Positions 1 through 64,000 of a stretch of DNA of 64,000 nucleotides are shown piece by piece. The position numbers were made by a program, and so were the translations under genes. Under the pieces are notes generated by a model. The model saw only the letters and a list, made by a program, of their open reading frames with translations, was not told where the DNA came from and did no database searches. Every line of letters starts with the position of its first letter. Position 1 is the stretch's first letter. The DNA is from Azolla caroliniana (lineage: Eukaryota; Plantae; Polypodiophyta): assembly GCA_043228905.1 (NCBI GenBank), contig JBHGNT010000002.1, forward strand, positions 8,556,001 to 8,620,000. The letters run 5' to 3'.

Positions 1-4
1 TTGC

Positions 5-874
5 ATGCGCCATCTATCAGACAATTTCAGAAAAGCTTTTAAAAGCACTCAACTATTGGGGATGTTGTGGAAAGCTACAAATGCAACTAATACTCAAGAC
101 TTTGATGTTATCATTGGAGAAATACGCACTCTAAATAGTAATGCAGCTAAATGGCTAATGACCACCGCCGACCCCTCACATTGGGCTACATGTAAGTTTT
201 CAGGGAAAAGGTTTGGACACTTGACATCTAACATTGTCGAGTCCCTAAATGCATGGTTGTTAGAGGCTAGAGCTATGCCTATTCTAGGGATGATGGAATT
301 GATACGCCAGAAGATAATGTCATGGTTTTATGAAAGGAGGGTTAATGGAGAAACTTCTAAAGCACGTATTGGATTGGTTAATAGAGAGATAACACATGAT
401 GCATTGGTTGGATATGCAGAGAAATTCATTAGAGAATCCATACAACGTGGAAGACTATACCGTATTTTGCCATCTACTAATGATGTTTTTGAGATCCATA
501 CTCCGAAACATGTTAGGATTGTTTATGTGGATAAGAAGATATGTACTTGTGGACAATGGCAGGATATGGGGTTACCTTGTGCACATGCAACGGTTGCTAT
601 TTTTTTTTGAAAAGAAAGAGTTCAATCTTTTGCACACAAGGCATATTTGTTGCAATCATATTGTGATACTTACAAGGAGCCAATATTTCCTCTTGTTGTT
701 ACGCATGGTAATATTGTTGGAGGCATGTTACCACCAGCCACACAAAGACCTCCTGGACGTCCAAAAACCAAACGTATACACACAATAGAAGAAGGCACAA
801 AGAAGAAAAAACATCGTTGTGGAAGGTGCCGTGGGAAAGGACACAATGCTCGCAATTGTAGGGCCCCAATTTAG
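5..874 (+). pseudogene. Mutator (MULE/MuDR) transposase, C-terminal part; frameshifted at the T-run near 600-608
   Basis: RHLSDNF and TSNIVESLN motifs of the MULE domain, SWIM finger CTCGQWQDMGLPCAHA (ORF 5-610), then PPATQRPPGRPK and a C-terminal CCHC knuckle CGRCRGKGHNARNC (ORF 647-874). Confidence 0.9.
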
Positions 875-1515
875 TGACGATTGTGCATTATTAGATATTT
901 TGTTGAGTCGATAGATATATTTGATTTTGTGGATATTTTTGGAATTACACTTTTTGTAGACGGATCAAAATTAACATGCAATTATTACATTTCGATAATT
1001 AATTTTGGTTTGCGAGTATTTTTTAATTTGATAAGATTGGGAAGATTTAGTTGTGATTGCATTTTGCTAACAAAATTTAGTGTATATCATGAAATTTGGT
1101 TTAAGATGGCATTTTAATAGCAAAGTGTTCTGTGAGATTTTGTTTGAAATGACATTATGGTAGCAAAGTTTTTTGTGAGATTTGGTTTAACATTTTGGCA
1201 GCAAATTATTTGTGAATCCACAAATTCATGGAATTTGGCTTCAAAATGGCATCGCAATGGTAAAATTTGGTGTGTGATCAATTGTTTTGGTTTTAAGATT
1301 ACATTTTGGTCACTTCAATCACAAATTTGGGTTTTATGGGATTAAGCCAGTATAACTTGGTGTTTAGTTTAAGGCGACCTTTCAATTGAAAATTTTGATA
1401 TATAATATAATTTTGATAATTTAGTTTGATTTATGATGTATTTTGAAAAATAAAACTGGAATAAATTGGTCAAAATAGGTATACAGTGGCATTATGGTAA
1501 ATAAGTTTAAGTTTA

Positions 1516-1668
1516 AGGGTATTTTGGTAAATAGGGCTTGTAGATTTGAGTGTATAATTACTTTATAAAGTGTATTTTCTTGGAGATAGGGGTAGTTTGG
1601 TAAATTTGGAACTTCCAGGGGCATTCTGGTAAATAGACAAACTTCCAGGGGTATCCTGGTCCTTTTCC
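1516..1668 (+). mobile_element. Probable 3' terminal inverted repeat of the MULE, with ~30-bp subterminal repeats
   Basis: Repeated GGGG(T/C)AnnTGGTAAAT..AACTTCCA units ending in TGGTCCTTTTCC at 1668; the reverse complement starts GGAAAAGG, as in MULE TIRs. The partner TIR is outside the window. Confidence 0.65.
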
Positions 1669-3272
1669 TTAGAAATATTCATAAATTATCTGTGGTCTTT
1701 GATACATGATATAATGGATTTTTCAAATGTATTGTATATAATTGTCTATCTACTTTAATGGAACTTGAAAAAATGAAATGAACGTTGGGTTTACTTTCCA
1801 TCTTTAATTTTTTTGAACCTTAGGTGTAAATGTAAACATTGTAATTTATAACGAATAAATTTTGTATAGAGAGATATTTAAATAATAAAAATATTCCATC
1901 AGGATATGAAGTCTACAATTGTTGTGTATGCTTACTAAAGTTTTGTGTTTGGGAAAGAAGTTGAAAGATTATTGAGGGTTCAAGAGAATACTACGAGAGA
2001 CAACGACAAACCTTTATTATAACAATAAACAACTAGTCTTATGTCCAAGCTGAATGAGGTGAGTGCTTCAATCAGAATTATCTCCATCAATTTTATGAGG
2101 TTACAAATGAATCCATGAAGATATTGGTGCAACAAATCCATGCCACATCATGTATTGATTTGTTTTAGAATATCAATGACAATCTTGCTAAGTGAAACAA
2201 CTTACCTTCATGAGTCTAATAATGTTATTTGGTCGCCAAAACCCCTTTCCCCTTCATAGAAATTAAAAGGTTTGGATTTTTATTTATGAATATTAATTTA
2301 ATTTAATTTATGTGTTCTTGCTTATGTTTTTTCATTGTCAATAACCAAAGAAGGGGTTGGCTATCTGGTAGATGTTCTAGCATTATTGAAATTTGAGATA
2401 ATGGTGCTTTTCTCATACTACATCAATTTGTAAATTCTTCATGAAGGTTTTTACTAAAGCCGTCTATAAGGTTTCTATCAAGCACAAGGCTCTATATGGA
2501 TTTTAATTTAGTCTTAAAGTTTTTGTATAGAAAAATGGAGTACTTTAGCCCAAAAACGTTTCCAAACATCATGGATTAGATCCCTTTATCCCTTTTCCAT
2601 TTCTCAATGCCTCTTTTTAAAAGAAAAAACTTATATTAATGCTATAACTTCATAATATACACTAATCACAAATAAACGAGGCAATAAGAAGCAAATACAT
2701 ATGGTTCAAGGTCACCCAGAATGTCAAAAACAGGATCATCATCATGACTTAAGCAAAGGACTCAAATTCACTACTCTTGTAAACTTACCATGGAGATACA
2801 AATAAGTTTATGGTTTTTGTAAAAGAAAAAACCCACATACCTTGCAAAATAATATTTTATATCATCAAGCACATGGAAGAATGCCACTTGGCTAACATGC
2901 TTAGCCTCAATATCAAATATAAGGATCTCCATGCACTAAAGATTTAGCATATATTCAAGAACTAAATGTCATTAAGAAGCTCTTTGTGACCTCGTTTTAG
3001 TTAATTGATGTTAGTTAGAAAAAATTTGTTTCAATCTCTCATTCCTCTTTCTTTCATGTACTTTTCAATAGGAATTTTGCATTCTAGCACACAACGGAAA
3101 TTGTTGTGTGAATGAATCCTCGTACTTACATAAAAGGATGTTATTGTAGTTGAAACATGATGTTGTAAAGATAATAAAAAATGTCTATGGATTCGTATCC
3201 TCCAGCTGAAATATTAGGTACAGGTATGCATCCAGATCCGCAGAATGAGGAGCAGATAGGTGGGGGCTGATC

Positions 3273-5022
3273 ATGGCACATTCCGAAATGATCACCGAGG
3301 CAGGCTTGGGCAATGTCTTCATAGTAAAGGAGAATAATGACAGTGGCCAGGTTCAAGAGAAGCAGGTGGAGGAGGGCATTGATGAAAGAAAAGGGATCGA
3401 CCTTTATCTTTCTCCGGCAGAGAATCGAAGATTGATGGAAGAAGTGGGCCGTTTAAAGTGTTCATCGTTCATTTGTCGGTTGTTAGGAGGACGACCAAGT
3501 AAAGGGATGCTAAGGGACATGTTGCAAGCAGCTCTTTTGGATAAAATGCCGCCTATCCAGAACATTTTGAGAATGGGCCTCAACTATTACCATGTGATCT
3601 TAGAAGGTCATAATGTGAAGGAGATTCAAGATCACAAATGGATTACACTCAAGTATGGCAAAGCCATGATTTTGGAATGGAGTCCAAACTTCGATGCAAA
3701 GGAAGAGAATAAAAAAGCAGGCACACCGATGGTCATTACAGTATGCTTCCCAGACCTACCTTTCCAACTCCACCATTTGATCCCAAAGCTCGCACACAAT
3801 ATAGGGGTGGTATGTACAACGAAACCTTCATTTGCAGATAAGGTAGCTGAAATGCCCAAGATGAAGGTGTTGGTTAGTGACATTAAAAAACTACCATCAG
3901 AGATTAGAGTCCACACGGAGGACTTTGGCCTAAGGGTGGTGAAGGTTAGTTATGAAGGCTTGCCGGGTCAATGCTTTGCATGTAAGGAGATGGGCCATAT
4001 GGCCAAACACTGCCCCTTGTATGGGAATGCAAGAGCGCATAGGGGACAGCAAGACAACAAGTTGCCGGATATCCCACATGCAGGGATGGCAGGCCACATG
4101 GTCATGGTTCACAATGGGAAGCAAGTAGTAAAGGAAAAAGGATGGATATCGCCGAGGAAAGTGGCCAAGCCTAGCCTCCACGGTCTTGCCTGCCCACCTA
4201 CAAGTGGAGGATCCATTTCGAATAGATTTGACATCCTTTCGCAAATGGAACCCCAGGAAGGCGAAATAATTTTAGCAACTCCATTTGAGTTACTACCTCG
4301 AGTCGAGACCCATGAAGCACTCGTAGAGCCCTCTGAGGGTCGTGACAGTAGATTTTCATCAGACTTGAGAGTGGTTAAGGCCTGGATCAGGAAAGGGAAG
4401 GACAAGGAAAGTGAAGTGGACGTCATGAATATTGAAGCAAAAAAAAATGATCGCACGGACTGAGGTTGGAAATCCCTCAACTGTGGGTGTGGAGTTTGTT
4501 ATGATGCAAGCATTGAGGATGCAAGATATGCAAGTACCCAAGGTTGTGGTGAACATTAGTAATCCAAGGGGAAGAGTGCACGGGTGGACTAGAGCACACA
4601 TGGTCCTCTTCAACAGCAACTCCGGCAGACCGGAGACTGGTTTTTCTTTTGACTTGGAACCTGATTTGAAAAATGAAAGAGGAGAAGACTCGTCCTTGAA
4701 GTCGTTTTGTAACAGGGCAGCATTATGTCTCCAGTACCTTACATTTGAAAATAAGGTTGTAGGGCTACAAACATTATGGACGAGCTCCCCGATACAAGGG
4801 GAGCTTATGGAACTTGCTCAAGATGTTCCAGTGGTTTGCATATGGAAGGTACAGGATCTAGGGCTGAAGCCTGGTTTGTTCCACTTCCATTGTGCTGAAC
4901 TGCCCAAGAATCAAGAATGGAAAATAAGTATGGAGTGGGAATTTATATGGCGTATGATAGAGACATATTTGTCGAGCATGGGAGATTCCCCCTTGGCTTT
5001 TTTTGTGAACCCAAGTCAATGA
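3273..5022 (+). pseudogene. LINE ORF1 (DUF4283-like region, CCHC zinc knuckle, ~190-aa C-terminal extension); split at the A9 run 4439-4447
   Basis: ORF 3273-4463 has the ILEWSPNF motif and VSYEGLPGQCFACKEMGHMAKHCP. ORF 4432-5022 continues in the +1 frame; removing one A fuses them (EAKK-MIARTEVG). Confidence 0.8.
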
Positions 5023-8000
5023 GAATTTGTTCCTGGAATGTGCAAGGACTTGGTGGATCTCAACGTCAGCTAGAGAAGCGTCGGTTTAGGAGAGAATGGG
5101 AAGCTGACGGCCTTTGTAAAACTATTGATATTTTGCTCTTACAAGAGCATCACCTTGGCCGAGAAAGAACGGAACTGTTCAAAGACCTGTTGCCAGGGGA
5201 TTAGTACACATGGTGGGCTCCTGCTCACGGCGTGTTAGAAAGGAGAGGTGGAGTGTGTATTTCGGTGAGGAAATCAGCGGATATCATCATCTTGGATCAT
5301 GGCATATTGATCGAAGGTAGGGCTATGTTCTGCTACTTGGAATGGAGGAATGTAAAATTTGGGGTGTTGAATGTCTACGCACCTAACATTAGCAATGAGA
5401 GGACCTCATTTTGGAGACTGTTGGCAAACAAAATTCCCTCCGTCGACAATTGGATAGTGGCAGGGGATTTTAACATGATAGAGAGAGTGGAAGATTGTCT
5501 TGGGGCTCATTCGAACTTGCTACATGGGGAGGAGCTTAGAGCGTGGGGTTTCTTAACTTCTATGTTGGGAATCCGGGACTCGTGGTATTCATCTATGGCA
5601 GTTGAGGTGAATTCCTTAAGGTTCTCACGATTTGGCTGGAAGGAGAGTGAAGGATGTCACTCTAGATTGGACCGCATCTATGTGAGCCCCGGGATAGAGG
5701 AATGGAGTGGCTTCTCATCCATTCTTGTTGGTTTTACTTATTCGGATCACCTTCCAGTATCCTTGACTCTTGAACCTATTTATAAGAAGAAGAGTGAGAG
5801 CAATGTGAGGATTCCTCCGAAGATTTTCGGTATCCAGAAGGTTAAGGATGCAATGAATACCATTTGGACGGCATCCCCATCAGCCCACGACCCGATACAG
5901 TTACTGGAGGAAAAGATTATTAATTCTTCTTTGTTTCTTCAGAAAGTGGCTAGGGAGGAGCTGTTAAGGTGTCAATACCGTCTGCAATGCCTAAGGAAAG
6001 CAGTCATCTCAGCTCAAAAGCTCACGCAAGTGGACCCATGTTGTGCTTGGGCGAAAGACAGGCTACAGGAGGCCACTAGGTTGCTGCAGGAGGTTAGACA
6101 GCAACGTGAGCAATTCCTCTTCAGAAAGTCAGCAGCATGGTGGGCTGTCAAGGGAGATAAAGTTAACAGGGAATTTTTTCTTGCCAAGACTCCAAAACGG
6201 AGAGGAACACATATTCATAGTCTCAAACGGGAGGATGATTCAATGACATTTGATCAAGAGGAAATCTTGCAAATGGCGACTAATTACTACAGAGACCTTT
6301 TAGCTCCTACGTTGACAAACGACCGTCCAAGTAACCTGATGCATGGTGTAATTACATGCTTGAAAACCAGGATTGGAGAGGCAGCTAAAGCGCAGTTGTC
6401 AAAAGCCATAGAGGAGGAAGAGATTGTAGCGGGGCTAGATAAGATACAGAGTATGGCTTGTCCTGCTGCTGACGGTCTTCCCAAAGCCTTCTTCAAGGAG
6501 TTTTGGGAGCAAATTTTTCCAAGCTTGAAAGCTGGACTGCAAGAGATGTGGAGAACGGGACGGATGCCGAGTAGCTTCAATGAAGGCTTGATCTACTTGA
6601 TTCCAAAATCGGAGACTGCGCTGCACGAGATTAAGCAATGGAGGCCCATTACAATTTTAAACCTAATTTATAAAAATTTTGCTAAAATATTAGTGCAGAG
6701 AATCAAGCCCTTCCTAGGCGATATCATCCAATCCAATCAAATTGGTTTCATGGAGCATCGTTCTATTATGGACAACGTGATTTTGTTTTGGGAGGCTGTT
6801 GCAACAGCAAAGGTGACCAATCAAAACTTAGCCTGTCTGATGCTCAACTTCGAGAAAGCCTATGATTGAGTGCAATGGTCTTTCTTGGAAGAAGTGATGA
6901 AGATCATTGAGCTACCATTAGAATGGAGGTGTGCTGCCCAAGCCTTATATAGGAATGGCTCGAGTAAGGTGCTGATTGCAGGGAGGAAAGGAGCTCAAAT
7001 CATTCTTACTCGATCCATCAGGCAGGGTTGTCCTCTTACCCCCTTTCTTTTCCTTTTTATTACTGAAGCAATGTCTGCCCTTTTTAATAGCCAAGGGGCA
7101 AATCTTCATGGTCTTTCGATCCCTAACGCAAGGAAGTCCCTGCTGGATTCGGAGTTCGCGGACGATACGATGCTATACCTCCAAGGAAATGAAGCAAATC
7201 TTGAGAGGGCACAGAGTGTTATTGAGCTCTTTTGCAAGGCATCGGGAGCGTCCATTAATTGGAAGAAGTCCAAGGGTTTTTGGATCAGCTTGGAGCCCGA
7301 GCCTGTTTGGAAGCCAAATGCTGAATTCAAATGGATTGCAAACGGGGAAGCCACTAGGTATCTGGGAACGTGGATTGGGGTAGATATCGACAAGGGAATT
7401 CAGCTGCAACATATTCAAAGCAAAATCTGTGACAAAATTCACAATTGGTCAGGGATGAACTTATCATTGGCTGGCAGGATCATAGTAGCTAACCATGTGC
7501 TTTTGTCTACATTATGGCATGCAGTTTCAGTGTGGATGTTTGACAAGCAAGCTATTCGTACTGTTAAAGCGTGTATTAGGGGATTTCTTTGGGCTGGGAT
7601 GAGGAAAGACAATGCGGCAGCCAAAGTATCATGGTCTACATTGATTCTTCCCAAGAGTAAGGGGGGTTTAGGATTGGTTGACCCTGGATTGCAGAGTCGG
7701 GCATTGTTATGTAAGATATTGGTAAGAAGCTTGCTACCCGGTGATGAGTTATGGAAAACATTGATACATAATAGGAGCATTCTATGAAGTCCAAGACTGG
7801 GTGGGCAATGGAAGTCACACAAAGCGTGGCCTTTTTGCATGGACTTAAAATTGAGGAAATCTAACTGATTGGCTGATCGTACTTGTATTTCAGTGATGCA
7901 GGCGTGGAGTATGCTTCGTGGGCATCTAAGTCGGAATCGTCCCAGTACTAGTGCTGAATGGATGCGCCAACCCCTATTGTGGAACAAGACCGTGCAATCG

Positions 8001-9293
8001 CTAGAAGGAATGATGCTTGGGCAAAGCAAGCGCATGCCGTGGGCTATATTGCATTGTCTAGGGATACACTCGGTGGCTGATTGGCTGCGGTTGTCCGGCA
8101 ATAATCGTGATCAATTATATGAAGACATGGGAAAGGTCAGAAATGGCAGAAAGATGCTTGACGTAGTCAATACAGCTGTCTCCTCGCTTCCTATTGGTAA
8201 TGAGGAAGAGGGTGAATGGTCCGGACAATGTGATGGTACCGGAAATATTATCAATGTCAGGGGTCTAGGAAAGAGTGGGAAGACCGTCTTGATGGGATTA
8301 TTAGATGAAAGTGCAGGTTGGTACCCTATTAGAATTGTGGCAAGACACAGAAAGAAATGGAAGGTGAATCCACCAGTCGAAGAGGTCGAGGAGGATTGGA
8401 TCTTGTACGTGGTTGAAGGCAAGCCTCTCGAGCACGTAGAATGGGATCCCGCTGAATATAGGTGGAAGGGAGAACAAGCTAAATCACTAGGTTTCTTCGA
8501 ATACTCGACGCGCTTGGGGAGAAAGTTAGGTTCGTATCGTGAGAAATGTGCCAACAAGTGGACCCATGTAGCTATTGATTCAGTCTTTGTGGATAGAACC
8601 AGGAGCAGGATATGGAACTCATCCCTTCCCGAGTGGATCAAAGTGTTTTTCTGGTTAATCACCCATCGGGCTGTTCCAACGGGAGAGTGGCTTGGGAATA
8701 GAGGCGACATGAGTGGTTGCAAGGCATGTAGTGCGAGCTTGGAGGACATCGCTCATTGTTTGTGGTGCTGCCCACGAGCGCAAGAAATCTGGCTGAGGAG
8801 CTTAAGAATCTTGGCTCGTTTTGGGGTTGAGGTTCATGTATCGAGCGCAACAATCACTTGGCTGGCCACTGAATCGGCCTCGTGGTTTCAAGGGTGGAAT
8901 GGAAACAATCCTTCTTTAATGGTGAAGCAAGGATCTGTGTAACCAGCAACGCAAGGAGGTTTATTCTTCTTACAGGAACGCTACGTGGACATATGGGTAT
9001 TAGTGGTCGGCCTTACGGTTTGGCAAGTGTGGGTATCTCGGTGCAAGGAGACCCTCGCAGGTAAACGAACCCCACCGGCTAAGAATTTAATGATGATCTG
9101 GTTTAATCTTATTTCTACGTTGCGAGGTGAGTTTGAAAGTCTTCAAGGGTCGTTTGATGCAAGTGAAGAAGCTAGAGCTCGATTCCTTCGGAAATGAAGC
9201 GGTTCGCCGATGCTGCAGATACTGGATGGTAAAGTGAAGTGGAATTATCAACCACCGCGGTGGCTGTTCCCTCCAAGTGTTCCTAACATCTAG
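5019..9293 (+). pseudogene. LINE ORF2: APE endonuclease, reverse transcriptase and zf-RVT, with premature stops and frameshifts
   Basis: MRICSWNVQGL, LLLQEHH, AGDFN, SRLDRIY and SDH (APE); WRPITILN, FEKAYD, RQGCPL and FADD (RT); CKAC..DIAHCLWCC; ends WNYQPPRWLFPPSVPNI-stop at 9293. Confidence 0.92.
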
Positions 9294-9569
9294 ATGGGTG
9301 CTGCCATGAGGATCAAATGGAGGACATCTATGCTGAATTCTGTTTTCTATGAGGCTCACGTGGAGAATATGTGTTCGAGTAATGCTATACACATAGAATG
9401 ATGTGGTGTTTTGGAGTTGTTTTTTTATGTTGCCTCATCTTCACATTGTTTTCCTTTGACATGCAAGATGTCTTGTAAGATATGAGTTATAAATGATTCC
9501 TTTGTACATTCTTAACTAATGGAAGTAGATGTTTTTTTTGGAATAAAAAATAAAAAATAAAAAATGTCT

Positions 9570-10600
9570 ATGTATGTATGTTTATGCTAGTATATATGTA
9601 CATATGTATGCATACCTTATTTACATGAGAAATATGGGTGGTTATCTACAAAGGAGGAGAGAACATTTGAAATTAAAGATAAGAAAAGAGGGATTTTGAA
9701 TTCATTTCTTCCTATAATTTTCTTCTTATAAGTGTGCCATTATGTATGTATGTATACATTATTTAATATTTATATGAGGGAGGGGAAAAAAATAAATATT
9801 TTGTTTGGATGGATTGAGGACAATATCATATTCAAGCGATGACCATCTACTATATAGAGGAGAAGACGTTTGACATTTAAGAATAAGAAAAATGGGATTT
9901 TCAATTGGCTTCTTCCTATAATTTTCTTTTAGAAATGTGATGCCATGTATTCATGTATTTATGTACATGTTTTACCTCATTTATATGATATATATATATG
10001 TGTGTGTGTGTGTGTAGGAAAGAGTGTGGGATTAACAATCGGCAAAGGTTTGGTTTAGGGTTTAGGGTTGACAGAACCGCAAAACCGCAACTTAACGGCT
10101 AAAACGGTTTGGTTCGGTTCAGGTTTTTTTAAACGGTTCGGCGGTTCGGTTTCAACAATTAGAAACCGTGGTTTAAACGATTTAACGGTTATTTTATTTT
10201 ATTTATTTAAAAAAAAATTACAATTTTAAAAAATTGTTTTCAAGCCTTATTCTCACATTTTAGGAAAATCTTTAAAATTTACAATAATGAAATATTTTAA
10301 ATTTTTAAAATTTGAATTTTGACCTAAGTTGAAAACAGAAACTGAACCACGAAATCACGGTTTGAACGGTTTGATTTTTTTTTAACGGTTTCGTGGTTCG
10401 ATTCGGCTCAAGTTTCAAAAATTTTAAACGGTTTAGTTTCAAACCAATTCGGTTTTGACACTCTCAAACCGAATCGTTGCCGATTGCTAGGTGGGATTGT
10501 GCTCAAGCTTTGATCATCTACAAAGGAGGAACCAATAGCTTGATTTTTCAAGACAAGAATAAAAAAGGGGATTTTGGATCTTGCTTTCTTATAATGTTTC
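9570..10600 (+). repeat. Three degenerate copies of a ~200-bp tandem unit; the third is interrupted by the MITE
   Basis: The core ATCTAC..AGGAG..TTGA..TAAGAA..GGGATTTT..CTTCCTATAATTTT recurs near 9643, 9845 and 10517. Confidence 0.65.
10033..10489. mobile_element. Non-autonomous hAT-type element (MITE)
   Basis: TIRs TAACAATCGGCAAAGGTTTGGTTT and AAACCGAATCGTTGCCGATTGCTA; 8-bp TSD TGTGGGAT/GGTGGGAT (7/8 match); many internal AACCG/CGGTT subterminal motifs. Confidence 0.8.
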
Positions 10601-12291
10601 TCGAAATTTAAAAAACCATCGCATAGAAGATTGGGTATTATAGTGTGACATTTAGCATTGTGCTCTAGTCTTGAAACTACATTTATCGTTGCATGTTTGT
10701 TATGATATTTAGCCTCACATTTTTAGTTAAAAAGGGTCTGATTCTTTTTTCTCCCACGAAAACATAAATATGGTCGAGAGACTATAAGTATTGTGTAGAG
10801 TAGAAAAATATATATATTTTAAGAAAACATTGGATGACGTTAGATGATAGAGACCATCGTTCATGTGACCAACAAATAAAATTTTTAAGCTAAAGAACAA
10901 GAGTGAGTCATCATGTGGTGTATTAAAGCCACTTGAGGGATACACATCTATAAGCATATTATGATTCTCGTTATTCTCATATTCATGATCAAACAATATA
11001 ATTTTGTACTATGCTCTGTCTTTGTATTTGTCTTGAATCTCTACATACGAACATTTTGGTTTAATTGGTGTAAAGATATCAATTCGTTTGTTCTAGGAAA
11101 CATTTAGTTGTTCGTTCAAGAAATCTTCCTTTTTACGATCAAGCTACCAAGTTCTTTCCTAGTCTCTTAGACAATATACCTTTCCTAGAGCTTTCGTTAG
11201 CTCCTTACCCAATCCCCCGATAGGTAGGCAATTGCCCCCTCCCCACCCCAATGGTATTCCCTCCCACAATAGCCAATGATAGTCTTGAACCCCATATGAA
11301 TCACCATCATCTCATCCCCAATATCATGATCTAATCTATGAGCAACATTCAATGAATTGAGATAACAACCTCTACCAACACTTGGGGTTTCATCAATGTT
11401 TACGTAGTGATATAAACTAATTAAATAATCATAGGTACACTCATAAATGCCCTATTAGTCAACGTGACCAAGGTTACACCTACACCGCACCATCTCCACT
11501 CATAAATTCCCTATGAGTCAACATGTCCAAGGTTACATCTCTACCACACCATGAGAAAGGAGAGTGAATACACCCAACTCTACACTTAAAAATGTCACTT
11601 GATGTTGAGAATCAAACTCAACTTAACCTAGTGTGGGAACACACCCTGAGAATATGTGAAGTGTGTGAACACACCACCACTATGTAACATAACTAATGTG
11701 TCATAGGAGTTGCATTCTATTGCACATAGTTATTAAGGTAGTTAAGGTTTCCCCCCCTTCCTCGAGAGGGCGTTGTAGTAAGAGAATGTAGAGAGAAGGC
11801 GACTATATAAGCACCTCCCTCTCTCCTTTGTAATTGTGTTGGTTGGCATTCTTGAGAATATACAGTTTTTTGTTTTTTTGTCTATCTTGTGTCTATTCTC
11901 TCTTCTCTCATACAAACACATACATTTCGCATCAAATAATCACAGAACTAATTATTTACATAGTATCAGAGTGAGGTTGGTAGTCTGATCTAGCCCATCC
12001 ACCTGTGTTACATTATACGCCGACGTTCAAGAAGAACTAGCTCATCTGAGAAAGAAGAAGAAGAAAATGAATACTCAAATAGGCAACTCTCCCCCTAGTG
12101 AAAAGTTGGACTGAAACAACTTTGCATCTTGGGAATACAAGATACACCAATACCTTGTCGACCAAGGCTATTGGAGCTATATTGAAGGAACACAAGAAAC
12201 AAAACCCAACCCAACACACGCCAACTACCCAACTGTTGAATACAGGTCTCTAATGGACGTATTCACACTGTCTTCTTTTTTTAGCACACTA

Positions 12292-12570
12292 TGTTGGGAA
12301 CTCGAGGTTCCTTATGTCCGACGCTCGGCCACAACCGAGATTCTTTTCACACACAGAAAAAAAACAGGTAATGAAACGCGACACAAAAGAGGAGAAATGG
12401 TACACAGGAGGTATACGTGGAAAACCCCGAAATAGGGGAAAAACCACGGCAGCCCACAAGCTGCAAACTGTCACTATGCAGAAACATACAACAGTGAGAT
12501 CACAGAGGCAACGACCTCGTGCTCTCAGATCTTCGCCACAGGCGGCGGTTACAACAGAGGCTACGACCTC

Positions 12571-12621
<51 letters not shown>

Positions 12622-13037
12622 GAGTTACGCGCTCTAATTTCTTCTTTCGCCAACAACAACGAATAATCACAAAAAACGACAACAACACACAACTAAAAGT
12701 TTGCCCTAAGTCATATTTATACTAATATGACTTTTCGGCTATTTACAAATGTAGCCTCGATGGGCTCCATCCGGCTCTCCGCAGTCGGGTACTCTTCATC
12801 CGGCTCTCCGCAGTCGGGTACTCCTCATCTGGTTCATACCGGGCCTACACCATCCGACTCTTCGCAGTCAGGTACTCCTCATCCGGTTCATACCGGGCCT
12901 ACACCATCCGACTCTCCGCAGTCGGGTTCTCCCCATCCGGTTCATACCGTTTCGGCCTCGGCCTGTCGGCCTCGGCCGAGTTTGTTCGTCGGCACTGTTC
13001 TTCTCACTTCCCATCCGGAGGGACCTGTCTACCAACA
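12292..13037 (-). mobile_element. Solo LTR (746 bp) inserted in the 5' LTR of copia B
   Basis: TGTTGG...CCAACA ends; TSD CACTA at 12287-12291 and 13038-13042; absent from the 3' LTR of B; the minus strand carries the plant LTR motif CCGTGGTTTTTCCCC..GGGGTTTTCCACG; internal (CT)n and ~60-bp tandem repeats at 12769-12950. Confidence 0.9.
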
Positions 13038-13915
13038 CACTAGACTTAGTCTATTTATGTAAATAGTGAGAAGGGCAGTTGCCCTAAGTTAGTCAGTATA
13101 TAAACTGACTTTGTAACCCAGTTACAGGTAGGTTGCTCATTTTGTAAAAGTTGTAATAAACTTCATTGACATTGTGCCTATCTGTCTCTGACTCTCTCTC
13201 TTATGTACTAGTTGTTTTATTTTCTGTCTTTGTTGCCATCAAAGCTATGATCTTGCATCCATTTACGATCTTATCCTAGAAGAGTTTTGATCTTGTTCCA
13301 CATTAGAAGACGATATTCCCAACATTTGGTATCAGAGCGAAGGTTTGTTTGATTCCACTATCGCCTTCTATCTGGTCTCCATCGACAACTCTCGTTTGTG
13401 TATCTTGAAGATCTTAGCTGATCTCAATAGCTAACCTACAACAAGATTGTTCTTTGCAAAGAGAAACGTGAAAAAGTCAGCACTCCATTGTTCTAGATCA
13501 CTATTGGTTCTGTGATCGTAGCCGCTCGGAGTGAGACTTCTATCTCGACTAGGAAAATTCGTTGCTTTGCTCGACTAGGCGGAATCAAATAGGTCATCTG
13601 TTGCTATTCTCCTAATCGTCGTAGTCACCTGAAGCAAACACGACTCCAAGGGGCAACCCCAATCTGTGTTTCATTCGACTGAATGACATTCGGGAGGACC
13701 AGTCAGATCTGTCCCTCTCATCGTTGCAGTTAACCGAAACAGGATCAGCCTAGAGTATTGCACATAATCCGTGTTGGAAAATCTCGGAAAATTGATATTC
13801 GTAATTGACACGACTTGTGTTCGACTTCGGCTAGAACGACGCCAAGTGAGCCAGGCTACTGCACTCCACCACAATTCATAGCTAACTTCGGACAAAGTCT
13901 ATTATACCAACGAAG

Positions 13916-16900
13916 ATGGCTTCATCATTCGGCTCGTCAGAGATGAGTCTAAGGAAGTTCGACGGATCAAACTTCAACTTCTGGAAGGAGCAGATGCAAG
14001 ACTATTTAATAGTCAAGGGGCAAATTGACCCCATTGAGAATGAATACCCTCCAGAAGGATGCAAGTCGCTTGAATGGGGAAAGTTCGACAAAATCATCTG
14101 AGCCACCATTCGGATGCACCTATCGGAGTCTGTGTACTTCACGGTGCAATTGTGTTCGACTGCCTTCCAACTATGGAAGACACTTTCGAACACTTACGAA
14201 AAGAAGGTCGCCGCCACCAATATATACCTGATTTGGCACCTTTATAACCTTCGGATGAAAGAGTCTGACTCGGTCTAGGCGCACCTGAACGAGTACGAAA
14301 GCTTAAGCTCCCAAATTTCGGCCCAGGGGACAATTATCAAGGATGAACTAAAAGCAATGTTGCTCATGAGTAGTCTCCCTCCCTCGTGGGAAACTTTCGT
14401 TACAACCGTGTGCAATGCGTCGACAACAGCCGTTAAGTACTCCTTAGTCACGAGTGTAATTCTGACTGAAGCAGCTCGGAGAAAATCTTTTTTTTACGAA
14501 TCAGCCAACAACGCTTACGTAGTACAAGGTTCGACTGATCGATCGAACAGCCGTGGAAGAAGTTCTTCACGGCATCCGAACAATCAGCGAAGTCAGAGCA
14601 AATCTCGGGATAATCGAGTCTGCAACTACTCCAAGAAACCCAGACACATCAAAGCCGATTGTCGTGCATTCAAGGCCAAAAACGATAAGGCTCAGCGAGC
14701 CGAGCAGAAGAGTGACCGACACGAGGAGATCAACTACATCGGCTCTTCGGCTGAATTATTAACAAACGACCTGAATATACTATCAATTGAGAACTCAGTC
14801 GAATCAGAAGTTCTGCTTATGACTGAAGAATCGAACATGTGGCTTTTGGATTCGGGTGCGTCCTTTCATGTGACTCCTCATCGATCCCAATTTTGGCAAT
14901 ACACGGCCCGACATTCCGACTCAGTTTGAGTAGGAAATTCCCAACATTGCGACATAATTGGAATCGGCCCAGTAGAGCTCAACCTTGCGGGTGGCTCTAC
15001 ATTAGTACTACGCAATGTCCGACAGGTACCTGAGCTCTCAAGACCACTAATCTCAATCGGACAATTGGATGAAGACGGCATCCGTGTTGGCTTCTCATTA
15101 GGAGGGTGGACACTCCACAGAGGGAACCTCCTGCTTGCTCGAGGACCAAAGATACACTCATTGTATCCTTTGCACGTCACACTCACAGAGGGTGACCTGT
15201 TTTGGCTGACATTCTTGTGTCATCACTCTGGCACGGACGATTCAGACACCTCAACAAGGCCGGCATCAGGCACTTATCTAGAGCTGGATACATCCCCAAA
15301 CTCTCCTTCTCAGATCATCAGTTTTGTGAGCATTGCCAATACAGCAAGCAGATAGCCGTAACACACCCTTCATCTGCCCTGAGAGAATCGAGTTCGCTTG
15401 ATTTGGTCCACTCAGACGTATGTGGTCCTATACCACATCAATCTCTCGGCGCCACTCTGTATTTCTTCAACTTCATTGATGATTCGACTCGGAAGGTGTG
15501 GGCTTATCCAATCAAAACCAAAGATCGTGTTTTCTCAATCTTTTCCGATTGGCTCGTCATGGTTGAGAATCCAGCTGGCCAAAAACTGAAAAGCTTTCGG
15601 TATGATAACGGGGGAGAGATCAAATAAGAGGAATTCGTCAAATTTTGCCGACAATGCGGAATACGATGTGAATTTACAGCACCTCATAGTCCGGAGCAGA
15701 ATGGAATTGCAGAGCGAATGAATCGGAAAATTCAAGAACAGATAGTTTCCATGCTCCAACACTCTGAACTGTTGGATGGCTTCTAGGCAGAGGCCCTACT
15801 ACAACAGTACACATAATCAACATGACACTGAGTAGGCCTCTAGGACTTCGGATACATCAGGAATTATGGACCGGCAATAAGCCAAATTACGATGAGCTAA
15901 GGATTTTCGGATGTGAGGCGTATGCCCTCGTCCCGAAAGATGATCGCCGCAAACTTGCACCACGGTCCAGGAAATGTATTTTCCTCGGTTATGGAGCAAA
16001 TGGCGAAATGGGATACCGACTCTGGGACCCCGAACGCAGAAAGATCGTCCGAAGTTCGAACGTCGTGTTCAATGAGTTGGCCATGCATCAATCGGTCGAA
16101 AAACCAATCGAAGTCCGAAGGGTCATTTTTTCCAATATGCCAACCCTTCACGAAGGCCCAATGCATGCCCCACGGTTACCTTCACGAGTAGCTGAACCTT
16201 CTAACACCGACTCGGAGAATTTCAACTCGGCACAACCAAACGATTTTGCTTTGGATCATCCGACCACGACACCGGATGCAACTAGTCCAGTCATACCTCG
16301 AAGATCTAAGAGATTGTCTCAACCCCCAGAGAGATACTCTCTTGGCATCTTCTTTAGGGACGTCAAAGAATTGACGTCATACGAAGAAGCATCAACGTCA
16401 GACGATTCAGCCACTTAGCATCTGGTAATGGAGTTCGAAATGAACTCCATTCATGCCAACAAGACTTGGGACCTGGTCGAATTACTGAAAAATCAACGTG
16501 CTCTTCTGTGCAAGTGGGTCTATCGAATTAAGGAGACGTCCGATTCGGCCAACCCAAAATTCAAAGCTAGATTAGTAGCAACGGGTTTTCGACACGAACA
16601 CGGTGTCGATTTTGACGAAACCTTTTCGCCCGTGGTGAAGATGACAACCCTTCAATTCATGCTCGGCGTAGTGGCAACCAAAAATTTGGAGCTGATTCAG
16701 CTAGATGTTAAAATGGCTTTCCTCCATGCTGATCTTGAGGAGAAAATTTATATGGAGCAGCAACTGCGTTTGAAGTTTGCCATGATGGATCTTAGTCCGG
16801 CACGACACATTCTTGGTATGAAAATTAGTCCGAATCAAAATTGAAGACAACTATTTCAGTCTCAATCCGACTACATCAGTCGTGTCCTAGAACGCTTCAA

Positions 16901-17681
16901 CATGCAATCGGCGAAATCTGCCTCAACCCCGCTCCCTATTAGTACTCAGTTATCTCAGCGTGACTGTCCGACATCCAGTTTGGAGGGGGAAACTATGAGA
17001 TCGGTATCGTATGCACCGGCAGTCGGCTCTCTGATGTACACGATGGTCGCGACACGGCCTTACATCGTTCATGCCGTCGGAGTTGTCAGCAAATTTATGC
17101 ACAATCCTGGTCGATTGCATTAGAACTAAGTCAAGCATGTGTTCAGATATCTAGTGGGCACAAAAGACCTTAGTATTCTATTCGGCCCGAACGACATCTC
17201 GGGCGTAGTCGGATACACTGACTTAGACTTTGCAAGTTGCATAGACAACCGCAAATTGACAACCGAATATTGTTTTAAACTCGGCAATGGAGCGATCTCA
17301 TGGAAATCAAAACTTCAGGAGTGCACCTCCACATCAACAACCGAGGCCGAATATGTAACCACGTCTGATGCGGCAAAAGAGGCCTAATGGCTCGATCAGC
17401 TGGCCTGCACATTTCAACAAGTCGAAATCGGCTCGGCTCCAATTGTTTACAGTGACAGTCAAGGTGTTGTTGCTCTGTCGAAAAATTTGGTTCATCACAA
17501 CGCCTCCAAGCATATCGACGTTCGATATCATTTCATTCGGGATTGCGTCATTACAGGGAAAATCGGTCTAGAGAAACTATCAACAATAGATAATGTCGCG
17601 GATGCATTAACCAATCTTTCAGAGGACCGATTCCGATCCCTTAGGCAACACATGGGCATAATGAAGAATCAGTTCGATTAA
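13916..17681 (+). pseudogene. Copia B gag-pol polyprotein (gag, PR, INT, RT with internal deletion, RNase H), disrupted
   Basis: KFDGSNFNFWK; WLLDSGASFH; LDLVHSDVCGP and FIDDSTR; CKWVYRIK..KARLVA and QLDVKMAFLH; SWKSKLQ..STTEAEY and KHIDVRYHFIRD. Many stops and frameshifts; the YVDD region is missing. Confidence 0.92.
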
Positions 17682-19164
17682 ATCGGACACCAGACTTCAA
17701 CTGTTCGAAACTTTTTATCAATATGTATTATATACTCATTTCGAGTACAGATTTCGAATGTATACGCCCATTACAGGGGAGTGTTGAATATGGGTATCTA
17801 ATGGACGTATTCACACTGTCTTCTTTTTTTAGCACACTAGACTTAGTCTATTTATGTAAATAGTGAGAAGGGTAGTTGCCCTAAGTTAGTCAGTATATAA
17901 ACTGACTTTGTAACCTAGTTATGGGTTGGTTGCTCATTTTGTAAAAGTTGTAATAAACTTCATTGACATTGTGCCTATCTATCTCCGACTCTCTCTCTTA
18001 CATACTAGTTATTTTATTTTCTGTCTTTGCTGCCATCAAAGCTATGATCTTGCATCCATTTATGATCTTATCCTAGAAGAGTGTTGATCTTGTTCCGCAT
18101 TAGAAGACGGTATTCCCAACACCAACATGGGAGCAAGTAGCAAGTTGAGTGTTGTACTGCTTGGCGTCATTTGTTCGTGGCCACATGCTTGGCTACATCC
18201 AAGAAGCCAAGACGCCCAAAGAAGCTTGGCAAAATCTTAAGAAGATTTTCGTGGCCGTCAAGAGTTGAACAATGTCCAACAAAAGGACATGTCGATCACA
18301 AGCTATACCTTGAAGATCAAGGAGCTATGTGATTCACTCGGCTCAATCAATGTGAACGTTGATGATGATAAAATAGTGCAAATATACCTCGGCGGCCTTG
18401 CACCACGATTCGGCACCATGCAAACTGTAGTCCTAGCAAGGGAGAATCCTCCTTTCTTCTTTGACCTTCAATCAATGTTGTTGGTCGAAGAAAACCACAT
18501 CCAAACAAGAAGCACCACCTCGGAAGGACACATGCTCTATTCGCACTTAGATGGTGGTACGATTGCTCAAGAAGAGGTCGATTCGGTCAAGGGCGTAGTG
18601 GACGAGGTCTATCCCATGAAAGTAACTCCCACTTTCGCAAGACAGTGGAAACCCCCAAGGAACTTTCAGAAGAAGGGAGAGCTTCTATGCTGAACCGAGC
18701 TGACAAAACAACCCCATCGAATGCTGATATTGTGGCAAAATTGGCCACCATGGGCAGGAGTGCTGAAAGAAGAAAAGTGAGTCAGCTTCCACAAGCTGGA
18801 AACTTACCAACTATGCCACCAACTTTGACTATGACGACTATGGTGGAATGTTCGTGATGAGAATAGAGAAAATTCTATGTCGGCCTCCAGTTCGACCAAC
18901 ACTTCCAATACAAAAGATGTATGGTGCTTCGATTCTGGTGCCTCAAACCACATGACATCTCATCAAGAATGGTTTCGAGACATGCAAACGTCAAATTGAC
19001 CCGATTATGTGGAGATTGGGGACACCACTACTCGTCTGATATGGCATGTCGACAATGTCCCATTCGGGAAAGAAGGTAATCAGACATATATAAAAAATGT
19101 CTTACATGTTCCAACCATAACAAAGAATTTGGTCTTAGTTGGTCAAATCATGGAGGAAGACAAG

Positions 19165-19614
19165 TGTTACCCGTAGGAGTTGTACGGGGCGGTATAAGGG
19201 CAAAACATGTTATAGGGGTTGTTTTGTTTGTGTAATGTAGGAGAGTGTGAATGAGGATAACTATTTGTGTAAACACATGCACAATTATGTGCATGTGACA
19301 AGCATGTAATGGTCTTCTTTTTGTAACGGTCATATTATTAGCCGTTACATTATGTACTATATAAATCCCTCATGGGGTATGTAATGAGATATAGTTTTTC
19401 CCCCTCTCATTTGGTGTCATTTCCTATTTGTCTTTCTCTCTTGCTCTCTCTCTAACTTAACCCCCTTGGGAGGGGGGTGAAGCCATTCTAGGTTTCACCC
19501 CCCACCCATCAACACTTTTGGCATGCCTGAACGGCCAACCTCCCTTGAGAGGAAGTCTATCCTCACTTTCCCTCTCCGTCACTAATCCCTCACTCTCCCT
19601 CTTTGCGTCTCTAT

Positions 19615-19663
<49 letters not shown>

Positions 19664-20185
19664 CTACCTCTGCAAGATACTCTCTCCTCTCTTCTTCGCT
19701 GCCATGGTGTGATCTAGAAGAAGAAGAAGAAGAAGAATTGTTAATATACACCATTGTTGCTTATGGCCTAATCCTACTCCTATTCTTCCTTTTGTTTTCT
19801 GCCCCCTATCTATCATATGCCACAACAGACATTAGCAGTAGCACCTGCTCTTAATGATGCATGGAAACATGGCGGAATGAAGCATTATATGGTGATGAAG
19901 TTGAGGAGCGTAATGCAAAAACTTATCAACATCTGTATGATGATGAAGAGGAGAAGCGATATCATGCTCCTGCAAGGCACCATGATGATGATGGTACAAG
20001 AAGCCATGGTAGACGGCATCATTAGTCTAAGCATAATTTTGTGCTAGATATTGATGAGAGATCGTCTTCCATCCACAAGGTCGTCTTCAACACTGAGGCC
20101 ATAGAAATGAAGTTCCTTTTGCCAAGAAGAAAATGATGATGATGACATGGAGGCTTCAGAGTTGAATGGAAGCAGATTCAGACAA
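19165..20185 (+). mobile_element. Truncated gypsy-type insertion: LTR 19165-19514, PBS-like 19519-19530, and a leader with (TG)n and (GAA)n
   Basis: TGTTAC...TCAACA ends with a TATA box (CTATATAAAT), followed by TGGCATGCCTG. It interrupts copia A, which resumes near 20190. The right boundary is approximate; no second LTR or TSD was found. Confidence 0.65.
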
Positions 20186-21984
20186 AGATAGCAAAGAATT
20201 GTTTCAACCACAGAGGTTGCTTCATTGAAATGGAGGGCTGACTCATTTCTAGAGGTAATAGAGAAGGCTGAATGTTCATCCTTGATTCGAACGAGCTGAA
20301 ATCGGCTATGTTTGCGAAGGGCCACAAGGCCGACTAAGATATTGAGCTGGTGAAATCGGCTATGTTTGTGAAGGGCCACAAAGCCGACTCGGATATTGAG
20401 TTGTGGCACAAGAGAATCATCCACATCAATCTCCAAAAGCTCAAAAGATTGTAGTCGAAAGGAGTTGTTATCGAACTCTCGACCTTCAGAGAGAAGGCGA
20501 TTGAAGGAGTATGTGAAGTGTGCCAATTCGGCAAACAACATTGGCATCCATTTCTAAAAGAGAGAAACATGAGAAAAGGCCTCCTAGATGTAATCCATTC
20601 AGTTGTTTGAGGATCGGCACAAACAACAACATTTAGTGGATGTTGATACCACGTCACTTTCGTCGACGACTACTCCAAGCACACTTGGATCTATCAAATG
20701 CACTAGAAGAACGAAATGTTCTCACACTTCCAAAAATTCAAAACCGGAATCAAAAAAGAAAAAGACCGACATATTCGATGCCTTTGGTCAGACGGGGGAA
20801 AAGAGTAATTCTTTGACCTATTCACAACATATCTCTGACAAGAAGGAATTCGACGAGAATTCACGCGCCGACACACACCGCAACAAAACGGAGTAACCAA
20901 AAGGTAGAATCGGCACATACTTTAGGTTGCAATGGCCATGCTAAACGAAAAGCATATGCCAAAGTCATATTAGGCCGAAGTGGCATGCACAACCATTTAC
21001 CTGATGAACCAATGCACAACATCTAGCATACATGAAGTCACCCCACATGAAAAGTACTATGGAAGAAAGCCGAACCTATCTCATTTAAAGATATTCGACA
21101 CCATTGCGTTCGTGCACATTCCCAATGAGAAAAGGCAAAAGCTCAATCTGAAATTGGAGAAGTTCATTCTCGTGGGATACTCACTTGAGCAAAAGAGGTG
21201 CAAGTGCTTTAACCCCACTACCCGAAAGGTTCGTATGAGTCAGGACGTCGTATTTGATGAATCCGAATCTTGGTACATACTTGACTCAGCTCCAACTAAA
21301 CCAATTGAGGAAGAGATGGAAATCAACTCAAAGGAAGACAATCGGCTAAGGCCTATACTAGTGGAGAGTCCTATCTCAACCATGTTGAATGGACCACAAG
21401 AGCCTTCGAGCAACCAAAGCACATCTCAAACAAGTGTTGCATCAAACAAAGGAAAAGGTAAAATTCTTGAATACGATGTCAACTACTTAGATGGAAGTGA
21501 TTCGGATGTGGTGGCTCACTCACTCAACAGTGAGTTTGATGAGTTTGGTGTGCCCATTATGCAAACACCTAGAGTAAAGAAAGTGCTCACAACAAACGAA
21601 AAACTCTGATGCTCAACTAGAGCTAAGAACCCCGTCAACCGGTTCGGCTACAATGATTACATGACATGTTGAGAGACAAGCTCAACATGGGCTGGATTGG
21701 CTGAAAAAGCTGAGAGTCGAATCATACATGGGCTGCTTGGCTAGGCCCGAATTGGCTGAATAAGATATGAGCCAAATCGGCTAGTCGAGTCGGATGGATT
21801 TTGTAAATAGGCCTATTATAGGCTAAACAATGTCAGGCTCATTCATGAGCATTAAAGTACTGATAGTACTTGTGTTAGCCCACTCATCAGGGCTTGTATA
21901 AAAAGTGCTTTGTGAGCACATTGCACAAAAACACTAAGTATTGAGTTTTTCTATAATAGAAATATTGTGTCTGCTCACTCAGTC

Positions 21985-22279
21985 CTCCTTTCTTTTTTGG
22001 TAAAAGCACACAATTATATTAATTGTATGTAAAATCCACTTAGTTACAACACTTCTTAGTCTCCTCTACCTATCATATGCCTATGAAGGGAGAGGGACGT
22101 TGTGTAATGCCATTAAAAAAACTGAATATGCATTTGAGCAAATGATTCCCACATGCTCTAACATCCAAAAATTCCACATGAGAATACCTTTCAACTTCTT
22201 TATATAGGCTTTCACCTCATGCCTATTATCAAACATGAAAGCCACTATGCAAGGATGACACGCACATATCGAGAAATGT
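21985..22279 (-). mobile_element. TSD-flanked retroposed chimera: truncated LINE 3' end (minus strand) joined to a U6 snRNA fragment (plus strand)
   Basis: 11-bp direct repeat CTCACTCAGTC at 21974-21984 and 22280-22290; T-rich left end (A-rich tail on the minus strand); minus-strand peptide KKLKGILMWNFW resembles a LINE ORF2 C-terminus. Confidence 0.7.
22241..22278 (+). pseudogene. U6: U6 snRNA 3' fragment (38 nt)
   Basis: GCCACTATGCAAGGATGACACGCACATATCGAGAAATG matches recalled plant U6 GCCCCTGCGCAAGGATGACACGCA(C/T)AAATCGAGAAATG at about 34/38 positions. Confidence 0.88.
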
Positions 22280-23490
22280 CTCACTCAGTCTCTCTCTCTC
22301 TCTCTCTCCCCTACTATTTGTTTACGTAATTGTCAGTTTTCTGTTGTCCAGCCAAGCCAGTTGTGTTCGCACATAACTCTTCCGTACGTATCCTTTCTCA
22401 TGGTATCAGACCACGAGGGTTAAAAGAATCCTCTACGGTCAACACGTGAACAAGCACAGAGATAAGCTTTCGCCTTCCGGAGAAGAAAAGACAGGAACAT
22501 GGATAGAGGCATGGGAAGCTCACTTCCAACAAGAAAGCTTGATAGGAGCAAATACGCATCTTGGTCATACAAGATGCACCATTACTTGCTTGGGCATGGG
22601 TACTAGAGTTATGTCGAAGGAGCTAATGGTGTAGCACCAGAGTCGACACACAGAGATTTCCCAGCTTGGGAACAGGCGGCAAGTAGAGTTCTGTATTGCT
22701 TCGCATCTGGTGTGAGCGATCAACTTTTGAGCTATATCCGGGATGCCAAGACGCCATTTAAAGATGTGTGGGCGAACCTAAAACAGATTTTCGCTGCCTA
22801 GCACAACGGCCAAGAAGCTGCGGCTTAGGCAGGAGCTCAACAATGTTCGATAGAAAGACCTATCTGTGGCTGATTACATTTCCTGGATCAAGGAGATCTA
22901 CGACTCCCTCGCCTCCATCAATGTGACCGTCAAGAAGGACGAAATGGTGTCGATTTGCCTCAGAGGGTTGGCATCTAGGTTCAGATCATTTTGAATGGCG
23001 GTCTGCACAAGAGAGAATATGTCATTGTTCTTCGAGCTACAATCAATGTTGCTTGTTGAAGAAAACCATGTGGGTGCGTCGATGAGCATGAACGCTGACA
23101 ACAAGATGTTGTACGGGGAGGCGAATAGGCTCCGTGGTCATGATGGACGAGGCAAGTCAACATGCAATGGAGGAGGCCGACAAGAGCAGAACTAGAGGCA
23201 TAGTGGAAATGCCGACAACAATTTTGGACCCTCCACAAGCAGGGGGAGTTAAGCTAGCACCGAAAGCCAGCAAGGCAAGGCCACGATGGACTGTAGGTAT
23301 TGTGGCCAGAAGGGCCACAAAGAGAGTGAGTGTTGGAAGAAGTGTGCCGATTCGGATAGATAGGCATCAAAGATCGCACTACGCCAAAGGCTCAAGATGA
23401 GCCGGAACAAACCTAGCCTTCATGATGAAGCACAAAGCCAACTCGATGGCAGAGAGCACCTCGAAATTGAAGGAGGTGTGGTATGTGGAT

Positions 23491-23904
23491 TGTTTAGAAT
23501 TAGGTCCCTCCGGATGGACCGAATTCAAGATAAGTGTCACAAATGTAAATAGGTTTGGAGTCAAGCCTATTTAGGCCAGTTATGTACATAGCCCAAAAGC
23601 TATCTAAGTATAAAGATAACTAGGGCAAACTTTATGAGTCAGAGAGTTAGTCGTTTTGTAGTAAGTTGTCTATGTAATTGAGTACAATGCGTGCAAGGTT
23701 GGCGCCTCCATAGTAAGAACAAACAAAGCGTGTGAGAGTGAGAAAGACACTAAGAGTGCCTCTATTGTAACCACCAATCGGCGAACTGTACGAACTCAGG
23801 TCAATGCATGTGTGTGTTCGTAACGTTGTATATCTCTCTTATAGTGATTTGCTTGATGTCTGTGGGCACCCATGGTTTTTTACCCTAGTTGGGGTTTTCC
23901 ACGA
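23491..23904 (+). mobile_element. LTR of another family inserted in copia C and truncated by copia D
   Basis: Starts with TGTT at the break in the C protease motif and contains CCATGGTTTTTTACCC..GGGGTTTTCCACG just before the next LTR. Confidence 0.7.
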
Positions 23905-26070
23905 TGTTGAGAGACAACCTCAACATTGGGTACATAGACTGGGTGCGTAAAACCGTACGCAAAATATGGCCATAACGGTATATAAACTGAGAGGTCATTA
24001 TAATGTTATTCCACGCAAGGAATAATTTTGGGGGTAAGTGTAGGATGCTCATTTATGAGTGGTCAGGTACTGTAAGTACTTGTGTTAGCCCGATAGTCAG
24101 GGCTTGTATAAAAGGTGCTCACTGAGCACCAAGTATGTACAGAGAACATACAGAGAATTATTTTTGAATATAGTTAGGTTTTCTGCTCTCTCCTTCTCTC
24201 TCTATCTCTCCCTCTCCTTCTCTGTGATTTCTGTGTTTTATCGACAGATAAGCTTGCCATAAAGACAGAGTTAAGTTATTGTTTTCGGAAAGGATAAGAC
24301 AGCAATATGGACAGAGGAATGGGAAGCTCGCTACAGACTGAGAAGCTCAACAGGAGCAACTACACATCTTGGTCGTACAAGATGCACTAGTATCTGCTTG
24401 GTCATGGTTACTGGAGTTATGTTGATGGAGCTAATAATGCAACACCCAAATCAACACACAAAGATTTTCGGCTTGGGAACAAGCAGCAAGCAGAGTTCTT
24501 TACTGCTTCGCGTCCTGTGTGAGCAACCAACTCTTGAGCTACATTCAGGATGCTAAGACACCAAAGGACGCGTGGGCGAATCTCAAGAGTACTTTCGCTG
24601 CTAGCACAACGGCCAGCAAGCTGCAGCTCATGCAGGAGCTTAGCAATGTCCGATAGAAAGATTTGTCTATCGCCGATTACATGGCCCGAATCAAGGAGAT
24701 CTGCGACTCTCTCGCCTCCGTCAACGTGAACGTCGAGGAGGAAAAAATGGTGCAGGTTTGACTTGGTGGGTTAGCATCAAAGTTCGGAGCATTCCAGACG
24801 ATGGTCTGCATAAGGGAGATTATGCCTTTGTTCTTTGAGCTTCAATCGATGTTGCTCGTGGAGGAAAATCACGCGGTGCGTAAACGAGTATGCACGCCAA
24901 TGGAAGGATACTATATACGGAGGAAGATAGCCCCGTAGTCGTGGCGGACAAGGCAGATCGACGTGCAATGGAGGCGGCCGGAAAGAGCAGAACGAGCGGC
25001 ATAATCGAAATGCCGGAAGCAATTCCAAACCCTCCGAAAGTAGGGGAAGTCACAACATCGTCGGAAGCCGGCAAGAGAAGGTCGTGACGGAATGCTGGTA
25101 TTATGGCAAGAAAGGCCACAAGGAGAGCGAGTGCTGGAAGAAGAGAGCCGATTTGGACAAAGCCGGATCGAGCGGAAGAGACACAGGAAGGTGTCAGAAA
25201 TCGCACTACACCAAGGGCTCCGAACGAGCCAGAAATGGATCGGGCCCAACCTTTGTAATGAAGCACAAGGCCAATTCAATGGCCGTGAACACCTCGAAAT
25301 CGAGCGAGGTGTGGTATGTTGATTCCGGAGCATCAAATCATATGACGAGTCGCGAGGAATTGTTCTCGTACTTGGAGAAACCGGAAAAGCAAGGAGTGGT
25401 TGAAATGGGAGACGACACTCTGTGTACCATCGAACATGTCGGTGAAGTTCCCCTTAGCCACGTTGGGTAGAAAGGGAAACTCATGAATGTATTGCACGTC
25501 CCGACAATAACCAAGAACGTGGTGTCGATCGGTCATATCGTTGACCAGGGGATGCAAGTTCGATTCACGCACCTCGGGTTCTACATCGAAGAGGAAGGCC
25601 AAGTTATCGCACAAGGGCGTCGTGAAGGGAGGATGCTCATCCTCGAGACCAATCAAGCCGGAATTGCATTGTTCGCGAAAGGACGGAAGGTCGAATCGGA
25701 TATCCACCTATGGCACAAGCAATTCAGCCACATTAACTTCCCACTGCTTTGTGAAATGCAAACGAAGAACATTGTTTTCGGTTTGCCGAAATTTTGGGGC
25801 CGTAATGGGCAAGTCTACGACGCTTGCCAACTCGGGAAGCAGCACTGACTTCCATTCCCCAATGAGTGTAATCGTAGTCGAAATCCGCTGGATTTGATCC
25901 ATTCAGATGTATGGGGACCGGCACAGAACGTGAGCTTCGGTGGTAGTCGTTACTTTGTAACCTTCATCGATGACTTCACTTGACATACTTGGGCATGTAC
26001 GATCGTGAAGAAGAGCGAAGTTTTCGTATGTTTCCTGAAGATAAAGAACCTTGCAGAAAGGGAAACATAT
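23905..26070 (+). mobile_element. Ty1/copia element D (same family as C): LTR with PBS deleted, then gag, PR and the integrase N-terminal half
   Basis: LTR start TGTTGAGAGACAACCTCAAC is homologous to C; CWYYGKKGHKESEC, WYVDSGASNHM, LIHSDVWGP and FIDDF motifs. Confidence 0.88.
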
Positions 26071-27950
26071 AACCAGAGCATATCCCATGATATTCTTCTA
26101 TCATGCATTCGTTGATTGCCATCGTCTTTTGTAGCATTTCTACCCAAATGCTTCACAATTGATAAGACATCCTATCTCATGATCTTAAGAAAAGTTTATG
26201 CATATAATGTTGTTGTGGCTCCACAGAATCCATTCACAAATAATGTGGTTGAAATGTGGAATAGAGCTATTCAATAAATGATAATTAAAACATTGGTTCA
26301 TGTTGAATTGAGTTTGTAACCTGTGTGATTAATTTGGTTAGTATGTCTTTGGATGGTGGCATTCAAGAATGCTACCACATTCTCATTTGTGAGTGTTTGA
26401 ATTTGAAGTTACATGCATGCATATTCTACCAAAGCTTTGTAAGAAGTTTTGAGCTCTAGTGCTAGGAACTTGTGGTTGTGATATAGTCGTCCATATTGAG
26501 AAGAAGATGAATGGAAATGTATGTGTGGATGTTACATATTGAGAAGAAGATGAATGGAAGTGCATGTGTTGATGTGGGTGGACAAAATAATGACAAAATG
26601 AATGCTAGTTATAAGCAAAAACCTTCATGATGTTGAGACGTGAAAGCTTGATACTTAGTGTTCATGATGTTTTATTGAGAAGATCGCAAAAGTTGTCTCA
26701 TCTTGCTCAAAGCTATTTTCCTACATTAAACTAAGTTATGTCGGTGAATTACGGTGAATCATCATGCTATCGTGAAGAGGCCACATTGTGCATGGATAAG
26801 CGCATGTGTGAGAAGGCATGCAATTCGAAATGGATGCAATGAAACATGAGATTGTAAACTTTGCAAAAGGATTGGCAAGGAAATATTAACATATGGAATG
26901 ACATTGACTCCATATTATGCATTGCTTCAAGTCAAGGCATTACTTAAGTTAAGGCCATATTCATACAAATGGCAAAGGCATAGACTTCGACGAGTTTTCT
27001 TACTAGTGGTGAACTTGGCCACTTGTTGGACCAGTGACAATGCAATACATAGATGGAATCAATGAAAATATAGTTTTTATCTCCTCATAAACTGTGAACA
27101 ACTGAAGAGATGGGAAAGGATGAAGGCATTCTGCATGATTAATGGTGGTATACATTGGAGGTATCAGCCACTGTTCTGGGTATTTCCCCCACCGACATGA
27201 GGCATGTGGCCACGTATAACTGTTATTACTAATGCTTTGGGACATATGTATGTATATAGCAGTCCAAGAGTAGTTGAAAGGGTAAAAATCTATGCTGAAA
27301 TTTCATGTAAATCGCTTTAAACATAATATAAACCATTGTTGGAAAAAATAAAAATAAAAATAATACAGAGATGGAATCAATGAAAATATAGTTTTTATCT
27401 CCTCATAAACTGTGAACAACTCATTAGCTTTGTGTTATGAATGGAAAAGGTGATTTGGTATGCATGCTTACTATGGTTGGAAAAAACTTAAAGAAGGATA
27501 TTTAAAGCTTGATGCTTATCGTTATGTGAACCTCCTAACCTATCTCTATGATGCTTTACGGAGGTCTCATGGTTATGTGGGACCTCGTTCTATGAAGTTT
27601 GATTCCCCCATGTGGTTTCATCATTATGTTATATTTGGTTCTCCTACCATATGTGGATGACAAATTAGTTGCTATAAAAAATAAGAGCAAGATTGATGCT
27701 TTGGGGACAAAGTTGCTTACTACATTTGTCATGGAGGATTTATATGATGCTAAGAATGTTCTTGCATGATAATTTCACGTGATAGAAGCATGAAGCTCTA
27801 AGTGCAATCTCAAGTGGATTATATATCAAACAAATTTGCTCATTGATGCACATATTGCTAGGTTGGTTTACTCTTGATGATAATGTTAGTAGTGTTGTAG
27901 GTTGGGGTTCTAGTGTCATTGGTTGAGCCAGCTACTAGCACTTGACTTTG
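26071..27950 (+). mobile_element. Highly decayed copia pol remnants
   Basis: Fragments resembling integrase NNVVE..NR (~26240), RT GIDFDE (~26980) and MEDL..AK.VL (~27731); no long ORF. Confidence 0.5.
27104..27361 (+). mobile_element. 5'-truncated L1-type LINE (~260 bp) flanked by a ~60-bp direct repeat
   Basis: Encodes KRWERMKAFCMINGGIHWRYQPLFWVFPPPT-stop, homologous to the end of ORF2 at 9190-9293; (TAAAAA)n tail; duplication at 27044-27103 and 27362-27421. Confidence 0.85.
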
Positions 27951-30160
27951 ATACATTAAACAACTCTCCCTTTAAAACTTTTGGATGTTAAATAAGTCTT
28001 CAACAATACAAAGTTTTTTGAGGTTGTGGGGAAGACCATCCATCTCAACCCAACATGGTAATTTCCTTAACCTTAGCATTATCCACTTCAACATTTATTG
28101 AGAAGGGAAAATGCCACAATGCATGTTTACCAACATGATAAAAGCTATGGATTGTCTACAAAAAATTATTGTCCAGACTCCAACACATGATTTGAACTTG
28201 TCCCTTGGTTGACAAAATACTTCCCACTGGGAAACTTAACAATCGTAGAAGTACCCATGATTGTTTTTTTCTATATTTTTTTCTTCTTTTGAGTATAAAT
28301 TTGTAACTTTGTTAGTCAAATATTGTATTGTCTCAAAAAAATGGTTAATGTAACCATCAAAGTCAACTCACATAGGAGGAAAGTGTGATGTGATGCATGT
28401 TCTAAACACATGTTTGCATTATCCATTAACTTTGTTCAATAGTTTGAAACACATGTTTAAAGCCAAGTTGGAGACATGCAAGCATTCTCATGACAAATAA
28501 ATGTGAGTAGAGATACATACAATTTTATCACCCTCTCGCTGTGGGTTGTGGAATCAAGCATGTTCGCACTTGCTTGTTCGCACCTCCTTTCAGTAGATGT
28601 GAACTTGCTAGTTTGAAACTCACATCAAGAAATTCCATACATCTAACCTTGGAGAAGTGAAAGGACCCCAAGTAGATTTTATACATGATTACTTGTGATA
28701 TTCTTGAAAGTATAAGATTTAGAAGTAATAATTTTGTACTACATTAACACAATAGAATGTCAAGGTCATGTACTTTGTATTACAGCCTCACATGGAAAAC
28801 TCATTACTTGTGTTACTCTATTACAATGCATCGACACTCTTGTAGGATGTAGATGATAACACAATGAGAGAGAGAGAGAGAGAGTAAGAGATGGAGAAAA
28901 AAATCGTGGATGAGATGAAAATATGTGTGGATAAGAAAGTGAAAGACTAGCTTAGTAGGATAATTGAGATGACATGGAGAGACACCATATAGGATAACAT
29001 CCAAGGGACGACACCACACAAGAGAAGAGAGATGACATGACATGGAAGGAAAGATGCTAGATAGTGATAATTGGGATTAGCAGGACAAGTTATCACTTAC
29101 TTCTAACTAGGTTCTTAGGCATGATTTATTCAACTTTAGTAAAATCCCCTTGGACAAGTTATCTTTCTTTCAAGCCAAGTGGGCACTTTTGATGGGACTT
29201 ATCTCTGAGAGAGAGAGAGAGAGAGAGAGAGAGCATGAGCTTGAGTAGCAAATTGTCTTGTTTGCTTTCTTTTCTTTAGCCAAGTAGGGGGGGTTCCTTG
29301 TGACTAGTTCCAATAGCCATATTTAGGGCAATTTTAGGCCATATTGGGTCAGATTAAGACTAATATATGGCACACACTTATGTATGTATGTATGTATGTA
29401 TGAATGCATATATATATATATGTATGTATCTCAACCAATCCCACCATAGCCAATGCAACTAGAAACCCACTTCTCTCTTGCATTATGGAATCTTGGGTTT
29501 CCTTCAAATTTGTCTCAAAACAAAAGAAAACCCCTTAGCTTTTGCTTTCTTTTATTATACATATTTCCTTCCATTTCTTCATCTTACTTCTCCTTCTCCT
29601 TCTTCTTCTTCTTCTTCTTCTTCTTCTTCTGACACATCTCTCTCTCTCTCCTTGTCTTCTCTTCTTCTCCCTTTACTCTTTCTTTCTTTCTTTCTTTCTT
29701 TCTTCTTCTTATCTCACAAGCCACTCTTTGCCTTCTTCTCTAATTGATCCTCTTCTTCTTTCTCTCCTCTTCTTTTTAATAGCACACATCTCACTTCCTC
29801 TGTTTTTCTCTACAATGCAGAAGCTCCCCTGTTCCTCACTCTGTTCTTCTTCTTCTTCTTATTCCACAAATCTTCACCAAATCTTCCTAATCTTAGCTCT
29901 TCAAAGACTTTCTCAATGTATCCTTCCATCAAGCATTTGTCTTACCACATGGGCCATCTTAACAAATGCACAATCCTCATCACAAATGGTTTGATTTAAC
30001 CCACATTGTAATTTCTGATTTATTCATTTCAATCCATTTCTTGATGTAAAAACCATACAATCCTTCCTTTCTTATTCTTCGTGTTGCTATTACAAATTGG
30101 TATCAGATATTTGCGATCTATTATTTTGCTTAGAATAAAATCTCGGTATAACTTTAAGCT

Positions 30161-32729
30161 ATGGCACAATGTCAAGCGGAAGGGAGAAAACATCCCAGTG
30201 CCATGGATATGTATGTAGGTATTTTTCACAGTAAGCTTCAAAGCGCTACAGTAGAAGTAGATAAATGCCAACAATGGTCTAGATATGGCTATGGAGATCA
30301 ATCTGGCGTCCATCCATCGCTAGAAAAGGTAAGAAGTAAGATTTCGTTGCAACCCAAGGAAGATGAATCCACCTTCTATTATCCTCAGAACAACATAAAT
30401 AGGCACCGCAAGTCATTGTCGCCATCATCATCATCATCATCGTCATCATCATCATCATCATCATCATCATCACTGTCATCATCAAATAGGAATCTTGATT
30501 CGAACTATCCTACCAAGAACAGATTTGCAGATCAGGAACCTAAAGTCACATTGCAAGCCCTAAATTCACATCCGAATGGTCATCAATCCACAAGAACCCA
30601 GAAATCTAGTGAGGAAACCGTTGGTGCAACAAATAGTTGTAAGAACCTTAAAGATGATGATGAAGAAAAAGCCACCATAGATGATTATAGTTATCCTAGG
30701 ATATACAAATCAAGTGAACAAACCACACCAAAGTGTAAGACTAATGTGATAAGCAATAAAGAGAGACCGAAATGTAGCGCTAAAGAAGGAAGAAGATGGT
30801 CGTCTATGGGTAGTGTTGATTCTCCCTTTTATGTTGGAGGGAGCCCTACTGCAAACGACAACAGTAGTAGGAGGTCATCATTCTCTAATGGTGGAAGCTC
30901 CGATGGAGGTAGCCCCATCACTAAAGATAATGAAAGTTGGAAAAGACCTTCTTCTTCTTCTTCTTCTTCTTCTTCTTCTTCAGGGGGATATGGTTTGGTT
31001 GATTCCTTGTGCCCGGGCGGAACTAGCCCTAACAGTAAAGGAACCACCCAGATTTCCTCAATCACAAAAAGTAGCACCACTTGTAAAGAACCATGCTCAA
31101 ACATGAGTATCAAAGGCATGGGCAATATCCTCGGTAATGGTTCAAATTCTGTGAAATCAAAAGGTCCGATAAATAAGGCCGGACTCCAGGACAAGGTAGT
31201 TGATTGTGTCTCTAAAAGATTGGATGATGTGACACATCCTGCAAACTCCAATCCAGTTGTGATCAATAGCAACTTGGGTAATATATGCATTGGAAATATA
31301 CTCAACCATGGATCTGTTGTAAGATTGAGTAGCAAACTTGTTGAGGAATCTAGAAATGGATTTCAATCAGATAATCCTGAGGAGATTAAAAACGCTGGTA
31401 ATGAGATGTACAAGAAGGGAAATTTCTCTGAGGCTGTAGCATTATATGAGAAATCAATCACAATATGTCCGAATCATGCTCCCTACAGAAGTAATAGGGC
31501 TGCAGCTCTTATAGGATTGGGTAGATTAGGAGAAGCTGTGCAAGAGTGTGAAGAGGCAATTCGATTGGATCCTCAGTACTCGCGAGCTCACCAGAGAGCT
31601 TCTCATCTCTATGTCAGGTGTGACATTTTATTGATTATTTTTCATATTATAACATGTATCGTCCTCTTATTGCATCTCCATTGTGCCGTAACAAGCATAT
31701 TATTAGTTTGATACTTTTTGTACTGATTTCGAAACTGTTGCTATAAAAGTGTGTTTCATTACATCTTTTCTAATAGATAATCTCAAATGATGACCAAACA
31801 CACATTTTGAGATTCTTCTTACCAAGGCCAATACATTGATATATAGCATGATAAGTAAACCATTCATTTGGCCTTTGTAAGTAGCTGTAATAAAGTAAAA
31901 ATTTAGGTAGCTTCAAAGAGGCTACTTTTCATCTTTATTTCTGATTCATTATTTTTTTGTTGATAATATTGTATGCTATTTCATTAAGATAACCAATATC
32001 CCCAACATCAGGAATATCGTCAATATCACCAATTCCAGGAAATTTTGATATTTCTGGAATTATTTGAATTCGATCAATTCCATCAAAAGGATCGATTTCA
32101 TTAATTTCATCATATCCAGGAATTGCCTATTATTCATGCTTTGATCCCATGTCATTTCCAGCACTAAAAGAAGAAATTCATAGGACCTTTGGTTTGGAAT
32201 GGTGATGATGAATATTACTTCATTGTTGAGACATGCCTTTTTTCTGGTTTTACAGACTGGGTCTGGTCGAGAGTGCCAAGAGACACTTGGCAGATTCACG
32301 AAAAGCTGATGCCAAAGATATGCAAAGCCTTGAGATGGTGGAAAAACACATCTCAAGGTGCATTGAGGCGAGAAAAGCGGGCAACTGGAGAAACTGTTTG
32401 TTTGAAAGCAATGCAGCTATCACTGCTGGTGCAGACTCTGCACCACAGGTATTGTTTATACCCTACCTACTTATGTTATGTGGATTTTGTTTGGGCTGAA
32501 ACCTAAGATTAATATAATGATTGGAGTGAATCATGGTTAAATAATATCTGTTTCGGGTGGGAAGTAGCTCATTTCAATAATAGTGAAAACAACTCAATCT
32601 AAGTATACATTGTTTGAAAATTGCAAGTCTTCAAGTAAAAACAGAAGGAGAAATTCTGTACTAAACCACAGGGTGATTCCATCAAATTCTGTAATAAAAG
32701 AAGTATATATATGTATGTATATACATTCA

Positions 32730-32767
<38 letters not shown>

Positions 32768-35744
32768 TTCATACATACATATGCATGCATGCATGTATGT
32801 ATGTATAAAGGTACTTGAACATGTAAAACTAATGAGTATTTCTCAACCATGATACCCTTGTCCGAAACACAATGTTTTTTCTGTCTTATCAAATATGCTT
32901 GCTCCCACCCGTTATGTACACAGGTTCTTTGTTACAAATCAGAGGCCTTGCTTAAGTTGCATAAACCGGATGAAGCGGAAACCATTTGTGCACAAGCTCA
33001 GAAGCTTGAAACCTCCTTGCACAAATTAGGGTTGATACCGGCTGACTCATTTTCGCATATGCTGCGGGCACACATCGAGATGTCTCTTGGAAGGTGTGCA
33101 GAATTATTACAATTGAAATGTGTCCTTTAACTCAGAAAACGAAAAAAGAGCAAAAAACACCAAACATTTAGGATATCGACCAGAATACCCCTAAATTTTC
33201 AAAATAAGTATTACTAGTACACCTCTGCAATGGTAGTAAGTTTTGCACTCGAGATGGATGGATATTCGAAAAAGTTTTTAAAACTTTGGTGTATTATATA
33301 TATTTCTGGTAAATCACCAAAATACCCCAAAGTTTGGAAAACACGGGGTATTCTGGTAAATATCTAAGTTAGTGGTAATTTGATCTTTTACTTTATAGAG
33401 AAAACACCAAAATACCCCTCACTTTAGGTAATTGTGAGAATAAATTACATAGTCTGGTAGATATGTACTGGTTTTTCCTATCATTAATCAAACAAATGAC
33501 TAAATAAATAACTAAAAAAGATAAATCAATAAAACTAATAAATAGAAAAGTTACATAGATAGAGAGATATGTGTTGATGCATAAATGTGCAGGTTTTCGG
33601 ATGCCATTCGTGCTGCTGAATTTGCTGTGAAGCTTGATCCGCGTAATCCAGAAGCTGCTGCATTGCTAAGGAAGGCACGTGCCGTTGGCCAAACAAGAAC
33701 ATTGGGGAATGAATTGTTCAATGCTGGGAAATTTTTCGAGGCTTGCGCTGCATATGGTGAAGGCCTTGAAAGTGATCCCATCAATCCAGTCCTCTTATGC
33801 AATAGGGCAGCTTGCAGATCTAAGCTCGGTCAATGGGAGAAGGCTATAGAAGATTGTGATGCTGCATTGAATGCCCAACCCAATTACATTAAAGCCCTTA
33901 TGCGACGGGCCAATTGTAGTGCAAAGGTTTGACAGATATTCTTGTTAGGATCAATACATTCTCTTGCTAAACATGTTTAACATAATAAAACATAGTTAAA
34001 ATAATCATATTGTATCATATAGAAGGCTAGGGTTCTTACTCTACACCAACTGGATGTCCCCTGAGTTGATGGGCCATGACCATGGTAGAGCCAAGGCATC
34101 ACTTAGGCGTATCTTAGCTCGTAAGTTGGAAAAGGCCCATGATGCCTATGCGACCTAATCAAAGAAAGATCACCATTTTTAAACAGAGACACAGAAAAAG
34201 ATTACGATTGCTAAAGCGAGCAAAACAAAGGTACCTAACGAAAGGTTACCATTGATAAAGAGGACAACAAAGAGACCTAATCAATGTTTACCATTACTAA
34301 ATGAGACCTTAAGAAAAGATTCTGGAATAAAAGCTTGCACGCGCTCAATGATCAGCAATGGTAGACTTCTACTCGCATGGAGGAAAGTCATACATTATTA
34401 GGAGTACAGGAAAAATGAAGAAAGGAGGGGGGAACACATGGGTAGGTAGCCATTATACCCCTAGGTTAGAATGCAACAGTAGGAAATGAGACTCTCTGAG
34501 TCTGATTGGCATTCTTTTGCAGATGCTGTTTTTAGAATGTAGTTATGTGTGTGTGGTCTTAGCATGTTGATGTTATTAGCATTTAGATATTTTATTAGAT
34601 GATTTGGTTTTACTTTTTTGGTTCTGGAAATTAACAAAGTACATATATGGATGCACAGCTCGAACGATGGGAGGATGCTCTCAGGGACTATGCAGTCTTA
34701 AGACGGGAAATGCCAAATGATGTCGAGGTTGCCAGAGGCTTTTTCGATGTACAAGTTGCGATAAAGAAGTCTCGGGGTGAGGAAATCCGTAAAATGAGAT
34801 TCGGTGAAGATGTGGAAGAGGTCTTTGATAGGGATGAGTTCAGAGAGGTTACAGATTCTCCAGGTTAGCAAAAACGAATCTAATTTTTTTCACACCGGTA
34901 TCTGGTCAGAATACACTTAATTTTTCAAAAGATTACCAGGTTACTGTCTGAGAAAACATAGGATTACCAGGTTACCAGATTACCTAATTTATTTTTAAAA
35001 ACATAGGATTATCTGGTTAATATCCAACAACTTGGCGCTATTTTGGTGTTGCTGTCTATCTGAGATTGTCATGTCACAAGGGTTTATTGCTTAAACCCTA
35101 ATTACATTTATTTTGTCTGTTTGTTTTTGTTTTGTCCAGGATTGTCTGTTGTAGAATTTGTTACTAGGAGAAGTGATCGTTGTCGTGAGATTTCTCCATT
35201 CATAGACCAACTATGCAAGCGGTATCCGTGTGTACATTTTGTGAAGGCAAGTATATGCTTATGGATTTATATAGGATTTAAGGTCAAAGGGTTAGGAATT
35301 AGGTCTAGTGTTTTGGTTTTTATGTGTAGGGATTTTGAATAGGGTTAAGCTTAGGCTAGGGTTTAGGCACTAAGGGGGTTTAGGTCGGAGGTCTTCTTGG
35401 GTTTCGGGATTTGTGTTTGGTTAGCGTTTAAAGGGTTAACGCTAGGGTCTACGAGGGTTTAGAATTTGGGGTTTCGTTTAGGGGCTTAGGATTTTGGATT
35501 CTTAGTGCTAAAGTTTTCGGTTGTCATCACATGTTTATTTACACTTTGCTTTTTTCGGGGGGTTGGGGGTGGTGGGCTTATTTTTTTTCAGGTAGATGTA
35601 GATGAGAATCCAGTTATTGCGAAGGCCGAAAGTCTCACATTTGTCCCAACTTTTAAAATTTACAAAAATGGGCACAAGGTGAAAGAAATGTTAGGCCCGA
35701 GCCAAGAAGCCCTAGAGTGTGCTCTGAAGCATTACAGTTTGTAG
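30161..35744 (+). CDS. TTL: TPR repeat-containing thioredoxin-like protein (TTL family), ~872 aa
   Basis: Exons 30161-31617, 32256-32448, 32924-33093, 33593-33926, 34659-34863, 35140-35246 and 35592-35744 join in frame (2619 nt). Ser-rich disordered N-terminus, TPRs (NPEEIKNAGNEMYKKGNF..YRSNRAAAL; GNELFNAGKF..LLCNRAAC) and a C-terminal Trx fold (FVKVDVDE..VPTFKIYKNG). The start codon is uncertain (30161 or 30203). Confidence 0.93.
33150..33478. mobile_element. Decayed MULE-derived MITE in TTL intron 3
   Basis: ACCAGAATACCCC and GGGGTATTCTGGTAAATA motifs in both orientations, ending TGGTTTTTCC; these resemble the TIR at 1590-1668. Confidence 0.45.
35270..35505 (+). repeat. Degenerate telomere-like (TTTAGGG)n tract in TTL intron 6
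   Basis: Numerous TTTAGG/TTAGGG/TTTAAGG variants in roughly 7-bp phase. Confidence 0.55.
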
Positions 35745-37760
35745 CATCCGATAGAAATCACAACATTTAGCTCACATTGGGATGTTGACAATGTCCACAC
35801 TAAAGAAGAAATGAAGCAGAAGAAGAAGAAGAAGAAAAAGAAGAAAAATGATCAAAGAGAAGAAGCTTTGTTGCTGATATGCTCCTTTGTAACTTTGTCT
35901 CGATGTGGGTTGTTTTTGATAAAATCGTAGTCTTACAAGTTCTTCTCAAATAAAAAGGCTCACCATTTGTCCCTTTAATTTGATTGATTTGCCGATTATG
36001 TATAGTGAACAAAGAATAATTTCTCTAGAAGAGTATAAGCCGAGAATCTGGAGTGGGATGTGGTGCTATAATCACATTCCCACTTGTTTTTTAATCTTTT
36101 TGATGATGTTTTGTGGTGCAACTAACCACTTCCATTTACACGTTTCACAGACTTTGATTTGATTTATAATTATTGTTCTTTTTTCGAAAATATCCGATTA
36201 TTTGTGTCTTTTATGAAACAAACATTTGTACTCTAAAAACATTATCACAATTTGCTTGCATACACAGTAATAAAAGTTTATATACTTTCATGCATGCATA
36301 TACAATGTATGTATAGGAAACTCAATCCAATGTTTAAATAAAAACTTTGATGTTATCATGTTCCTTCTCATTGACCTACTTGTTAGACAGCGGAAATTTG
36401 TTCCATTAAGTGATCTTTTTACTCATAGATCGAGGCATTTCTAAGAGTTGATGAGCAATGAGCTATAATCTGAGCTTCACATTGATGTAGGTTATTGTAG
36501 TGAAGTAATATATTCAATGATATCATTCCCCAAACTCAACAATATGTTACAGCTAATACATTTCTAATTTGAATGACTCTAGGTATATAGCTATAAGTGA
36601 AAACTAACTTTTGGTAATGTTTCAGCTTAATACTTGTTTTGTGATTTTGTTATACCACAACATTGGTTCAAGTAGTGTATGGTTTTAAAAATATGTTTAT
36701 TCTTATTCAAGGGTAAGAGAGGTACCACAAGTGTATCTCTTTCTCTTTTTCTTATTCCTTATTTGTGAATTCTAATTCTCTTTCTCCAATAAGAATTATA
36801 AGGAAACGTTGCACATTCATTCAAATTTGTTATAAAGAATGTGAAAGAAATCTTGATCAAGAAGCAAATACCAATCTAGGTTAGGTACTTGCAACATGCT
36901 TCATTGCTTAAGCTTCATTCTCATGGACATAGGCATTGGCATACAATAGAAGAATGGAAGAAAGAGAGTTAACAACCTATGAAAGGGTCTAGTATCCCCA
37001 CAATGTGAATGCGGAGAAAGACAAATGCATTAAATTGTAAAGCTCCTTTCAAGGGGTTTTCTTGTTATCTAGACTCGAGGTTTTAATTGGTTAGCTCTTT
37101 TTTATCTATTCTAAAGAAATAGTCTAGAATGCTTTACTCTAAGCTATACATTGTATACCTTGGGTGTTCATCAATGTTTGTCATCAACACATCAAGGGTC
37201 AGACAACATACCAAGGTTGTACTTTACTAGTAGTGGTCACCAAGCAATGGATGTTGACAACAAATAACTTGGAATAGGATGTTGAGACACATTTTAATTA
37301 GACTTTGTCAAGATGGGAGTGCTTAATGACTTACAATGCATAGAACAAAATATCTCTAAATTAATCAAGCCTACATAGACAAAAGGATAATTAAGTATTT
37401 TGATCAATAGTAAGGAGTAAAAATGTTGCAACGATACTAAATGAGGTAAGAGTGGCTCCTACTTGCAAATAAAAGAGTGATGCTCTATGTTGATGGCAAG
37501 TTGGTTAGGAGGCTTATACCATTGTTCTACTAACTACTTTAGGAAGTGTCGACCCTCTTTTATAGGGAAATTTAGGGAAGGATGACCCTATTAAATGCAC
37601 CATTCATGCATGGACATTAAATAATTTATTGATTGCATGAATCAAGTACTTGATTTCATATAATTTATAGGTAAACCCAAAAAGACTAAAATATTCTTGT
37701 GTTATCCATGGTCTTTATCAGTATGGAAGTGTGATTGGCAATGATTGTGGTAGTGATTGG

Positions 37761-38023
37761 TGTTGCTCTAACATGGAGAAAACACCTTTGATTACTCCTC
37801 CCGAGTAATTGGTTCAAGGTATTGTGGTGTGAAGGAGAGTTGAGGTCTCAGCGCCCTATCGAGACTGTTGGCCGAGTCGCTAAGGGATATATGATCTTCC
37901 CGGTGCCCTTAGTCGTTGTTCAGACTGTCCCACCGAGATGGGGATTATAACCCTCGAAATAAGAAAGATATGTGGTGGGATTGGCTACAACCGATCCACC
38001 GATACAGGCTGAACTTATATATG

Positions 38024-38056
<33 letters not shown>

Positions 38057-38382
38057 ATATATCAGAATATAAAAGAGATAGACATTGAAGTTACCCACAA
38101 AATATATATATTCGATTAAAGTGTAACACAAAGATACAAGTACCAAGTACTCTTGGTAAAACACTCTCTCACTCTCTATTCTTCTATTCCTGTCCTACTC
38201 CTCTCTTTTTCCTTTCTCTCTGCCCCCTCTATGTTCGCTAATACCCGATATATATAGTCCCCTTATGCTTGGCGCTTTCCAACTGTTCCTTCCTTAATAT
38301 TTGGCTTCCTTTGTTCAACTGCTATTGTTGGGCTCCCTTTGATTCGTTTCACACGTTGTCACAATTGTCCCACCAAGTAACA
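37761..38382 (-). mobile_element. Solo LTR (622 bp), gypsy-type ends
   Basis: TGTTG...GTAACA ends, perfect TSD ATTGG at 37756-37760 and 38383-38387, and a minus-strand TATA box near 38250. Confidence 0.88.
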
Positions 38383-38465
38383 ATTGGTCAATGAAAGCCT
38401 AGTCAACCACAATGTCGTTTAGTGTGGTAGTTACAAGTGCAGCTATGCGATGACTTTGAGGGAAG

Positions 38466-41400
38466 TTTTTATTTTTATTTTTAAGAATTTTTATCGTCCA
38501 TAAAGAGGCCAAATTTGACCTGTGGGACCAGAGTATACATGTGTTCTTGATATATGTCTCCTTCCTAAGAAGGGGTATTCATACGTTGAAGCACAAAAGT
38601 CTCTATGTGTTAGTAAAGCATACACATATGAGCTCAACCTTCTAGGTGGTGTCTTAAGTATGCAAGTCTTAAGTTATCACTCCCTCTTAGTATGTCAACA
38701 TATCTTGAACGAATTGCACTATATGTCGAGCATGTGAAGAGCAAGTGACATTCATCCTCTACCATGCCTTCATTGCATACTTGACATGACTTCAAATTCG
38801 TTACATTTTGATACCATGATGCAACTTCAATACCTAACTTGTGAGATCGAGTGCGAAGTAGTGTAAGGGCTCTATGAGCATTACTACTCATATTGGTAAT
38901 GACATAAGGTTGGATACGATCAATAGACATTCTTGCTTTATATTGAGACCAACATTCAAGGTTGACATTTGCAATGTAGTATTCTAGCTTTGTCCTCTTA
39001 GCATCCTCCCACTTCATCCTTAATGATTCCACCAACCTTTCCTCAATCATTACATACTGCATAGCATTGCCCGAAAGCTCTAAAAGATCATCCACACCCC
39101 ATCTTCTAAACCATTTCCTTGTGTCAACAACCCAACTAGATGAGAGAATAGGGTAATGATGAGGTTGGATGTTCACCCCATCAATACCAAGCTATTTAAA
39201 GCTTTGAACAAATTGTATATGTTCACCTTTATACCAAGCTATTTAAAGCTTTGAACAAATTGTGCAACCGCAACTCGGTACGCTAATGGCATGTCAATGT
39301 CTACCATTCTATTCCAAAGCTCACTTCGTGGTACGGTATCAAAAGCTTTCTTGAAATCAACAAAACAACAATAAAGTGTTTTTCCTTGTAGTCAACTCTC
39401 TTCCATGATTACTCTTAATGTGACCAAATGATCCACGGTGGAGTGTTTTGGTCTAAATCCGGCTTGCCCAAGTGCTCTTTTGCTTGTACTCTCAGCCCAT
39501 GTGCTTATCTTTTGCTCCATAATACTGCTATATAATTTAGCAATAGTTGAGCTCACCATTATTGTACGATAATTTGATACTTGATTCCTATCTCCGGCTT
39601 TAATTATTGGTTTAATCCAATTCATAAGCCAATCCTTTGGAAATCCTTGTTTTATAGCTTGCTCTAATTGTCATTATCTAATGACGAGTGTGTGGCATTG
39701 TCCATTTTAAAAGCTCACTTGAGATGTAGGTTGAATCTACTGCTTTCCCACTTGCCATCTTCTTTATTCCCTTATTGACATCATCAATATCAATACATGT
39801 AGTGCATGGAGTTTCAATTTTCTCAACCATAGGAGCCACACCTTCATGCATATATAACCTTTGTACATAGTCTAGCATCTCTTCATTTGTAAAGTGACCT
39901 TTCACATCTTCTTTCTTACCCTTGAGTTGTCCCCATGCTAATTTTAGTTTGAGCTTAAACAAGTTTTTCTTTTTCATCTCTTGCATTTGGAAATATCTTA
40001 TTTTCTTTCTCCTCACTACTTTCTTGTATATGTGGCATGCAACAGTCTTTTCATTCCCCCCTTCTATGGACTTAAACCATTTGAGATACATCTTACATTC
40101 ATTGTTGAACCAAGAATTACATGGAAAACTACACACCTTATGCCCACCCACATGTCTCTTAAAGCATTGATATCCAACCTTAAGGATTATATCCTTCAAA
40201 TGTTGCCAATTTTCTTTAACATCATTGCTTAGAGAAAAATTTAACAAATGGTTCTCCACTTCCTTTGCATACATCTTAGCTTTTTCGTTGCAAGGTTGGA
40301 TGATACATCTCTTTTCATCTTTCACTCCACAACATCTAGTGGAATGTGGAATTGCAAGCTCTAAGTACAATGGCTTGTGGTCTGAGTTCGGAGATAGAGA
40401 ACCAACTTTAAACACATTCACCAATGATAGATCACATGCCAACATTAATGCATAATCAACCACACTTCCTCCACCCGAGGATGGTAAACATGTGAGCACA
40501 TTTGTCAATGGGAATGACTTTATACCATTTAGGATAATCAAGTTTGTGCAATTTAGCATATGTATCAAAAGATTTCCATAATTTGACATGACACAATCCT
40601 CTGAGTCACGCACTAGACAATGTTCTACTACATTTTCTTCTAATGTCTCCACATTTTAGAAATTTCCAACTCTTGCATTGAAGTCTCCCATAATTAAAAC
40701 TTTACCAAGATTCTCAAATGAAAGTATATCATGGCATAATTCTGTAAGAAGATCATCACAATCTAACCCAAACCTACTATAGTAGTTTAAGTCTTTGTGA
40801 GGGATGTAACATGCAACTATATACAATTTCTCTTTCCCCAAATTAACCTCTATCCATATGTATCTCTTATAGTCATCATATTTGCATACTTTGATAGAAT
40901 TATCTAAGCTCTCATGGTAGATACATGCTATCTCGGCACGTCCAATATTCCCTTTGGAGTGAGGCCATATCGATTTTATGAGGTAACCGTCTATTTTAGG
41001 TATACGTTTTGCCTCATGCTCCCATGTTTCAGCCAAAAATATAATATCCATACCTTGAGCTACATCATTGTGTCCTAAATCCTTATTACATGAATATCCT
41101 CTACAATTCCAAAACATTACTTTCAATCGTGAAGCACTTATGGTCCCATAGGTCATTGCTTGCTATGCATTTTGATTTGCTTTCCGAGATACATATGCTT
41201 GCCTTCTACATTCTTCCTCTTGTGGAGTTCTATCCTCCGTTACAAAAAAACTTGTCCCTTTTAAGTACACCTTACTACTATCTAGAATCATTGCCCTTCT
41301 ACGTTCATCGAGGATTGTACAAACAATAGCTCAAGATGTCTTTCCCTCTAGTTGCTTTTTGCCAACCCTATGTGCGGCATATACAATAACATCTCGCATG

Positions 41401-41975
41401 GCAAAGTGATCTTCAAAGAATTTCATAATATTTTGTCCAAGAGATAATGCATTCTCTATTTCATTCTCTTGCATACCTCTAATGACAATATTATTCTTTC
41501 TTCTTTCGATTTCATATTGCTCCTTTGCATCTAACACATCCATGGTATTAGAATGTCTTTGCGTGATTTTTGGTGTTTCTTTCAAGAGAACATCTTTCCA
41601 CCTTGTCATGATCACATCTTCCTTCCCTTCAATTGTAGATTTTATTTCGGCATTTGCCTTCACTAAAATCTCTTTTTCTGCTTCAAGACTCAACATTTTT
41701 CTTTCTATTTCAGGCATCCTATTATCTTGCATTTGAATAGTCATGTTCTTCATTGCACGTAGTTCTTCACGCAAAACTTTAATCTCTAACTTTTGCATTT
41801 CCAGTGTATGTTGAAGAGTTAATTCCCTCTCCTTGCAAGCATACATTTTGCTTTGCATATGCATCACTGTCTCTTGCAATGAGATATACATAGTTGCGAT
41901 CTTTTCCATTGACAAAGTATGATGCTCTTTGAGAGACACCATTAGTGCGGGCTAGGCTTTTGTCGCACTAATCAT
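38466..41975 (-). mobile_element. RTE/RTEX-like LINE: ORF1 (coiled coil) and ORF2 (APE, RT, CCHC) with an internal RT deletion
   Basis: ORF1 41331-41942 with ERRKNNIVIRG; ORF2 motifs FWNCRG, FLAETW, MGDFNAR, SDHKPL, NYRTIMV, QAGFR and CQVCN..EDECHLLFTC; A-rich tail at 38467-38481; 33-bp duplication at the deletion junction (39185-39263). No TSD found; clade assignment is tentative. Confidence 0.85.
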
Positions 41976-42761
41976 ATAGTTACCTCTTCCAAGCTACTAA
42001 TCATCCTAATATTCTTTCGCACGGGATGTCAATGGTCGATTAGGTATGTTTTGATCATAACTTAAGGGTGGTCAGGAAGATTAGGTTCTTCTATCCAATC
42101 TATTCACCTTTCTTTTACTTTAATTTGGTCTATTGATTAATAAGACATTCTTAAGATGTAGATGTATTGATAGATATACCAACCAAGGGTGTGTTTGAGC
42201 TTTTGATCTAGGGGTGACTTGTCTTCCTCATCCTTTTTTGAATCCACATATAGTTGTGTTCCAAAGTTGGTGTATGTCTCATCCAAGGTGCCAAGAAGTG
42301 TTTGAATTTTGGTGAAAACCATCAATGACAAATCATGGTGTCATAGCCAAAGATTGAATCCTACATCTGCATGTATTACATTGGCTAATTATTCTTGTGT
42401 ATTCTAGAAAACATGTACTTGGATGATGTGCCAGGTTGAGATTAGATGAAATCTATAGAGAGTAGAAGGTAATGGTAACCACTATGTTGGATGTTAGCTA
42501 CAGTTGCATCAACAGGGTTTGAGACAACATCATGCATCAATAGGTATGATGACGATTGCAATGATGGTGGATACGGCAACATGTGAACAATTAGTAGTGG
42601 TGACGACATATGGCAATGAGAGGACATGCAACAACCTGGAATCAAAAGCAACCTTTGATCGAAAGCTAGAGTCCAAGCTAGCCTTTGACTCGAAGGTAGT
42701 ATTCGATCGAAGGCTAGAGTTAAAGGTTGGCTTTGATTAATAAATTTATAACAATAGAAAA

Positions 42762-42834
42762 TGGAGAAGCGGGGTATTGATCCCCATACCCCTCACATGC
42801 TAAGCGAGGGCTCTACCATTTGAGCAACATCCCC
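42762..42834 (-). tRNA. tRNA-Ala(AGC), probably a pseudogene
   Basis: 73 nt GGGGATGTTGCTCAAATGGTAGAGCCCTCGCTTAGCATGTGAGGGGTATGGGGATCAATACCCCGCTTCTCCA followed by TTTT; about 7 differences from the recalled plant consensus, affecting the A box, B box and stems. Confidence 0.85.
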
Positions 42835-42884
42835 ACCAATATTAATAATCAAAACTTGATTTTGCTCAATGTTGGTATACCGTT

Positions 42885-45288
42885 CAAGAAAAGGAATTAT
42901 TTGTAGTTATACATGCGCTCAAAACATGGCGCCATTATCTTTGTGGAAATTGTTTTGTGGTAACTACGGACCACGAGTCCTTGAAATATTTTTGTGACCA
43001 ACAAGACCTAAAAGGTTGTCAGGCACGATGGGCTGATCTCATCCAGGACTTTGATTTTTCCATACGATATCGTAAAGGTTCCATGAACACTGTCGCTGAT
43101 GCACTAAGTCGCATCCATGAAGTTAACATGCTTAGCTTCATTGAAAGTATCCTGATGACAGTTATTTTGTGAAATAATGGGCAAGAGTTGAGTCTGGATA
43201 GACACCACCACATCCTCAAAGGAATCCTTCCACATTGCTAACAGTCTCCTCTACCGTAATGGGAAGGTTTGTGTTCCAGATTTGCCTGAGGTAAAAAAGA
43301 GAATTCTTTTTGAATGCCATGATGCACCCTGGAATACATCGTACACTCGTTCTCATCTTCACTCAATTCTATTGGCCTAAGATGCGTCTTGACATACATA
43401 GCTATGTGACTAAATGTCACCAATGTCAGATTAACAAAGCCGAGCGATTTAAAGCCACAGGACTTTTACATCCCTTGGACATTCCCAATAATAAGTGGGA
43501 AAGTATATCCATGGATTTTATTGTTAGCCTTCCTCGCACCCAAAAAGGCCATGATGCCATCTGGGTTGTGGTTGATAGAATAACTAAAATGGTCAAATTT
43601 ATTGCTACTAAAACCACAGTAACAACTCCTGAATTGGCTTACCAATTCGTTGATGAGTTATTTTGTTTTTATGGGTTACTGATGGATATCGTGAGTGATC
43701 GAGATCCAAAGTTTACTAGTGACTTCTGGACGCAAGTCTTTAAGAAGTTAGAAACTACGTTGAGCATGAGCTCCATGGATCATCCTCAATCTGATGGACA
43801 AATAGAACGAGTAAATCAAATTATTGAGGACATGCTTCGAGCATACGTTGGTGCAAAACCAACAAAATGGGAACGTTATCTCCCAATTTTGGAGTTTGCT
43901 TATAACAGCTCCAAGCATACGTCGTCAGGATATAGTCCTTTTATGTTGATGTATGGTTTTCAGCCACGACCCCCGATTGGTGTTAATATACATCATGATG
44001 AGTTGCGAAGTATGCAAAACTTTCTTCGGGATATGCAAGATATGTTGCATATTGCACGAGATAATATAGAAAAAGCTCAAGATAGAGCGCGTTTTTACGC
44101 CGATCATAATAGGCAACCTCATGTATTCAACCCTGGACAGAAGGTATTTTTACATGTACCTCACAATTCTAAGACATTGTCTACGGGTAAGTGCGCTAAG
44201 TTAGCCCCACGGTTTTGTGGACCTTTTCAAGTCCTCAAACGCATTGGTTCATAAGTCTATCGTCTCACTCTTCCCAATGGCGTTGAAATTCATCCAGTTT
44301 TTCATGTAAGTCGTCTAAAAGAACTTCTAGGTTCTGGCAACAATACAATTACAACTAAAACTCTAGTTACTTCTAAAGAATTATCTTCTAAACCACATGT
44401 ACCAAAAAGAATTCTCGATGTTAAAATCTGCGTACAAAAATAATCTGAGAATTTAAAATTAAATGGATGGATAAATCTATCAAAGATGCCACATGGGAAC
44501 GCGAAAATACTCTTAGAACTAACTTCCCTAACTTTCCATTGAAAGAGTGCAATGTTTTAAAGAGGGGGAGTATGTTACGAGCATGACCATATAATATCCT
44601 GTGGTGAGAATTTACCGTAGTATTCTATACACGTGGATAAGTGTGAGGGTTAAACGAGAGTGTAAAGAAGGGGAGGATTACTTTTAATCCTCAGGATTGA
44701 GACAACCCATTAGGTCAAGTGTGAACTTGACTGGGGGCATTGGGTCTTGCTATAAATATGAGGCCTAGCTACCCTCATTTCATCATCCCTTGACTTCGTC
44801 GAGACTCTGTTTCGTAGTGGGTCAACTCTTGTAGTGAGCGCGCCAGCCCTAGGTATGACTCGACTCCACAACGGTGATATGGGACGCCGATCAAGGCTCG
44901 AGTCCGTCTCAATCCCTTCGCTTGGGGGTGGTGGGGTGGATCGACACCCTTCTTTCTCTGTCTCCTTTCTTATTTCATTTATATTATATGCTTATCATAT
45001 GCTTACATTAGACCATCGTTCTAACAATAACTAAGAGTGTGTGCGTTGTAACTTAGCCGCCATTTGTTAGACGAAGACGAGCTCGAGGTTGGTGCCTGCG
45101 AGTCCCATTGTATTCCTCTCTCTACTTAGTGATTCTGTTTTTGGGGTTTATGGACCCCCGTGGTTTTTCCCAGCTCGGGTTTCCACGTTAAATATCTGTG
45201 TCTCTGTTTGTGTATCCATTTCGCTTGTTTCTTTGCACCTGCATACGAACGAGAAACCGGTTGTGGCCGGTCAATTCTCAACACAACA
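42885..45288 (+). mobile_element. 3' half of a Ty3/gypsy chromovirus: RNase H, integrase, chromodomain, PPT and 3' LTR (from 44573)
   Basis: TDHESLKY and VADALSR; HPG..CHQCQ, SMDFI, VSDRD and PQSDGQ; GPF motif; chromodomain KWMDKSIKDATWE near 44460; PPT AAGAGGGGGAG then TGTTAC. The LTR right end is approximate. Confidence 0.9.
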
Positions 45289-45299
45289 ATCATACAACA

Positions 45300-46070
45300 C
45301 TCAACCACCAACATTTACAAAAACAAAGTATAACATTGATGCAAGGTCCTTTACGTTTACAAATTGAAGGGCAATTTTGGGCTGATTGGAATTTGCGAGA
45401 TCAAATACCATTTTTACAAGTGACCACAGATCTCTTGTATCGTTGTTGCATTGAGTCTTTTCAATGGATATCATTTGAGGCTAGACAAGAATGGAAGGTA
45501 CATAACTCTGATTATGGATGGTGACAGATCTTGAAATGTAGTTGACCTTCTAAATTGTCACCTGTAATGAAGGCCTTTATTTGGAGAGTATTGATTGGGG
45601 TAAACGCCTTTGGGATTATCTCTAATGCAATGTGGACTAGTTTGAGGGAATTGCTTCTTTTGAGTATTTAAGTGGAAGATAGTACTCATTATTTCATATA
45701 GTGTCTAAGTGCTTGTTAGATTTGGAGTTGCATTTCTCAAATGTGACAAATTTTTTTATTGTATTATTCGTCACCAAGACAATTGGTGTTTGCACAATTC
45801 ACTAAGGTTGCACAATGTGTATTATTTCCGAGATTTTGGGGATTACATCATAATTGGGATATGAGCAATGATTTTGTATTTGATGGTACGCATGGAGTCA
45901 AAGCATATCTACGAATGTTGAAGGGAGTACTAATATGACAAATTTCTTTATTGGAGCACGTAGAAATTTAACATGTCCCTCCTTGCGTATGTAGTGGTGA
46001 CCAAACTCAATTGTGGAACCATTCTAGTGTTTTTCAAATACGATTATATAATATAATTGTGTGTTTTCTC
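45300..46070 (+). mobile_element. Decayed LINE 3' remnant
   Basis: Fragment MKAFIWRVLIG near 45567 is typical of the zf-RVT region. Confidence 0.45.
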
Positions 46071-46376
46071 AAAGGAGAGATGTTTGGGTGGTAGGTATGG
46101 GGTGAAAGCCTCTATTAAGAAATTGAAAGGCATTCTAATGTGGAGTTTTTGTCTGATCATTTCCTCAATTGCAATTATTTAGGCTTTCTAATGGCAAAGG
46201 CATTGTAACACCATGGTCCATGATAAATCATTAGCTCATGGTGAGATCGAACTTGGGTTCTTTCAATTTCAAGACTTTTGATGCTATAGACGTAAACCAC
46301 CAAGCCAACAACGGAGAGAAAGAGAGCGAAATAAACGAGTGTCTCTCCAGAGAGGCCGGGGTGGTGTTCGAGATGG

Positions 46377-46424
<48 letters not shown>

Positions 46425-46436
46425 TGGTCAGAAGCG

Positions 46437-46500
46437 AGGGTTTAGGGTCATGGGCGAGGGTTTAGGGTTTAGGATCATAGGTGAGGGTTTAGGGTTTATG
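46437..46500 (+). repeat. GGGTTTAGGG telomere-like/telo-box array next to (GA)n, upstream of the ATP synthase gene
   Basis: Five GGGTTTA units; AAACCCTA telo-boxes on the minus strand. A regulatory role is unproven. Confidence 0.5.
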
Positions 46501-46751
46501 GCATAGGCGGGGCGAGGCGAGGCGAGGCGATGTTACATGTACCTACAAAGGATGGATCGGGAAGCGCTCCGAAAAAGTATGGAAAGAAAGAAAGATATAT
46601 ATATTATGCATCCAAACGCTCTAAAGGGCTTCCAAGAGACAAATTCAGTCACTACACAACCTCATGAAAGTATGAACAAGAATTAGAAAGTAAATTAATG
46701 GATATGGAGTTTGTATGTATGTATATATGTATATATGTATGTATGTATGTA

Positions 46752-46782
<31 letters not shown>

Positions 46783-46919
46783 AGATGATGATGATCGGAA
46801 CAGGAACCCAAAAAGGAATTCCTGTCGTTAATTAGGTTTCATCTCCGCTTCCATCTTCTCTCTTTTAACCTCTTCATATAACAAGAGTCAGTGCCAGTCA
46901 CAGCAGAGAGAGATTTGCT

Positions 46920-51320
<4,401 letters not shown>

Positions 51321-52859
51321 GTAAAACACAACTCTCTCGAGAAGTATAAAGAAACTTTTCCTCCTAAAAACATTGTTTTTTCTTCTTCAGAAGTTAGTTT
51401 TCTTTAGTTGTCGAAGAAAAGGATCGTGGTAGTTCCCATTTCTTTGACAATGTTGTCTGGCACAGCTTCCATCTATGTCTCTTCCATTGTTTAGAAGAAT
51501 AAATTTGAGACATTTCCTATATATATATATTCATATGTATAGGTTTGTTGCCTAAGAAATTTTTTTGCTCCATTTTTGATCCTATCGTCCATTAAGAGCA
51601 GAAATTGATCTACCCAATTGGAAAGCAAGTTGTGCCGGCGATGATAATGGCGATAACTGTTTTTTGTTGCTCCTTTGTGTTGAAATACAAGTTTCCCCCC
51701 TTTTTGTTCGAATGTTAAATCTTTCAGAGTTTGTTGTACATTAATGAACGTTATTGTCAGTGTATGTTTAGAACAATTGGGCTCATATGTGGAAGATGTT
51801 GGTCATGCATCATGCTATTTGAAGAAACAAGGCTTTATAGAATGACCTGTGTGAAAAAAGATTAGATGATGCATTTGTCAAAACAATGCTTTATAAAATG
51901 AACTGAGTGAAAAGATTAGAAAACTATCTCGTTAAGTTTTGCCACTATCTCACTAAAACACGAGTAAATGTTCTGTTGACATATAATCTATATGTGACTA
52001 ATTATTTCTGTAATTTCACTGAAAAATGAGTACAAGGATTCGTTGAATACATAAGCTGTACTGGTATACCAGTAAATGCCATTAAAACTTCTTGACATCC
52101 TATAGCTAAAAGAAGAGCATGGAAGCTTATTAGCATCATTAACTTCTCAAATTGTTGTGATATTTCGTGGTAATTGATTGAATAGCATTGCATGTCCAAC
52201 TATGTATTTGAATAATGAAAGATGCCATGGTATCAAGACCATCAATGGTGTTGCCTTTTGACGTCCGTTTTGATTGTTTTTGGCAAATTTAACCGTATAT
52301 GAAGGTTAATTTGAAAATGAAACCGTCAATCTTGACGGGCATATATTTTATAAAAATGTAAAAAATGAAGGTTTAAAATTTGTTAATACCATCAAATTTT
52401 GCTAAGGCCAAAACAATAGTACATGTATTAGTAGTTACAAATTACAATTTATAGACATGGCAAATGGGATAGTGAAGGTAGGTGATGTATCTGAAAGGAT
52501 GGCTTGAGTCATGTAAAAGTGTAAGGTAAATAAGTGAGATCTCGTATGTAGGCTAGGATAATCTTGGCACGGCCTACCTGAGAAAGGGATCGTGTTCATG
52601 TATATTTTAACTAATGGAGTATATTCTCTTTTGGAAAAAAAATAAAAATAAAAATAAAATTTATAGGCTATAGGTTACAGCATATAGTTTTATTTGAGAA
52701 AGATAAATGTGTAAACATATGTTATGTGACGTGATAAAGGAGAAGAAGTGCTTAGACATATGCATAGTGTGAAAATAAACTTAGGGCTTCTTTTATTTTC
52801 CGCCCATTCCTCTCTTTTGTTTGTTTGTTTCTCTGTCTCTGTCTCTGTCTCTAATATTG

Positions 52860-53410
52860 ATAAAGCAAGTCACATTGATACGAATCACAATATTGCAAAA
52901 TCTAAGGGAATAAGGCCATTTATAGATGGATCACTTGAAACTTGTATTAAACTATCTCAAAATTATGTGCAAAAGATTATTGATGGACTAAATGCAAGGT
53001 TCCTTGACTTAAGCCTCTTCAATGTAGCAAAATTATTCAGCCCATGCCATTATGCAGATGATGATGTGATTAGGGATAGTAAAGCAAAGACATGGTTGGG
53101 AATTTTGATTTCTCACTTACAACCAACTGTTGATGTCAATGCATGTCTTCAAATTTTACATGATGCAAAGGCTTGTGAAATGGAACTCTAGGTTTGTTGA
53201 CACTTTTAAGTTTAAATTGTGAAGGCTATACTATGCATGAAGCTAGGCGTATGTTTTGCAAAATGAAGGATTGGCAAGATAGTTTCCCTTATTTGACGAA
53301 ATTATGGCATGCTACTTCGGTTATTCCATCTAACACGGTTTTGTGTGAGAGAGAGTTCTCTAAGCAAAATCTCATCAAAGAGATGAAAAGAAATCGATTG
53401 AATATAGAAC
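52860..53410 (+). pseudogene. hAT transposase C-terminal remnant (dimerisation domain)
   Basis: IIDGLNARF..LFSP and FPYLTKLWH..VIPSNTVLCEREFSKQNLIK..RNRL. Confidence 0.75.
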
Positions 53411-53544
53411 AATGGTTGTCTTCCATGTGGATAGACTCTCTTGTCAACTTGGTCTCCATGACAATCTTGAGCAAACTCTATGAAACTAGTTCCATTGGAG
53501 CTTCAAGATCATCCACAAGGCGAGAAGTTCTTCCATAGACCAAC

Positions 53545-53830
53545 CATGAGCCATTCGCTGAATTGGGAGTGCTTCCATGGACAAAACCTTAAACCCTGAG
53601 CCATTGACTAAATTGTTTGGTCCTTCCATTGATTAAATCCGAAACCCTGAACCATTGACTAAATGGGTGGTGCTTCCATTGACTAAACCTGAAACCCTAG
53701 CCATTCGCCAAATTGGTGGGACTTTCATTGAGCCTTAAACCCTGAGCCATTGACTAAATTGGTGGTCCTTTCATTGATAAACCTTAAACCCTCAGCCATT
53801 GACTAAATTGGTTGTCCTTCCATTGACTAG
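53545..53830 (+). repeat. Tandem minisatellite, ~53-bp unit, about 5-6 copies
   Basis: GAGCCATTGACTAAATTGGTGGTCCTTCCATTGACTAAACCTTAAACCCT repeated with substitutions. Confidence 0.85.
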
Positions 53831-53963
53831 ACTATGAACCACTTTCCTCATCCCATGTCTTTTCTCCCGGTGTCGTACGGTTCGTGCTCCATGCGTTGAA
53901 CAAGATTTTACCAAAATTATGGTGCTCAAACACAAAGGTGGATACTTTATCTCGATTCTCAAC

Positions 53964-56222
53964 TGTTGAGAATCAAGCTCAACTTGGTCTAGTGTGTGAA
54001 CTCACCTTGAGAGTGAAGAGACACTCCAACGGTCAAGAGTCACCATTATGTCACCACTTTGTATTCTAGCATTTAGTATGAGTCATAGAATCATATTCTA
54101 TGACACATAACTTATGAGCTTTCACATTCCCCATGGTCCATGAGGCTTGTAGTTAATGAAGAAAGAGGGTGACTACATAAAGCACCCTACTCCCACCTTG
54201 TATAATGTTGAGTATTTCTCCTTTGTTAATATACTTTTACCTTGCGTATTCCTTGTCTCTCTCACTCACTCTCTCTCTCTCTCTCATACACACACATAAC
54301 TCATATGTCTTCCGCTTCATGAGAATCCATCTCTTAATTCTTTACATGGTATCAGAGCGATTTGGTAGCTCGATCTAGCCCATTCGCCTCATCGTGATCA
54401 TGTGTTGTGCTCCACGCCGACGACCAAGAATCGGCTCATCGCTATCGTAGCTTCGCTACATAGCTCGCATTCAAAGAGAGAAGAAGAAGAAGAAGAAGAA
54501 TCAACATAATGAATACTCAAATGGGGAGCGCTCTCCCTACCGAGAAGTTGGATCAAAACAACTTCGCATCTTGGGAGTACAAGATGCACCAATACCTTGT
54601 CGGACAAGGCTATTGGAGCTACATCAAAGGAGCGCATGAAGACCGACCCGCCGAAGCGGCTCTCGGATACGCAACATGGGAGCAAGCTGCAAGCCACGTG
54701 ATGTATTGTTTGGCGACATGTGTTCACGACCACATGCTCGATTACATTCGAGAAGCCAAAACGCCGGAGGAAGCGTGGGAAAACCTATGAAAGATTTTCG
54801 CCACCAACACGACTGCGAGGAAGCTTCAACTCCGCCAAGAGTTGAACAACATTCAACAAAGGGATATGTCCATCACGACATACACCTTGAAGATCAAGGA
54901 GCTTTGCGACTCGCTCGGCTCAATAAGCGTAAGTATAGATGATGATGAGATGGTGCAAATATGCCTCGGCGGCCTCGCACCACGGTTCGGCGCGATGTGA
55001 ACCGTCATTCTAGCACGGGAAAAATCTCCCTCCTTCTTCGAGCTCCAATCAATGCTATTGGTTGAAGAAAACCACGTGCGTACAAGGAACAATGAGTCGG
55101 AAGGCCACATGCTTTACACGCACTCTAATGGAGGAAGAGGACGCGGACGAGCAAGAGGCCGATTTGGCCAAGGACAAGGCGGACGAGGTCCAACCTACGA
55201 CAACAACTCCTAATTTCGGCCACAAAACGGAGGCCAACAAGGAACCTTCGCAAGAAGGGGGAACTTCCACTCCGGCCCGAGCCGTCAAAACGCAACCGAA
55301 TGCGGATATTGCGGAAAGCTCGGCCACCACGAAGAAGAGTGCCGAAAGAAGATGCGTGAATCGGCTTCCACAAGCCGACAACTCGCGAATTACGCGCACA
55401 ATTCCGAATACGAAGAGTATAGCAGAATGTACGGTCACAACTCCGACTACGAGGATCGTGGCAGAATGTACGCATACAACTCCGACCGTGGCGGAATGTT
55501 CATGATGAAACATAGAGCAAAGTCTATGTCGGCCTCTACCTCAACTAGTGCCCTCAATCCGGAGGACGTATGGTTTGTTGACTCTGGAGCCTCAAACCAT
55601 ATGACATCCCACAAAGAATGGTTTCTCGAACTTCGAGAGCCGGAGCGACCCGGTTATGTCGAAACCGGAGATGACACTACGCACCCGATTCGGCACACAT
55701 CGGCAATGTTCCGTTCGGCGAAAGAGGTAAGCAAACATACATTAAAAATGTCTTGCATGTACCCACCATCACAAAGAATTTGGTCTCGGTCAGTCAAATG
55801 GTTGAGCAAGGGATGCAAGTACGATTCGACCAAGAAGGATGCTTCATCGAAAAAGAAGGCTGAATCATCGCACGCGGAGAAGAGAGGGCCGGATGTTCAT
55901 TCTCGATTCGCACGAGATGAAATCCGCCATGTTCGCGAAAAGCACGAAAGCCGACTCCGACATAGAGCTATGGCATAAGTGAATCGGCCACATCAATCTC
56001 AACAAACTCAAAGCAATGAAATCGAAAGGAGTCGTCATTGGACTCCCAACATTCAAAAAGGAGATTGAAGGTGTATGCGAAGCGTGCCAATTCGGCAAGC
56101 AACACCGACGCCCATTTCCGAAGGAGCGGAATGTGAGCAAAGGCGTACTCGACGTAATTCATTCCGATGTATGGGGTCCGGCTCAAACGGCGACATTCCG
56201 CGGATGCCGATATTACGTTCTC
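53964..56222 (+). mobile_element. Ty1/copia element E (same family as A): 5' LTR 53964-54346, PBS 54347-54358, gag-PR-INT start, interrupted by the gypsy element
   Basis: TGTTGAGAATC...TTTACA, then TGGTATCAGAGC; MNTQMGSALPTEKLDQNNFASW, WFVDSGASNHM, CEACQFGKQHR and VIHSDVWGP. Confidence 0.93.
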
Positions 56223-56641
56223 TGTTGTTCTCTGACCGGACAAGGCCTAACACAAGGTGTCACGGAGACACTTCACCAAAGGGTGATTACGGCATAGGAT
56301 TATGACTCAACGATTACACTGACTTAAGTAGGTTACACGATTAGAGCGCTTTTGTTAATTACACGCGTAAGATATAACAGTAATTACAGAACGGAAATCA
56401 ACACAGAAGTATAAACACCATACGCTCTATTAATTATCTGCTGCGATTACAATGGGGTCCGGGCCTTTAAATAGGTTTCCGGCCCGTAGTACAAAACGGT
56501 GCCTATCGCACCTATTCGGGACCCGTCCGGATCTGGAACGGCATACCGTTTCCAGTCCGTCCGTCCACACTATGCTTATTTACAACCATACTTAATTAAT
56601 TCCTTCACTCCGTATTTTGGACTCCTTGCCGGCCGGTAACA
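56223..56641 (-). mobile_element. 3' LTR (419 bp) of the gypsy element
   Basis: Minus strand reads TGTTACC...GAACAACA, with TATA box CCTATTTAAAGG (56475-56464) followed by TGTAA, AATTAATA and a T-rich stretch; co-oriented with gag-pol. Confidence 0.85.
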
Positions 56642-56643
56642 CA

Positions 56644-56660
56644 TGGCACGCCCGTGGGAC
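56644..56660 (+). promoter_or_regulatory. tRNA-Arg-type primer-binding site, antisense to the element, at the position expected for the PPT
   Basis: TGGCACGCCCGTGGGAC lies 2 nt inside the LTR and matches the recalled Tat/Ogre-type PBS TGGCACGCCC(A/G)GTGGGAC with a 1-nt gap. Confidence 0.75.
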
Positions 56661-56693
56661 AATACCTTGTACGTCGAACCCTTCTCGGCCCCT

Positions 56694-58295
56694 TCATTGT
56701 TCACCCAAATTGTCCAAAATACTTTGTTCCAGAGTTTCCAATTGTTCTTCCGGTTGTGGTTGTTGTGGCTGTGCTTGCTGCTGCTGCTGTGGTTGCGGTT
56801 GGGACTGAGACTGCTCCGGCTTCTCTATAGGCGGCTGCTCCGTTTGTTTCTCTGACTCCGGCATCTCCGTCTGACTGTTTCCAGTCCGGTCTCCTTCCAG
56901 TAACGGTTCTTCATCACTGAGGTTGACCGTAACCGGTTCTCGTGCTTTCTCTTCCCGGATCCGGGACCTCTCGTAGCTTTCAAACTGGATCTGCGCCTCC
57001 AGCCTGTCGTCGTCCAGCTGAGCTACAAGTTGCCGGACTTGCCCTAGTTGGTCCTCTGCCAAGGCTTGAAAGTCTTCGGCCAGCTCATCTCTTATGCCGG
57101 TGAAGTCTTCGGAAGTCAGCATATAGCAATCATCCCCCTCCTTCCGCTGGTTCTCTACGTCGGCCCGGAGCAATTGGAGTTCCGCCGCGTTCGGGGCCCA
57201 CTTGGTCCACCATTTGACGGAACCGTTGTCAATCAAGCTCTTGGTCTGGTTCAACCAGGCCCGCATGATATCCTGGATGCGACTTGCTCCCATTTGCGCT
57301 CTACTTTCCACAACTTGTCGTTCCTCCTTCAACTGCTTGATGAGATTAGCCATATCCTCCGCCTGCTCTTTGTAGTGCGTCAGCTGCCCTTGATATGTTG
57401 TTTGCAGCTTTTGCAGTACCGCCGCCGCTCTTTCTCTTTCCGCCTGCTGTTGCCTGAGGAGCTCTGTCCGAACCTTCTCTGCCTCTTCCAACCGTCTTCT
57501 GGTTTCCGCTTGTTCATTAGCGTATGCCGTTGCGGTCCGATCAACTGCTTGCCGGAGCTCATCCGTCCGTTCCTTGTGCTCCGTTTGCATCCGTTTATAC
57601 TCCCGGTGCAAGTGCTCAAATTCCTCCGTTTTTTGTTTGAGCTTGCCGTTGATCTGGCGATGGTTCTGGTCCTCCCGGTCCTTTAGCTGCCGGAGTTCCT
57701 CTTTCAGGCGCTCTACTTCTGTTTCGGCGTTCCTCCGGAGCCTGTCCTTCTCTTGCAGCATTTTCTCCTTTTCCTCCTTGAGCCGGTCGTACGCTTGGTG
57801 GCCTTTTCGTAAGCTCTCCTCGGCCCGGCGTAGATTCTCAGCAGTCTTTTTGAGTTCTGCCTCCGCTGCCGTCTTCAACTCTCTTTCGCGGCTCCTCAGC
57901 GCTTCTTGGGCAGCTAGCTCATCCTTTAAATCCGCAAGCTCTTGGGCTTGTGCCGCATTTCTCTCCGGAACGGTTTCCGTTGCCGGGGTCTGATTGCTAT
58001 GTACAGGTTGATCTGACGCTTTATTCTGTACATTGCTCGGAGTCATCGGTACTTGGTCTTGTGTTTTCAAAGCCAATTGAGCCATTTCCCTTGTGACCCT
58101 GTCCAAGTCTTGTTCAAGGCTCCGGATTCTGGACCGGGCCGTCTCTAGATCTACGGTTGTGACGAGCAACCGTTCGTGGTGCGCTCTCTCCTCCGCCTCT
58201 ATGTACTCGACCGCTCCGGCAATCTGCTCGCCTACCCACCGTAGCCACATGCTACTGGTGCCTTGCTGCTGTGCTGGTCGGGTCGGCTCGTTCAC
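56694..58295 (-). CDS. Gypsy accessory ORF B: long coiled-coil protein with a Q/E-rich tail
   Basis: Uninterrupted 533 codons, E/R/Q/K heptad-like composition, no obvious transmembrane segment; the GTG start is uncertain. Confidence 0.75.
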   Translation of the reverse strand: MNEPTRPAQQQGTSSMWLRWVGEQIAGAVEYIEAEERAHHERLLVTTVDLETARSRIRSLEQDLDRVTREMAQLALKTQDQVPMTPSNVQNKASDQPVHSNQTPATETVPERNAAQAQELADLKDELAAQEALRSRERELKTAAEAELKKTAENLRRAEESLRKGHQAYDRLKEEKEKMLQEKDRLRRNAETEVERLKEELRQLKDREDQNHRQINGKLKQKTEEFEHLHREYKRMQTEHKERTDELRQAVDRTATAYANEQAETRRRLEEAEKVRTELLRQQQAERERAAAVLQKLQTTYQGQLTHYKEQAEDMANLIKQLKEERQVVESRAQMGASRIQDIMRAWLNQTKSLIDNGSVKWWTKWAPNAAELQLLRADVENQRKEGDDCYMLTSEDFTGIRDELAEDFQALAEDQLGQVRQLVAQLDDDRLEAQIQFESYERSRIREEKAREPVTVNLSDEEPLLEGDRTGNSQTEMPESEKQTEQPPIEKPEQSQSQPQPQQQQQAQPQQPQPEEQLETLEQSILDNLGEQ

Positions 58296-59662
58296 TGTGG
58301 ATTGTCTGGCCTGAGTGCCTGTATCTGCCGTTCTGGTTCTACTCCTTGGCCGCTGTGTGTGCTGTCTGGGCTCGCTGGCTGTTGAGTTCCGGTTCTCGCC
58401 GTCTCCGGAGCCGTTGGAATGACTTCTTGTATAGAAGCCGACAAGGCCGGTTCTATACGGACCGGTTCCGGTTCCTCCCTTGTGGTTTGCTCAGGTTGAG
58501 TTGGGGGCGTTTCTTCCTTTTGCGGGTCCGAACGCTCCCCCGCTGTCCCGGCGGTCCTACTTCTTGACCGTCGTTGGAGGTGCTCTACTGGCTTCTCCGT
58601 TTCCTCTTCTTGGGTAACGGCATGTATCTGTGCCGTCAAGGGTTCCGGTTCCTTCTGTCCCGGTCGCCGTATGGTTATCTTAACGGGTCGGACCGGTGAC
58701 ACCTCCTCCGGTTCTGGGAGCCGTTTCTTCCCTTTCGTCGCCTTTGACGCCAGCAGCTGCTGTCGTTTGGACGCGGGCTTCGAGGTGCTTCCTTCTGATA
58801 ATCTTGGCCGCTTCTTTGGCTGAACGGTCTCGACCGGCGGCGCGAGCAATGTTATCCACTGAGCTACGGCATGCCACAGCTTTCGGCCCTCCTTGCCGTC
58901 CTTTCCTCGTACCGTGTCGATTGCCGCGCACAAACCGTCTGCAATCAACACCGGCCAATCCACCTTGATCCCTTCATAGGTGGCTATGATCATCCCTGCC
59001 CGATTTTTTGGCATGACAGGGGGTCGGGGGTACACGTGGCCGTACTCATGGAGCACTCGAGCTATCTCCCTGAATAGCGGATCTTCGCCGCCCTGCGTTC
59101 GATAGCCTTTGCCGGCTAGAGAGTACTCACCGAAATATCGGATGAGTTGCTCCGAGGTTGGGTTATCGATCTGAAAAATACCTCCCTCCGAAAGGCCTGT
59201 TAGCGCACGGATCGCTTCCTCGGTGATGACTTCTGTGTCGAGCTCCTTGATGACCCGGTCGGCTTCTTTGTGCGGTGGTGCCTCCATGATGGTCAAGAAC
59301 CCATCCAGTCCGTGTTGCCTGAGCCATTTCCTGGCCGCTTCTGACAGCGTTTGTGGGTCCATGTCTGCTTCGAGGTCGAGGAAAGATGGCGAGGTAGAGT
59401 GGTGATGAGAGTGAGAGCGAGCGAGAGAGAGTTCCGAACGTGGGGGTTCTCTGAGTGCAGGTTCGCGTCTGATAAGCTTCAACCGCCTTGGTGCTTCTGT
59501 GCTTCTTGGCTCGCGAATTGAAAAGGTCTCCATGCGTTCTGCTTTTTCTCTGTGCGTCTTGGCGCCTTTTTCGAGCATGCGCAGGTCGTGTACCAATTTA
59601 GTATTAAGTAATGTGGCGGCTCTTAAATGCCCACTACGTACCTTTTCGCTCCTTGCTTTCAT
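58292..59662 (-). CDS. Gypsy accessory ORF A: putative globular domain, NLS-like motifs and a P/E-rich linker
   Basis: Uninterrupted 456 codons; ITEEAIRALTGL and EGIKVDWPVLIADGL segments resemble plant retrotransposon accessory domains; PKKRPR and KGKKR motifs. Confidence 0.75.
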   Translation of the reverse strand: MKARSEKVRSGHLRAATLLNTKLVHDLRMLEKGAKTHREKAERMETFSIREPRSTEAPRRLKLIRREPALREPPRSELSLARSHSHHHSTSPSFLDLEADMDPQTLSEAARKWLRQHGLDGFLTIMEAPPHKEADRVIKELDTEVITEEAIRALTGLSEGGIFQIDNPTSEQLIRYFGEYSLAGKGYRTQGGEDPLFREIARVLHEYGHVYPRPPVMPKNRAGMIIATYEGIKVDWPVLIADGLCAAIDTVRGKDGKEGRKLWHAVAQWITLLAPPVETVQPKKRPRLSEGSTSKPASKRQQLLASKATKGKKRLPEPEEVSPVRPVKITIRRPGQKEPEPLTAQIHAVTQEEETEKPVEHLQRRSRSRTAGTAGERSDPQKEETPPTQPEQTTREEPEPVRIEPALSASIQEVIPTAPETARTGTQQPASPDSTHSGQGVEPERQIQALRPDNPQ

Positions 59663-59735
59663 GTCCGTTCATACCTCGATTTTTAATGATTTCTTTTTTT
59701 TTTTTTTTTTTTTTTTTTTTTGACGGTATGTGATC

Positions 59736-62700
59736 TTACACATCCGTAGGTCCCTTCGGACCCTTACCGTTTTCCTTACGGGTTGCCGTGTCTTCCTTCG
59801 CCTCTGCTACGGGTTCCCCGTCGTCTTTTTCTTCCATCCGTACCGTTCCCGGACAGGTTCCCGGTATAGTGCCGGTGGGCTGTATGAACGGGTTACTTGG
59901 CATCGGTCCTTTATAGGGCTTTAGTCTAAATCTGTTGACCCACTTGCCTAGCACTTCACCGGCAAGTGTCCCTAACTGATAGGACCCGTTGTATTCCCGT
60001 GTCAGCCAATACGGGCCTGCCCATCTAAACCGGAGTTTACCCGGCATCTTGCCCATCCTCGTTTGGAATACTAGCACCGGCTTTCCGATTTCGAACATCT
60101 TTTCATTACCTTTCCGGTGACGGTCAACGAACGCTTTCCGTTGTCGTTGCTCCAATTCCATGTGTAGGATGCTGGCCAGCCGTTGCTCCTCCAGTTCGCA
60201 TAGTGCTGCTAGCCGCATTTCCTCCGACTCCTTTTCATTCAGCCGTTCCCGTAGTTGGATCCGTAAGCTTGGGACCTGAAATTGCACCGGCATGACCGCC
60301 TCTAAGCCGAACGCTAACCGGAACGGCGTTGTCCGGATACTTGTTTTGTATGCCGTTCGGTACGCCCATAGCGCGCTATGGAGCTTTGTATCCCAGTCCG
60401 TCCGGTTTTCATTGATGATTTTGCGGAGAATGTTCTGGAGCGTTTTGTTGGTTGACTCTGCTAACCCGTTTGCTTGTGGGTAGTACGGTGTGCTCCGTTT
60501 ATGGACCACGGCATAGAACGTTGTTAAGCTTTCAACTACCTAGCCGAGGAAGTGCCCTCCTTGGTCGCTGATTAATTCAATCGGAAATCCATATCGGCAC
60601 CAAATGTTCTCGTACAGGAATTTTGCTGTGGATGACGCGGTGTTGTCTCTCAAGGCCTTAGCCTCCACCCATTTAGTGCAATAATCTGTTGCCACGATGA
60701 CATAACGATTACCCGTTCTCATTGCCGGTGGCTTGAACGGTCCGACAAAATCCAACCCCCACTTCTGGAATGGCTCTAGTGGAAGTACCGGTTGGTGTGG
60801 CATCCGTGCTTGCTCCGTAGGCTGGCCCATTCGTTGTCATAGGTCACATTCCTTAGCATACTTGACGGCGTCTTTTAACGTCGTGGGCCACCATAAGCCG
60901 CTCTGCCATACTTTCCTTGCCGTCGCTTCCCCGGCATAGTGTCCTCCGGCAACCCCACAGTGTGCTTCCCGTAAGATTACTTGTTTCTCGTCACTACGGA
61001 CTGCCCGTCTCCATATTCCATCTGCTCCCTTGTGGTAGAGAGTGTCCCGTAACAGACAGAAATTGCGGCTCTGCACCGCCAGTCGTTTCCTCTCGTCCCA
61101 GTTCATTTCCTCCGGTGGCAGGCCCGTGCTTAGGAACTGGTGTATGTTTGTCAGCCACCTATCTTCTGATGCCACCGTGTCGTCCGCTGCCGTTTCCGGG
61201 GTGATACGGAATAACTCTGCGTCCGGGAATTCATCCGATACTCCGTCGCCTGATTCTCCGGACTCTAACCGGCTCAGGTAGTCTGCTACGGCATGCTGGA
61301 TACCGGGCCGGTGGAAGATCTCGAATTCGAACTCCTGCAACAGCAAGGTCCAACGGGCCAACTTACCGGTCAGGGACGCCTTGGACACTAAGTACAGGAG
61401 CGCCGAGTGATCCACATGAAAGGAGAACTTCCTTCCCAATAGGTAATGACGAAACTTTGTGACACTGTAGATCATGCCCAGGGCCTCCCGTTCCGTAGTC
61501 GAATAGTTCTTCTCCGCTTGGGACAGCTTCCGGCTGGCGTAATATACCGGCCGGTACCATTTGGGCTCCGTAAGTTGCATTAAGGCGCTGCCGATAGCGA
61601 TGTCGGAAGCGTCAACGAACACATGAAATTCCTTGCTCCAATCCAGAGGCTGCACGACGGGTGCTTGCGACAAAAGTACCTTCAGGGCATTGTATGCCTT
61701 ATCCTCCGTATCCGTCCATTGGAACGGTGTCCGATGTACCGCGGTGTGTAATGGTGTAGCCAAGTCAGCCAAGTGACGGAGCATCCGGTTGTGCCACCGG
61801 ATCTGTCCTAAGAATCGGCTTAGTGCTTTGGCCGTTTTCGGCGCCGGTGCCCTTAGTATCACGTTTACTTTGTCCGGTTCGACCGCAATGCCCTCCTTAC
61901 TTACAATGTGTCCCAGTAAGATTCCACTTGACACCCCAAAGATGCATTTCGCTGGGTTTAAGCTTAGCCGGTATAACCTACACTTTTCAAGGCATAACCG
62001 TAGGTGCTGCAAATGGTCTTTTTCCCGGCTATAGACTGCAAAGTCATCCAGGAAAACCTGCATGAAGGCTGGAATGTATTCGCCGAAGATCTCCATGATG
62101 ATTCGCTGGAAAGTTGCTGGTGCCGTTTTTAGTCCGAACATCATTACTACGGCAACAAACACCCCCCATTCGGTGACGAACGCTGTCTTTTCCTGGTCGT
62201 CAGGGTGCATCCGGATTTGATTGTATCCGCTGAACCCGTCTAAAAAGCTATAAACTTCATGGCCGGCGACGGCATCCAGTACTCCATCCGTGAACGGAAG
62301 AGGGAATGCATCCGTAATTGTGGCTGCATTTAGTTTCCTGTAATCTACACATACGCGGATTTTACCGTTCTTCTTTGGGACGACGACGATGGGGCTCAGC
62401 CACGTCGCTTTCTTTACCGGCCGGATGAAGCCCACTCTTAGGAGTTTGTCGATTTCCTCCTTCACTTTGGCGGCGTAGTTGGGGTTCATTCGGTAACGTC
62501 TTTGCGCCACTGGTTTCGCGTCCTTGCCTAAGTGGATCTGATGCTGATATAATTGAGGGTCCAGCCCTCGCATGTCTTCGTATGACCAGGCGAATACGTC
62601 GCGAAACTCCGTGAGAAGTTTGATCATCGTTGCTTTATCTTCCGGCTTCATCTCTTTGGCGATGTGTACCGGCTTTGATTCGTCCTTGCTTCCTAGGTTC

Positions 62701-64000
62701 ACTTCGTCGAGCTGGGATGTTTTTACCCGTTGGGAAACGGCCATTTCCCGTTCCAACGCTTCCTGTGCTTGCCGTAATTCCCGAATCGAATCTTTGTCTG
62801 GTTCGGCTTCGGTGTCGTCCCGCTGCGGCAAGTATGGTGCTACGGCTTCAGCCACGTCAATCTCGAAGAGTGGTACGATCTTCGGGTGTTCCTCCAAGTA
62901 CTGGGCTTCTTCGTCGTCTGCTAACCCTTCAAGCATGTTCACGCATTCCGCATACAGCGGTGTGCATTCCTTACCGTTGCTAGTCCGTGGTTGTGTCGGT
63001 ACCCGGACCTTGGCTTTTCCGCGCCGGAAGGTAATCATATTTTTACGCCAATTTTGCTTGATGTGTGCTGTTTTCAACCATGGTCTGCCCAACAACAGTG
63101 GGTACGTGCCTTGCGCCTGTAGCTGCAGCACGACAGCTGAGATGTGAAATGTGTGACCTCCTATGGTGACTTCCAATTTCCGTATTAAGCCCGTCGGCCG
63201 TACAGAGCTCGTATCCGCCATCCGTAGCCAGAACGGACATGGCTCCCATTCATGTATACCCAAGGCATCACACGTGCGGAGGCTTATTACGTTCACCCCG
63301 GAACCTCCATCGATTACTGTGTCGGGAAGTTCGTGCCCTTTGACAATAGCTGTAATCACCGGACTACTAGTGTCCACCACCGTCGGTCCCTCCTCCGGAT
63401 TCGAGAAGAGGACTGGTGCCGGTGGGGCTACACCGTCTGTCATGACCGTTTTTAGTCCTTCCGTAAATCGCGGCATGAGTTGCAAGAGTCTTCCTAATGG
63501 CAACGTGATCTGACATTCTTGCAGTGCTTGCCATGTCTCGTTTTCTGCGTGGCTACCGCCGGCACTCCCTATGGTATTCGTCTTTTGCCGTTCCGCGTCC
63601 GCGACGTTCCTTTCATTGGCTTCCTTCACCCATTCCGTCGCCTGTTTTCGTATGGCCTCTTGTGTTTCCCACTCTTTGGCCATGCCTTTCGACCGTGTGG
63701 TTACTTGCTGTACATCCGCCACTTCCGGAACCACCATATTAACTGCTGGTCGTTTATCGTAGCTCTTTGCCGGGCACTGGTTACTGTAGTGGCCTTCCTG
63801 CCTGCAGTAGTAGCAGTACTCTTTACGGGTATTGTTGGATTCAGCATTGCTGGTAGCCGGAGTCGGTCCCGTAGTGAGTGGTGCGTTCTGTGCCGGTTGG
63901 CTCCTTGGGGTTCCATGTTCCGGGTCCCTAGGGTGACCACCTTTCTTGAAATTACGTTTCTTATTATTCTTATTTTTATTTCGGTAGTCCTGTCGTGGTG
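59736..64000 (-). pseudogene. Gypsy gag-pol in a single frame, with two premature stops in the integrase
   Basis: CYYCRQEGHYSNQC knuckle (~63775-63815) is in frame with pol; PR VIDGGSGVN; RT LDGFSGYNQI and FLDDF; RH VDASD; INT HCGVAGGH, LDFVGP, SDQG and NGLAES; stops at 60837-60839 and 60540-60542. Confidence 0.93.

Follow-up and report, generated by a model that had tools for sequence, protein, structure and literature searches.

How does a long terminal repeat (LTR) retrotransposon begin its second DNA strand when the usual primer site is absent? The question is raised by an element in a 64,000-nucleotide stretch of Azolla caroliniana DNA (contig JBHGNT010000002.1, positions 8,556,001 to 8,620,000), referred to here as the window. 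LTR elements prime their first strand from a tRNA at the primer-binding site (PBS) and their second from a polypurine tract (PPT) abutting the 3' LTR. To our knowledge, a PPT-primed plus strand is taken to be common to all LTR retrotransposons and retroviruses, and the PPT counts as a hallmark in annotation tools. The junction before the 3' LTR of the window element is built differently, and its sequence points to a previously undescribed start of the second strand.

The element lies on the minus strand. Its 3' LTR (56223-56641, 419 bp) reads TGTT..AACA from either strand and contains, some 190 nt from its start, a conserved coding-strand TATA box (CCTATTTAAAGGCC). The outer LTR edge abuts a copia-type integrase ORF on the plus strand (55352-56222), the insertion target; this junction confirms the edge, as does a loose end at position 56223 that has a sense PBS. 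For the window copy, the 3' LTR and one flanking 5-mer are visible, the latter being TTCTC (56218-56222), a putative target-site duplication whose partner lies beyond the window end; in the relative L143, both LTRs are present with the target-site duplication CTGTC. Further inward, all on the minus strand, follow two accessory ORFs that match no Pfam family, one of 533 aa (56694-58295, stop codon at 56694-56696) and one of 456 aa (58292-59662; 64% identity to an ORF of L002), and then pol (PR-RT-RH-INT, 59736-63737, in two ORFs) and the C-terminal part of gag (63228-63908), the remaining gag, the PBS and the 5' LTR lying beyond position 64000. The orientation given for gag-pol and both accessory ORFs in a preliminary description of this locus thus stands, with the corrections that only the C-terminal tail of gag is inside the window and that the pol frame is broken in the integrase region. 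Pfam matches in the ORF running from 63737 to 60837 cover PR (129-219), RT (453-611), RNase H (674-803) and the integrase zinc domain (915-965), and an integrase core fragment (60509 to 59736) precedes the 456-aa and 533-aa ORFs; this domain order, PR-RT-RNase H-INT, is that of Ty3/gypsy elements (Metaviridae).

The window pol is 52% identical to that of L142 over 1304 aa, and among named proteins, the closest come from liverworts, ferns and conifers and lack PF13456. Elements with the tRNA-end block described below were the only ones to contain homologues of the 533-aa ORF; L135-L137 and L003 also have such homologues, on contigs that end or break before the 3' junction. Tat/Ogre elements possess an additional archaeal-type RNase H (aRH) domain, and the Ogre PBS corresponds to tRNA-Arg (PMC6317226). 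Matches to the aRH, RVT_3 and RNase_H families were absent from every window ORF at E<=0.01, and assignment to the Tat/Ogre lineage was rejected for lack of the defining aRH domain at that threshold, although a tRNA-Arg-type PBS is present.

Followed along the coding strand towards the LTR, the 533-aa ORF ends in its stop codon, directly after which comes the sole purine-rich run near the LTR, GAAGGGGCCGAGAAGGG (56695 to 56679, minus strand), 37-53 nt upstream of the LTR. This run shares 3 nt with the next segment, GGGTTCGA (56674-56681; TCGAACCC antisense), which is identical to the T stem and the 5' half of the T loop of a tRNA. A small hairpin follows (56661-56673), with the coding-strand sequence GTAC-AAG-GTA(C/T) and, in L138, a different pair of arms (GGGC/GCCC), and then a 17-nt copy of a tRNA 3' end, GTCCCACGGGCGTGCCA (56644-56660), separated from the LTR by a 2-nt spacer (56642-56643; TG on the coding strand, CA on the plus strand) that is invariant in all relatives. 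On the plus strand, the 17-nt copy reads as a PBS, TGGCACGCCCGTGGGAC, which occurs once in the window, where the chance expectation for a match with <=3 mismatches is 0.06; a search of the window with the whole block (nhmmer) returned no second copy. A PPT abutting the LTR is absent from the window element and from 5 relatives, the last 19 nt being 47% purine and consisting of the tRNA-end copy. The preliminary description had reported exactly this, a tRNA 3'-end copy including CCA and no PPT, 2 nt before the 3' LTR of a minus-strand element, and the same junction in five relatives bears it out.

In sequence, the block matches the 3' end of a UCU-type tRNA-Arg, including the CCA, which eukaryotic tRNA genes do not encode. 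It corresponds to positions 49-76 of such a tRNA minus one base (position 66) and is interrupted after A58 by the small hairpin; an additional A is present in the T stem of some copies. The comparator, a tRNA-Arg(TCT) found in L144 by a degenerate pattern and ending in GTGGGTTCGAGTCCCACAGGGCGTGCCA, comes from a viral contig and not from the host's set; against it, the earlier proposal that the motif derives from a tRNA-Arg holds but for the one missing base. A tRNA gene or tRNA-like structure was rejected as an explanation of the site: ARAGORN made no tRNA call, Rfam gave no tRNA match even at E<=10 (the sole match, to tmRNA with an E value of 1.1, is a chance one), an acceptor 5' strand is missing, and the sense RNA folds no better than shuffles (z -0.13 to -1.8, covariation term +1.2; RNAalifold and single-sequence folds). 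The apparent covariation of the hairpin comes from two lineages only, with pairing registers one column apart. The hairpin sequence varies while the tRNA-identical segments stay fixed, which, together with the lack of a significant sense fold, is the pattern expected for a fixed pairing partner in trans. Contiguous pairing between block and tRNA extends over only ~11 nt, position 66 being missing, and over 7-8 nt plus wobble for the blocks of L001 and L138. Each of these two relatives has a substitution in the 11-nt core, in both cases G to A on the coding strand, by which G-T wobble with the tRNA is kept on the cDNA strand; three variants do not suffice for an argument from wobble, transitions being in any case the most frequent kind of substitution. 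Modified T-loop bases, m1A58 among them, would be an obstacle to pairing with the TCGAACCC segment.

The window, L001, L002/L140, L107 and L138 all share the junction CGTGCCA-TG-TGTT without change, and L138 keeps it despite 52% gag identity and an otherwise unalignable LTR. These relatives come from five independent assemblies (JGI and ENA samples), and the junction is found as well in contigs of runs under three organism labels. Across 38 bins spanning -300..+450, the bin at -20..0 before the LTR ranks highest in mean pairwise identity (0.95), with the TATA bin forming a second peak (0.81) and typical bins of the LTR and the ORF end at 0.3-0.7. Word depth in the contigs of four public runs is highest in the bin 56614-56664, and the family is very abundant in the runs of several organisms. 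Conservation of the motif and of its 2-nt spacing among family copies, proposed earlier as a check, is thereby established, and none of the copies has a normal PPT at this place. In L076, the single example of a 5' boundary recovered, the LTR begins TGTTACCGG (TGTTACC) after unrelated AT-rich DNA, which puts the block outside the LTR. L076 was one of the relevant results of a metagenome scan with an LTR-start pattern of 16 specified bases, the others being L083 (the L002 contig) and L107, whereas most matches were chance bacterial ones; among viral contigs, no copy of the block was found.

The other end of the element can be read in its relatives. A sense 5' PBS, TGGCGACCACGA, follows the LTR in L001, L002 and L140, as had been named in advance as a test of dual tRNA priming, and a PBS is likewise present in L138, L141, L142 and L143. 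In sister families, the ordinary 5' PBS matches the very tRNA end of which the block is a copy, as TGGCACGCCCGG in L141 and TGGCACGCCTGGGG in L138. The window-family PBS TGGCGACCACGA belongs to a different tRNA-Arg than the block does. In layout, nevertheless, the two ends correspond: the 5' module consists of the PBS, a hairpin of 4-5 bp and CGAAC, and the block read antisense consists of a PBS-like segment, a 4 bp hairpin and TCGAA(C/T)CC, so that the 3' block is the mirror image of the clade's own 5' PBS module. A distant relative in Riccia sorocarpa has a canonical PPT, GAAAAGGGGGAAA, directly followed by TGTACACGG; the block therefore occupies the position of the relatives' plus-strand primer and, judged by this comparison, is a derived state.

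Several other accounts of the junction have to be weighed. That it is a chimera of two elements or a misassembly at this locus, an objection raised in the preliminary description, is suggested by nothing except its unusual look, and the same junction in five independent assemblies and in runs of three organism labels refutes the idea, whose likelihood is negligible. It is also highly improbable that the RNA serving as template for reverse transcription has antisense polarity relative to the mRNA, as had been considered alongside dual priming, with 56223-56660 as the true 5' LTR and PBS of a plus-strand template. The plus strand does show the textbook 2-nt PBS spacing (LTR-CA-TGG..), against 4-6 nt at the sense PBS, yet the relatives have an ordinary sense tRNA-Arg PBS and then gag after the LTR, which makes the assumption unnecessary, and it is the coding strand that bears the conserved TATA box; nor would anything be gained, as in front of the other LTR there would once more be a tRNA-end copy in place of a PPT. 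An unlikely reading, though one with more to recommend it, regards the block as a passive fossil, either a reverse-transcribed tRNA or a once-captured inverted LTR-PBS junction, and the upstream GAAGGG(G) as the real PPT. The GAAGGGGCCGAGAAGGG run is possibly a vestigial PPT, AAGGG right after the stop codon is kept in all five lineages, the Riccia relative offers a PPT for comparison, and the block resembles an insertion between the GAAGGG(G) run and the LTR. Priming from that run would, however, yield an LTR about 45 nt longer, in conflict with the L076 LTR, which begins at TGTT, and was rejected on this ground; neither the coding sequence nor the TATA box, moreover, is as well conserved as the block across a divergence that has erased LTR similarity, and a family that is very abundant in the runs of several organisms also speaks against a fossil.

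Somewhat less doubtful, but still improbable, is a role of the block on the sense RNA and not as a primer site, either as a 3' partner of the initiation complex in the style of Ty3 and Gypsy or as a tRNA mimic. Pairing with the 5' acceptor and T-stem strands released when the primer tRNA unwinds, or with the PBS, would then bridge the genome ends, or the block would recruit the reverse transcriptase, Gag or host tRNA enzymes, and the plus strand would start from an unrecognised non-purine primer. Genome-end-bridging 3' PBS segments are known in Ty3 (PMC5371799) and Drosophila Gypsy (PMC1635307), in L138, 8 nt of the 3' block are complementary to the element's 5' PBS (TGGCACGC..), and L002 can form an outer stem (GTGGGA/TCCCAC) plus a weak pseudo-acceptor pairing. 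Such a bridge is not general, since the window-family PBS pairs with the block over ~5 bp only, and genome cyclisation through PBS-block pairing was rejected because it holds in L138 only. The missing acceptor 5' strand, the absence of tRNA-like matches in Rfam and of an ARAGORN call, and the insignificant folds likewise count against a function of this kind, which would explain neither the origin of the plus strand nor the exact 2-nt spacing nor the CCA end.

The preferred reading, to which a probability of roughly 0.55 is assigned, is that in a single clade of plant Ty3/gypsy elements, of the bryophyte or fern type, a conserved cis-acting module replaced the PPT, that this module is an inward-facing second tRNA-binding site, and that the plus strand starts from a CCA-3'OH, provided by a host tRNA or by the element's own tRNA-end copy. 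The position of the LTR terminus, together with the usual 2 nt removed by integrase, places the CCA of the block at the 3' end required of a plus-strand primer. Under this reading, the minus strand would be primed normally by tRNA-Arg at the sense 5' PBS and, once extended past U3 and the block, would carry 5'-..AACA-CA-TGGCACGCCCGTGGGAC-hairpin-TCGAACCC. A host UCU-type tRNA-Arg could anneal there through its 3' end (and its T-loop region), with its CCA-3'OH exactly 2 nt before U3, and extend into U3; a primer in trans presupposes a host tRNA-Arg ending ..GGGCGTGCCA / ..CCCACnGGGCGTG. In a less favoured alternative, RNase H would spare the identical RNA segment of the genome itself and cut after the CCA. 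In both versions, the plus strand would begin TG-TGTT..., and trimming of the 2 extra nt by integrase would give the observed LTR terminus. Both a role of the site in plus-strand priming and the source of the 3'-OH are inferences from these sequences: the dual tRNA priming put forward in the preliminary description is favoured by the sense PBS of the relatives, and a primer cut in cis would fit the sequence data equally. A tentative extension, possible though less probable than the preferred reading, is that host tRNAs prime both strands throughout the clade, the minus strand from one tRNA-Arg on the genomic RNA and the plus strand from a second (UCU type) on the nascent minus-strand DNA, so that neither a PPT nor an RNase H-resistant primer would be needed.

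Each feature of the block has a counterpart in known systems. It shares its site and putative role with the canonical PPT of Ty3/gypsy elements and retroviruses, which holds the last internal nucleotides before U3 and whose 3' end sets the left LTR terminus (PMC5371799), but it is a tRNA 3'-end copy ending in CCA without a purine tract, and synthesis there may be primed in trans by a host tRNA rather than by an RNase H-resistant piece of the genome. Read antisense, it resembles a 5' PBS with extended tRNA contacts, such as the bipartite PBS of Ty1, in starting with TGG at a 2-nt spacing from the CA of the LTR and in being complementary to a tRNA 3' end and, in its second segment, to the T loop, which is also the layout of the clade's own 5' module; unlike a 5' PBS, it is on the opposite strand and at the other end, and would act on minus-strand DNA for the second strand. 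The 5'-3' bipartite PBS of Ty3 and the 3' PBS of Drosophila Gypsy are also tRNA-related and lie near the 3' end, close to the PPT and U3 (PMC5371799; PMC1635307). Within the sense RNA, each of them is the complement of further arms of the one primer tRNA, and each occurs alongside a PPT, whereas the block has the sense of the tRNA 3' end, matches a tRNA other than that of the window family's 5' PBS and has no abutting PPT; a bipartite PBS of the Ty3/Gypsy type was rejected on the first two of these differences.

Non-standard primers include the self-priming of Tf1, the half-tRNA primers of copia and Ty5 and the capped-RNA primer translocation of hepadnaviruses. As far as we know, they serve the minus strand, with the exception of the hepadnaviral case, and none consists of a tRNA or tRNA-end copy serving the plus strand. 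The likeness lies in another RNA 3' end replacing the canonical primer. In the Mauriceville retroplasmid and in the 'genomic tag' idea, a tRNA-like CCA end is the start point of a reverse transcriptase. The Mauriceville CCA is, however, the physical 3' end of the template within a full tRNA-like fold, whereas the CCA of the block is internal, without an acceptor 5' strand or a significant fold. The non-standard primers of reverse-transcribing elements are partly covered in PMC5371799 and PMC6317226. A literature search for second, inverted or antisense PBSs, PPT-less elements and tRNA-primed plus strands returned only the work on the 3' PBS of Ty3 and Drosophila Gypsy; the motif and the candidate tRNA 3' ends, searched as strings, gave nothing relevant (one unrelated mulberry miRNA precursor), and the supplements of Neumann et al. 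(2019) contain no PBS sequences.

Elements of this kind will be given a false score or a false orientation by LTR finders that demand a PPT, because their 3' junction looks like a flawless LTR-PBS junction when read from the wrong strand. A successful, high-copy clade with a tRNA-end module in place of the PPT would show that the plus-strand primer is replaceable. If the proposed mechanism is true, these elements would depend on host tRNAs a second time, which would offer a second target for host control by 3'-tRFs or other tRNA-based means, and they would constitute a natural system for the study of primer selection and removal by reverse transcriptases.

On its coding strand, the internal region of the window copy ends in the order stop-AGGGGCCGAGAAGGGTTCGACGTACAAGGTATT-GTCCCACGGGCGTGCCA-TG-|TGTTACC, and no purine tract adjoins the LTR at this junction. 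The 419-bp LTR (56223-56641, TGTT...AACA) is separated by the dinucleotide CA from the PBS-like motif TGGCACGCCCGTGGGAC (56644-56660, plus strand), which occurs once in the window, against a chance expectation of 0.06 occurrences when up to three mismatches are allowed; the outer edge of the LTR, flanked by the 5-mer TTCTC, breaks a plus-strand copia-type integrase ORF. Gypsy coding in the window lies entirely on the minus strand: an ORF from 63737 to 60837 carries protease, RT, RNase H and integrase zinc domains, in that order, followed downstream by an integrase core fragment and then by two ORFs (456 and 533 aa) with no Pfam family, the latter with its stop at 56694-56696. The preliminary description was thus accurate as to the PBS-like motif, the CA, the LTR end and the coding strand, and the junction agrees with its claim that a copy of a tRNA 3' end (here, with its hairpin and partial T loop, the block) stands next to the LTR instead of a PPT; its minus-strand gag-pol holds as to strand, with gag present only as a C-terminal tail (63908 to 63228, minus strand) and the remainder of gag, the PBS and the 5' LTR lying past 64000. 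Directly after the 533-aa ORF stop, AAGGG(N)CC (56682-56693; coding strand AAGGGGCCGAGA) is kept in all five lineages and might be the remnant of a PPT or belong to the module.

Several other features were noted in the window. A LINE-type element (3273-8942, plus strand) comprises a zinc-knuckle ORF, endonuclease/exonuclease/phosphatase and RT domains spread over several broken ORFs, and then zf-RVT, and two 289-nt direct repeats (13036-13324 and 17833-18121; 95% identical, 4797 nt apart) that flank a copia-type Pol_BBD ORF probably represent the two LTRs of a copia element. The tRNA-Ala(AGC) gene at 42761-42835 (minus strand) adjoins an unrelated second integrase fragment of gypsy type (43310-44254, plus strand; Integrase_H2C2, rve, SH3_Tf2-1). 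An ORF at 46920-47561 (plus strand), in which the N-terminal beta-barrel domain of ATP-synthase alpha/beta was recognised (E 3e-20), could represent part of a gene or inserted organellar DNA, and a 516-aa ORF with C-terminal TPR repeats (30161-31711, plus strand) is the sole clearly non-transposon coding candidate seen.

Homology to the 533-aa ORF and to gag identified relatives on contigs assembled independently from JGI and ENA samples; a local nhmmer search with a 48-column profile of the block found no further copy in the window. The junction GTCCCA(C/T)G(G/A)(G/A)CGTGCCA-TG-TGTT, likewise with TTCGAC upstream, is common to five relative contigs: L001 (ORF identity 82%), L002 and L140 (60%), L107, a 3' LTR copy that sits in another gypsy element, and L138, whose gag is 52% identical and whose LTR is otherwise unalignable. 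In a MAFFT alignment spanning -300 to +450 relative to the LTR start, the 20 nt immediately preceding it had the highest mean pairwise identity of 38 bins (0.95), with 0.81 for the TATA-box bin and 0.3-0.7 for most bins of the LTR and the ORF end. When contigs from four public runs under three organism labels were placed on 55900-57400, the bin 56614-56664 had the top summed word depth in every run. The block junction is a family trait and not an accident of the window locus, and the possibility that it is a chimera, contradicted by these copies, is negligible.

The limits of the LTR and the ordinary 5' side are also visible in relatives. In L076, the single 5'-boundary example recovered, the LTR start TGTTACCGGCCGG follows unrelated AT-rich DNA, which sets the first bases of the LTR as TGTT and leaves the block in the internal region. 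The sense PBS that the preliminary description had proposed to look for at the other LTR is present in L001, L002 and L140, where CAGTTT(T), TGGCGACCACGATTCC and then gag come after the LTR terminus ...AACA, so the family has a normal sense PBS for a tRNA-Arg-like primer; in one of the runs, the reverse complement of this TGGCGACCACGATTCC PBS is carried by a loose end at 56223. Given this PBS, a TATA box conserved on the coding strand and gag-pol of the same orientation, the alternative that the reverse-transcribed template is antisense to the mRNA is unnecessary; it is contradicted by the family copies, would not restore a PPT, and is very improbable.

The tRNA-Arg likeness of the motif is upheld by a comparator found with a degenerate pattern derived from the formula of the preliminary description: a tRNA-Arg(TCT) from the viral contig L144, with the 3' end GTGGGTTCGAGTCCCACAGGGCGTGCCA. 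The block corresponds to positions 49-76 of this tRNA with three differences, namely the absence of position 66, a 12-14-nt hairpin inserted right after A58 and, in some copies, one extra A in the T stem. The same tRNA end forms the ordinary 5' PBS of sister families (TGGCACGCCCGG in L141, TGGCACGCCTGGGG in L138), and these two indirect lines suggest that the matching tRNA is the host tRNA-Arg(UCU). Eukaryotic tRNA genes lack the terminal CCA, and the block must therefore derive from a mature tRNA or a PBS.

Comparison of both inner LTR flanks revealed the same three-part layout of PBS, hairpin and T-loop complement. The sense 5' side has a PBS of 12-14 nt, a 4-5-bp hairpin (CTGC/GCAG, CTGTG/CACAG, CTGCA/TGCAG) and CGAAC, the complement of the T loop; the 3' block, read on the opposite strand, has TGGCACGCCCGTGGGAC, a 4-bp hairpin (GTAC/GTAC in the window family versus GGGC/GCCC in L138) and TCGAA(C/T)CC. 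In the small 5' hairpin the fourth pair covaries (CTGC/GCAG versus CTGTG/CACAG); after it comes CAGCGAAC(G/A)AC, which is conserved and complements the T loop of the tRNA (L001:2321-2360, L002:3862-3900, L138:1551-1590, L141:55-100), and with the PBS the whole looks like an extended 5' tRNA-binding module. A stable sense-RNA fold of the block received no support from RNAalifold (covariation term +1.2, one compensatory pair) or single-sequence folding (z -0.13 to -1.8), and ARAGORN and Rfam detected no tRNA-like structure there; a weak Rfam tmRNA match (56500-56692, minus strand; 6.8 bits, E 1.1), which arises because GGGGCCGAGAAGGGUUCGACG resembles the tmRNA 5' end, was judged to be chance. 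These results, with the tRNA-matching segments fixed and the hairpin sequence variable, are more in keeping with a block that pairs with a constant partner in trans than with a structured tRNA mimic.

In LTR elements the 3' terminus of the plus-strand primer defines the left LTR end, and integrases usually trim 2 nt; here that terminus would be the A of CCA, which is separated from the LTR start by 2 nt (TG). The most economical reading, to which we assign a probability of roughly 0.55, is that plus-strand DNA would start from CCA-3'OH, the 2 nt after it being trimmed by integrase. The favoured primer would be a host tRNA-Arg annealed to nascent minus-strand DNA: the layout mirrors that of the PBS side, the sequence is fixed, and the two core substitutions (in L001 and L138) both preserve a G-T wobble on the cDNA strand. 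Against this reading stand the one missing base, which would leave only ~11 nt of contiguous pairing, T-loop modifications, which would impede it, and the recovery of a single 5'-boundary example (L076). The sequences would accord just as well with a primer cleaved out of the identical stretch of the genome's own RNA. That the block is instead a fossil and the GAAGGG run upstream of it serves as the PPT proper is unlikely, as it conflicts with both the LTR boundary and the extreme conservation of the block.

Segments at the 3' end that bind tRNA have been described for Ty3 (PMC5371799) and Drosophila Gypsy (PMC1635307), although these complement other tRNA arms on the sense strand and stand alongside a PPT; a sense-RNA role of this kind for the block is a less likely alternative that does not hold generally, because in the window family the 5' PBS corresponds to a different tRNA. 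A survey of 13,863 plant elements reports minus-strand priming by tRNA, half-tRNA or self-priming and treats the PPT as general (Neumann et al.). In phrase and sequence searches, whose incomplete coverage makes this absence of evidence only, no account emerged of a PPT replaced by a tRNA-end copy or by an inverted PBS.

The nearest named pol relatives (identity ≤49%) are from the liverworts Riccia and Marchantia, the fern Adiantum, Pinus taeda and Selaginella; as neither an archaeal-type RNase H nor a chromodomain was detected in the element, it is not assigned to Tat/Ogre. A relative with ~50% pol identity (L142) has different accessory ORFs, a PBS TGGCGACTCCGC at 2-nt spacing and, at its 3' junction, neither a tRNA-end block nor a clear PPT. 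This contig opens with the 3' end of another element, which precedes it and is joined to it through a shared LTR (1-1566 and 11781-13257), a tandem arrangement, and bears arrays of ~109-nt tandem repeats downstream of its 3' LTR (13199-15986). A full element from Riccia sorocarpa (L143; pol identity 38%) has the textbook arrangement, with a PPT (GAAAAGGGGGAAA|TGTACACGG), a PBS (TGGCGACCATG) three bases past the LTR and the TSD CTGTC. The block occupies the position where this distant relative keeps its PPT and, being shared together with the 533-aa ORF and missing in L142 and L143, marks a subclade.
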